A stretch of DNA of 60,262 bases, the filler included, from Basidiobolus ranarum (lineage: Eukaryota), in NCBI GenBank assembly GCA_040143965.1. It is 14 parts of 14 records of this genome, joined end to end, with 100 filler letters (N's around TTAATTAATTAA, not from the genome) between each part and the next. Parts side by side here need not be neighbours in the genome. Positions count along the whole stretch, not along the records: positions 12,985 to 17,204 come from JASJQH010002064.1; 13 more parts are not named here. The stretch is one strand, 5' to 3'. Positions 1 through 60,262 of this stretch are shown in pieces. Numbering within the stretch: the first letter of the stretch is position 1; every line of letters begins with the position of its first letter. The position numbers were made by a program, and so were the translations under genes. The notes beneath the pieces are model-generated. The model saw only the letters and a list, made by a program, of their open reading frames with translations, had not been told where the DNA came from and did no database searches.

Positions 1-500
1 AGAAGATTATGACATTCAAGCAAACTCCACCTCCTAGTCCATATTTGCCAACCTGCAAAGTATCCAACTTATCACCAGCCCAAATCCAATAAACATCTAT
101 AAATCCAATATCTGTTGACAGTATTGCTGAAGAGCTGAAACTAACAAAACCTATGGTTCATAAGCTCCCAGCCAAATACCAAGCCTTTGCTGATGTCTTT
201 GACAAGAAGAAATCTGATATACTCCCAGCTCACCACCCATATGATTGCCCTATAGATCTACAAGAAGGAAAATATCCACTGTTTGGGCCTATATATGGGC
301 TGACCCAGCCAGAACTCAAGATTTTGAAAGAGTATATTGTAGAAAATCTGGAGAACTTCCTTGCCTTTCTTGCTGAACTAGAAGTGACATTTGGAAGTAC
401 AGATAAGGAAAGAACTTTAGCCACCAAGCTCTGTGCATTTAAACAAGGGCAAAAGCTTGCATCAACTTATGCTGCAGAATTCCACCTTCTTGGAAGCAGA
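1..500 (+). mobile_element. Degenerate Ty3/Gypsy retrotransposon fragment: pre-RT pol segment joined to a gag segment
   Basis: ORF 153-563: LPAKYQAFADVFDKKKSDILPAHHPYDCPIDLQEG..FGPIYGLTQPELKILKEYIVENL is the Tf2-type region just before RT; FLAELEVTFGSTDKERTLATKLCAFKQGQKLASTYAAEF resembles Retrotrans_gag. Confidence 0.8.
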
Positions 501-508
501 CTTTGGGG

Positions 509-1103
509 GGTTTCAAGGTTGGAGAACAGGGATGGAGAGAAGTCTACAGGTAAGTGCAAGTAGTCTGATCAAACTGTTGCAATAAGGAACTCAACAAGGA
601 CTAGAAACAACAACAAGAGGCTAGAAGGCAGGAGAGTACTTGGGAGTAGACCACAAGACAAGAAAAGACCGGACAAGGAAGATACTTGGCAAGAATCTTT
701 ATTTATAACTAGCATTGATCAGACCACAGTCTGATCAAGAAATACATGGGGCTTATATGGATATTGCAGGGTGAAACAAAATATATTTCATAGGGAATAT
801 ACTGTGGCAAGTTCAAGCATTGAAGTGTTGGGGACTACAAGGACCAATACAAAGAGGGATGATGTAAGGACAATCAGGTGACTTTCCATGGATGGCCTTG
901 GCAGAAATACACCATGTGTGTGTTGACATGATTGGTTTGGTTTCATGGAATGTTCCAAAGAACATGACTTCCATATAAGATAACCTGAATGAACTAACAC
1001 AAGAATACTAAGAAGGGATGGCACTGCAGATATGCTGTCATAATCTAATATTAGAAGAGTTCTATTTGCAGAGGAACAGTATGCCCAGATCAGAATCATG
1101 ACA
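509..1103 (-). repeat. LTR family A (about 595 bp, TGTCATGATTCTG...CCTTGAAAC), probably Gypsy-type
   Basis: Reverse complement of 510-620 matches 4332-4441; reverse complement of about 860-1103 matches 47083-47325; TATAAATAAAG on the minus strand near 700. Confidence 0.75.
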
Positions 1104-2830
1104 GGCTTTTTGCTTCCCTTTAAGTGTTGGTGCTAATTTTGACACTGTGAAATGTACCAGTTGAGGTTGGAGAGCTGCAATCTTTATTTACTGGTATTAT
1201 TACTAGTTGAGAAGTGCTGGGTCTTGGATGAACTTCCAGCATTTGCACCCTTTGTACAGGTGTTTTTGGTTTCCCCATAAAATTAAGCCTTATTGCCAGT
1301 ATATATGCTGGTATGGCTGACTCTGGGAATGCAGAACTTTGTAATGGTGAAAAGAATTTGGTGAGTAAGACTGTAGAGCCTAAGCTCACTGGTTCCTTTG
1401 CTTTTCCCTTGGGTTTACTATCTTTCTGCTCCTTGAGTACATCTTTGGCTGCTATTCTTTCTTTTTTAAATTAATAATTGCATGAATTATTGAGAAATTT
1501 CTTGAATAGACCTATACTAGCCCAATTGACATTTGCTTGTAAAAACCTAAAATAAGCCACAAGTAATAAGTCAAGAATTTTCTGAGTAATATTGGGGCTT
1601 TGGTTTTTCCACAATTAGTTGAAATCAAGAAGAATTCTGGCAAGATTCCGCACAGTTTACAAAATATTAAACCATTCATCATAAGAGAAAGTGACAGTAG
1701 CTCAGAGATTCAGAGTCTTTTAGTTTGCTGGTTTTCCTGTGAGATTTCTATTCTCATGTGCCCAGGCAATTTTCCATTGTAGTGTAGGCTCAGTAATCCA
1801 AAAAATATTCAGCTCTGCTACATTGTCACAGTGATGTTTATATGTATGTTGTGGGATAGATTGAACTCCTGTATGAGAATGGACAGAGGGAGCAGTGTAC
1901 TACTGTAGCTCAGTTACAGCATTCTGAAGGTCTCATATCATGATTGAGTGACCCAATAACTGTTGATTTTTTGATTTGGAACACTGCATTAATTGCAGCA
2001 TTGCTGTGTTATTGCTTGTTGTGACTTGAGTTACAAGTTCATAGTTTTACATACAATTGTATAGAAAATGTTATGGTGTTCTGCCCAAGATTCCCTTTTA
2101 GTATTGATTATATCCATATTGTCTACAGAGGGGTGTTGAACAGTTGGCAAAGTAGGTATTGTGGAAGTTGATGGGCTTAATGGTGTTCCTGTGGAACATG
2201 GCTCAACTATTGATTTACTTTGTAATTTGGGGGCTGTAATCTCTTCACTTGCACTATTGCTAGAAAGAAACACATCTGGTTTATTGATTAATGCTTCATC
2301 ATTACTTAAATTAGTTCTCGGCATAACAATATCTTCCAAGGTGGATATTGGATTGCTTGACTGCTCATCAAACAAGTCCTCTGTTCTTGCAGGTTTTTTT
2401 CCTTTTGTGCCTGCTGGCTTTTGTTTGAAAGCCAATTTTGGTTTAGATTTTGTATATTTTCAATGAGATGGAAATATTCAGATGGTAAAATCAATGTATT
2501 GGAATTGTTAAGAAACCACTTATGATAAACCAATATTGCCTACCATACCTGGAAATATCTTATAAATTCCTGGATGACTCATCTGTATCACCAATTCAGA
2601 ACTGGCTGATGATATTGTTGAGATATATTGAAAATTACACCCTTACATAGTGGGTGTTCTTTTCCTGCAATATTGGTTTCATGTTGCAACACAAACATTG
2701 AATCAAGCCCTGCTGTTATTGTCACATATTCTTGTGCTATGACTGCCCAAGGTTTCATAGAAAAGATAATCACCAGCACAGTGACTCTACAAAACTACCA
2801 ATGCATAAAGCTTGGTGAGCATCTATAGTC
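1104..2830 (-). mobile_element. CACTA/EnSpm-like DNA transposon remnant: probable transposase C-terminus (about 2830-2450) followed by degenerate ORF2 (2435 to 1104)
   Basis: Sequence homologous to 48440-49730 and 56068-57020; ORF 2031-2435 continues through stops into the shared ORF2 peptide; VIQEFIRYFQ..AILVYHKWF resembles a transposase C-terminal strand pattern. Confidence 0.6.
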
Positions 2831-2878
2831 ATAAGTTCATGATATTGACTTTAGTTTAGTCCACTGAGTCCATGGGCA

Positions 2879-3725
2879 GTGCTTTACCTCAAAATTTTGG
2901 CAACAGTGCTGAAAGTCAAAAAACTGTGCTGTTATCACAGTTGTAAGACCAGAATGATGCAGATAGAAGTTAAGTCTATAAGTCCAGAAGACTTTGAGGA
3001 CATGCTGCTACATGTTGACCTTAGTAATTCCCATAATGATGGAAGTCTATCAGAAGATGAACAAGAAGACAATGAATTTGTTATAGACTCTTTGTTATTG
3101 GCAAGCAGTAATCAACCCATAACACTTACAGTAAAGAAAGCTGCTTTGAATTTTGAGATGTGGAGAGTTCAATCAAATCTTAGCAGCCAGGTGTTTACTG
3201 GTTTTTGTACACTTTGACTACATTTGATTGGCAAATGGTACCTGCCATGGGCCTGGTACAAGTAGAAAACACTTGCCAATTGTATCACCTATAATCCTTC
3301 ATTAATTAAATTACCATCATATCCAAGTAGTGATTTGACATTCACCAGTGATCTGAAAAACCATCAGTCATGTATTGTTTACACTCATACAGCAATTACT
3401 GAATCAGGTAAATATTGCTCATATTTGGCATATATACAGTTGATTCCTGGTCTTAAAGTTTTGATGGAGTCACATATCACAATTAATGTGGCATGCAAAA
3501 GCAACTAGTCAACAGTTAGAGAGTCACCCAACAGTGATACAAGTCCTTCAGAATGCTGTACTTGAGCTACAGCAACTTGTTACTCCCTGGATCCATTCTC
3601 ATATAGGATTTCAATCAATCTCACATCATACATATGAATGTCACTGTGACAATCTAGCAGATCAGAATATGTGTCACACTACTAAGCCTACACAACAACC
3701 TAAAATTGCTTGGGCACTTGAAAAG
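2879..3725 (+). mobile_element. Second, internally deleted copy of the CACTA-like element: transposase N-terminal part (2879-3470) abutting an ORF2 fragment (3482-3725)
   Basis: AALNFEMWRVQSNLSSQVFTGF, then ITYNPSLIKLPSYPSSDLTFTSDLKNHQSCIVY..GKYCSYLAYIQLI, which aligns with 48218-48406 (LPSCPNGCLTF); ORF 3486-3827 aligns with ORF2 at 56160-56400. Confidence 0.65.
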
Positions 3726-3879
3726 ACTTGTTCCATTTTATTGAGCCAGATCAGGCCAGCTAAAAAGTGTGCTGGCACAAATTGGCATGCTTGGGCACTA
3801 TCCAGCACAATGTTATTTAGCTCTTAATGGATATCTTTGCGTAAAAATGTATCATGAATTAATAAAGATTTTGACTACT

Positions 3880-4231
3880 TTGCCTAACTTTAATTGAGGC
3901 CCATAAAATTATTTTCCTCTATACTTTCCTGCTACAATGCTATATCTCTTGAGAAACCAATGCTATGTTCTACTCTTGCTTTAAAATGGAAAAAATGTCA
4001 TTATGAAGCTTTTGTCTCTCTGTGAGTATCCCTCCTCTGGGCCTCTTGTTAGCCGTGATACATCCTAGCCTTCTGCATCCTTCCCCAACGTACGCCAAAT
4101 CCCCCATAGTCTTTTCATATCTTACAAATGGTGGATGCCTCTCAACCCAAAGCCTTTGGTCATGGTGTCTCCCTGGATGTGGCCCACTAAACAAAATGAT
4201 GTTTCCTTCCAAATCTGTCAAAGCCTGGAAC
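3880..4231 (-). mobile_element. DDE transposase fragment of IS5/PIF-Harbinger (DDE_Tnp_4) type, frameshifted and cut by the contig end
   Basis: SGPHPGRHHD ... GDLAYVG ... KRPRGGILTERQKLHN, continuing after frameshifts as FKARVEHSIGF-KRYSIVAGKYRG. Confidence 0.75.
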
Positions 4232-4331
4232 NNNNNNNNNNNNNNNNNNNNNNNNNNNNNNNNNNNNNNNNNNNNTTAATTAATTAANNNNNNNNNNNNN
4301 NNNNNNNNNNNNNNNNNNNNNNNNNNNNNNN
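4232..4331. other. Artificial 100-bp contig spacer, first of 13. Others: 8559-8658, 12885-12984, 17205-17304, 21523-21622, 25838-25937, 30147-30246, 34455-34554, 38763-38862, 43069-43168, 47373-47472, 51671-51770, 55968-56067
   Basis: 44 N + TTAATTAATTAA (stops in all six frames) + 44 N, identical each time; lengths of the intervening segments never increase. Confidence 0.99.
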
Positions 4332-4442
4332 CTCTTGTTGTTGTTTCCAGTCCTTGTCCAGTTCCTTATTGTGACAGTCTTATAAAACTACTAATACTTG
4401 CCTGTAGACTTCTCTCCATCCCTGTTCTCCAACCTTGAAACC
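4332..4442 (+). repeat. 3' end of LTR family A
   Basis: Close match to the reverse complement of 510-620; ends ...CCAACCTTGAAAC. Confidence 0.8.
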
Positions 4443-4630
4443 TGGAATGGAGTCAACTGAGATCATCAAAGGGTTTGTGTGCACTCCGCGAGGTTATTTC
4501 AAATCAACATCAGTCTCTATTAAGGAGACATTCATCTCCCATTTGATTATAAATACCGTCAAGCCGCTACTCTCCAATACCAAGTTATAGATCTCCCAGT
4601 CAATCTCTTTTTGCTCTTCTAACATTAGAA

Positions 4631-5338
4631 ATGTCCGCAAACAATATTTATTTCTACGTTTCCTCCTTCCCAGGAAACTGCGACCCTCAAGATAACGCGA
4701 AAACCACCGCCACCCGGCCACATATTTGCAACATCTGCCAAAAGGCCTTTAGACGTCTTGAACATTTAACTAGACATGTACGCACTCACACTGGCGAGAA
4801 ACCGTACTCTTGCACATTTGAAGGGTGTGGAAAGCGCTTCTCGAGATCTGATGAATTAACTCGTCACGCTCGTATTCACAATAAAAAGGTTAGACATTCC
4901 GGGGATGCCTCCAATCAGTCTTTTGGCTCGGATGTATCTTCGGATCATCGCGATTCTCCATTCCTAGCTCAATCGCCACTGACTCATAATGGATTCCTCT
5001 ACAGCCCTCAAGTTCATGTGAGTGACTGCTTTACTCACATTCCTCAGCTCGCTTACCACAACCAACAGCATGGTCATCTCTCCCCAGGGAAGTTCAACCT
5101 GCCTCCAATCAATCCACCCAGCCCTGTGTGGTCTATCTATTCCGGTTCCACGAATTCCGATTCAGAGGAAGAGTCCACGCAAACGATGTTGAACTATGGT
5201 AAACCAAAGGCGAGAATTAACACTTCTGGCTCATCAGGGCCCATTCGTCTTAGTGATATCTTAGAACTCGCACCAGAGAAGAGAATTTTACCGATGCCAA
5301 ACTTCTCCTCTAAGCCTCAACCATCTTTCCCTTTCTAA
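4631..5338 (+). CDS. C2H2 zinc-finger transcription factor, CreA/Mig1-like (carbon catabolite repressor family), single exon, 235 aa
   Basis: [59 protein letters not shown] and RSDELTRH are CreA/Mig1 signatures. Confidence 0.9.
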
Positions 5339-6650
5339 ATCTCGAGAATTCTTCTTGAATTCAAGATTCTTATATACTTGTAATATAGTGAGGTATTACT
5401 AGACTTTGCATCACTTCCCAAGAGCACCTTGACGTTCTTTCATCAAACCCTTTAATTCATTTAAATAGCTTCATCTGTCTTCATGTATGTATTCATAAAT
5501 CATCTGTCTGGAAATTGCTCATTAAATACTTTAATCCATTATGTGGAGTTTGCCAATGGATAAGTGATATGTAGCTGTTCTTCTGAACGTGCTAAAGGTG
5601 TTGTCAATAAGGAAAACCATCCACTTGTTCTATTTTTAGAGGTAGGTCTGGTAACCAAATTATTTCAGAGATTAACAGTGCATTTGTAGAACTTACCAAA
5701 CGAATTTCGAATTTCAGTCGAAGAAAGCAAAGTGTCGATCCAAGTTAAAAATAGGAGACACAATAAGGTTCTATGGCCTATTAGAGAGCCAGTGAGATTT
5801 CGAGACTTGGTAATTGAACGAGTCCGAAAGAGCTCTTCTATTTATTGAGAAAGAAGCTTCATTCACGGATACATGGGATCCCATGTTCATCCTTGACCTA
5901 AGCTTACTATATTTATGGAGGGTCGGGCAGGAAGTCGTTCTCTTTAAGTAAGCATGAATTCTCCATCCCTTGATAGTCTCTACTATTGCCCTCAAGGCGA
6001 TTGTCATGAGTTTGAATCGACTTAGACTTGGTATAACTGGGTTCTGATTGTGATCTTGTCACCATTTTATTGTATCATTAAACTTTGCTGTGCTAACTGC
6101 TGTATACGTGACCCCGATCAAGATCATGTGAACTGGCCCGGATGTAATCCTCTCGTAAGGCCCATATCAAAAATCATACTTTCAATACCCTACTGACTTT
6201 ATCAATCCAAAGGATCGAAAAAGTATAAAAAATGTGGCGAACCGTGTAAGGACCTTGAGATGTACTTATAACAATCACTTATAATTCCATCCTTTCTCGC
6301 TCATTTCTCGCATATTTCATTGTTCAGTGAGTAGTGTAATGCCCGCATTATTCAATCAACCAATTGATCAATATGCCTCAGATTACCTACCTAACATGTA
6401 CATCACTTTATTATGAATGGAAATTAACTCCTGGGATAGAGTGAGTACATTCGATCCATGAATTTCTTCCTTTTTAAAAAATATTCCCTATATTCAAATG
6501 ATGCTCTACTATGAATAGTAATGCACACTCAATGGTATCTATCTCTCATTATCTTATGTAGTCGTCTTCTTGATACACCATATATTTAAGTGAAGGTATC
6601 TCCAAAAATACCTCACGTCTCGTTAATTTCCCCCTTTTCTTTAGACGAAT

Positions 6651-7280
6651 ATGCGGTATCTTATAGCAGTTGTTGTCCTGGTGATTGTGAAATCATCCGT
6701 GGAGGGTTCAATCATGATCCCAATCAAAGGGCCTCTCTCACGTAACTATCCAGCTTTAACAATGTATAGATTGGAATTTAAGAAAGAAATTGGGAATGAA
6801 GGGGATGTAGAAGAAAATTCCGAACCTGACAAACTATCCTTTCAAATCTACAGTATTCAAGAAGATACACAAGTGATAGCCTCAATAGATACACAAATCA
6901 AAACTTCTTCACATGATAAAATTGAGTCAACTTCTTCCATGACAGAGAAACTCCCCATCAGTCATAACAGCACCCAGCAGCTTGAAACTCCAATCAGTAC
7001 AACAAATACTACCTCCCCAATATCAGCTACTAAATCGGCCACTAACAAAAGCACTAGTGTCAAACCTACAGTAACAAGTAAAGTCGAACCAACTTACAAG
7101 ACTCTACGACGTGTACCAAATCAGTCAACTCATGTTTCAAACGAGATGGGAACTCAATGGTCTACTAGTTTCTCGTATTCCTCTTCATTTACCACTACGT
7201 ATTCACACACTCAATTCGTCCAACCAACTCTATTTCCACCTCATAGAGTCTTTAATCCCTATTATAACGTTATTAGATAA
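6651..7280 (+). CDS. Putative secreted Ser/Thr-rich hypothetical protein, 209 aa
   Basis: Signal-peptide-like N-terminus MRYLIAVVVLVIVKSSVEG; S/T-rich middle with NxS/T sequons; TATATTTAAG about 70 bp upstream. Confidence 0.65.
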   Translation: MRYLIAVVVLVIVKSSVEGSIMIPIKGPLSRNYPALTMYRLEFKKEIGNEGDVEENSEPDKLSFQIYSIQEDTQVIASIDTQIKTSSHDKIESTSSMTEKLPISHNSTQQLETPISTTNTTSPISATKSATNKSTSVKPTVTSKVEPTYKTLRRVPNQSTHVSNEMGTQWSTSFSYSSSFTTTYSHTQFVQPTLFPPHRVFNPYYNVIR

Positions 7281-7596
7281 CAACCTATCGCTGTAGATTC
7301 AAATAGAAGTGATACCCTTCATTGTATTCCCATTTTCTAAACAATCCTCTTTCAATGACCAGTCGTGTTTATGAGATTTATTTATAGGATTTTGGAAATT
7401 CCCTCAATCTAGAAATTTTCATGTATCTTCATTTCTTGACGCTTAATCACTTAATAAACTATTCCATGCTAACTTTGGATGCATTCTTCGTGTGGAATTT
7501 ACGTTCTTTATACGTATATTTGAATGGAAACAATTCAAAACAACTCGAAATGTACTGACAACTAATATGTAAATTGTAACTTCGAAAACATCCCAA

Positions 7597-8558
7597 CTAT
7601 TGGGTCAATTCTTCACAATACGTAGCTGGAATTAAACCAATGTGTTCATCAATTTGAGCTCTCCACCAATTTTCATCTATTTTCTCCAGAATATCTACCA
7701 CCACATCAGCACTAACCGATAGTTCATCCTCTTGTTGAGCTTGGTAATCGTACAAGACTCTAGCGAGGAAAGGTTGCGGGACGGGCGTATCGAGATCGGT
7801 CAATATCTCTTGGGGGTTTAGATCCTCTTGTTCGACATAGCTTTTTGGGAACCATCCCTTTGCCCCGTTACTTTCCAACTCTCCATACCACCAATCGCCA
7901 TCCTCAGCAGATTGAGAAACTTGAATGTAATCATTTTCGAGGAAACCTAAATCATCACCACCTTCTGCTTGATATTCATAAAGGGTTCTTACTCGAAACA
8001 GAACGATTGGCTCGTCTTCAACCACTTCGGTCACTTTCTCTGACTGATTTTGAGATTCTTGGTTAGTGATAGGTTCGGATGGAATGTTGAATGCGTCATC
8101 AAAGGCGGTGGAGTGGTGGGAATCAGTATTTGCGGTTGATTCTGAAGGAATTCCGAAAGCTTCATCAAATTTACTAGTGGGTGAGACGATTTGGTGGGAT
8201 GTTTGTGGAGAAGAAGGAATATTCGATGAGATTGACGAGAAAAAAGAGGATGCTGATCGGTTGGTGTATCCGGATAAGGGGTTAGTATTAGAATTAGTTG
8301 TTTCCTTTTCTACGACATCCCATTCATCATCCTTTGGACTATGAGAGGGTTCAGATGGGGGTTTTGCGAGTTCGGTTGATTGTGCGCCAAAGGATGGTCT
8401 AGTAAACACGTTGTTAGAACGTCCAAGGAAAGCGGGTGTTTTCGATTCAGTCCGTGAATTTGCTTGGAGATTTTTGGCTTTTTCACGGGCAGTGCGTGTA
8501 GCCTCTCGGATAGCTTCTTGCTCACGCTCATGCGCCTCAGTTCTCTCTTGCTCTTCAC
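7597..8558 (-). CDS. C-terminal part of a protein with two tandem SH3 domains (endocytic/actin adaptor-like); 5' truncated
   Basis: RTLYEYQAEGGDDLGF..DGDWWYGE..KGWFPKSYV and RVLYDYQAQQEDELSV..ENWWRAQ..GLIPATYC; frame stays open to the contig end through a coiled-coil-like EEQERTEAHEREQEAIRE. Confidence 0.9.
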
Positions 8559-8925
8559 NNNNNNNNNNNNNNNNNNNNNNNNNNNNNNNNNNNNNNNNNN
8601 NNTTAATTAATTAANNNNNNNNNNNNNNNNNNNNNNNNNNNNNNNNNNNNNNNNNNNNATTTTGCACTCGTCCCATATATTTTATGAAGCGTCTAATATT
8701 TTTTTAAATTGTCTCATTTTAGGCTAAAACACTGTAGGATCCATACATGATAAGATATGCTATCTTCAATCCTGTTTCCAGGCTGTTTGCAGGTAAATAA
8801 ATCTAATGGTAGATGTTCGGTTTCGTGTGATAGAGTTACACAAGCAGTAGAAGAAAAGGGACTGCTAAACCCCGGTGGTAACGGATGAAGAATGAGAATT
8901 ATATGCCGAGTGAGATTTCGTGCGA

Positions 8926-11046
8926 TTATTCGGGCTTCTTTGTATCTCGAACCCACTTGTATTTGTCTATTAACGCCAATGCTTCGTTCAGTAGCTCCAT
9001 GTTGCCGCTGAATTCCAGAGAGCGTCTAACTGCTTCTAATACACGTTGGTTAGGGAATATCTCGTTTTTACGGAAGAGTGGTAGAAGTTTAACCACTTCG
9101 TCGAATAAGCCGTGCTTCGTTAAGATTGAAACATATGTGATCCATAAATTTGGGGTGAAATGGAATTTTTTCTTCACTAGAAGATGCATATTGGTGATGG
9201 CTGCACTCAAATGCCCCTCTCTGTCCCATGACTTCAGTAAAATACCTACGGTGGTAATATCGGGAACAACCTTTAATGTACTCATATCTGACCAAAGGCG
9301 GAATACGGCCATGTCGTCATTGAACGAGAGATTCATGTCCATTAACTTGTTGAATGTATCGAGTGATGGCTTATTCCCAGAATCTTGCATGTCATTGTAA
9401 ACCTTCATTGCATGCTTTGTGTGATTCGAAGCGGCGAATATCTTGGTCAACAGAACGTAAGTGAGACGATCCGGTTTTATGCGCTTACTTTCCATTTCTT
9501 TATAAAGTTCCCATATATATGTTGGGTCTGCCTCCTCATTATAAGCAGCAAAGAGTGAATTGTAAGTACGAACGTCAGGCCTAACTCCATGGCTTCCCAT
9601 ATTTTCAAATAGCTTGATGGCTTGGTTCCAATCTGAAGTCTTACCACAGGAACTGAGTAAATTATTGAAGGTGTATACGTTAGGCTGAACTCCAGAAGAA
9701 ATCATGTCTTCGAAAAGTTCGAGAGTGGCTTTTGTATTTGAAATGGCGGCCATTCCATCGATAAGAGTGGTGTAAATCACAACATCCGGTTGAAGTCCAG
9801 CTGCTTGCATGTCTTTACTCAACTGAACAGCTTCCGAGACATCTCCACTTTTTACTAAAGCATCAATCAAAATGGCATAACTATAGACGGTGGGTGCAAC
9901 GCCACTACTAGTCATTCGACGGAAGATCTTGTAAGCGGTAGCAAAGTCATTCGTTTTGACTGAAGTGTTGATGAATGTTTCGTATGTACGCCCAGATGGA
10001 GTTATCCCTGCGGTTTTCATTTTGTCGAGTGCTACTAATGGGTCTAGATTGGCTTCATGCAGGGTGGTGTGATTTGGCTCTATGTTTGCCATCAGAAGTT
10101 CCTCAAATAATGTTTGACCTAGTTTACGTTTTGAGCATCTACGACACACCCGAAGAAGTGAGTTGTAGGTGGCTAGATCAGGAGTATGTCCCTCATCTTT
10201 CATTTGCTGGAATAAATCTAAAGCTTTATCGAGAGCTTTCGCGTTACTGCAGGCTTTGATGAGCGCATTGTAAATGACAACATCTGGATAAATGCCTGCT
10301 GTTTTCATTTCCTTTTCCACTTGGAGCACTCTATCTAAATCTTTGTCAAAACTGTAGGCATGGATCAATGTACTGTAGGTAAAGTTGTCCGGTTGTACTC
10401 CATCCATCTTCATCTCCTCCAGAAGGTGAGGTATCGCCTTAACTTGCTTATTAATAGTGAAAATGCTTATAAGCGTGTTGTATGTTATAGAGGTAGGTTG
10501 AAGTTTTGCCGCTTTCATTTTGGCAAAGTAGGCCAAAGCTGCTTTGACATCTTGAATTCCACCGAATGCGTGGATCATCAAGTTGTATGTAGCAACATGT
10601 GGCTCCACATAATCTAACTTTGATATGTATTTAAAGACTTCTTCCATTCTTTGGACGCCCAGGAGATTCTTTTGCTTTTTCAAGGCGCTAAGTAGACTAT
10701 TGAATTCTTTTATAGTCAGTTGGTTAGAAGGGTCCTTGGATATAGTCAAGAAAGCCTCATATGCCTGTGCAGGAGACATGTCACGAAACTTGGGCCATAT
10801 TGGAGCAGGTTGGTAAAGCTTAGAGTTTTCGGTCAAAAATTCGGAAGGACGGTCTTTATTTTCTACGTTTTTCTCTTCAACTAATTCACCTTTGTAGGTC
10901 AAGTTAGAGTCGTCGATAATGCTAGAAAAACTACGAAGATTTGTACGAATGATTCTCAGACTTGTTTGAGAAATTGGGTTAATCCTAGAGAACTGTTGTA
11001 ACTGAATCCTTCCCAAACGTCGGTTGAGGATAGAAAATCTATTCAT
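8926..11046 (-). CDS. Pentatricopeptide repeat (PPR) protein, probably mitochondrial, intronless, about 16 P-type repeats
   Basis: 35-aa periodicity such as PDVVIYNALIKACSNAKALDKALDLFQQMKDEGHT; Arg/Ser/Leu-rich, acid-free N-terminus MNRFSILNRRLGRIQL. Confidence 0.95.
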   Translation of the reverse strand: MNRFSILNRRLGRIQLQQFSRINPISQTSLRIIRTNLRSFSSIIDDSNLTYKGELVEEKNVENKDRPSEFLTENSKLYQPAPIWPKFRDMSPAQAYEAFLTISKDPSNQLTIKEFNSLLSALKKQKNLLGVQRMEEVFKYISKLDYVEPHVATYNLMIHAFGGIQDVKAALAYFAKMKAAKLQPTSITYNTLISIFTINKQVKAIPHLLEEMKMDGVQPDNFTYSTLIHAYSFDKDLDRVLQVEKEMKTAGIYPDVVIYNALIKACSNAKALDKALDLFQQMKDEGHTPDLATYNSLLRVCRRCSKRKLGQTLFEELLMANIEPNHTTLHEANLDPLVALDKMKTAGITPSGRTYETFINTSVKTNDFATAYKIFRRMTSSGVAPTVYSYAILIDALVKSGDVSEAVQLSKDMQAAGLQPDVVIYTTLIDGMAAISNTKATLELFEDMISSGVQPNVYTFNNLLSSCGKTSDWNQAIKLFENMGSHGVRPDVRTYNSLFAAYNEEADPTYIWELYKEMESKRIKPDRLTYVLLTKIFAASNHTKHAMKVYNDMQDSGNKPSLDTFNKLMDMNLSFNDDMAVFRLWSDMSTLKVVPDITTVGILLKSWDREGHLSAAITNMHLLVKKKFHFTPNLWITYVSILTKHGLFDEVVKLLPLFRKNEIFPNQRVLEAVRRSLEFSGNMELLNEALALIDKYKWVRDTKKPE

Positions 11047-11574
11047 TATTATTGAAGTCAAAGAGTGTAACTAGGAAGGAGAATCAATGTTACAGCAAAA
11101 TCAATCTTTGAGAACACTTTGACAGGCTTAGTGAAAATTTTCATAAATCATCTTTAATCCAATATAAAATTGTAAATGGCATTGCGGTAAAGATTAATTT
11201 CTTAAATAAGAAAATATTGCCTTCAAAAATGCCAAACATAGAAATATTCACTCAATTACTCGAGATTACACAAGGACTGGATAAAGTTAAGATGTTGAGA
11301 TTTATCCATACGATTGTTTGCCTGAAGTGAAACCTCTCGGGTAACGGAGGGAAAAAATTGTAAAATCGTGCAAAACTGGCTGAGATTTCAAGGTTGATTT
11401 TTTAGGAAACATAAAATACCAACTGATTAAAATGGTGGTTTTTAGTGAGAGACGCTTTGACAATATAAAGTGCTTGTTTTAGTAAGGCAAATACAAGAGT
11501 CGTTGAAATTAGAACTTCAGTCCACTTTTACCACTCAAACTGATATTTGGAAAGCATATTTTTACCATTCTATC

Positions 11575-12884
11575 ATGTCAACCTTCCCAGTCGCCGCTCA
11601 ACTTTGTGCACATAAAACAACTAAAGCATATTTCAATTTTCTTGGCAGAAGACTATCGACCATCACTTCTAGTGCTCTCCTTAATAGACGTGTGCTCTCT
11701 AACTCTAGTGTTTGTCGAGGTAGCTTATTGGTTATATTCTGTGATGTTTTCTACGGACCCGGTTTTCTTATATCGCGTATTCTCAATTTATATGTATAGA
11801 AACTACCTATGTTTTTGGTTCAATTCCCAGTGTAGCAAATCAAAAGGTAAGCCTATTTTAGTTGCATTACAGTTGTGCATATTTGGGTATAATTAACTAA
11901 CAATTTTGTAGAGTCATTTTCATAGCACCGGTAAAATTACTGAAAGAAAACATCCATTTCTTGTTTGTATACTTACCCTATTTTGGTTTAGCCCCGGCTC
12001 AAGAACAAAAAGAGGATGCTTACGATCTTCTCGGTGTAGCTCGAAATGCCGCTCAATCTGACATTAAGAAAAGTTACTATAAGGTACTTCGGTTCTTTCG
12101 TCCAACATATACCAACTAAGCTAATCAATTTCTCTGGATAACACTTTGCCAGCTTGCTAAAAAATATCACCCAGATACAAACAAGGATAAGGCAGCTCAG
12201 GATAAATTTGTAAAAATACAAGAAGCTTACGAGGTACAAATTGACCACTGATTTTAATAGCGAAGAATACATGAATATCCCTTACTAAATCTAATTTTAA
12301 AGATTTTGTCGGATGAACAAAAGCGCGCATCTTATGATCAATACGGTCACGCTGCATTCGATGGTAATGCACCACCCGGTGCGGGCGGCTTTCCTGGTGG
12401 TGGCTTTCACGACTTCAACGCTGATGATATATTTAGTCAAATGTTCGGCAAAGGGTTTGGCAGAGGAGGTAACCCAGCTAATCAGTTCACAGTTGGTGAC
12501 GATATCCGAGTGAATTTAGCTATTGATTTCTTGGAAGCAGTCAAGGGGACTACCAAACGAATCACTGTATCACCAGTCAGTGTTTGTGATCCTTGTCATG
12601 GAGAAGGTTTAAAGAGTGGTAAACAAAAAGAAACATGCAAAGTATGTGGTGGTACCGGGCAGACTACTTATTCCATTGGTATCGGAATGATTTCCAGCAC
12701 ATGTAACTCTTGTTCCGGTTCTGGCAAGAATATCCCCCCTGGTAGCCAATGTCCTACCTGTAATGGTGTTGGTAGAATCAAAAAACCCAAAACAGTCAGT
12801 GTTAATATTCCTGCTGGTGATGATGAAGGTGTGCAGATTCGATTGTCTAATGAAGGTGATATACCGGAAGTTGGGAAAGGTACC
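11575..12884 (+). CDS. MDJ1: Mitochondrial type I DnaJ/Hsp40 (Mdj1-like), multi-exon, 3' truncated
   Basis: Presequence-like exon 1; J-domain split over exons ([23 protein letters not shown] / [11 protein letters not shown] / [15 protein letters not shown]); G/F region; four CxxCxGxG motifs. Confidence 0.9.
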
Positions 12885-12984
12885 NNNNNNNNNNNNNNNN
12901 NNNNNNNNNNNNNNNNNNNNNNNNNNNNTTAATTAATTAANNNNNNNNNNNNNNNNNNNNNNNNNNNNNNNNNNNNNNNNNNNN

Positions 12985-14675
12985 TATCTACTTTTAACGA
13001 AGCTTTCAAAGAAGATCAGCCCTGGAGTCATTCATCTCAACATCACGAATTACAACTTGATAGCAACCAAGAGTTCTTCTCTGTCACCTCAGATGAAACA
13101 GATGGTGAAGAAGTTGTTGCTTTCTTGAACAGTGACCAATTCCCTGATAGTCTTCTTCCCTCTAAAGATGTTTTCTCGTCTGATGAGGATACATACAAGG
13201 ACTGGCTAACGGAGTTTGATCAGACTCAATCTGACAATACAGACACACAACAGATTGATGGTGACGATGTAGTTGCTTTTCTTAACAGCTCACATTTTCC
13301 GAAAGAACTCTCAAGTGCTCCAGAAGACATGTCTTCATTAGAGGAGTTATGGAATGATTCCTTGACTAAAGAATGGGCGTCTGAATTTTCTGAGGCTAAC
13401 AGTGCTATTGATAACAAGTTAGTGGAATCCTCTAACTCAATAGAGGGATGGTTGGAGGAATTTAATAATGAAAGCGTAGTAAGCAAAGGTCTTGAGAGAG
13501 CTTTCGATGTAGATACTGATTTCGGAGACTACGATGGCTCAGTCAACTATTTGAACCAAAAGTATGGAAAAGATGCGAGCATTGTCGTAGATGGTGCTGA
13601 AGTAGTTGAGCTACTTGGTGCAGGTGCATTTCCATTCGAGCTTACGCCTGATGTCACGGACCTAGATGAGATATCTGAGTTGGAAATGAATGTAGCCGAC
13701 AATTGGTTTAACGAGTTTCAGCAATATGATTTCGATTCACAACAAGCGAGCAATACCATCGCTGAAGATGCCATATCATTTTCTGACTTTGAGAATGATA
13801 TCATTGAAGACTGGGGTCATCAACTCCTTGATCTACCATATCTAGAAGAAGATGTATTATCTGACCTGAGCGAGTCTCGCCCACCTACTCCTCCTGATGG
13901 TTTTGAAGTAGTTGCGTTTTTGGACCATTCAAACTTCCCAGCGGAGCTGACCAAGGTACCAGAGTTCCTCACTAGTGATGCGGTCAAAGTATATTCCGCC
14001 GAAGAAGAGCAAGCCAACCAGTCTCATTTACAACGGTGGCTAGACGAATTCGAGGATAATCAGGATAGCACTAAAGAAAATCCGATATCTGGTTGGATGA
14101 GTGAATTTTCTGAAATTCAAGATTTATTACGCCAGGAGATTGAGTATACTGAAGAGAACGAAGCAGACTTGTTCAGCGAGATACCGTCAATAGGCTCTTC
14201 TATGGCTTATGAGCCTTTGGCCTACCGCATGGATTCTCTCCCTAAAGAAAGCTCGGGCATTTTTGATAATTGGACGAAAGATTTCCTGAAAGCAGAGCTT
14301 ACAGACAACAAATCAATCGCTGATTATGGAGACGATCACATTTCTTCTGAGTTGGATGCCCAATGGAGGAGCAATTTGGATAACTCACCTAATCAAATCC
14401 TTATGTTGGATAAAAAAGAGTCGATTGAGTCAACCATCAAAGATCTCATCAAGGAAATTGCAAACGAAATTACGACAGAAGAGTTCTTGTGCGGCTTCGA
14501 TTATCATGGGTCCTATGGTAGTGTCCCAGATACATATGGAGTGCCTATTCAAACATTCGATTTAGAAATTGCCAAACCTGATTTTGACGAAAGGGTAACT
14601 GTTAGTTCCGAAGCTACCAAGAAAAATGCTCTTGATAGACTTCGACAGTTAAGAAAGCATATTCTTGGTCAGTAG
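12985..14675 (+). CDS. Acidic repeat protein with multiple WxxxF motifs (resembles the Pex5/Pex20 N-terminal region, no TPR); 5' truncated
   Basis: Frame open from 12987; WLTEF, WASEF, WLEEF, WFNEF, WLDEF, WMSEF, WTKDF; four DGxEVVxxL..FP repeats; ends RLRQLRKHILGQ*. Confidence 0.8.
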
Positions 14676-15832
14676 ATTTGCTACAAGCGACTATTTTCTC
14701 GTGTTCACAATGTATATCAGTGTTAAATCTGATATTAACAATAATTATTCAACATTTTTTGAATGCAGCAACTTCATTTCTCCACGTTGTTTACGGTTAT
14801 CATACCCACACTTTATTTGTACATAACATTTGTGTTCTATAGCAGCGTGTCTTTAAGTGAATATCAATAAAAGAAATTACCAACAAATAATTATTATGAA
14901 AACCATGAGAGTTGCTTTACCTGGTATCTGCTATTTATAACCTTGGTTCTATTTCTTTCCGATATAGCCAAGTACAGGATGTCCTGTATAACTGGATTCA
15001 CTAAACTCCTGCACAGCCTGGTTATGAGAAATGTCTCTAGAATCTAGTGGAGCTTAGGGGCTGTCTTATTTAAGGCTTAGTAACAACATACTAACTACCA
15101 TTGGCTATATTGAGTGATTTTAGACTTGACTGTTAATCTACGAAGTCACTTATATCAATATGGCCCCAGGAATATAACTCACGAGGACAACCCCCACATA
15201 TGTACAGTATCACCACATACAGCTTCCAGGATGACTTTGATGCTATATATTGTTCTAACTGGATTGACGTGCTTCTCGTACTTGCAAGAGAAATCTATGG
15301 TTTTTTATGCAAAGGAATATAACTAATATATTGAACTTTAATATGATTGAATCGCATTTGTGCAAATGTCACGGATATAGGGACAAATGTGTTGGTTGAG
15401 TTCCATTGAATCATCTAACGGAGACTATCACAGTGTTTCGCACGTTCAAAAATGCGCATTTTCTGTCATGGATTATTTGAAATACTCAATCAATTGCTAT
15501 TTTTAATATAATGTTTCAAGTTTTTTATGAACCAAAGTCTAAACGAGTTTGAATAGAATTTCAAAAGGGACACCCCTTAAAGTAAACCCTGCACAGCTTG
15601 CAGTCTCCAACCTCAAACTCACGCTTTCCATAGTAGATATTGATAGCAGTAATCAAACAAAAAGACCACGAGCTCTTCTATGGTTAAGACGAACCTTTTC
15701 CAACAGAAAACAAATAGAAGCCTTTGTCCCTTTACTCCTTCGTTCCTTGTCATTTTATGAAATCTTGTGGATAAGAGTTCTTCTGATTTAAATACTGTAT
15801 TCTTTCTTGTTGTAGCTTTATCTTTCATAATT

Positions 15833-17204
15833 ATGGGCGTAAAGACCTATCAAACCACGGAGTATTCTTCTAGTGTCGATTCCTCTCCAAATATAGAAGA
15901 GCAAGAGCCAACTAATATTGTACGCGATGTAGTGGAGACTGATCATGCATCACTTTTATCGTTGTCTAGCTCCCCTAGGGAATCTAATGAAGACACGTTT
16001 AACTCGCACTTTCTAAAGGGTGTAAGCGGGGATATTTCGCATCGCTACCAAACTTCCTTACCCTCCCAAGTCGAAAAAATTATAGATGCCTCAGCTGTTT
16101 CTGTAGGAAATGAAACATTTCTGAAAAAAATGTGTCTGAACTTGTTTTATATATTTACTTGGTAAGTACCTATATTATATATATGTTCTGTCTTTCTGGA
16201 AAATTAACTTTCCCACTACAGGTATATATTTTCCACGGGAATCTCCTTGTACAATAAATGGATGGTCGATATAAACCATTTTAATTTTCCCTATCCATTG
16301 TTTATCACGTCGATGCACCAAGTCATGCAATTTGTGTGCTCCGGCCTGTGTCTTTTGATTTTCCCTGCCTTGAGACCTAGCAAGCATCCTTCCAGAGGAG
16401 ACTACCTGTATGTGTACTTGCATAATTAATGACACACTAATTATTTTCTGATATTCTCCTTAACAATATAGCTCTAAAGTTGTTCCGTGTGGAGTGGCTA
16501 CCGGTTTTGACATTGGACTATCCAATTCTAGTCTCAAAAGCATCACCTTATCATTTTACAGTGAGTACTCGAAATCATTCGAATCTAACTAGATAACCCA
16601 CTAATCAGATCAACTTGAAAATTGTAGCGATGTGTAAATCTTCATCCTTAGCTTTTGTGTTAATGTTTGCATTTATGTTCAAGTTGGAGAGGCCGACGTT
16701 CTCATTAATCGGAATCATTCTTATAATTTCCTTTGGAGTTTTATTAATGGTCATGACTGAGACATCATTTGCACTTATCGGGTTAGTATAAGTAATGCTA
16801 CCAAGAGTGGAACGTTTAATCTAATTGTTGTGGTACATTTGTTTAGATTCATTCAGGTTATGACTGCTGCTCTCCTTGGTGGGTTACGTTGGTCTTTGAC
16901 CCAAATCCTCCTGAAGAAAGAATCCATGGGACTTCACAATCCAATGGTCACAATTTTTTTCTTGGCCCCAATCATGTGGGGATCGTTGTTAATTTGTGCG
17001 TTTTTCGTTGAAGGACTTGGAGACATGATGAGTTCTCCATTCTTTGCCGACTTTGCCACTTCATTTCATACCATGCTTGCTATTCTCCTTGGCGGACTAA
17101 TGGCTTTTCTTATGGTTTCTGCTGAGTTTATGTTAATTTCTCGTACCTCAGTCGTAACTCTTTCTGTAGCCGGTATCTTCAAGGTACCCAAGAGTAATTT
17201 TATG
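15833..17204 (+). CDS. Triose-phosphate/nucleotide-sugar transporter family protein (SLC35C2/Ymd8-like), multi-exon, 3' truncated
   Basis: WYIFSTGISLYNKWM..FNFPYPLFITSMHQVMQF; VVPCGVATGFDIGLSNSSLKSITLSFY; GGLRWSLTQILL; SVVTLSVAGIFK; first coding intron 16162-16221. Confidence 0.9.
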
Positions 17205-17959
17205 NNNNNNNNNNNNNNNNNNNNNNNNNNNNNNNNNNNNNNNNNNNNTTAATTAATTAANNNNNNNNNNNNNNNNNNNNNNNNNNNNNNNNNNNNNNNN
17301 NNNNCTTTGGAAGCAATACCTTGCCTCCAAGACACCTTTCTTAATTCCCATTATTCCAGGTTTTTGTCCTATTGTCCATCTGGTTTGCACTGAGTACCTT
17401 CCTTTCTGCTTACCACCTTTGCCCCTTAACACTATATTTACATCCTCTGAGCTTGATTACATTGGTCATCAGGTTAAGTATGGATATGATCCAGTATTGT
17501 CACAATATCTTAAAAGATTGATGTCTTGATTGTCACTTTGTTTAGATTAGTATTTAAGCTAAATAAAGTCCACACCATCTGGTGCTTTTCATCCCCTGCT
17601 CTAACCCTAACCCTAAGGAATCTGACAACAATCTTGTTTATGATTCCTCCTTATTATTGGAATAAAAGGACAGAGGTCTGACCTTTGGAAAATTTGGGCA
17701 AGTGCAATTCTTCCCATATACTGGAAACTTGTATATATTATGAGGGTGGGGTGTATGTGGGGGATTGCATCCTGAAACCTCCTGCTTTCTGTTTATACTT
17801 GGAGGACTGCATCCCCCAGACTCCCTCTTTTCATCTTTACTCTTATTGGAACATCTTGACCCTGATCACAAGCACAATCACCACTATCATATGAAAACAG
17901 CATCAAATATCCTCTCCTGTAGCACAATTAATTTGGAATGCCAAATAAAGAATCTAAAA

Positions 17960-18131
17960 ATCTAACCCTAAAGTTCTTAGAACCTTTTTTAACATATTTT
18001 ACATATTCATTTGTTTACATCTTGATAGAACTATAAATATCAACATTTCACTGAATAAATAAATACATGAACACCACCAATTCTTTTACTTCTCCCACCC
18101 ACTTCCTACAAACTCCCAAAATACTTCAACA
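17960..18131 (+). repeat. Degenerate 3' half of Copia LTR family C
   Basis: TTTGTTTACATCTTGA..ACCACCAATTC..ATACTTCAACA aligns with 58225-58375 and 46560-46717. Confidence 0.7.
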
Positions 18132-18194
18132 CCCATGACCTGTTAGCACCACTGATTAACTAAACTAATACTAATGGAAGTGGATAAAGATATC

Positions 18195-18508
18195 TGTTGG
18201 AGGATCTTGACATAATGGGGTATACTTGATATATTAGAGGCAACTTATGATAATGTTTTGGTTACTTTATTCTTAAGAAAATATGGTGACTTATATAATA
18301 GGGAAGTATATCAATTGTTTAAGATATTCAGGAGTTTCTGTAAAAAGATATAATAGATAAGTGGGGATAATAAGACATATTTGTTATATAGATATAGAAA
18401 TATTCCTATTTAGAATATAGGGGCTATAGATATGTTCCTTTCTGTCTCTGATATATGTATCATAACTAAAGTTAACTAAGATGTTGAATAAAGATTAATT
18501 ATCCAACA
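18195..18508 (+). mobile_element. Solo LTR, family B (314 bp), with 5-bp target-site duplication ATATC
   Basis: TGTTGGA...TCCAACA termini; ATATC at 18190-18194 and 18509-18513; homologous copy at 50316-50631. Confidence 0.9.
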
Positions 18509-19100
18509 ATATCTTAGGTAAAGCAACTGTATATGTTGACTCACAACACTATCTCTCTATGATTACCTAGCATGAAACTGCTGTACTCTAGTCTCATATT
18601 AGTCCAAATCTGCTCTGCAGATGTCCCTTGCTCAAACAGTTCCAAGATTCTCCACCTTACTGCTTCTTTGATCCAGTAAAATTCAGGACTGGTTATCATG
18701 GACACAATCACACTTTTTGGCATCTAATGTCAATGAAAGCACCATACAGATGTTATTCATTTGCACTCAATATCTTTATTATTTACAATTTCATTTGTTT
18801 ATTAGACAAGCAGAGTGGGCAGCATAGTCGCTACAATATATCAACACTTTATTTTGTTACTTAACACGCTTAGGCCAGATATGTATACTGATTCAATATA
18901 AACAACCTTTCTATTATTCGAAATTCACACGCCTTTCACTAGTTTGTTGCTTATTGCATCAAGCTTGATGAAAATATTGAATTTCAAGACCAATATAACA
19001 AGAGTGCGAAATGTAGAATGAAACTTGGCCTTATGCGAAACAGATCTATTCTACTAAATTACAAATGTATGCCACATCCAAAAACAGGCATCATAGTATG

Positions 19101-21366
19101 CTAGGAATGTGGGTTCTCTTTGGATTCAATAGTTGCTGGTGTACTAGGAATATCAACGGTTAAGCAAGAAATCATATCTATCAATTCATTCTTGTTGTAA
19201 GGCTTCGTAAGATATGCGGTCATTCCAGCTTCAATAGCAAGCCTTTTATACTCCGTTCGAGCATTCCCAGACACGCCAACAATGGGTATCGGGGAGGATC
19301 CTGACGCCACTTCAAGTTGACGTATGTGTTGAGTACATTCAAGACCTCCCATAACTGGCATTTCCAGGTCCTAAGCATATCAAGATTGGTTAATATTACA
19401 AGCCCTCCATAAGATATTGTTGGTGGCTTACTACCATTATGATCAATGTGAAATTGCTAGTTTTCAACAATTCAAGGGCTTCAAGGCCATGCTTAGCAAC
19501 ATCTACAGTGTATTGGACTGCTTCCAGTTGCCGCCTTAGCACACGTTGGTTGATGAGATTGTCTTCTACAACCAGAATTTTTTTCGATGCAGTTGAAGGT
19601 GTCGATATGTCATCTTTCTGACTCAACAATGTTTTCGCTGAAACCTTTCTCAATGGCGATTTTTTCCCTTCAGCTGAGCGATTTAATTCGCCTGCAGCTT
19701 TCTCTATCCTCCTATTTGGCTCGCTTATTAACCTCATTTTATCATCATCCTTGGCCTTTTGTTCCGCTTGTAAGGTTTCCTCCTTGCTTAGACGTTCACA
19801 TTGAATAAAAAACGAAAATGTTGTTCCGCTACCTTTGACGGAACTCACTTTGATACATCCACCGTGCAATTCTACAAGCCTTTTACTGATGAATAGCCCA
19901 AGGCCACTCCCACCAAATTCCGCATACGTCTTTGGACTAACTTGTGTAAAGCGGCGAAATAGAGATGCTTGTTCCTCAGAGGTCATACCTACTCCACTAT
20001 CTCTTATGGAAATCTCTATATACACAGTATTGGGTGACGCAGGTTTAAGCTGTCGATCCCTGTTGCGATCTCCAGGTGTATAACTGTTGATGTGTTGAAT
20101 GGTTCCTGTTGAAGAAGTGGAGCTGGAAATTGAAATGGAATCGAATTCTTGATCTGAGATTTCCAGCTCATTGTTGTCATTTTCAAATTGTGTCGAAGAG
20201 TACGGTGGACTGTCATACGCTTCGAGAGTGACCGTGATTTGTCGCGATGAAACCTTCTCAGTAAACCGTATGGCATTCGTCAAGAAATTGATCCTAATTA
20301 GATGAGTAACGTCAGGAGACTGATCTGTGCTCTTACTGTACACGCTACATGAGGAAACTTACAAAACTTGGGAGAGTCGAGTCGGATCACCTTTAACCCA
20401 ATTTATATTGATCTTGGAGTACCCTTCGGCAACCTTGAAGTCCATATCGATGCACTTAAGCTTGACTTCTGTCTCAAACATACGCAGTATGTTAGCGACT
20501 ATAGCATGTGGTTGGAGATTTGCCTCGGCAAGAACCAACAGATTCATATTTATCTTGGACATGTTTAGCACATCATCAGCAATTTTCTAAGAAACATGGC
20601 AATTTTGCTTTAGCGCCTGGTCTGATGAGATTGTACCTGCATTAATTTAGTTACCTTTTGATGCTGCGCACATAGGCTTATTGTTGCTACAGCGTCGAGA
20701 TCGTTTTTAATCTCAGCATTCAGCCATTTCATTACTTTCTTGCCACTTTCTCTCTGTAAATCCCGTTGAACCTTTTCAAGACTTTCGGAAAGGAAATCAG
20801 CGTTATGGTAAATTCCATTCAGCGGATTACGTAGCTCATGGCAAGTCATATCAATGAAAAGTTCCTGTTGCCTCTTGATCTCTTCGGCATCTTCGGCACG
20901 TCGTCGTTGCTGTCTCTCAGCGAGTTGCAAAGCGGATAAACGCTCTTTTTCTAGTATTTTCCTCTCCGTGAGATCCGTGAGCGTGCCTACAAAGCCATTA
21001 GGTTTGGCTTGATTGTCGTACTCCACAATCACTTCCCCTGGAATAGTAATTAGAAGATTGCTCGCTGATCTAAATTTGCTGTACAATGGTGAGCTTACCT
21101 AGACACCATTTGGTTTCACCAGTTGCTGAATTCCATCTGAATTCTATTACAAAACCCTTAGTCATCCGGATGTGTTCAGCAAATATCTCTGTAGCACGTT
21201 CACGATCCTCCGGATGAACGCTTTTTAAATGTCAATAGTAATTCCTAGTACAGACTCAAACTAAGATTCAAATTACCTTGAAATAAAGCCCAGTGCGCTC
21301 TGGTCCTTCCTTAGGTCATAGCCAGATATTTCCCACCATTTATCGTTTGTGTATGTTATGCGTCCC
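19101..21366 (-). CDS. Hybrid histidine kinase (PAS/PAC - HisKA - HATPase - receiver), multi-exon, 5' truncated
   Basis: GRITYTNDKWWEISG and HPEDRE (PAS); FIDMTCHELRNPLNGI (H box); NFLTNAIRFT, DSGVGM, GGSGLGLFIS; ILVVEDNLINQRVL..IIM/DLEMPVMGG..YLTKP. Confidence 0.95.
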
Positions 21367-21404
21367 TAATTCATAAAAATATGTAAGGATTGAGGATATT
21401 TTAA

Positions 21405-21522
21405 AGAGTAGGAGACAGTTTAACTGGGGAGGTGGCCTCCTAAAAAGTAACGGAGGCGTTCGAAGGTATACATGAAATTGGACGGAAACCAATTGAACAC
21501 TCAATCCAGCGCAATGGTTTAA
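21405..21522 (+). rRNA. Fragment of organellar/bacterial-type large-subunit rRNA (domain V, P-loop region); not a complete gene
   Basis: GACAGTTTAACTGGGGAGGTGGCCTCCTAAAAAGTAACGGAGGCGTTCGAAGGT resembles the conserved 23S motif AGTTTGACTGGGGCGGTCTCCTCCTAAAGAGTAACGGAGG..CGAAGGT. Confidence 0.8.
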
Positions 21523-21622
21523 NNNNNNNNNNNNNNNNNNNNNNNNNNNNNNNNNNNNNNNNNNNNTTAATTAATTAANNNNNNNNNNNNNNNNNNNNNN
21601 NNNNNNNNNNNNNNNNNNNNNN

Positions 21623-21961
21623 TTGATCGTGATTGCTTCACTCTGTGACATCGACACACTCATGGTAGCTGCTGTGATGCTCTTTGTGGCCACCTTTGCT
21701 GTTGGCCTCGGACCCATTCCCTGGATGTTGATGCCCGAGCTCATTCCTACCTATGCTATCGGAGCTGCTAGTTCCACAGCCACTGCTGTCAACTGGCTAT
21801 TCAACTTTGTCGTTAGTCAAGGATTTCCTCCTATGAAAGATGCTCTTGGAAACTATTCTTTTCTCCCGTTTGGTATCATTTGCGCACTTGGTATTGCTTT
21901 CACATTCTTCTTTGTCCCCGAGACCAAAGGCCGTAATCCTAATGAAATGTATAGGCAGTAA
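21623..21961 (+). CDS. C-terminus of an MFS sugar porter (GLUT-like); 5' truncated
   Basis: FAVGLGPIPWMLMPEL, VNWLFNFVV, FFFVPETKG. Confidence 0.93.
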   Translation: MIVIASLCDIDTLMVAAVMLFVATFAVGLGPIPWMLMPELIPTYAIGAASSTATAVNWLFNFVVSQGFPPMKDALGNYSFLPFGIICALGIAFTFFFVPETKGRNPNEMYRQ

Positions 21962-22463
21962 TTTTCATTCATTTTAAATAATTATGCTCTTTCTGATTAG
22001 ATCGATTATATACTTCATGTAAAAAATAAACCTCACCCGCATTTAATAAATCACAAACTATTAATCTAGTATTTTTTAATCGCCATATACAAATTAAACT
22101 CACATAAAATTGAAAAAATAAATGACAAATCAAAATTTCAACCATTTATTATACTCTCAAATTCTTGGCTTATTATTATGAATTTCTAAAATATGTTTAT
22201 TTAGCAACCACTGATGTTTGTGGCAAATGTTGAATATTAGAATGTCTTTTTGTGAGTCAATCGGATTTAATATGTTTGCTTTTATACATAGTCCCTGTGG
22301 TGGCTTTCAGTATTATACAATAGAGCTCGGATTAAGAAATTCTCATATCATGTTAGGCTATTGTTATGTTGTTGAACACATTTATGACTTAATTGTAAAA
22401 CTACGAAATGATAGAAGGCCATATTTGATAGAATTTCGTACATTTTTAGAAATCAAAATTACA

Positions 22464-22594
22464 GTATCGATATCCTCATTATTGGTGATTTGGTTGATAG
22501 CAGTGTTGAACCTGCTGCTAACAGAATTGGTCGTACGAGGACCTTCCTGCCCAACAGCCTCTTCATCATCGGTGCCATCCTTGTTTCTACTGCC
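22464..22594 (+). pseudogene. Degenerate sugar-porter fragment (TM2-TM3 region)
   Basis: IGDLVDSSVEPAANRIGRTRTFLPNSLFIIGAILVSTA resembles the MFS motif A context (G..ANRFGRK..LL.N..FIIGA.L); no intact flanking frame. Confidence 0.6.
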
Positions 22595-24975
22595 TGCCCA
22601 GTTCGTAACTGGCGGTATCACCAAATCTCTTATCCGAAAACAAAGTTGATGCGGCCAGAATTGCTTTACAAAAGCCCCACAGTGGATGTGCAATTGACAA
22701 TGCGTTCGATGAGTGCTGCTCATAAGGACGAGACTCTCAATATGTCACTGATGTTGGTGGTCAGATGTCTCAGACACTAAAGACCGAAATCTTAATGAAA
22801 TAGCCGAATATTAATCTCATTCAATATATATTTTGCTTTAATTATGAAGTTCATAAATTCATTTTCTCATATTTGATCTTGTACAAAATAAACATAATTT
22901 AATCAAATTATTAATTCCAGAACATGTGAGACAGGAATATTGGACTCACTTGCGCGTAGAAAGTCAGAATCTATTCGAGATTAGGTTTGTTTTCCAGTGT
23001 AACAGGCAAACTGTTGCTGAGTTAACTTTGGTAGCCAGTTTCATAATAATTCTCCACTTTTGTGATACTTTTATTAGTGATATACCATTAAAAATTCACC
23101 TTCTGGATTCTGTTTCTCATTAATCTAGATTTGACCATATTTAGGTTTTCCACATACGTAACCCGAATTCACAAGTTTCATTGGTGTTTATTATGGCAAT
23201 TTATCCAAGATTCCCGTAACGAATAACGAATTAGGATTGTTTAGCGAGTATTATGGAAATCTTCTCCATTACTCGATCTAAATTGGCATAAAATATTCAT
23301 GTATTGATTCTATTATATAAAATCACTCAATCTTCGAGAGTTTCGAGTTTCTAAAGTTTCTAGAGCCACTTATTTAGGCTAAATATGAAATTATTCCAGA
23401 ATCCCAATATGGGCGATACCTTTGGTTAATCAATGCCTATTTACTGGTAAATTATTTATTTTTATAGGTATCGTGGAGATTGATGTTCTAGATTTACTAA
23501 TTTGAGTTTACCAGCTTTACGTGCAGGTACACGGTAAACACGTTTTTCTTACGGTATCCAAATTATTGGTCTAAACATTGCCATATGGCATATTAGCGGA
23601 GTCAATAAAGATATTGAAATACACAATTCAACTTCATTTCCTATGTCCTTCATGTTGTGATTTTGCTCTAACCTCATACATTAGTAATTGCAATACTTTC
23701 AATTTTTACACTTTCGTGTTTTCTCGGGGAATTTGGCGTAAACAAGCACGGTAGTATGGTTTTCCGCTACGGCTCCTCATGTCATCTGGAACAGGAGGTC
23801 TAGCTGATTTGATTTTTATCCTATTGGTGGCTTGATCGACACACTTGAAGCTGGACCCGTCGCTAACAGATTAAGATTCAGTCTTCTGTGAAATAGCTTT
23901 CTTTACTGGTATAGTTATTGCCTTCGCAGTTACTTGGAGGTATTATCGAATTGTGGTGATTTTACAAAGAATCCCAATTGAATATTCTCATCTACATTGG
24001 TGATTTTCGCGTCCAACGTCGAAACATATAACCATTAAGATAGTCGTCATCATAGTAGACAAGTGGATCTTCGGTCAAGTGTTCTTCCAACAGATTACAA
24101 ACAGTATTTGAATATCATAAATTCAAATCCAGTCCTAACTCGTTGAATCACAAATGTGATTTGATTCATAAAATTCCCTATCACCTGCTGGGATTGAAAA
24201 AATCTTCGAATCCAGACCTTTTATTGGGATGGAATATTCGAACATAGCATTTCTTATATAATCGTGTCTCACTTATCACTAAAGGAAATGGATTTATGGG
24301 TAGTGATGTTTCATGTCCCAATAGGGTAATTCATTCTGATGTTAGCAATTTTCGCGTTGCAAGGTGTTTTAGGTACCGTTCTCTTGGTTACCGGAAGCTC
24401 GGAAAGAGTAGTGGCAGAACAATTCTTAGTATTCAATGACATTTCAAATAGTATTTGTATATGTCATTCTAAATAGCAAATACTTACAACACTAGCAATA
24501 AATTGATGAGTAATAAGTGTCTAAATACAAGGAATAACCCTAGAAATTACTCCAACTCTGGATACTATACTAAATTATTGCCCAGATTTCACTGAACCAG
24601 ACTTCTAAAAATCCGTGCTAATAGTCCTTTTAAAGCAACCGAATCGTTTCCGTATGCATTGACCCATTTAAATGAAAATTCAACATCAATGTAACTAGAA
24701 AATCCCAATCTGTTAGTGCTTATTTATTTGGTAATAAATGAGGCAATTTACTAATTTGTTAAAGAATTTGTCCTCGCGGTTAATCTTGGGTATTTTAGTT
24801 TACATGGGTCTCCAGCCCTAGTTCGTCGGAGATTCTGACCGAGGGATGAGCGTAACATCAGTGATATAAAAATGGAACATGTATTACCTACAACCACAGA
24901 TCGAAATCCAACTATCCTTCTATAATAACTCTGAGAAATCCCTTCCTTGGCTTTGCTGCTTGGATTACTTCTGCT

Positions 24976-25837
24976 ATGTCTCCAATCACTTTAAACGAAA
25001 GACAAATGTCTGCTCTAGTTGACCTAGAGTCTCAATTCAAACTTTCCGAGGAGAAGCTCAGAGAGATAGTTGACACTTTCATTGCTGATATGAAAAAGGG
25101 TTTGGCCGCACCAGGTGAAGCTATGGCTATGATTCCTTCTTTCGTAACTGGTAGACCAACTGGTCAAGAAACCGGTTCCTATTTGGCTTTGGACCTTGGA
25201 GGAACCAATTTCCGTGTTTGCATGGTTGAATTGAAAGGAAACAGTCAGTTCTCTATTTCACAACACAAATACACCGTTTCTGACGAACTGAAAAGTGGTG
25301 ATGGTAAAGTTTTATTCGATTTCTTTGCCAAGTGCATTGATGACTTTATTACTTTGCGTCCTGAGACCGAATCTCTTCGCCAAGCTGCCATTGTTCCTCT
25401 TGGTTTCACCTTTTCTTTCCCCATCGATCAAACTGCAATCAATCGCGGTAAACTTTTGACCTGGACTAAGAGTTTCACTGCCACCAATGTGATTGGCTTT
25501 GATGTGGCTCACCTTCTTCAAGATGCTTTGAACCGTAGACATTTAAGCAACGTTAAAGTTGCTGCATTAGTTAACGATACCGTAGGAACCCTTCTTGCTG
25601 CTGGTTACGCTGAGCCCTCCACTACTTGTGGTGTCATTTTTGGAACCGGTACCAATGCCGCATATATTGAGCACGTTAAGGATATTCCCAAGTGGACTGG
25701 ATCTCAGGAAGATGCTGAAATGGCCATTAACATGGAGTGGGGAGCTTTCGGCAATGATAAAAAAGTTCTTCCCGTTACCCAGTACGACAACCGCTTGGAC
25801 AACACTTCCCCAGAGCCATTCCACCAAGTGTTTGAGA
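24976..25837 (+). CDS. Hexokinase, 3' truncated
   Basis: MIPSFV, LALDLGGTNFRV, LGFTFSFP, VNDTVGT, IFGTGTNAAY, INMEWGAF. Confidence 0.97.
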
Positions 25838-25937
25838 NNNNNNNNNNNNNNNNNNNNNNNNNNNNNNNNNNNNNNNNNNNNTTAATTAATTAANNNNNNN
25901 NNNNNNNNNNNNNNNNNNNNNNNNNNNNNNNNNNNNN

Positions 25938-26720
25938 ACGGACGCCGTCATTTTCTTTGGCAGAGCATTCCAAGTATTTGTAGGCGCCGATTTTATTGGC
26001 AACAGAGTTGGCCTTGATAAGAGTTTTAACGATTAGTTGCGAAAATTGAGCATTAAAGGAAGAGTGAGTTACATACTTGCTCAACTGTGACAGGTGATTG
26101 TCCTTGTTTTCTGAGTTCTTCAATGGTTCTGGGATCGTTGCGTAAATCTTTCTTGCAACCAACAAGGATGATAGGAAGGCCAGCACAGAAGTGAAGTACT
26201 TCAGAAATCCACTATTTTTTTGATATTGTTAGGTTGCCAATTGTCAGTATTTGAAGAAAAAGAAATGAATTACCTTCTCTTGTACGTTTTCCAGAGAATC
26301 AGGTGAATCAACAGAGAAACAAATCAAAATAACATGAGAATCAGGGTAGGAAAGAGGACGAAGACGATCATAATCTTCTTGTCCTGCAGTATCCCACAAA
26401 GCTAACTCGACTCTTTTACCATCAACTTCGACGTCAGCAACGTAGTTTTCGAAGACGGTAGGAACATATACCTACACAAATATGAAGCAAGATTGTAAGT
26501 AAAAAGAGGTCCTTCTTGATGATGAAAAGAAATGTGGAGTGAACTAGATCACCAGACTGTATATTTTTTAAAGAAAGAATAAAAAGAAAAGTTTTGGCGA
26601 GAAAAAAAAATAGGGGGAATTTACCTCAGGGAAAGTGCCCTTTGAGAAAACAATCAACAAGCAGGTTTTACCGCAAGCACCATCACCAACAATTACTAAT
26701 TTGCGACGAATTTCGGACAT
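25938..26720 (-). CDS. RHO1: Rho1 GTPase, at least 4 exons (26720-26625, 26471-26274, 26211-26077, about 26012-25938), 3' truncated
   Basis: [32 protein letters not shown] / [33 protein letters not shown] / [16 protein letters not shown] / YLECSAK. Confidence 0.97.
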
Positions 26721-28953
26721 GTTAGACGTTGTTGCTTAATTCTGTGGACAGATGAAAGGAAGTATATTTTAATATATATTTCAGATTGATTGTGATGGTT
26801 CGATAGTAGTAAAGAGTTTGCACAAAACAGGAGGGCTGATATGAGAAGCAAAGATGATTTGTAGAAATCAGAAAAGGCTTTACCAAAACAAATATAGCAG
26901 CACGGTTGAGTAGTAATGAAAACTAAAGAGTTAAAGGAAATCGAATCCTTGGGCAAGATTAAGGTGGAGCCAGGTAAGGAAGGGGTAGATGAATGATGTG
27001 GGAGCCGAGCAGATGCAAAATGGGGACCAAAATCAAGAATATTTAGGGTTATGCTGAAAAATAGATTTCAAAAAAGGGTATTAAAGTGGGATATAATGGA
27101 TAATAATAGGGAATAATGTAATAGTAACATGTGGACTTGACTACAAGATTCTCTGCCCTTGCGATCAAATCCAATAGCTTGAATCACCATACACACGGCT
27201 GGCCAGTAGTGAGCCACAATTCTTAGGGAAACTTCCAAGTCAACTGAGGATGGCATTTGAAAGCCATTTTCTCATGTCTGTCATGCTAATGAGCTGCTTG
27301 GGATTAATTCTCCCCTGTGATTGGGCCTAATTGATGGGCAATTGATATTTGGATATTGGACAGAGGTGGCCGATTCCCTAGATAAGACGCTCTAGAACTA
27401 ATCTGACCTGACAGCAAACCAGGGTTATCATAACGGGCCTTGGCAGTGACAGATGAATCAAACCCTTGTAATAGCTTACAGTGCGCTATTAATTTAATGT
27501 ATATCTGGGGGCTAGTCTGCGGCAATATTTACTCGCATGTACGCATCAATTGGTAGTACCAGTTATAGAAGCTATTGTTTTCCACGATGCACGTTAAAAT
27601 GAAATGTACTATCGGAGCAATGCTTGTTCGCGCCGAAAACATTCAAGCATACTCTTGTGCAACATTCAGAACTTGTTCTTAGAATTGAGGTCCCTTGAGT
27701 ATCATTACGTGCTAGGGGGCAGGTCATGAAAGACAAACAAGGGATCTTGATTTAAACATGGGTATTCATGTAATTATGAATTTGAATGTTTGATAGTAGA
27801 GAGTGCGAGTGTAGGCGTGGTACATCAATAACGGCAGCTCCAGAAGCATATGCCAAGTTTTGTTTAATAGTTTACTTTACCCATATACAATTTTTAGTTT
27901 AGTGCTTGGCTTAAGTTTCTGCATTATACACTACAATGCAAACTTGCATCTCACTTTTTCCCGATCATCTTTCTAACGTACAGTGTAGATTGTGCTGCAA
28001 CATCTGCCCATGCATACCACCATAATATTTTGAAATCCTATAAATTCACATTACCATGACATAGAGTTAGATACCCCTTAGGTGATTCTTGAAAGTTATT
28101 AATCTGGCGGGGTTGTTTCGCTAAGGACTCGCAGCTGACTTGTTGCAGTTATATATTGAGCATGTGCTTGCCTTTCAAGTACGTACAATTGGCTCACACG
28201 TAATATCAATTATGGTTTTATTTAATATGACGAAGGGACGGTCAAGAAAAGGGTTAACTCGTCATAATAAGCTAATAGTGGTGAAGGAAGCAAACATGAA
28301 CATACTCGAAAGGTCATAGTTATATCTGCCTGGTCTGTAGACCAATCTACCATTTCTGTCCATTTATCAACAAAGGCTATCACTATTTGTTATTACTTGA
28401 GCCCTGAGGATTGTTCACTATTCCTTTCTCTGCCCTCAAGACTGACTCCCGACTCCTTTAGAATACCTATCTTAATGTGAACTTTTATTCTGCTCATAGT
28501 GGAAGTATTTTCCTCAGGTATTTCGATAACCATTTGTGCGTTGTAATATACCCCCTAGTAGTAGTCATTTTGATAGTAAGGTTCGTTCAACTATACCTGA
28601 ATTATTATACCAGGGATATGGCTATATATTTTCCCCTAGTTTAGTTGCTTTAGTTTTGTTCGTTGTGCCAAATATCTATATTTGAACTAGACTATTCGGG
28701 GAAGGTAGAAACAAAAAATCAGGCGATTTTCCTGGTTCTTTTCTTCAGGTTTTGTAGGTTTACTCCCTATGTATCCTCATAGCAGCATCAACCCAACCTT
28801 TGTGCAGTGGTTTCTTACCCGAAAGGATAGCGTTATGATACCCTAAAGGGCACGTCTATACTTCATTTTGTACATAATCAACTAACTAGAATGTAACTGG
28901 GATTTTATATAGGCAGTTATGTACATTAGATCCGCGAATTTGAAGAGCTGAAA

Positions 28954-29634
28954 TCATATTTCCACTCGTATCTCAGGTTTCTTGCGGCACCAAAGATCAA
29001 TACTATCTGATTGGTGCTGTTCTGCTTGTTTTGTAAGGGATTGGAGGAAGCAATGGTGCCGATAGTACCTATAAGAGATCAGCCCTACTATCTCAACAAG
29101 ATAGGAGCCCGCTGCTATCCAGAACCAATAGAATATCTCGGGTGATCCTCTTTGTGCCATCTAAGGATTAATGGAACATTAGTTAGAGATGCACACAAGA
29201 CTGGTGTTCTCAATCTGTTTCCCCATAACTAAACCACGTACCTCGAAGTTTACCAGATATGCTTCTATTAGGAATTGTGCTGTGAAGACGCAAGTCCACA
29301 ATATTGTCTTGCACACAAATTCTCGTAGAACCCTTTCTTCGTCGTCACAGCCGTTGGTTTTCAGGAATGGCTGCATGCATCTCATGGGTAGTATAGTTAG
29401 ACTCAGCCCAGCCAGGAGCAGTAGAATCATGCAAACCACCAAAAATAATAGCAACTGTAAGGCAAAGAATAATTTCTTGGGCTGCATCACACCACCCTGT
29501 CCACCATGATCATAGAAAAAGGGCACTGTGTCTGGCAATATCCGGCAATAGTATATAGCCACAGTAATCAAGGCAATGGTTTGTATAAAGAGAAGGAAAA
29601 TGGGAAAGAGAAAGCTTTTTCCAGCCTTCTTCAT
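28954..29634 (-). CDS. Small multi-pass membrane protein with a DUF1648-like N-terminal motif; two exons (intron about 29240-29161); start uncertain
   Basis: TM-YYCRILPDTVPFFYDHGGQGGVMQPK-TM resembles the DUF1648 pattern Y..LPD.VP.HF...G.......K; four hydrophobic segments; GTACGT..TTAG intron joins ORFs 29179-29634 and 28954-29160. Confidence 0.6.
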
Positions 29635-31413
29635 CTCCCGTGTAATTCAATGGATTTACTGAAGACAAGGAAACTCACGGCCAGCGTTTTGGAGGGTTTG
29701 GATGCGCACGAGGGTAGCTCAGTCAATTTAAGTCACTGGGTTCAAGCAGCTGTCCATTTTAAGAAAGAGCATGGAGGAAGAGCCAATGGGCCGTCGTGAT
29801 TAGGGAGGTACTGCTCACTAAGCCTTAATAACAAATATCATGTCGAAAGGACAACGCAGTGCTGACGACTACAAGAGCCTGATTGCTAGGAACCAAGACA
29901 TGTGATTGATGAGATAAATAATTACTTGGGATTGTGTTACTCTGGCCAAAATGAGGAGTGGTACGGGTGGGGCGAATACAAATTTTAGGATTGTTGAGGA
30001 CGCGGCTTGTCATGCGGGGTTGTGCAGAATTACTGGCTGGCCTCTTTTCCGCGCAGGAGATGGTCTAGTCGCCTCCGGATAGCACGATCTGATTATTTAT
30101 TCACAGTTCTGGTTCCAGATGGAGTTCAATCTTAATTTTAAATGACNNNNNNNNNNNNNNNNNNNNNNNNNNNNNNNNNNNNNNNNNNNNTTAATTAATT
30201 AANNNNNNNNNNNNNNNNNNNNNNNNNNNNNNNNNNNNNNNNNNNNGTATTACTTTCGTACCATTGGCTGCTTGAGGCAAGGCGAAGTGGGATTACGTTG
30301 AATGGAAGAGGCGACGAGGTGTATAACAATATGGTAAGCGATTGTCCAGTATTCATTGGGTCCATTTGCTGTTCTAACCGCATGGATTGTCCGGTTCATT
30401 TGTCAATGCGAAATCGATTTAAGGTCAAACATTAGGAAAGGTTAGTTCATAGAGTAGGCCCCCGCCCATTGTTATCCATTGGTGTTGAGGTTGTGGTAGA
30501 GTGATGAGGGTTGGAATGTTTCGGTGTGGGTCCAATTATCCCAGACTGGTCAATTCGTTACATGGTCTGATTTTAAACGCTCAAATGAGATATTGTGGCA
30601 TTCTTCTGATCTTGAAACCTGCAGCAACAAGATTGAATGATAAAAGAAGCTCTGCAAATGCTGGATAGTTATGTTGAGAAATCTAGCTAATTGAAGGTGA
30701 CTTGGAAACAAGAATTGACACTCAAGTTTCATTCAATAATGTTCCCGATACTCCCATTTGTTTACGCCTACATCAGTAAGGCTGCCACTAAACAATGAAT
30801 CCTGTGGCAGACCGTGGTTTATTCGATTGTTGAGATAACAAAGTGTTTCTAGTGTATTTAAGTGTCCATCAAGGTGGTTTACTGTTCTAGGATAGATTAT
30901 CGCGACATTTAAGCTAAAAAGGTATCCTAAGCCTAATTGTTTAGTTTATTGAGTAAGGATAAAAGGGCTCCTTCAGACTCATTTCCCGTGCAGAATACCA
31001 ACCCATGACCTTGCAGAATTCTCAGTAGAAGATTATAGTCGCTTTTCAAAGTCAAGTCCTATCCAAGTATTCAAAATTGATTTGCTTAACTAGTGATTTG
31101 AGTAGTTGACATCATTTTAATTACGGCCCACCTAGTTATTTTCTATTAACTGGACGAAGATTGTGAAGGCATCAAGCTGCACAAAAATGTCAGCAGCTTA
31201 GAAATGGTGAGATAAAAAGTAAACTTAGCAAGTGAGTGTTGAAGGAATATACATTAATGTATTAAATAGATTATTGTAGAGATACAAAATTGGATATTAA
31301 ATCTAAGAGCAACAGGATCAGAATCTGGAGTTCTTCCGATTTGAATGCTAACGTAATGTAGCTACACTGTCCTTTTTTGTGGTACCAGATCTCAACTCAA
31401 CCAATGATGAACC

Positions 31414-33362
31414 TCACCAACTCAATAAGGTCATTACGTCTTTCCAAATAAGATCCTTGCTATATACAGATTCCTCTGAGAAAGACAGATATTTTTTGGG
31501 TAACGACAATGTAAATTCCAATGGTTGACTGAGGTTTTCAAAGCTTACAATCTGACGGATTGGGAAATTCAAATCCCCTTGAAACACTAGGGGTTTGGGT
31601 GTGTCAACATGATCCTCTAATTCCAATGATTTGATGGTTTGAATCAAATTACTCAAGGAATATACTTGTCCACCAGTCGAACCAACCATAGAACTTGTCG
31701 CGTTGGTAAGCCCGCCAACAAATACGGATTCCACATTGTGAATCTCAGTCAAATATCGAGCAATTACAGCACAAGTAGATACACATAGACCGTTGGTGAC
31801 TACCACCATATTTTGGCTCTCATATATTGGGATTCCTATTGAATTGACAAGATCAAATTCGTAAGAGCAATAATCCGAAAAGGTCCGCGAAAATCTTGCA
31901 CTTTCGTCATCAATCCAACTAGAGTTCTTGTACATCTCTCCATCAGAAAAGTCAGTCTTCGTTTGTGGAAGCCATACTCGCCCGCCTTCGTTTTGAAGTG
32001 AAGCCTTCGAGGCTAAAGCACGTGCTAGATTGGTAGATCGTACGTTTGTAGGGTAGAAATGGGACCCGGGGAATAAAAAGTTGATCAACTGATAGCCTGC
32101 GCAGATGTTTCCACCATAATTATCACTCAGGTCCTACAAGAGAGAGGAAGTTAATAAAGGTTTTCTTTGGGAGAAAGAGTCTACATTCTTACCAAGATGA
32201 TTTTCTGAACTCCCAACGATTGAAATTGTTGGAATCCTTCTTTCAATGCATTGAAGAAGTCCAACGCGTCATAGTATGTATTAAAATTCTCTGAAGCGAT
32301 GGCGATTGTTCCAACTCCATTCCCGGAAGTATAGAATTTCACCTGCGTACCATTCGATGTGGAGAATTTGATGGGATTCATAAGACGCCGAGTATTGTCT
32401 GAAGGAGAAATTGCTTGCAGATTGGATACCGTTAAATCCTTACTCTCATCTGTGACTGGCATGGTTGGTTGGGTTGACAATTCGCAGAATAGTTGACGAT
32501 AGGAGGCGGAGTCCGTAAATGTCGCTGGCCAGTTATTGATTGTCGCTAACCAAGGGACTTTTATAGATATAGGTTGGTTGGTATTGGGTGAAGCGACGGT
32601 GAATTCTATGTAATTCTTTGGTGGAGTGACAGTACGAAAGGCAAAATCTCCCGGGATTAGGCCATATGTATCCTTACCAAATATCACTCTTGCCAATGCC
32701 TGGTTGATGCGTACAGATGGTACTTTTCCATTGTAAATGTTTTCATTAGCAAACTTGATTATTGCCTCCATGGGCTCTAGGCCATCAATCTTTAGAACCT
32801 CACTGCCAGCGTAATAGTTCAAATCTAATCCGGAGATACTTGAAAACAAGTAGCTGCTTGTCTCATCCGTCAGCAACTGTTTGGTGATTTTGACTTTCTG
32901 CACATTATTTTCCACTACAGAGACCAAGGAAAAAGGCTGTCTAAATATGAATGTCGAGTAGCAGGTCGGCTTGTAGACGAGATGGCCGTCATAGACACTG
33001 GTAAACAATTGGATCAGATCTTCTTGAAATTCCCTCTCCGTAGTATAATTTTTGATTTCGATCTGATTCAATTCTTGAAACAGATTGATGCGAGGACCAG
33101 TGCTGACTGCCTCGTCAAACACATAGAAATCCAAAGTTTTACGCAATGTGTCAAGAGTCTGTACGCGCTGGGATGGGATAAATGGGAACGAACTCATACA
33201 CTTCACAACAAGGTCATAATGTACATAACCGACGTTTCTACCAGTTGCTACCTGCGCACAATAATCTATAGGCTGCGTATCTTGGAACGACGAAATGACA
33301 GGGACAGATTGAATGAAATTCACACTCAGTGCCAAGCATATACACAAGAAAGAGTACATCAT
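31414..33362 (-). CDS. Secreted S41-family (tail-specific/CPAF-like) peptidase; two exons (33362-32193, 32133-31414)
   Basis: Signal peptide MMYSFLCICLALSVNFIQS; YDGHLVY; PDZ-like GSEVLKIDG; KIIL/DLSDNYGGNIC; VVTNGLCVSTCA; GGQVY. Confidence 0.88.
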
Positions 33363-34960
33363 GAGCACACACCGTCGATTAGACGAGATAATGGTAACGT
33401 AAAGAAGTCGAGTGAGCTTAGAAGTGGCGTTCTCGATGCCATTTATATAGGCACGTTTTTCTGGATGGAAAATCAGTGTAGATTTCTGTGAATGCTCGGA
33501 TAAATCGATGCAGCGGATCTTTCTCAAATGAATCTCGAACCTGGTACAAGGGGCATGGGATTGAAGAATCATGTTGAAAGGATGAATTTCATTTAATTAT
33601 CTTGACAATCCGAACTAAGTCTATTTTTCAACATGGAAAAGGCTATAATCAGAAGCCCGTTGATTCCAAAAATAACCATTTCTAAGCGATTCTAGTCAAT
33701 GGGAGGTGATTCTTTTGTTTTGGGTATTGTTCCTAGATGCATTTAATTGGATGTGCTTGGTCATTGAAAGAATATTTGGGTAGCCGAGTCCTCAGGTAGC
33801 TTACCAGTATACCACACTAAAGAGGCCGATTTAAAACAATCATTTGTAAGGGATATTTTGGTTAAATTTGGCTGAACCGGGGCCAATAACGCTTCATACA
33901 TGTGTCACATTTCTCCCTCCATATCGAATGATGTAGCAGAGTTGTCATGTGCAAATCCAAATTACTGTGACGATGTATATGAATGGCGGTCAGATATTTA
34001 TAACTTTGATTAAGGAAACAATCGACCCTGGTGTTGGATAATATCGTCAAGACAGAGGCCGCTTGGGCGACAGATCTATTTCTGCCTTGGTCCCTATACC
34101 TAGCCAATATCAAGATCAGGAAGTACTTGTTTTGGCATTCAATAGCTTCTACTTTTGGACATGTCGATAGCAGTCACACTAATTTTCACTGTCTTGAGCT
34201 CCCCTCGTATCTCCAGACGCGCTGGAATTACTGGCTGGAATCTAGGGCATGTACAAATACGGGAAGACTACTAATGTTGACGAATGAAATGTACGCGCCC
34301 TTGAAGTTGATTGCTCATAGGTGTGGTTAGTCATGGCAGCTGTCGCGGGCCAACTGATTCTCAAACGGGACTGGATTTACGGAAGATCCAAACTGGCCGT
34401 TTATTTAACTGTTCAAATAGTGGTGGGTTAGATTAAGGGAATTGGGGATGGGATNNNNNNNNNNNNNNNNNNNNNNNNNNNNNNNNNNNNNNNNNNNNTT
34501 AATTAATTAANNNNNNNNNNNNNNNNNNNNNNNNNNNNNNNNNNNNNNNNNNNNGTGTACCGTATTTGATTTAATGGATTAGCGTGCCAAAATCACCAAG
34601 AATATTGATTATAAAAGATGTTTAGTTAATGAATAGGATATACATGTTATTGAACAAGCCCAAATTATCTCTAGAATAAATATCACTTTCTGATGCTAAT
34701 TTTTCACATCTCCAACAAGTATACTGAAAACAAGGGAAGAAAAACGAGGAATGGGTAGATCAAAATAAACGACTGAGGAAGGATGAGAAATAATATCGTT
34801 CCGAAAAGTACAAAAAAGGCCATAAAGTTGTTGTTACAAGAAACAAAAAACTAACGTGAATGTAAAATGGGAATATTTGGGAGGGAATGGAGAATGGTAG
34901 ATGGTGTAGTGGAAAGAATAGATCATTTTCAGCTGGAGTCAGGGAGTAGAGCCGTTTCTT

Positions 34961-37495
34961 TTACGCTTCCATGTTCTGAGCTTCTGGTTCGTTTTCCAGT
35001 TGTTTTTTAGCTTCTTCTTCCTCTAACTCCTTAAGCCTGGCTGTCTCATACTGATTTGGTCCCTGATCTCTGACACATAATTTGTATCCATCTAGTTTGT
35101 ATCTGACTAGAGTGGGTGCTCTTAATTTAAGGCTGATTTTTCCAGCAGGGTTGACAGAGAAGATCTGCGCCATTGGCAAAATGGTTAAGAATCTTGAGAT
35201 ACTACGGAACCAGAAATGAATCAATTTTTTGTATGAAGACTGTTCTCCATGATGGTCTGTGTATTTCAAGGATTCCAAAGCTCTGTACACATTTGTGGTA
35301 GTCAGCTCCATACCATCTTTAATCTTCTCGAACATTATTGTAGCAAATGCACGGACATGTTGAGCATCATACACGTTTCTGGGGAGACCAGAAGGATTTG
35401 GGTAAACCACATGTGGTTTTTTTGTTCCTTCTTTGTGATTCGACAACAGCTCCTTGGCCTCCTCAAAGGTGTTCACTCTAAGGGAAATCATACTTCCATC
35501 CAGTCTAAAGACGCTGCTCATGGGCTCGGTTTTCAAGGCCTGGCAAATACCGCCAAACTCACGCTTAAAGAGACAACCGATTTGCGTTAACTTCTTCTCA
35601 GCATCTAGGTATTTTGTAGCTGGTGGTGGGAAGAGTTGGAAAATATCTGCCGTTGTCTGGGGTCCTTGTTCTTTAATAACAGTAAACATTGTAAGAAGGC
35701 GCTCGATCACAACATTACGAGTGTACTCCTTTGTGGATGGATCGACAAATGTATCCAAAGCACCCTCCATATGGTCGGGTGAGCCCATTAGGCAGATCTT
35801 GACGTTACCAATGGGCTTCACATCCTTCGCCTTCATGGTGTCTTCATAAGATTTGAAGATAATATAGGCAGTACCACTGGATTTGTTCAAGGTAGAATTC
35901 ATCACGACCATATCTTGAACGTTATCCATGTGATCACCAAACATTTCTTTAATGATTTTGGTGATATCTCCACGTGTCTGGTACATAGGTAGATCAGACA
36001 AGAATATAGTGTTGGCCATGTAAGTGTTTCGGGAGCATTTTTTGAACTTGACAGCCATCTCTTCGGGTGCTTTACGCTTACGGCCATTGGCAGTAGGGGC
36101 ATGCAAAGCAAGAGAAGATTCAACATCAGCTATACTTTGACCCGTAAGTTCAGCCAGATATTTAGCGTCACGCACGTCTTCCTTGGGCTTGCTCAAATCG
36201 GCGGCATCATCCATCACTTCATCCACAGTTTCAGTCATTACTACTGGCTCGGACTGTACTACTTCCTCTACGGTTTCAGTCATTACCACTGGCTCAGACT
36301 CGACTATTTCTTCCACCTCTGGTTGGACTTCAGTGGGTTGAATGTTCACTACTCCTTCAATGAATGGGGTTCTTCTCTCTTTCTTAGCTGTAGATCTAGC
36401 CTGTCTCTTTGGTGTTCCCTTTCTGGGGGTTGAAACGTTAATCAAGGTCTCGGAGATGACCATATTCTTGGGTTTGATTGGAGAAGACTTGGATGCCCAT
36501 GGCAGCTCATTGAAATCAGTGTCTGGTGAGGTTTCAACTGTTTGCGACTGATTAGTACCTTCTTGGCTGATGTCCTCCTTACTGGTTTGTGTCAAGACAT
36601 CATCAGTAGTGTTCTCATGGCCAAAGCTTTGAATTGCCGCCACTGGGGTGACCATAGGACGAGTCTCAGGAGCTTTACGGGTAACCAAAGGAGTTCTTTT
36701 GCTGCGAGTACTTGGTTCTACAGAAGATAAACGAGATCTAGTAGCAGTCTGAGAAGGAGTGTCCCTGATTGACGCTCTTGTGGCTCTTACTGAAGATTGT
36801 ATCTCAGGGATATCGTTGCTAGATTTTCTAACGCTTGACTGAGGAGTAGAAAGTGGGCCAGCGGTTCTCTTGGTCATAAGGGAGGTTCTTCTTACAGTGC
36901 TAGTAGTAGTAGTTGTAGAACGAGTTGTGGAAGGTTTGGTTTCTTGGGTACCTAAGGAAGCTCTAGTAGTACGTGTAAGAGGCTTAGTTTCAGTAGTGCT
37001 AGTGACTCTTGTGGAAATAGAGGTTCTTCTTTGAAGTGGTTGAAGTGTGGTAGCAGCCACTGCTCTAGTCTCACCAGTAGCTGAAGTTGCAGTAGCAGTA
37101 GCAGTTCTTCTAGGAGCTACTGAAGTTCTTCTGAGGGGTCCCTGTGCACCAATTGATGACACTCTAGTTCTGGTAATACCTTCTTTAGCGCTATCAACAG
37201 TTGAGGTAGGAGCTCTACTTCTAGCTAAGGGTTCCCGGGGAGTTTCGGTGGCTTTACCATCGGCACCAATGGTTCTGCTGCGCAACACTCTAGCCCCAGG
37301 AGTAGCTGTAGTTTTGTTGGCGGTAACTCTGGAACCAACGGGAGTTGAATATCTTGAGGGAACATCAATAGGAGCCCCTTTTCTAGGAACGCTCGAAAGA
37401 AGGCTGGGGTCTTAAGAATAAACGAAAATATGTCAACGATACATACGAAATAAAGGGAAATTATAATTGAACTTACTTTGGTTAGATTCGGACAT
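34961..37495 (-). CDS. Putative RNA-binding protein: basic T/S/R-rich N-terminal arm, acidic linker, RRM, two winged-helix/LOTUS-like repeats; exons 37495-37477 and 37410-34961
   Basis: 775-aa ORF extended in frame by a GTAAGT..TAAG intron to MSESNQN; RNP2-like TIFLSDLP and RNP1-like SGTAYIIF; NLS-like GRKRKAPEEMAVKFKK. Confidence 0.8.
36217..36318 (-). repeat. 45-bp coding tandem repeat, about 2 copies (EEIVESEPVVMTETV / EEVVQSEPVVMTETV)
   Basis: Direct duplication visible in both DNA and protein. Confidence 0.85.
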
Positions 37496-38862
37496 AGTAA
37501 AGAGAATAATAAACAATAGATACCTGATAAATAAAAGTAAAGTGGAATACTTGTCGTAAAAAACGATGAAAAATAGAGTGAGAGTCTATTTAACGTTGTA
37601 TAGTGAACGGTTTAGTGTTCTATTGCAAAACTGATGGCAACAAGCAAAAGTAAAGGAATATTCGGAAAAGAGCGAGGTAAACTTACTCAGCGGCAATGAA
37701 TCACACTCTTAAGAAATTCATTTAAATCATTTCGATACCGCTGTAAAATGGAAGTAAATATTTAGCTCACCAAAAACATACCACTTCATTGGCTGTAAAA
37801 GGCTGGCCACGATGTATTATTGGCTAATCCTTGAAAGTTGAAGGACTGTTATTTACTAGTTACTAGTTGCTACTAGTCGTCATTGATTTTTTTTCTCAGT
37901 TGTTTTGATTTGTATATTTGAATGATTTTTTTCATCATTCCGATCACACATTCTTAGTGTATTAAGAGATCGTTTTTTTAAGGCATAGTGATTGGTGTAG
38001 TGAAGAAAGTGTTACTAACTAACTGTGACGCTAGTGATGAGCATTTCAATATATTTTAGTAGTGATTAGATGAATAGAACCTGCATAAAAATAGTTTACA
38101 TTAAAGCTTGTTCCATGGACAGACCATCAAACTCTTTGTTCTTTAAGGTTAGCATTCTTTTCCTTTAATATCAAATTCTTCAAAGGACTATAATAATCCC
38201 ATATACTGAAGAGAAGTAAAAGGCATCAAAAAAAGAGGATTAAGTTAAACGTATGTGTGCATTCGTATATATCCGGTTCTAATGGACAATTATGTCGCTG
38301 GCTTCGTTAGCTTACACAATCTAGATTCATGTAGTCATCGGTGTTCTTGTGAGAAGGTAATATGGTCATTCTACCTATTATATTAGTACATACATAAAAT
38401 ATTTGAGTATGCATTTCTTGCTTAATATGTCTAGAAAGACTTCCTCTTGAGAAGTAGAGATATTGTATGTTTAATACGTCCGCCTAATACGACGAAAATA
38501 TATTTTTGAAAAGTTCATACTTTACTGTGTTTTTATTGTTACTAATGATAGCAAGCCATTTTATGCGAATCAAACTGTCGTTGGTTATTTGCGATACAAT
38601 TATTGTTGCTTACTTGTCGTTTGGTACTTTTGTTGCAGCATGATATGCACTAGTATTCACATTATTGTAGCTGCTTACCACTTAGTAGCTAGCGTTGTTT
38701 ATTCGAAGTCGACTTCTCAACCTTGTACACCTTTTTACTTACTCATGTTGGGTTAGGACCAANNNNNNNNNNNNNNNNNNNNNNNNNNNNNNNNNNNNNN
38801 NNNNNNTTAATTAATTAANNNNNNNNNNNNNNNNNNNNNNNNNNNNNNNNNNNNNNNNNNNN

Positions 38863-39263
38863 TGGCACCAACTTGAAGTTCACCTATAATCATCATTAAA
38901 AGAGTTAGTATATTCTAGATACTTTATGCTACTCAATCCATAGAGATCTACCTAAATTGGTTTTTTTTAAAGTTTCGGGAGATACACCTACTTTGAAGGT
39001 ATCTTTATCGAATTCGGTAACAGTCAGGCAGGTACCTATAAATCACCAAGAAAACATGCCAAATTATTCCTCTATTTCCAGTTATCTATGAGTATTCTGT
39101 CAAACGTACCATTGATAGCAATACTGTCTCCAAGATGACAATCGTCGAGAATCTCCGAGGCATCCTTGATTGTGATTGTCCATCCTTTTCCTCCGGACTC
39201 GGAGGTGTCAAGAGTGTTTACGTTGGCTACAGTGCCGATGATTTCCACAATTCCAGTGAACAT
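38863..39263 (-). CDS. RIB5: Riboflavin synthase (alpha chain), multi-exon, 3' truncated
   Basis: MFTGIVE N-terminus; LGDSIAING / TCLTVTEF..GVSPETLKKTNLG. Confidence 0.95.
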
Positions 39264-39917
39264 AATAGAGAGTTGATGTTTTCAAGCAACAGAATGAGAA
39301 ACCGACATTGTTAAAATCACGATTAGGGTTAGGTAAATGCTGATTTGTCAGCATTGTTGTTGTGCAAGATAAAATGGACTTGGGTCCAACGTAAATCAAA
39401 TCCAAGTCGCACTATTTCACCAAATTCGTTAGTAAATTGACTAATCATAAATTACAAGTTACTCAAAATAAATACAATTACTCAAGACCATTAGTTCTTA
39501 CGTTAGGTCATAGTTAAGTCTGTTTTTGCTAAATTGGTTAGAGATGTTTCTGATTTGGGGTGCTCAATGACTTCAAAAAGGGGTTAGGGACGGCATATAT
39601 ACAATGTATAGAAACAAAAGTCCTAAACAAATTGAGTTTATGAAGAGGTATATTCAATCGATCCTCAGCTTACCTCTCATTCAATCGATCCTCGAGTATC
39701 AGCTACCTTTTTTTCCATACCTTTTTCCATTAATAACCTGTCGATCTTCGTTGGAATTCTGCCTTTCTTCTTCTTTTTCCATTTCTGATTTACACCGTAT
39801 TGTACTCCCCTTCCCTTCCGCTGTAAATAGTCGAGACCTTCTTTTTCCACTACTTTTTATTCTGTTACTATAAACCCTACTTATTCAAGTGAGCGCGTTA
39901 TCCTTGTTACAAACAAC

Positions 39918-40221
39918 ATGCCTACCTCTGGATTGAACGCTATGTCCGAGCAAAAGCTCAAGAAAATGCTCGAGCAAAATAACCGTTTACGTGAGCAGTT
40001 GGACTTACCTCGTGTCCCAGTCTCTCAAGCTAGTCAAATGTAAGTTATACATATCCAAAACCCTTGAGAACACCACACTTCCGTTTCTAAACCTTCATAT
40101 TAGGCTTATTAAATACGTATCCACCACACGAGACTATCTAGTACCTTCAGTATGGGGAACACCGGGAGCAAATGATCCGTTTGTTAACAAAAGTAGCGGT
40201 TGTGAGTGCGCGATTCTATAA
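39918..40221 (+). CDS. Heterotrimeric G-protein gamma subunit; exons 39918-40039 and 40104-40221 (only exon 2 appears in the ORF track)
   Basis: MPTSGLNAMSEQKLKKMLEQNNRLREQLDLPRVPVSQASQMLIKYVSTTRDYLVPSVWG..DPF..GCECAIL* with a CAAX box. Confidence 0.95.
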
Positions 40222-40638
40222 ACCATTTCAATTTTTCTCACTTTTAAAAAGTAAGCGTCTCATTTGAATTGTCCTTTACGGATATATGGAATATTAACCT
40301 ATTTTGCCCATTTATTAGTGACTTGGTTTTCTATCCTGATACTTCCTTTTATAGTGAGTTGACTTTTGATGTCCTTTTTTCTCCCTAATTTCAATGGTTT
40401 TCATTTGTTCGTCATATTTGTTGTACAGAAGACATATCCCCCTCTACAATGTGATGAACCTTTCCACACACTCATCAATAATTATCTGGAATTCATAGTC
40501 CAATAACAATCCCATCCAACCCAACCGAGGGGTGATTTATATAGAAATCGAAAGTTATATTTACGCAAAAATCTTCATATACATTGAGGGAAGGTAGTTT
40601 GTTCCAGTGGAGGGAAGTGAGGTTCATGAAGAGAATAT

Positions 40639-41863
40639 TCAATTTGAAGACTCCATTTGTAACGACTCCAATTCCTTATTTCTACTTTTAATTGTTCGCA
40701 AGCAATGTGTAGAACATACTATATGCATGAATGGAATTAACATTCCAAACAATTTCGATTTCTCGAGAATTTTTACTCCGGACTCGAGAACTTCCCGATG
40801 ACATATTGTACAATGATGGGATGTATTTGCTCGAAGAAATTGGTCAAGTCTAATAGGAAGTTGAGGGAGAGATTTGGTTGTGAAATTTTTGAGAATTAGC
40901 AGTCCAGTAATTTCTCTTAGAGAAGGTAAAGGGACCAAATTATTCTCTACCCCATCCAAATGAAAGGTCAAGAAATCCTCGGATATTTGTAGAACAAGGT
41001 CAGGTATTTCTAAGATATCTGCGGGTAAATATCTTATGAAATTCTTGGTCAAAAAAAGGGAGTGAAGTTTTTTCATCTTTCCAAGGGAAGATGGTATGTG
41101 AATGATTTCGTTATTAAAGGCGAAGATGGTTTCTAAACCAGCACAATCAGATATACTTGAGGGTAAAGTTTTCAATCGATTATGGGCTACATTCAATGCA
41201 TTTAATTTCGTCAATCCTGAAAGTTCTGGTAACGAAGTTATTTGATTGTCACGTAAACCCAATGCCACTAGTTCTTTTAGTTCCCCAATTTCCTGGGGTA
41301 ATTCTTGAAGTAAGTTACCTCCTAGTCCTAAAACTTTTAAGGTACTTGACCAAGCTTTTAAAACTTCCGAAGGGATACTTGTTAACCGATTATAACTCAA
41401 ATCGCAAACCTCCAAATATTTCCAAACCGAACATTTCAAAGGGATCTCTTCCAAGAGATTCCCCCGAAGTCTTACCTCTTTCAGATAAACCAAATCAAAT
41501 ACTACTTCTGAAAGTTGACTTAAACCAGTGTTCTGTAGATCTAATAAAACGATATTTTGATAGGAAGGGGAAAGTTTGATCACTTTGGTTGGTTCTAATA
41601 AAGTGAAAACGTCAATAAATAGTACACACAAAAGGAAGGGTAGGGTTATTATTTTTCTTTGATCACTTCTCCTTCGGTTCTAAACTGAAAAATAGACGCT
41701 CAAACTTACCTCTTCTAGTGAGTGAACTAAGGATTCGTAAGAATTTCCTCCATCTTGCTGCATTTCCATCTACCCATAGGCCAGACTGTTGTCTATTTAA
41801 CAGGATCTTCAATCCAGTAATAGTAGTGAAACACTTGGGTTCTTGAAAAAAGGCTCTTGACAT
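40639..41863 (-). CDS. Leucine-rich repeat protein with an LRRC58-like C-terminal BC-box/Cys module; exons 41863-41710 and 41594-40639
   Basis: About 8 LxxLxLxxNxLxxLP repeats; PSLREIT..LPIRLDQFL..CTIC..VCSTHC; GTAAGT..TTAG intron keeps the frame. Confidence 0.85.
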
Positions 41864-42271
41864 GGTTTTAGAAACATGAAGAAAGTGTTAGAAGAGCGTA
41901 AAATGAAGTTTTCCATGATTCATGAGACTGATCGTGCGTATCCGAAATAGAATATCATGGATCTAATCAAACACCAGGGTTGAACCCACGTGAAACCGAA
42001 ACACTAGAGCGTTTCAAAAGCAATCGGATTTCACAATGTTTGGAGGAGTTGGGTAACAGTCTACTTCCAAACGTTTTAAAAGATGTTCTTCAAATATTTG
42101 AAATAACAAATTGCTTGACGAGAGTGAATGAAATCCCTAATTCTCCCTAATTCTACAACGAGATCAATTCATTCGAGATCGGGTTTCAGATTTCTCCTGT
42201 CCATTTATATTTATAAACTCTTCCCTCCTGGATTTTATTAGAAGACAACAGTTCTCATTTACCTGTCAGTC

Positions 42272-43068
42272 ATGAAACTTCATCCTCTAAGTTCACAGGG
42301 AAGGAGTTGTGGACTGCGGATACTCCACACAATTGCCACCCTGGTCATTGTGGGAAGTTTTACTGATCTAGGTAAATTTGTTACTGCTCAGTACACTTCT
42401 AGTTATGGATCTGTTGACCAATCCGATCGTAATGGGCAATCTGATCGTTATGACCAAGCCTCTCAGAGTTCCACGGATTCTGGTTACACATCTTCCAGAA
42501 ACTCTTACGGTTCTAAGGTTAAGAAGATTTATCGACCTGGCAAGCAAACTGTGAAGAAAATTTATAGACCTGGTAAGATCACCAAAAAGAAAGTCTATGG
42601 GGGTGAGACCATCAAGAAGATATATAGGCCTGGTAAGATTACCAAGAAGAAGGTTTATGGCGGTGAAACCATCAAGAAAATCTATAGACCTGGTAAGATT
42701 ACCAAGAAGAAGGTCTATGGGGGTGAGACCATCAAGAAGATATATAGGCCTGGTAAGATCACCAAGAAGAAGGTTTATGGCGGTGAGACCATCAAGAAGA
42801 TCTACAGACCTGGTAAGATCACCAAGAAGAAGGTTTATGGCGGTGGAACCATCAAAAAGATCTATAGACCTGGCAAGATTACCAAGAAGAAAGTCTATGG
42901 CGGTGGAACCATCAAGAAGATCTACAGACCTGATAAGATTACCAAGAAGAAGGTTTATGGCGGTGAAACCATCAAGAAGATATATAGGCCTGGTAAGATC
43001 ACCAAGAAGAAGGTTTATGGCGGTGGGACCATCAAAAAGATCTATAGACCTGGTAAGATCACCAAGAA
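42272..43068 (+). CDS. Probably secreted, highly basic Lys/Tyr/Gly tandem-repeat protein; 3' truncated
   Basis: Hydrophobic N-terminal segment ending VTA-Q; S/Y/D-rich spacer; then repeats of G(E/G)TIKKIYRPGKITKKKVYG; TATTTATAAA about 60 bp upstream. Confidence 0.85.
42517..43068 (+). repeat. 60-bp coding tandem array, at least 8 units, running into the contig end
   Basis: Successive 60-base lines 42601-43068 are in register; differences are mostly at third codon positions. Confidence 0.97.
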
Positions 43069-43852
43069 NNNNNNNNNNNNNNNNNNNNNNNNNNNNNNNN
43101 NNNNNNNNNNNNTTAATTAATTAANNNNNNNNNNNNNNNNNNNNNNNNNNNNNNNNNNNNNNNNNNNNCCGCCACTAAACCATCTAATGAGCTTGTTTTA
43201 TCCTGATACTGAAGTGCATCGGCAGCCATTGAATCGCACCTACTCATCTCCAAGTCGTCAATAAATCTCAGACTCATCTAAAAATGAGCCAGGTATGGAT
43301 CTAGGGGCAATGTTCAGGAGTAGGATGCAAGTCGATCGTCATGAGAGATGAGTGCAAAGAATGATCCATCATATGTGGATTTGACATGGTGTTGGGCTTT
43401 GTCGATTGAAGTGAGCACTCAATTCAATCGGTTTAATTACAACGAATCTGACCTGGTGTGCAGTCTCCCATATTTCGTGTACGGGTTGAGATGTACATGT
43501 CTGATATCCTTGTTTTATGAATCATGCAATATTCTTGATTCACCCTTTCATTCATCCACTCATCTTCAGCCATGATTATTGCCGTATAGCTTGGTGTTTG
43601 GTATACTAATCGTAATTCCTAGCCAGATAAATGACGAAGTTTTGGGGCTTTCGTTCGTTACTCTCTTGCGTATTTAAATAATAAATAGGGGGCTTGAGAA
43701 TACATATCAAGTGGGTTGCAGTTGCTTCATTATCTAGAAACCCCTTTAGAACGAGTAGAGACAGTATTCTCAACTCTATTACCTATTGGACCCGTGGAAT
43801 CGCACTCACAATAATATTAGAGCTATCCTTAGTTGCCAAATATTTACTAGGC

Positions 43853-44260
43853 ATGCAGGAAAGTCAAATACTCTACCGTAACCCACGTCCCCAAGCTTAT
43901 GATTACGATGAATTGCAAGGGGAAGGCTCTGTAGCTACTTCTCGTTCAACTTCCAATATTAGAAATCGGCGGAACTTCGAGGAAACTCAATTCGATGTAT
44001 TCGGTCACATCAAACATAGTAATTATCACAACCTAGGACGTAAAAGCCTACACCGAAGAGAGCCCCATACAAATTCAAGCAGCCCTGTGCGGTTAACCAC
44101 ACGAACAAACGATAATTATAATAACACACTCTCTACTGAATATTCCAGAGTTTTGGTAAATAACAATTCGTTTCCAACCTCTAAGCCCAAATTCGGCGTA
44201 GTTATGGACGTATTTTCGGTCTTAATGATAGTTACTGTAGGATTTGTAATGGTGTTCTAG
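43853..44260 (+). CDS. Small hypothetical protein (or terminal exon) with a C-terminal transmembrane anchor
   Basis: 135-codon frame ending FGVVMDVFSVLMIVTVGFVMVF*; normal CpG content. Confidence 0.45.
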   Translation: MQESQILYRNPRPQAYDYDELQGEGSVATSRSTSNIRNRRNFEETQFDVFGHIKHSNYHNLGRKSLHRREPHTNSSSPVRLTTRTNDNYNNTLSTEYSRVLVNNNSFPTSKPKFGVVMDVFSVLMIVTVGFVMVF

Positions 44261-46152
44261 ACGTACATGGTTCTCAAACTTATATTTTCAAAGCTGTATT
44301 ATTGGAGTTTCTTATTAAAAGTAAAAACATGTTGCCATCTAGGGTGATTTGATAAAACGAAAAGAACAGCGTGATGTAGCTTCTTACTAACCCGAAGGTT
44401 GCCGACATATAACAGAGAGCAAGAAATATCTTGAAGTAACCTTTTAAAGGAGAGTGCATTTTTATTGGTTTACAAATTTATCCATCGTTAATATGGAAAT
44501 CGGTGCTACTTCATTTGTTTTCGATAGAACTCTTGAGTACAAATGAGGTGCTCCAGGAGTAATGTTTCTACGGTGATTAAGACTCCTGTGGTAGCAATGT
44601 TGGGAGTTGATATGCTTTCATAGCTTCCTAAGTTGATTTGGTTAAACATTTGTTTGATCACTTCTCCCTGGGAAACAGAATACACGAATCGATTATCTCA
44701 TTTGAAGAGGGATGAACACTGAGCAGATTCTAGTTTCTCCTAAGGTATATCCAAACTGGTGAGTCTGTCAGCAGTTTCTTGTGTAGCTTCTATAGCTCTA
44801 TTGACCTTGGCGCTTCTAGACAATAGTGACGTGGGGATATCCTGTTACAATTTGCATACCATAAGTTTTTCAAACATAGACCAGTAATTCTGTTGAGGTG
44901 AAAACTTTGATGTAGTCAAGCTTATTGGCAACGGACTTCGCCCAATCCTGCTACATAAGCGTAGTGTAGGTTGTGTCAGTGCACTCGCATCCACCATATC
45001 TACATATTGCTTCAAACATACCGCATTAACCCTTAGTAAGAAGCTTACCTATACGCTACATCGGTAGCTAGTGCCTATCTAGATTGATCTTCTGGGAAGC
45101 CTGTAAGTAGCCATTGATTCTCATCTTAGGGGATCCAATTCCTCTGAATATTCTAAATCAAGTTCGAAATCTTGCAAATGATGCAAAGATACTCATCACA
45201 TTGCTTGAGATCCAGAACTTAGGGATTTTATTAATATCAACTCGGAGAATTCTATGTAGATTAGTCATTATATGTGTGACATACTAAATTTGACTTAACA
45301 AGAAATTGGCTGTTTAGATGATCAAATGACTACTCATTCTTGATTGGTAACGGTAATTACAAAAAATATTCTCTCTAGGCTCTACTAGTAATTGTTGCCG
45401 ACTAATGCCTATGCTTCTCGCATAACGTAAAAGTAGGCCAGCAGGGTTTGCTCTCTAAATGATACCGAGACTGTCCTTTCAACCTTGCTATATCAAACTA
45501 TCTTATGTGTGACATTTTGGTTGTTTACAGCTTGAATTGAATAATCATAGTACACATTTTGTAAGGGTCAAGAATTAAAAGCTGAACTTGATATTTCGAA
45601 GTTTTACATAGTTCCTATTGTTATCCACAGCTGAAATCATTGTGCATCTCAAAAGAGGTTGCAAGGTACTCTCTACTTTAATTCTTCACTCTTACAAGTA
45701 CTTGAGCAACTCATCAAACAGTATTTCAGTGGAATTAAATAAGTATTAGGATATGTGACGGAACTTTCACAGATACCACCAAACCCTGAGCTCAGAATTT
45801 GCTTCATTATGCTGGCTAGAGCAACTTACTTTAAATAAATCATGTTCGATTGTAATGATTGAAGAACACTCCCACACTGCGCATGTTCTTGTATTACCAG
45901 ACACTCTCCCACCATGCTATCGCAACTTTGGCTTGACATTTCAAAAAGGATTGCAAGCACCAAACTACGTTGTATTGTATTAATTAAAGTTTGACAACTC
46001 GGAGATAACAAGCTCAACTTGGCTGAATTCTGGATGACTCTTGTATGTCTTGAACAAACCTTTCAACTTGATAATGGGTAATGTCGGAATACATAATATC
46101 AGGTAGCATGAATGCTGCTAATTGTCTATATCCAGGATTGTGTGCATGCTAG

Positions 46153-46385
46153 TGTTGAAAAGAACATAGCTTGAGCATCTACATCGTTAGTACCCAAATT
46201 TCACTCTGTTATTATTCAATATTGTCATGAGGAATTTACCAAGAATGTGAAGACCAACCTGGAAGTTTGAAAATTATATAATTTTCTTAAACCTGCCCAA
46301 GAGACCCAAAAAGTGGTACACATGTTCCTGGGATCTTCCTGAACATATTCTGCATTTGGTTTATTTACTTGTTGACAAGAACTGA
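46153..46385 (+). repeat. Old, diverged copy of LTR family C
   Basis: Starts TGTTGAAA; contains ACACATGTTCCTGGGATCTTCCTGAACATATTCT versus ACACATGTTCCAGGGACCTTCCTTAACAAATTCT at about 58213. Confidence 0.55.
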
Positions 46386-46489
46386 GCATAAGACCTTGAA
46401 TCAAATGCATGGCAGATTATTAGATGTAGATGTATAAAATTCGGGATGCAAACTATAGAGTCAGGATAGCATTTTGAAAAGAAAAGGAA

Positions 46490-47082
46490 TTTTAAAATAA
46501 GCTTAGCCTAAGCATCTATATAGTTGTATACATCTAGCTATTCCATATTTCATCAAGGTATTCCTGAGACCTTCTTTAACACATTCTACAAGTTAGTTTG
46601 TTTACATCTTGACAAAACTATAAATGTCAACTTTCTACTCAATAAATCAACAAGTAAAAACCACCAGTTTCTCTAATTCTCCAAACCACTTGCAACAGGC
46701 TCCCAAATACTTTAACAGGATATGAGCCCCAAGCTTGCACTCTCTGTAATGTTTACTTCATAAACTTATGGAATTTTCCCTCTTCTGAAAAATTGGATGG
46801 AACCAATTGTCAAGTTTAGAAGATTAAGATAAAAATGCTGCTACAAGAAAAAGACTTTGGGACACTGTTATAGGAGAAGAAAACAATGCAAAATTATCTG
46901 AAACCATAATTTTGCTACATATTAAAAAAGAACAAAGTATCTTTATTTGAATTTGTCTTAATGTCAGAGACAAATTACTAATTAAATGTTCAAGAGCCAA
47001 AACTGCAAAGAAGGTTTGGAAAGCCTTGGAAGACACCTACCAAACATGTTCTGCTGCCAACAGATGTTTCTAAGAAGACAAT
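46490..47082 (+). mobile_element. 5' end of a Ty1/Copia element: LTR C (about 46490-46717), primer-binding site (46718-46729), degenerate gag
   Basis: LTR ends TTTAACA, followed by GGATATGAGCCC (cf. Copia PBS GGTTATGGGCCC); gag-like LWDTVIGE..ICLNVRDKLLIKCSRAKTAKKVWKALEDTYQTCSAANR. Confidence 0.8.
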
Positions 47083-47330
47083 TGTCATGATTCTGAACTT
47101 GGCATACTGATCCACTGCAAATAGAACTCTTCTATTATTAGATTATGACATCATATCTGCTGTGCCATCCCTTCTCAGCAATGTTCTATTTGTTCATCCA
47201 GGTTACCTTATATGGAAGTCATGTTCTTTGGAACATTCCATGACACCTAACCAATCATGTCATCCCACACATAGTGTATTTCCACCATGACCTTCCATGG
47301 AAGGTCACCTGATCATCCTTACATCTGTTG
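47083..47330 (+). repeat. 5' part of LTR family A inserted into the Copia gag
   Basis: TGTCATGATTCTG start; matches the reverse complement of about 860-1103. Confidence 0.8.
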
Positions 47331-47472
47331 AAGTTTATTGTCTTTATCATATTTGTTATCTCTATCTTTATANNNNNNNNNNNNNNNNNNNNNNNNNNNN
47401 NNNNNNNNNNNNNNNNTTAATTAATTAANNNNNNNNNNNNNNNNNNNNNNNNNNNNNNNNNNNNNNNNNNNN

Positions 47473-48206
47473 CTAATTTGTTTATGTAATAATCTGATGG
47501 TATTTCTAGGAAAGCTGCAAGACAGACTTCTTGGTGAGATAGATGGAGATATGCAGTATAATTGTTTTAGCCATGATGTAATCTATTCAAGCAATGACAC
47601 ATCTACTTGTGGCAGGACATTTGTTGACTGCAAGTTGGGGATATATTGGCTGAATTCTTTACAGAAATTTGCTAAAATCTAAGAGCTCATTCTCATTGTG
47701 AATGGTAACAAGAGTCAGCTATTTGCCAAGTATTAGTGCTATTAGAAATTTCAGATGTTTAGCAATTTTTCCATCATTAGTTTGCTGGTACAGCATATTG
47801 ATGTTGTTGAGTTATATCTGATCAGTCAAGTATGTGCATTTGTAGAGACTAAACACCACAAGATTCTTGTATTTTTTGATTCTTATTATGGCTGGAATAC
47901 AAAGTCTAAAATATCTAAATAAAGGCATGAATTTTAATTTAAATTCCTTCTGCAGTAAACCCAGTAATTTGCCATTCAAAAATTACATTGTGTGAAAATT
48001 TCCAGAAATTAATAATGCATGCCAAATATGAGGATCAATATGCTAACATGCATGAATACCATCTGAATACCATCAAGAAACCACCGTCACATCATCAAAA
48101 TCCCTGGCAGAATGCAAGCCACCAATATTGTGATGGTTCTCTGATGGTTTTGCAACTTAGAAGGGTGGATACAATCCAGATCAAATTGATTTTATTTTTG
48201 TTAGGG
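47473..48206 (-). mobile_element. Terminal (putative left) segment of the CACTA-like element with subterminal repeats
   Basis: Homologous to 58380-58730 and to the reverse complement of 59812-60262; all three stop at ..TTTTATTTTTGTT(A)GGG-like ends. Confidence 0.7.
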
Positions 48207-48212
48207 CTATAT

Positions 48213-48440
48213 TAGGGTTATTTCATCAAAACTTTATGATTGGCAATCAATGGTATGAATACTAAATATGAACAATATTTACCCAATTTAGTGGCTGCAA
48301 ATTGTATGCTAATAGTATATGACCTCAGATTTCTTAGATCACTGGCAAAAGTCAAACAACCATTTGGACAGGAAGGAAGTTTAATTACAGAAGGAATATA
48401 AGTCATATGATTGGTAGGTGTTTTCCACTTGTACTAGGTC
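48213..48440 (-). mobile_element. CACTA/EnSpm-like transposase fragment
   Basis: TYIPSVIKLPSCPNGCLTFASDLRNLRS..GKYCSYLVFIPLI fits the CPNxC..Y/F..CxxC..YxPL pattern of EnSpm (Transposase_21-type) proteins. Confidence 0.65.
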
Positions 48441-50703
48441 TGTAGCAAGCAACAGTTACCAAGCAACAGTTATAAGAGTGTAAGAAAGCCAGCAAACACT
48501 TGGATGCCAAGATTGGATTGAAATCTCTATTCCTTTGTATTCAAATGTGCTTCCTTTACTGTAAGTGGTATCAGTGGACTTATGCTTGCCAATAGCAAAG
48601 CAGTAGTACAAGTGAAAAGATTACAATCCCCCAATTATGTAGTATATCATTAGTTGAGCAATGTTCAACAGAAACACTGTCAAGACCATCCACTTCCAAA
48701 ATACTTACTTTGCCAACTATTGAGCACCCATATGTAAATAACTTGGATACAATTATTATAACAAAGGAATATCAGGCCAAGTACCATAATGATTTGTATG
48801 CCATCATAAGTAAATGCTACAAAGTTGCTATTCAGGCCATGACAAGCAAAAATGCAGCAATATTGTAATTAATACAGTGTTGTGAAGCAGCTAGCCATGA
48901 CTTAAAGAGTCACTCACAAATAATACAAGATCTTTGGAATGATATACTTGAGCTACAGCCACATGCTACTCCCTGCATCCATTCTCATATGGGATTTCAA
49001 TCAATCAAACAACATGTATATAAACATCACCATTGGAATCTTGCAGATCAGAATCTGTATAGGACCATTAAGCCTGCACAATAACCCAAAGTTGCTTGGG
49101 CACATGAAGGTGGAAATCTCATGGGAAAACCAGTAGACCTTGAATGCCAGAGCTGCTATCACTTGCTTTGATAATTAATGGTCTACCATTTTGGAAACTG
49201 GGTGGAATCATGCCTATAATGACCTCAATTTAAGCTAATCATGCAAGAACCAAAGGCCAGGGATTACCCAAAAGGTTCTTAATTTGTTTCATTTGGCTTA
49301 TCCTTGTTTTGGCAAGCAAATGGCATATGGGCTAGTATGGGCCTAATCCTATTACATCACAACAATTTTGCAATTATTCACTTGGAGAGGAAAGAAAAGC
49401 AGCTAAAGATATACTCAAGGAGCAGGTAGTTGGTGTGCTCAAGCAAAAAGCAAAGGAACCAGTTTTTAGGCTCTACTGTTCCACTTGTCAAATTCTTCAC
49501 ACCATTACAAAGATCTGTATTACCAGAGTCAGATATACCTGCAAAAAGGTTTGACTTTACCATGTAACCAAGTGCATCAGTTGGAAGCATGCAACAGTTG
49601 GAACTCTTATTAAACACCTGGCACCTCTCAGCAAGCAAAAATTCTAGCAAATATAACCCCTGGCTCTGCATCCTTGACTGGGACTCTTCAAAGTGTAAAC
49701 ATTAGCCCCAAACTTAAAGGCAAGTAAAAAGCCACCTAAACACTCCAAAGAATACTGAGTAGTGTCACAACAGAAGAACATATAAACAGGTAAAAGTGCT
49801 TGAAGAGTATTTTCAAAAGTATGAAGGGAAAATGTGGTGCAAGTATGGAGAAAGAGGCCACAGAAAAAGAACATTCAACTTGACATTCCATCTGGTACAA
49901 AAATGCAGATGTCTGCAAAGAACTTAAAACAGAGTGGTACAATATTTCAGGGTATCCACTAGATAGCAGGAAGAATGCTAATTCAGCAATGTTAATACAA
50001 TGGTGGGCTTTGCTGGAGATATTGATACAAACTTGTGTTGCATATGAGATAACCTTGGGTATACACAATTGTTTAAAAATATTCAGGAGAATATATCAAA
50101 GAAACCAGGGATTTCAAAGGTGACAAATTAGCAATCAAGTGGTAATGTGCAAAATTTGAGTTACATTTTTTGCACATCTGTTGATTCATAGTTTTCTGAG
50201 GTTGTAGGCAATCATGTGCAGCTACTTTGCAAGATCTTGAAATTTTACTCCTCAAACTGAAAAAATTGATCAAAAGCAAATCTAACTTGAAAATTTTATG
50301 ATGGTATGTAAATGGTGTTGGAGGATCTTGACATAAAGGAGGTAGACTTTATGTATTAGAAGCAACTCTTGATAGTGCATCTTAGTTACTTTATACTTAA
50401 GAGTATATGGTGACTTATATAGTAGAAAGTAAATCAATTGTTTGACATATTCAGGAGTTTGTGTAATAAGATAAAGTAGACAAGTGGTGTTAATTGGACA
50501 TACTTGTTATATAGATTTAGAGATATTCCTATTTAGAATATAGGGGCTATTGATACATTGCTTTCTGTTTCTGATATATGTATCATAACCAAAGTTAACT
50601 AAGATGTTGAATAAAGATTAATTATCCAACAAATGGTTAATCCCAAATGGATTAATATTGTGATGGTTTTCTTACAATAGCAACCCTCAAGTTTCTGTGA
50701 GGG
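48440..50703 (+). mobile_element. CACTA-like element: degenerate ORF2 and putative right end, interrupted by a solo LTR
   Basis: Colinear with 56068-57679; both lose homology right after CCTCAA.TTTCTGT.A.GG. Confidence 0.7.
50316..50631 (+). mobile_element. Solo LTR, family B (316 bp), TSD AATGG, nested in the CACTA-like element
   Basis: TGTTGGA...TCCAACA; AATGG at 50311-50315 and 50632-50636; the uninterrupted site is visible at about 57595-57625. Confidence 0.92.
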
Positions 50704-50799
50704 AGTCAAATGAAGATGTAGGTGGTGCAAAGTAGCATGCACCTAGTGATTTACAGATGCCCAGGTATCCATGATGAGTTCTTGCTTGGATAAATGGGA

Positions 50800-51520
50800 G
50801 TTATTGAAAAAACTTGACCAAGCTGTAAGGTTAGTACACCAAGATCTGTCACTTTGAATTTGGCAGATAAGCTAGATTTGGTCTTCTCCAAAGTTCTGAA
50901 GTCAATGGTTGCTAACATAAGGTTATCTACATGTAAGGCTAATAAAATAGGGTTTGTCTGATCTGGTTTGAAATAGATACTATAGTAAACATTACTCTTT
51001 TGGAATTTGAAAGTTTCAAATTCATCTATCTTTCTATTCCAAGTTGTTGCAGATTCTTTTTGCCACAGAGTGTTTGATGGAGTCTGAAAGCTTTTCTAGA
51101 GTTTTTTGGGTCCACAAATCCATCTATCTGGTCCACATACATCTCCTCAGCCAGCAAACAATTCAAAAAAGCTGTTAAAAAATCCATATAATGTATAATA
51201 TATTAATAATTGGCTGATATCACCAAATTCATTCTAGTTGAATTAAACATTGCTCTAGGAGATAGTGTCTGTGAATAATTTAATCTAAGTATTTGGAAAT
51301 TGACTTTGGACCCTAGTCTGGGCTTTCAACTTTCATATAGCCATCAGATTTGTATTTATTTTCAAAAACCCATTGGCAGCTACTTGATTTTATATGATCA
51401 GGTAGGTTCATCAAAATCCAAGTTTGATTTTCAATCAAAGCCTGGTGCTCATCAGCCATTACAGCTCTCCAGAACTTTTTGTGAAGGCCATTCAGGGCCT
51501 TGTTCACAGTCTGGGCTTTA
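50800..51520 (-). mobile_element. Degenerate Copia reverse transcriptase fragments
   Basis: WRAVMADEHQALIENQTWILMNLP..CQWVFENKYKSDG; LLALHVDNLMLA..SSLSAKFKVTDLG. Confidence 0.8.
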
Positions 51521-53511
51521 TATACCTGTATTGTGCAGGCAGAGGCCCAATTTTGGAACTTGTAATTGGGAAAATATGGGCTGTTTGGAGGAACTTTAGA
51601 AAAGTGGAGTTGTGAATAGCTTTGTGAGATAATTGTTTATTGTCCAGAAATTAAACATTTATACTTTTTGNNNNNNNNNNNNNNNNNNNNNNNNNNNNNN
51701 NNNNNNNNNNNNNNTTAATTAATTAANNNNNNNNNNNNNNNNNNNNNNNNNNNNNNNNNNNNNNNNNNNNGGGGGGGCCCGGCCCCCGCCAACCCTTATA
51801 TTGCCCGGTTCCCGCGCCATACCCAAAAACCCCACCCCACCCCCGCGGGGTAACGGGGGGGACCCCTCGCATCCCCAGTGGGGCCACGACTCTACCGGCT
51901 CCCCATATCGAAGGTAGGCCTCCCTCTTTATATCGTATTATATCTTGCATACAGTGGAAGTTACTTCGTATTGCCTCATTATGCTTACTTATTTCACTGG
52001 AAACATAATTTGGATGATAAGAATACGAGTCACCGAATTAATGAAGTACCTCTACCTTTGTAGATATAGAGTAGAATGCCCATATAGTCTATCATGAACA
52101 TGGTTTACTTTTGAGCCTTGATGGTGATAATGGAGGTGTATCAAAGAATCTCTTACTAGAGTATGCATTGTAGCTAAATGACGTCATTCAAATTTTGATG
52201 ACGTAGCTATATCATGGATCTATTTTCTTGTCACAATGAGCTGAGCATAATCAACCAAAGCGTCTAGTGCATTGATATTTACTTGACGCTTCCCACGACA
52301 GAAACAGAGGCAGCCATCCCTTTTTTACTTACTTACTCATTTATATATGAATTAATTCATCATCGCCTTCAAATTGTTTCCCGATTATCAGTCAAATGCT
52401 TTTCTCTTCATACTCAATATATTTGTAGGATGTTGGCATGCCATCAAGTACATTTCAATAGAAGCTGGTCGAGAGCAATTTGAATGGGTTATATGATCAT
52501 AATTACAACTGACCCCAATCAAGAACTAGATATCGTAAATATGTGTATACATAAGGATAGCAATCGCATTTATATGTTAGTGATTTCAGATCATCCCTTA
52601 TGGACTTTGGTCGTTATTGGAGACATGGTTTGTATCATGTTTCTCAGTCTCTCTGCAATCGTTATGGCTAGCAAGTGGAACATGAACCCGACAATTTTCA
52701 TAGTTACAGTAGTAATGTGTATTAAATTCAAGAACAAAATGACTAGCTATTGGGTAAGATAGTCTAGATAACTCATAAATTGACATATTACTTAGTTACT
52801 TACTATGTTCAGGAAATATTTGTCACTTTATCATAATCTTAAGTTTATAGCTGGCTTGGACAAATATTTTCTTGATATATTGAATCCATATGTTTTACCT
52901 AGAATTTTAAGGGAAGATAAATTAATATGCAAACTGTACTATGGTAATGGGTTTATACTTGTTATAAACAGCAAGGCCTACATGTTGAGCACATTGTCAG
53001 TGTTCTAAGTAGTGTTTGTCCCCATGGTAACAATGAGTGCTTAATAGCAATCACTACACAAGTGCTTGATTTCAGAGTTAATATTCTTTGGTTATACAGC
53101 CCAAGCATTGATAACAATGATTACACGTATGAATGTTTGCATCCACTTCATATCTAGGTACAGAGAAGCAAACACGATTCTACCTTCTTTTTGTTTACAA
53201 CAATGAGATCCGAACATAATACAAGGAACGAGAGAACAATGTAAACATATTTGATATTTGATCGTCAACATTGTCTATTGCTACAACGCAACGATACTAT
53301 AAAAGTGGTTGCACATCAGCACCAAAAGTTGAAGGGGGGTGACAAAATGGTAGTGTATAATTTCCAGATCCCTCGAGTTAGATAATGTATTGAGGACGGC
53401 ATTCTATGTACACGATACTTGTGAGCCATTTGTTCCCAAAAACGCTATGTAGCAAAGAAAGGTGTGCAATTCTTCTTAAGGATAAAACTTGGAGAGGGGG
53501 AGGGTAGTTTT

Positions 53512-54897
53512 TCACTTGGAAATTCCCCAGATTTCCAACTCTATGCAGATGAATTTCTGACTAGTTAATGGATCGTTATCAAAAGTGGAGCATCTGCTGG
53601 TTACTCCTTTTTCAAATTGGCTGTCTAACCAGAGGCCATACTTCCCATCGCTAGGATAAAAAAGTGAGAATTCGGCAATAACAAAGTGCAGTACTTTTCG
53701 TGATTTCAATTACCTGGATCCAACGGCAATGAATTCCAAATCACTTAGAATATAATATTCATTCTCTCCTGAGCGCGTGTATACTTTGATATCTGGTTCA
53801 GCTAAGTTAGAGTTTAAAGTTTTCCACAAGAAACTAAATCCAAACATCAGGTTAGAGTAATATTCAACAATCAGTTCAACAACAACATACCATTCTCCAT
53901 TGCCATAAAATCCTGGATGTGGCTGGAAAGGTTCAGAAAGGTAAGCTCCGAATGTTTTGTCCTCATCATCTTTCAGAGCGAGGATGATCGGTCCTTGTTG
54001 ATCTCTTAATTTTTCGTACATCGTAAGAATACTAGCACCATGCTGATCGATACTGTAAAGCAGGTTCCAAGAAGGCTCTAATCTTCGAGCACGAGGAATT
54101 CGTAATCGAAGCTAAATAATCAATTTTATGAAATGAATAATGAAAGTTCTGGGGTGCATGCATCGCACTTACCTCGGAGCCCAATTCTGTAGACAAGACC
54201 GGGGTTGTATCCTCTTCTCTTCCTACAAGTTTGATGGGGGATAACTCCAGAGCCTTCGATAGCGCAATGATATTCTCTGGCGCTGAGTAATCAATAGGGA
54301 ATATCACGGATTTACGCTTTGGTAAAGTTCCATAGCTTTGTGACAAATGTCGGTAGGAATGAAGCTCCGGTTTATTAGGCACTTCGGTGCTAGTGAAGTC
54401 TTCTTCGGTATCTGAGAAAGTTACAATACTTATGAGCGGCGTTTTTGTAACCTCTGTAGCACTAAGGCTTAAACGACGTTCTATTTTAGGGACCATTAGT
54501 GGGCTAGGATTTGCATCCCAACGAGGACAATTTAGCCTCTCGGTGTCTCGAATTGGAGTAGCAGGAGGTGAACAAGCGTTGCACTGGAAACTCCAATATT
54601 CAGTATGTTCTCGTATAGAGTAAAAACAGGCAAAAAAAGAATACAAACCTCAATCGAAGTTAAATTTACTGCTGTTGTAGCAGTATCTGAACCAGGAGGG
54701 AATTCCCATTGCAATTTCCCACCAGCTTTAGGAGTAAGAATCAAGCTTGAAGGTCTCCTTTGTAGTGTAGGAGGCGCAAAATCCAGTACTTGGTGAAAAC
54801 CACCAGTTACGGAGGAGGAATATTCAATTGAGTCAGATTGAGTGCGCCGTGAAGGTACATCGAAAGAAATAGTACGGGGTCTTCTTGTCGTCGCCAT
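53512..54897 (-). CDS. OXR1: TLDc-domain protein (Oxr1-like), multi-exon
   Basis: WNLLYSIDQHGAS..IILALKDDEDKTFGAYLS..FYGNGE/FLWK..SGENEYYI..GKYGLWLD..SRCSTFDNDPL..LEIWG. Confidence 0.88.
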
Positions 54898-56067
54898 AGT
54901 ATACTAATAAACCCAATTTTGGAACAGGATTAACTGCGAGGGGATTGAGAAGTAAAGGGAAGGGCAGTGAATAGTTTGTTAAAAGAACAAATTTTGATGT
55001 CGTCTGAAGATAATACGGGAAGCTGTAAATTAATTAAAGGTGGCAAAGTCTTTTAAAGCCGGTAGTACCGGTTTTTACCCTTTCTATTAGAAATCATGAT
55101 CACAAGCAGTCTGAAGAGGGCAAGTAGTATAGATTTAGATTAATTCTGAATCAAGCATTCAATTCAATTGTAAGTATTATGCTTTTGAAACAATCTGTTG
55201 GCAAACCATATGCAAGGATTATACTAGCAGAAGTGGATGGGTCGTTTGGAATCAATAGGATGCTCAACTGAGATCTGATCTCCCGTTCAAGATGGTCATA
55301 GGCCATTCGCCAGCGCACATGATTAGGGTGAAATTCTCACCTAGATTGGATTCGAATTCAGCTAAGAATTCTTCTGTATTAGGCTTGAGATTCACTCCCA
55401 ACAACAACCACCATCCCGAAGTTAGCTCTGACCTGGTATTATGATGCCTATGGAATTCCCAAAGCAGTCACGCCTGAAAGCACTTCGAACAAACAACCCA
55501 TTTACGCTGGCCACTTCGTCCTGTGTGCTGAACGATGTTCCTCAAGTGGCTCACTGCAGATTTCTAGCTCCCCAAAGCCCACCAATAGAGCAATCCAGAG
55601 CTCATCCCATCATGTGACGCGACCAATAAGCGACGCAATCATTTGCAAGCGGCCTGACTCACCCCATACCCCATTTGCCACTATGTCATGTCAACGTAGC
55701 AGATATACAGGGATCACTGGTCTCGTTAAGAGCGGAATGTCTCACAGCAGGTGGAGACCAAGGTTGACATACTATATTTATCTCTAGACGTCAACGACGA
55801 GACAGACTCCTCTGTCTATCTCCAAGCACGTCATCTGGCATAATGTTAGACACCGTTTCATCCATGGTTCAACTAGTAAGAATGGGAAGAGAAAATTCGA
55901 ACCTGTGCTTTATGTGATGTTTCATATATTGACTGGGGAAATCTGGTGGAATACTAACCCGCCACTGNNNNNNNNNNNNNNNNNNNNNNNNNNNNNNNNN
56001 NNNNNNNNNNNTTAATTAATTAANNNNNNNNNNNNNNNNNNNNNNNNNNNNNNNNNNNNNNNNNNNN

Positions 56068-57679
56068 CAAAACACCATAATGATTTTTATGCATTTAAAA
56101 GTAAAAGCTATGAAGTTGCTATACAGGCCTTGACAAGCAATAATGCCACAATACCATAATTAATGCAGCATTCAGAAGCAACTAGTCAACAGTTACACAG
56201 TAACTCAATGATGGTAGCAGCCCTTCACAATGCTGTACTTGTGTTACAGCAACATGCTGCTCCCTCCATCCTTTCTCATATGGGATTTTGACCAATCCCA
56301 CACCATAAATATGAATGTCTCCATGACAATGTAGCACAGCAGAATATGTGTTGGACCATTAAGCCTACACAACGTCCTGAAATTGCCTGGGCACAGGAAA
56401 GTAGAAATCTCATAGGAGAACCAGCAAACTAGAAGACTCAGATTGTCAGAGCTGCCATCACTTGCTCTGATGCTGAGTTTAACATTTTGGAAACTGTGCA
56501 GAACCTTGCCCAAAATCACCTGCTTTGCGCCAATTGTGGAAAAACCAAAAACCAGGCATTACTCTGAAGGTTCTTGACTTATTCCATGTTGCTTATCTAG
56601 GGTTTTTGCAAGTAAATGGCAATTGGGCTAATATAGGCCTTTTCATGAAACATATCAAAAATGTACACAATTTTTGACTTGGAAAAGAAAGAAAAGTGAC
56701 TAAAGAAGTACTGAAGGAGCAGGAAGTAAGTAAACCCAAGGGAAAAGCAAGAAGCCAGTGAGCTTAGTCTCTACTGTCCCACTTAGCAAATTCTTCACAC
56801 CATTACAAAGATCTACATTTCCAGAGTCAGATATACTGGTAAATAAGCTTAATTGCACCATGGAATTGGGTACGCCAGTTGCATGAGTGCCAAATTTTGA
56901 TGTTTATCTAACACCTGGAACCTCTCAACAAGCCAAAACACCAGCAAATCAAACTCACGGGTCTCCAACCTCAACTGGTATTTTCTAAATTGGTGAAATT
57001 AGCCCCACAGTTAAAGGCATGCAAAATGCCATACAAACATCACAAAGCACCCTCAGTAGTATCACACTACAAGGATGTATGAAAATAGTACAAGTACTTG
57101 ACAAGTATTTTCAAAAGTATGAAGGGAAAAATGCAGTGCAAGTATGCAGAAAGTGGCTTTAGAAGAACATTCAACTTGACATTCAGTCTGGTGTTTACCA
57201 TGCAGATATCTGGGAATACTTTAATACAGAGTGGCACAATATTGCAGGGTATCTGCCAGATAGCTGGAAGAATGTTGATTCAACAACATTAATACAATGG
57301 AGGGCTTTGATGGAGATATTGATACAGACTTGTGTTGGATATGAGCTAAACCTTGGGTATGAAGAACTATTTAAAGATATTAGGGAGAATATATCAAAGA
57401 AACTTGGAATTTCAAAGGCTACAAATTAGCATTTAAGTGGTAAATGTGTAAAATTTGAGTTACATTTTTCACACAGCATTGATCCATAGTTTGCTGATAT
57501 TGTTGCCAATCATGTGCAACTATTTTGCAAGATCTTGAAATTTCACTCCTGAAACTGAAAAAATAGATTAAAATCAAATCTAAGTTGACAATTTTATGAT
57601 GGTAAGTAAATAGTCAATCCCAAATGGATTAAATTGTGACAATTTTCCTACAACAACAATCCTCAAATTTCTGTTACGG
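56068..57679 (+). mobile_element. CACTA-like element: best-preserved ORF2 copy (stop about 57427-57429) and putative right end
   Basis: KHHNDFYAF..LLCANCGKPKTRHYSEGS..ADIWEYFNTEWHNIAGYLPDSWKNVDSTTLIQWRALMEILIQTCVGYELNLGY; ends TTTCTGTTACGG. Confidence 0.7.
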
Positions 57680-58375
57680 TAAGCTGAATACATGGATGCC
57701 TGTGAAGCAGCAAAAGAAATAATATGGTTAAGAAAACTCTTAACAGATTTAGGTTATTTTCAAACTTCACCAACTACAATATTTCAAGATAATCAAAGTT
57801 GTATCAAATTAGCTAAAAATCCCACATGTCACAATAGAAGCAAACATATAGATAGTAAGCATCACTTCATTAGAGAGACTATAAAGAATAAGTTTATTGA
57901 CTTAACTTATTGTTCTGCAGAAGACATGATTGCTGCTATATTGACCAAACCATTAGCTAGACAGAAGCTTGAGAAATTTAGACCTTTGTTAGGATTAGTT
58001 TACATGATTATTTAGTTGAGGGAGAGTGTTGAAATTAGCATTGCCTAAACACCTATATAGTCATATATAGCTTAGTAAGTAGTTTTCTTATAATTCACTA
58101 AGATATTTTCCATTATTCCAAATTGGAATTTACTTATAATATTTTTACTAACTTAGAAGTTCTCGGATATATTGATTTTTTCAAACTGGTGCTAGAAGCC
58201 CTAAACTTTGCACACATGTTCCAGGGACCTTCCTTAACAAATTCTACATGTTAGTTTGTTTACATCTTGACAAAGCTGTCAATGTCAACTTTCTACTCAA
58301 TAAATCAATAAGTGAAAACCACCAATTCCTCTAATTCTACAAACCACTTCCAACAGGCTCCTAAGTGCTTTAACA
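57680..58375 (+). mobile_element. 3' end of a Ty1/Copia element: RNase H (to 58015), polypurine tract (58018-58026), 3' LTR C (58027-58375)
   Basis: AEYMDACEAAKEIIWLRKLL..DNQSCIKLAKNP..HNRSKHID..HFIRE..DMIAAILTKPL; GAGGGAGAG followed by TGTTGAA...TTTAACA. Confidence 0.93.
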
Positions 58376-58379
58376 AACA

Positions 58380-58730
58380 CAATGAGATTCTTGCATTTTT
58401 TGATTCCCATTATGGCTGGAATTTAAAGCCTACAATATCTAAATAAAGGCATACATATTAACTCAAATTCCTGTAGTAGTAAACCCTGTAATTTGCAATT
58501 CAAAAATCAGATTTTTGCAAAAATTGCTGGATATCAAATAATGCTTACCAAATAGAGGATCAATATTTGAACATGTATTAATACCATCAAAAAACTGTCA
58601 AGAAGCTGCTATCATACCATCAAAATCCCTGGCAGAATGAAAGCCACCAGCATTGTGATGGCTCTGTGATGGTATTGTAATACTGAAAAGTGGATCCAAT
58701 CCACATCATATCAATTTTATTTTTGTTGGG
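58380..58730 (-). mobile_element. Putative left end of the CACTA-like element (copy 2)
   Basis: Colinear with 47860-48206. Confidence 0.7.
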
Positions 58731-58734
58731 TGAA

Positions 58735-59811
58735 TATCAATTGTCTGCCAATGAGCTTTTGAAGATAAATACAGCTCTGATGGCAATATATAAGTATACA
58801 AGGCAACACTATTATCCATAAGTTATTCCAAAGCATCAGATATAGATTAGACTGAAATATTTACTCCTATGGGAAAGCTTATTGAAATCAGATTGATTTT
58901 AGCAATAAAGCAAAATTTCAGATCATTATACATCGAATAGATTTAAAACATCTTTTTGGAATAGCAAGCTTGCTGAGGGGATCTGTATAGACCAGCTAAA
59001 TGGATTTGCCAACACAGAAAGCCCTAAAAATGTTGGCAGACACTTGAAAACTCTCTATGGCTTAAAGCACTCTCCAAGAGCTTGGAACAGCATGAAAGAT
59101 ACTTTTTTTGGAACACTAAGACTTAAAAAAATAATGCTACCTATAGTACCTACTTCATGCCAGATAAGGCAAACCCAGTTTTATTTGACATATATACAAT
59201 TGGCCTTATTATAGCAATCAATCACTTGAAGACTTTGGAGAAAATCAAATCCAGCTTATCAGCCAAATTCAAAATGACTAATTCTTGATAACTGATGTAC
59301 TGTCTTGGGATCCAAATTAAGATAGATAGAACTACCTAAACAATGTTTTAACGTAGTCTGTACATACTAGATGCACCAAAGTGGTTTAAAGTGGATGAAA
59401 ATAGTCTAGTGTCTATCTCAATGAAGACTAATTTTGACTTGACTAAAAATAGCTCAAATCAGATGTTTTGGGGATTCATATGAAAGCCAGAAATTTCCTT
59501 ATCCATTTTGGTTGGTAGTTTGATATATATGATGGTTGTAACATGGCCAGATATTAAATATTGTGCCGGAGTTATGTGCCAATATCTTTAAAATTATGGA
59601 TCTGATCAATTCAAAACAGCTAAGTGGATATTTGAGTGTTTGAAAGGTACTGTGGATCTGTGTTTAAAATATGGGGAAGAAATATTGGAGACAGATGTCA
59701 CACAACAGGATATTTCTCTTTTGCTATAATAGAGCTATTTCTTGATATTAAAAGTAACTACCTACCTTAGGACTTTCAACAGAAGAAGCAGAATATTTAG
59801 CTATCTGTAAA
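58735..59811 (+). mobile_element. Heavily degenerate Copia RT to RNase H region
   Basis: DQLNGF..LKTLYGLKHSPRAWN; LSAKFKMT; VGSLIYMMVVTWPDI; LSTEEAEYLAICK. Confidence 0.85.
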
Positions 59812-60262
59812 TGCTAACAAAAATAAATTTGATATGATCCAGGTTGGATCCATCCTCTGAAAGAGCAAACCCATCACAGAACCATCACAATATTGGTGGC
59901 TTGCATTCTGTCAGGGATTTTGATGGTGTGATGGCAACTTCTTGATGGTATTTTGATGGTGTGATGGCAGCTTCTAGATGGTATTCATACATGTGAAATA
60001 TTGATCCTCAAACTTGGCATGCATTATTCAATATCTGGCAATTTTTGCAAAAACATAATTTTCAAATGGCAAATTACTAGGTTTACTGCTGTAGCAATTC
60101 AATATAATATGCATGCCTTTATTTAGATGTTTTAGGCTTTGTATTCCTGCCATAATGAGAATCAAAAAATACAAGAATCTTGTTGTGTTTAGTCTCTACA
60201 TTGCACATACTTCACTGATTAGACATAACTCAACAGCATCAATATGCTTTACCAGCAACCTA
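59812..60262 (+). mobile_element. Putative left end of the CACTA-like element (copy 3), running off the window
   Basis: Reverse complement of about 47780-48206; multiple TGATGG / CCATCA subterminal motifs. Confidence 0.7.

Follow-up and report, generated by a model that had tools for sequence, protein, structure and literature searches.

A WxxxF-rich, acidic Basidiobolus protein as a possible multivalent ligand of the peroxisomal docking machinery

The N-terminal domain of PEX5 is described as disordered, with WxxxF/Y motifs interleaved with conserved amphipathic helices, and the human protein carries W1-7 and LVAEF (PMC8086558). The PEX14 N-domain and the PEX13 SH3 domain both bind acidic helices with WxxxF/Y or FxxxF through positively charged surfaces (PMC11024197). 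By themselves, WxxxF/Y motifs bring about entry into the PEX13 YG phase, and the same work describes them as the only feature strictly conserved among import receptors and reports that in many fungi PTS2 import proceeds via TPR-less PEX5 paralogues (PMC9795577). PEX20, a fungal split-off of the PEX5 N-terminus, is defined together with PEX18 and PEX21 by an N-terminal motif with a conserved Cys, WxxxF/Y and a Pex7-binding domain (PMC8172628). In a review table of named peroxins, WxxxF is marked only for PEX5, PEX9, PEX20 and PEX21 (PMC10822820). An amphipathic helix of PEX39 binds PEX7 at its PTS2/receptor face, alongside an RPWE motif (PMC12173945).

We compared an open reading frame of Basidiobolus ranarum with these systems. 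Its product resembles PEX5 as an acidic chain, predicted to be disordered, in which multiple W-x-x-x-F helices are interleaved with other conserved amphipathic helices. It differs from PEX5 in lacking a TPR domain, and is therefore not PEX5; further differences are the missing N-terminal Cys, the lack of detectable homology, the 12 motifs of the full-length orthologue and an additional repeat, here called motif A. With PEX20, PEX18 and PEX21 the protein shares the TPR-less build and the WxxxF motifs, and its conserved C-terminal module lies where PEX18 and PEX21 carry their Pex7-binding domain, but the N-terminal Cys domain given as defining for that family (PMC8172628) is absent and no homology to it was detected; the 12 WxxxF motifs of the full-length orthologue also stand against the three Wxxx(F/Y) motifs reported for PpPex20 (PMC2063535). 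PEX39 offers a precedent for a non-cargo amphipathic helix on the PTS2/receptor face of PEX7, but the KPWE-type Pex7 motif [RK]PW[ED] occurs 0 times in the three Basidiobolus proteins, and the description of PEX39 includes no WxxxF array (PMC12173945). The first-pass annotation of this locus had not recognised the architecture among named peroxins. It is not without example, as PEX18, PEX20 and PEX21 are described as TPR-less and PEX5-like (PMC9795577, PMC8172628); judged by its sequence, the architecture is closest to the known PEX20 idea, yet it differs in the defining features.

Assembly context and relatives of the reading frame

The window, meaning the whole stretch of DNA that was analysed, comprises 60,262 bases and consists of 14 pieces of 4195-4231 bp each, ordered by descending size and separated by 13 identical joints (44 N, TTAATTAATTAA, 44 N). 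The open frame sits on piece 4 (12985-17204), a contig of 4220 bp. A DnaJ gene ending at 12884 lies on piece 3; since positions 12885-12984 are an artificial contig joint, it does not neighbour the acidic frame. No stop interrupts the frame between the first full codon of the contig (12987) and a TAG at 14673-14675, and it encodes 562 aa. Since it runs off the 5' edge of the contig, the N-terminus of the protein is missing. The public gene model on this contig has 448 aa and begins at an internal Met (Met115 of the open frame), and is therefore truncated. The two features that delimit the frame are as follows.

12885..12984, no strand: artificial contig joint, N44-TTAATTAATTAA-N44; the sequence to its left is a different contig
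12987..14675, plus strand: 5'-truncated ORF, 562 codons plus TAG; C-terminal half of a ~1090-aa acidic Basidiobolus protein predicted to be disordered

We searched 1.84 billion cluster representatives exhaustively with phmmer (E <=0.001) and obtained three proteins, all from Basidiobolus and including the truncated model of the ORF itself. The closest relative is a hypothetical protein of 1090 aa from Basidiobolus meristosporus CBS 931.73 (E 1.3e-151, 50% identity), and residues 4-561 of the ORF align to its residues 517-1090, so the ORF represents only the C-terminal half of a protein of ~1090 aa. In the alignment, the third protein, a hypothetical B. ranarum protein of 522 aa (E 6.7e-6), matches the N-terminal portion of its B. 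meristosporus counterpart, and its model stops after two repeat units. The N-terminal half was found on none of the 14 pieces when the orthologues were compared with the 60,262-base window by tblastn.

Other searches gave no further relatives. Word-seeded searches added none, whether the query was the ORF (E to 0.001 and to 10) or the first 520 residues of the B. meristosporus orthologue, and two metagenome scans produced 599 and 273 pattern matches, of which 0 were confirmed. Neither orthologue belongs to a Pfam family, and the ORF gave only four sub-threshold chance matches. Searches of PDB sequences with the ORF, a three-sequence profile and the C-terminal 108 aa returned nothing relevant, the sole match being a D-glycerate dehydrogenase at E 1.3; the ESM Atlas gave no usable match for the whole ORF or for residues 455-562. 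Across Pfam, the PDB, phmmer and the word-seeded searches, sequence homology to any peroxin was not detected. The protein has so far been seen only in Basidiobolus (Basidiobolomycota). A search of the literature, supplementary tables excepted, gave no work dealing with this protein or with peroxins of Basidiobolus, and for TPR-less or novel WxxxF proteins it found only the known work on PEX5/9/18/20/21.

These relatives also bear on whether the frame is part of an ordinary PEX5, with the TPR domain encoded by an exon further downstream or on a separate contig. The fragmented assembly would allow this, but the B. meristosporus model, placed on a 261-kb contig, has its last residue one codon short of the TAG, and Pfam found no TPR in the ORF or in the four plus-strand ORFs tested downstream of it on the contig. 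The splicing to a TPR domain that had been named earlier as the outcome that would make this an ordinary Pex5 was not found: no TPR domain can be spliced on, because the orthologue ends at the same place with the same basic helix. As the missing half is N-terminal and not C-terminal, and the orthologue on the 261-kb contig ends at the same point, an ordinary split PEX5 is practically excluded.

The WxxxF array and a second repeat

The ORF product contains 129 D+E and 34 K+R and has a net charge of -95. It carries seven WxxxF and three WxxxL motifs, the latter at 13350, 13812 and 14364, and F or L occupies the +4 position for 10 of its 11 Trp residues. The first-pass annotation had described more than 560 residues of very acidic sequence, seven named WxxxF motifs with three WxxxL variants, no TPR domain before the stop and a single basic patch with RLRQLRKHI at 14637-14663. 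All of this was borne out, each motif being found in its place and the patch being the sole net-positive stretch of the protein. In composition-preserving shuffles, WxxxF occurred 0.67 times on average against the 7 observed, and 7 were reached in 1 of 20000 shuffles. The Trp motifs and motif A are arranged along the frame as follows.

13101..13154, plus strand: motif A copy 1, DGEEVVAFLNSDQFPDSL
13203..13217, plus strand: WxxxF 1, WLTEF; WLAEF in the B. meristosporus orthologue
13257..13310, plus strand: motif A copy 2, DGDDVVAFLNSSHFPKEL; aligned also to both copies in the 522-aa B. ranarum protein
13350..13388, plus strand: WNDSL, then WxxxF 2 (WASEF at 13374); WNSSL and WSTEF in the orthologue
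13449..13463, plus strand: WxxxF 3, WLEEF; WLKEF in the B. meristosporus orthologue
13590..13643, plus strand: motif A copy 3, DGAEVVELLGAGAFPFEL
13704..13718, plus strand: WxxxF 4, WFNEF; identical in the B. meristosporus orthologue
13812..13826, plus strand: WxxxL, WGHQL; a full WxxxF (WDHQF) in the B. meristosporus orthologue
13896..13949, plus strand: motif A copy 4, DGFEVVAFLDHSNFPAEL; conserved LSESRPPTPP before it
14037..14108, plus strand: WxxxF 5 and 6, WLDEF (14037) and WMSEF (14094), within the best-conserved block NQSHLQRWLDEFED..GW.SEFSEIQDL; the blocks of highest pLDDT, 52-55
14271..14285, plus strand: WxxxF 7, WTKDF; WTRDF in the B. meristosporus orthologue

Conservation was then compared between the ORF and the B. 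meristosporus orthologue. At an overall identity of 50%, both W and F were kept in all seven WxxxF motifs, and Trp was the best-conserved residue (9/11, against 287/551 aligned residues identical overall); these statistics rest on one full pairwise comparison in a family of three members from one genus. The WxxxL motif WRSNL of the B. ranarum ORF was not kept in the orthologue. The conserved blocks were LSESRPPTPP, NQSHLQRWLDEFED...GW.SEFSEIQDL, MLDKKxSIxSTIKDLIxEIANEI and the terminal TKKNALDRLxQLRKHILG. Over the three Basidiobolus proteins, the +3 position of WxxxF was E in 19 and D in 2 of the 23 motifs, so that 21/23 have the form W-x-x-[ED]-F. At the level of sequence, they match the W/F-x-x-x-F/Y motif on a predicted amphipathic helix in an acidic context.

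A second repeat, overlooked in the earlier annotation, alternates with WxxEF. This motif A reads DGx[DE]VVAFLNxxxFPxEL in its four copies in the ORF, and DGx[DE][VI][VI]x[FL]LNxxxFPx[ES]L over the 12 copies of the three proteins, with D, G, L, F, P and L invariant in 12/12. A WxxEF follows 34-48 residues after motif A in 11 of the 12 copies, the twelfth being at the end of the B. ranarum model. WxxxF and motif A occur 12 and 6 times in the B. meristosporus protein, and 4 and 2 times in the 522-aa B. ranarum protein. The copies are only 72-85% identical in DNA while the peptide is kept, which indicates old duplications maintained at the peptide level. Readings of the motifs as IQ, clathrin-box, LIR, SIM or Atg11-binding elements were considered by eye, and none fitted every copy.

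Predicted helices and the C-terminal end

We modelled the ORF product and the whole B. meristosporus orthologue with AlphaFold2. The mean pLDDT was 35.9 for the former and 32.7 for the latter, with no folded domain in either; the models are weak evidence because only three sequences were aligned, though they are consistent with the composition. Helices were predicted only over the W motifs, the VVAFL of motif A and the C-terminus (470-494 and 542-560 in the ORF product), and the modelling thus predicts an intrinsically disordered protein with only short helices. No membrane segment was found, the maximum 19-residue Kyte-Doolittle mean being 1.4.

An N-terminal Cys of the Pex5/Pex20 type, which the first-pass annotation had suggested looking for, is absent from both orthologues that possess an N-terminus. 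In the B. meristosporus protein the sole Cys residues are those at 201 and 497, and the 522-aa B. ranarum protein has 0, so that neither contains a Cys in its first 200 residues.

Two conserved helical elements lie at the C-terminal end of the frame.

14403..14489, plus strand: conserved amphipathic C-terminal helix 1, MLDKKxSIxSTIKDLIxEIANEI..E.FL, from the alignment and an AlphaFold2 helix over 470-494 at low confidence
14616..14672, plus strand: conserved basic C-terminal helix TKKNALDRLRQLRKHILGQ, from the alignment and an AlphaFold2 helix over 542-560; it contains the PTS2-like nonapeptide at 14637-14663

The only net-positive stretch of the protein is formed by the last ~20 residues, and all eight of the most positively charged 15-residue segments lie in 541-562. 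RLRQLRKHI occupies residues 551-559 of the 562. Its equivalent in the orthologue is RLQQLRKHI, and the B. meristosporus protein ends one residue earlier. The earlier annotation had taken this end as PTS2-like and had held that the reading would fall if the nonapeptide proved not to be conserved; conserved it is. Like a PTS2 signal, RLRQLRKHI is a nonapeptide predicted to be helical, with R-L at positions 1 and 2, L at position 5 and H at position 8; unlike a PTS2 signal, it carries R and I at positions 6 and 9 and is located at the C-terminus. PTS2 signals normally lie near the N-terminus, with an unstructured linker after them. The PTS2 consensus is given as (R/K)(L/V/I)x5(Q/H)(L/A) or as R(L/V/I/Q)xx(L/V/I/H)(L/S/G/A)x(H/Q)(L/A), and the fifth residue has to be hydrophobic (PMC4585086). 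The hydrophobic residue is present at position 5, but the R and I at positions 6 and 9 keep the peptide from fitting either form (0 matches). When the last position was relaxed to allow I, the pattern was matched in 7% of shuffles of the ORF product. 

A PTS2 mimic has also been weighed, in which the terminal RLRQLRKHI would sit in the PTS2 groove of Pex7, whether to act as a decoy, to assist recycling or to serve as a piggy-back signal. The R, L, L, H and I at positions 1, 2, 5, 8 and 9 of a predicted helix, their retention in the B. meristosporus orthologue and the precedent of the PEX39 helix on the PTS2/receptor face of PEX7 (PMC12173945) are consistent with such a role. The failure of both consensus forms, the frequency of the relaxed pattern in shuffles, the C-terminal location and the lack of a KPWE-like second Pex7 contact in the three proteins argue against it. 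Conservation also extends over 18 residues, and by its sequence the conserved block is an 18-residue basic helix as expected of any functional terminal helix. The PTS2 reading of the peptide is weak, and a mimic of this kind is very unlikely.

The same C-terminal helices could instead be the Pex7-binding domain of a Basidiobolus PTS2 co-receptor, that is, of a greatly expanded and diverged PEX20, which would be a special case of the reading favoured below. The TPR-less chain with WxxxF motifs and a conserved helical module at its extreme C-terminus fits this, and so does the account of PEX20 as a split-off of the PEX5 N-terminus with WxxxF/Y and a Pex7-binding domain (PMC8172628). However, both orthologues with an N-terminus lack the Cys domain that defines the group, the PDB searches showed no similarity to the Pex21 chain at E <=10, and size and motif number lie far outside the family. 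We consider a PEX20 co-receptor unlikely.

Candidate partners of the array

The explanation we prefer, to which we give close to an even chance, is that the protein is a lineage-specific multivalent ligand of the peroxisomal docking/translocation machinery (PEX14/PEX13), resembling the N-terminus of PEX5 or PEX20. The WxxEF array would function as the N-terminal half does in PEX5 or PEX20: its acidic diaromatic helices would each occupy the basic groove of PEX14's N-domain or bind the PEX13 SH3 domain, and this docking would cause the protein to partition into the PEX13 YG phase. The partner that is brought or regulated, Pex7 being one candidate, would be held by the C-terminal helices and perhaps also by motif A. 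Because the recycling cysteine is missing, we propose that the protein does not cycle like a canonical receptor.

Several results led us to favour a docking ligand. Seven WxxxF motifs were found against 0.67 expected, and their W and F were kept in 7/7. The conserved helices are C-terminal, which is where the Pex7-binding domain of PEX18 and PEX21 is located. The predicted disorder and helices match the description of the PEX5 N-terminal domain (PMC8086558), and acidic WxxxF/Y helices are reported to bind the PEX14 N-terminal domain and the PEX13 SH3 domain (PMC11024197).

Other results count against it, namely the absence of peroxin homology in the searches above and, in the Basidiobolus proteins, of an N-terminal Cys and a KPWE-type motif. 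A length of 1090 aa with 12 motifs also contrasts with PEX20-type proteins, which are about one third of that size. Motif A, for which we know of no counterpart among peroxins, is a further point against a docking ligand, and short acidic and aromatic motifs serve other systems as well.

WxxEF and motif A might instead dock a non-peroxisomal partner, such as an adaptor or an autophagy, SUMO-type or transcription co-activator module, the likeness to PEX5 being convergent or coincidental. This is the main alternative, and a distinctly possible one. It would agree with the lack of homology to any peroxin in our searches and with the restriction of the family to one genus, which is typical of fast-evolving disordered scaffold proteins; motif A, moreover, is not a known peroxin motif, yet with its D, G, L, F, P and L invariant in 12/12 it is as strictly conserved as WxxEF. 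Against a non-peroxisomal partner, we know of no other system with an i/i+4 Trp-Phe pair in such arrays. In addition, the W-x-x-[ED]-F form (21/23), the predicted helices and the acidic context correspond to the type of PEX14/PEX13 ligand described in published work (PMC8086558, PMC11024197).

A bolder version of the PEX14/PEX13 ligand, which we regard as doubtful, would be a new peroxin with 12 WxxEF motifs and with neither Cys nor TPR. It would enter or occupy the PEX13/PEX14 translocon without the usual recycling and might serve as an import gate or regulator, a one-way carrier or a tether, with motif A, as a second and previously undescribed docking motif, and the basic helix holding a lineage-specific partner, for example Pex7.

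If the array engages PEX14/PEX13, the receptor docking code would here be used for the first time by a protein with neither a cargo domain nor a recycling cysteine. The protein would then provide a natural test of whether WxxxF motifs alone suffice for entry into the YG phase, and would show an early-diverging fungal lineage modifying peroxisomal import. If the array binds something else, WxxxF arrays would not be diagnostic of peroxins. Motif A would count as a new short linear motif that awaits its partner; its start may resemble a six-residue stretch of the Pex7-binding region of human PEX5.

Make-up of the window and its joints

The window consists of 14 contigs, each about 4.2 kb long and unrelated to the others, arranged in size order. 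Consecutive contigs are connected by N44-TTAATTAATTAA-N44 linkers (4232-4331, 8559-8658, 12885-12984 and further), which place a stop in all six frames. Since the contigs are unrelated and joined only by these linkers, gene neighbourhood across the joints is meaningless.

The contig of the WxxxF-array ORF

The contig encoding the acidic protein with WxxxF motifs carries a public gene model of 448 aa. We found that this model begins at Met115, which is internal to the open frame, and that the frame stays open through the 114 codons upstream of it (12987-13328), whose translation is homologous to the orthologue, a hypothetical protein of Basidiobolus meristosporus. The 448-aa model is therefore truncated at its 5' end. 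Downstream of the WxxxF-array ORF, the same contig contains three ORF pieces (15761-17204, +), which look like exons of one multi-pass membrane protein; a Pfam search with these pieces gave nothing above noise.

Genes with recognizable domains on other contigs

The following features were identified on other contigs of the window.

Features with domain assignments
7600-8556, -, ORF with a charged N-terminal stretch followed by two SH3 domains
8929-11070, -, pentatricopeptide-repeat protein of 714 aa (PPR_2, E 2.7e-95)
11990-12884, +, DnaJ-type chaperone gene with a J-domain exon, an intron, then CXXCXGXG zinc-finger and DnaJ_C domains
19399-20358, -, hybrid histidine kinase fragment (HATPase_c and response-regulator receiver)
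24865-25836, +, hexokinase gene (Hexokinase_1, E 4.7e-76) extending past the contig end

PEX13, an SH3-domain peroxin, is one proposed docking partner of the WxxEF motifs in the acidic protein. The ORF at 7600-8556 does not look like PEX13, because it contains two SH3 domains. The 714-aa pentatricopeptide-repeat protein is probably a mitochondrial RNA-binding factor. The DnaJ-type gene is incomplete, as the contig end cuts through it.

ORFs without a family, repeats and possible mobile elements

Two long ORFs on the minus strand, one of 816 aa (34964-37411) and one of 471 aa (32184-33596), matched no Pfam family at E values up to 0.001. Both strands are open at 42242-43066, where a short basic peptide unit (GLVRSP.RR-like) is repeated; the region has the appearance of a tandem repeat lying at the end of a contig. 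The ORF pieces at 93-560 (+) and 57683-58012 (+) may be retrotransposon pol fragments, which they resemble.
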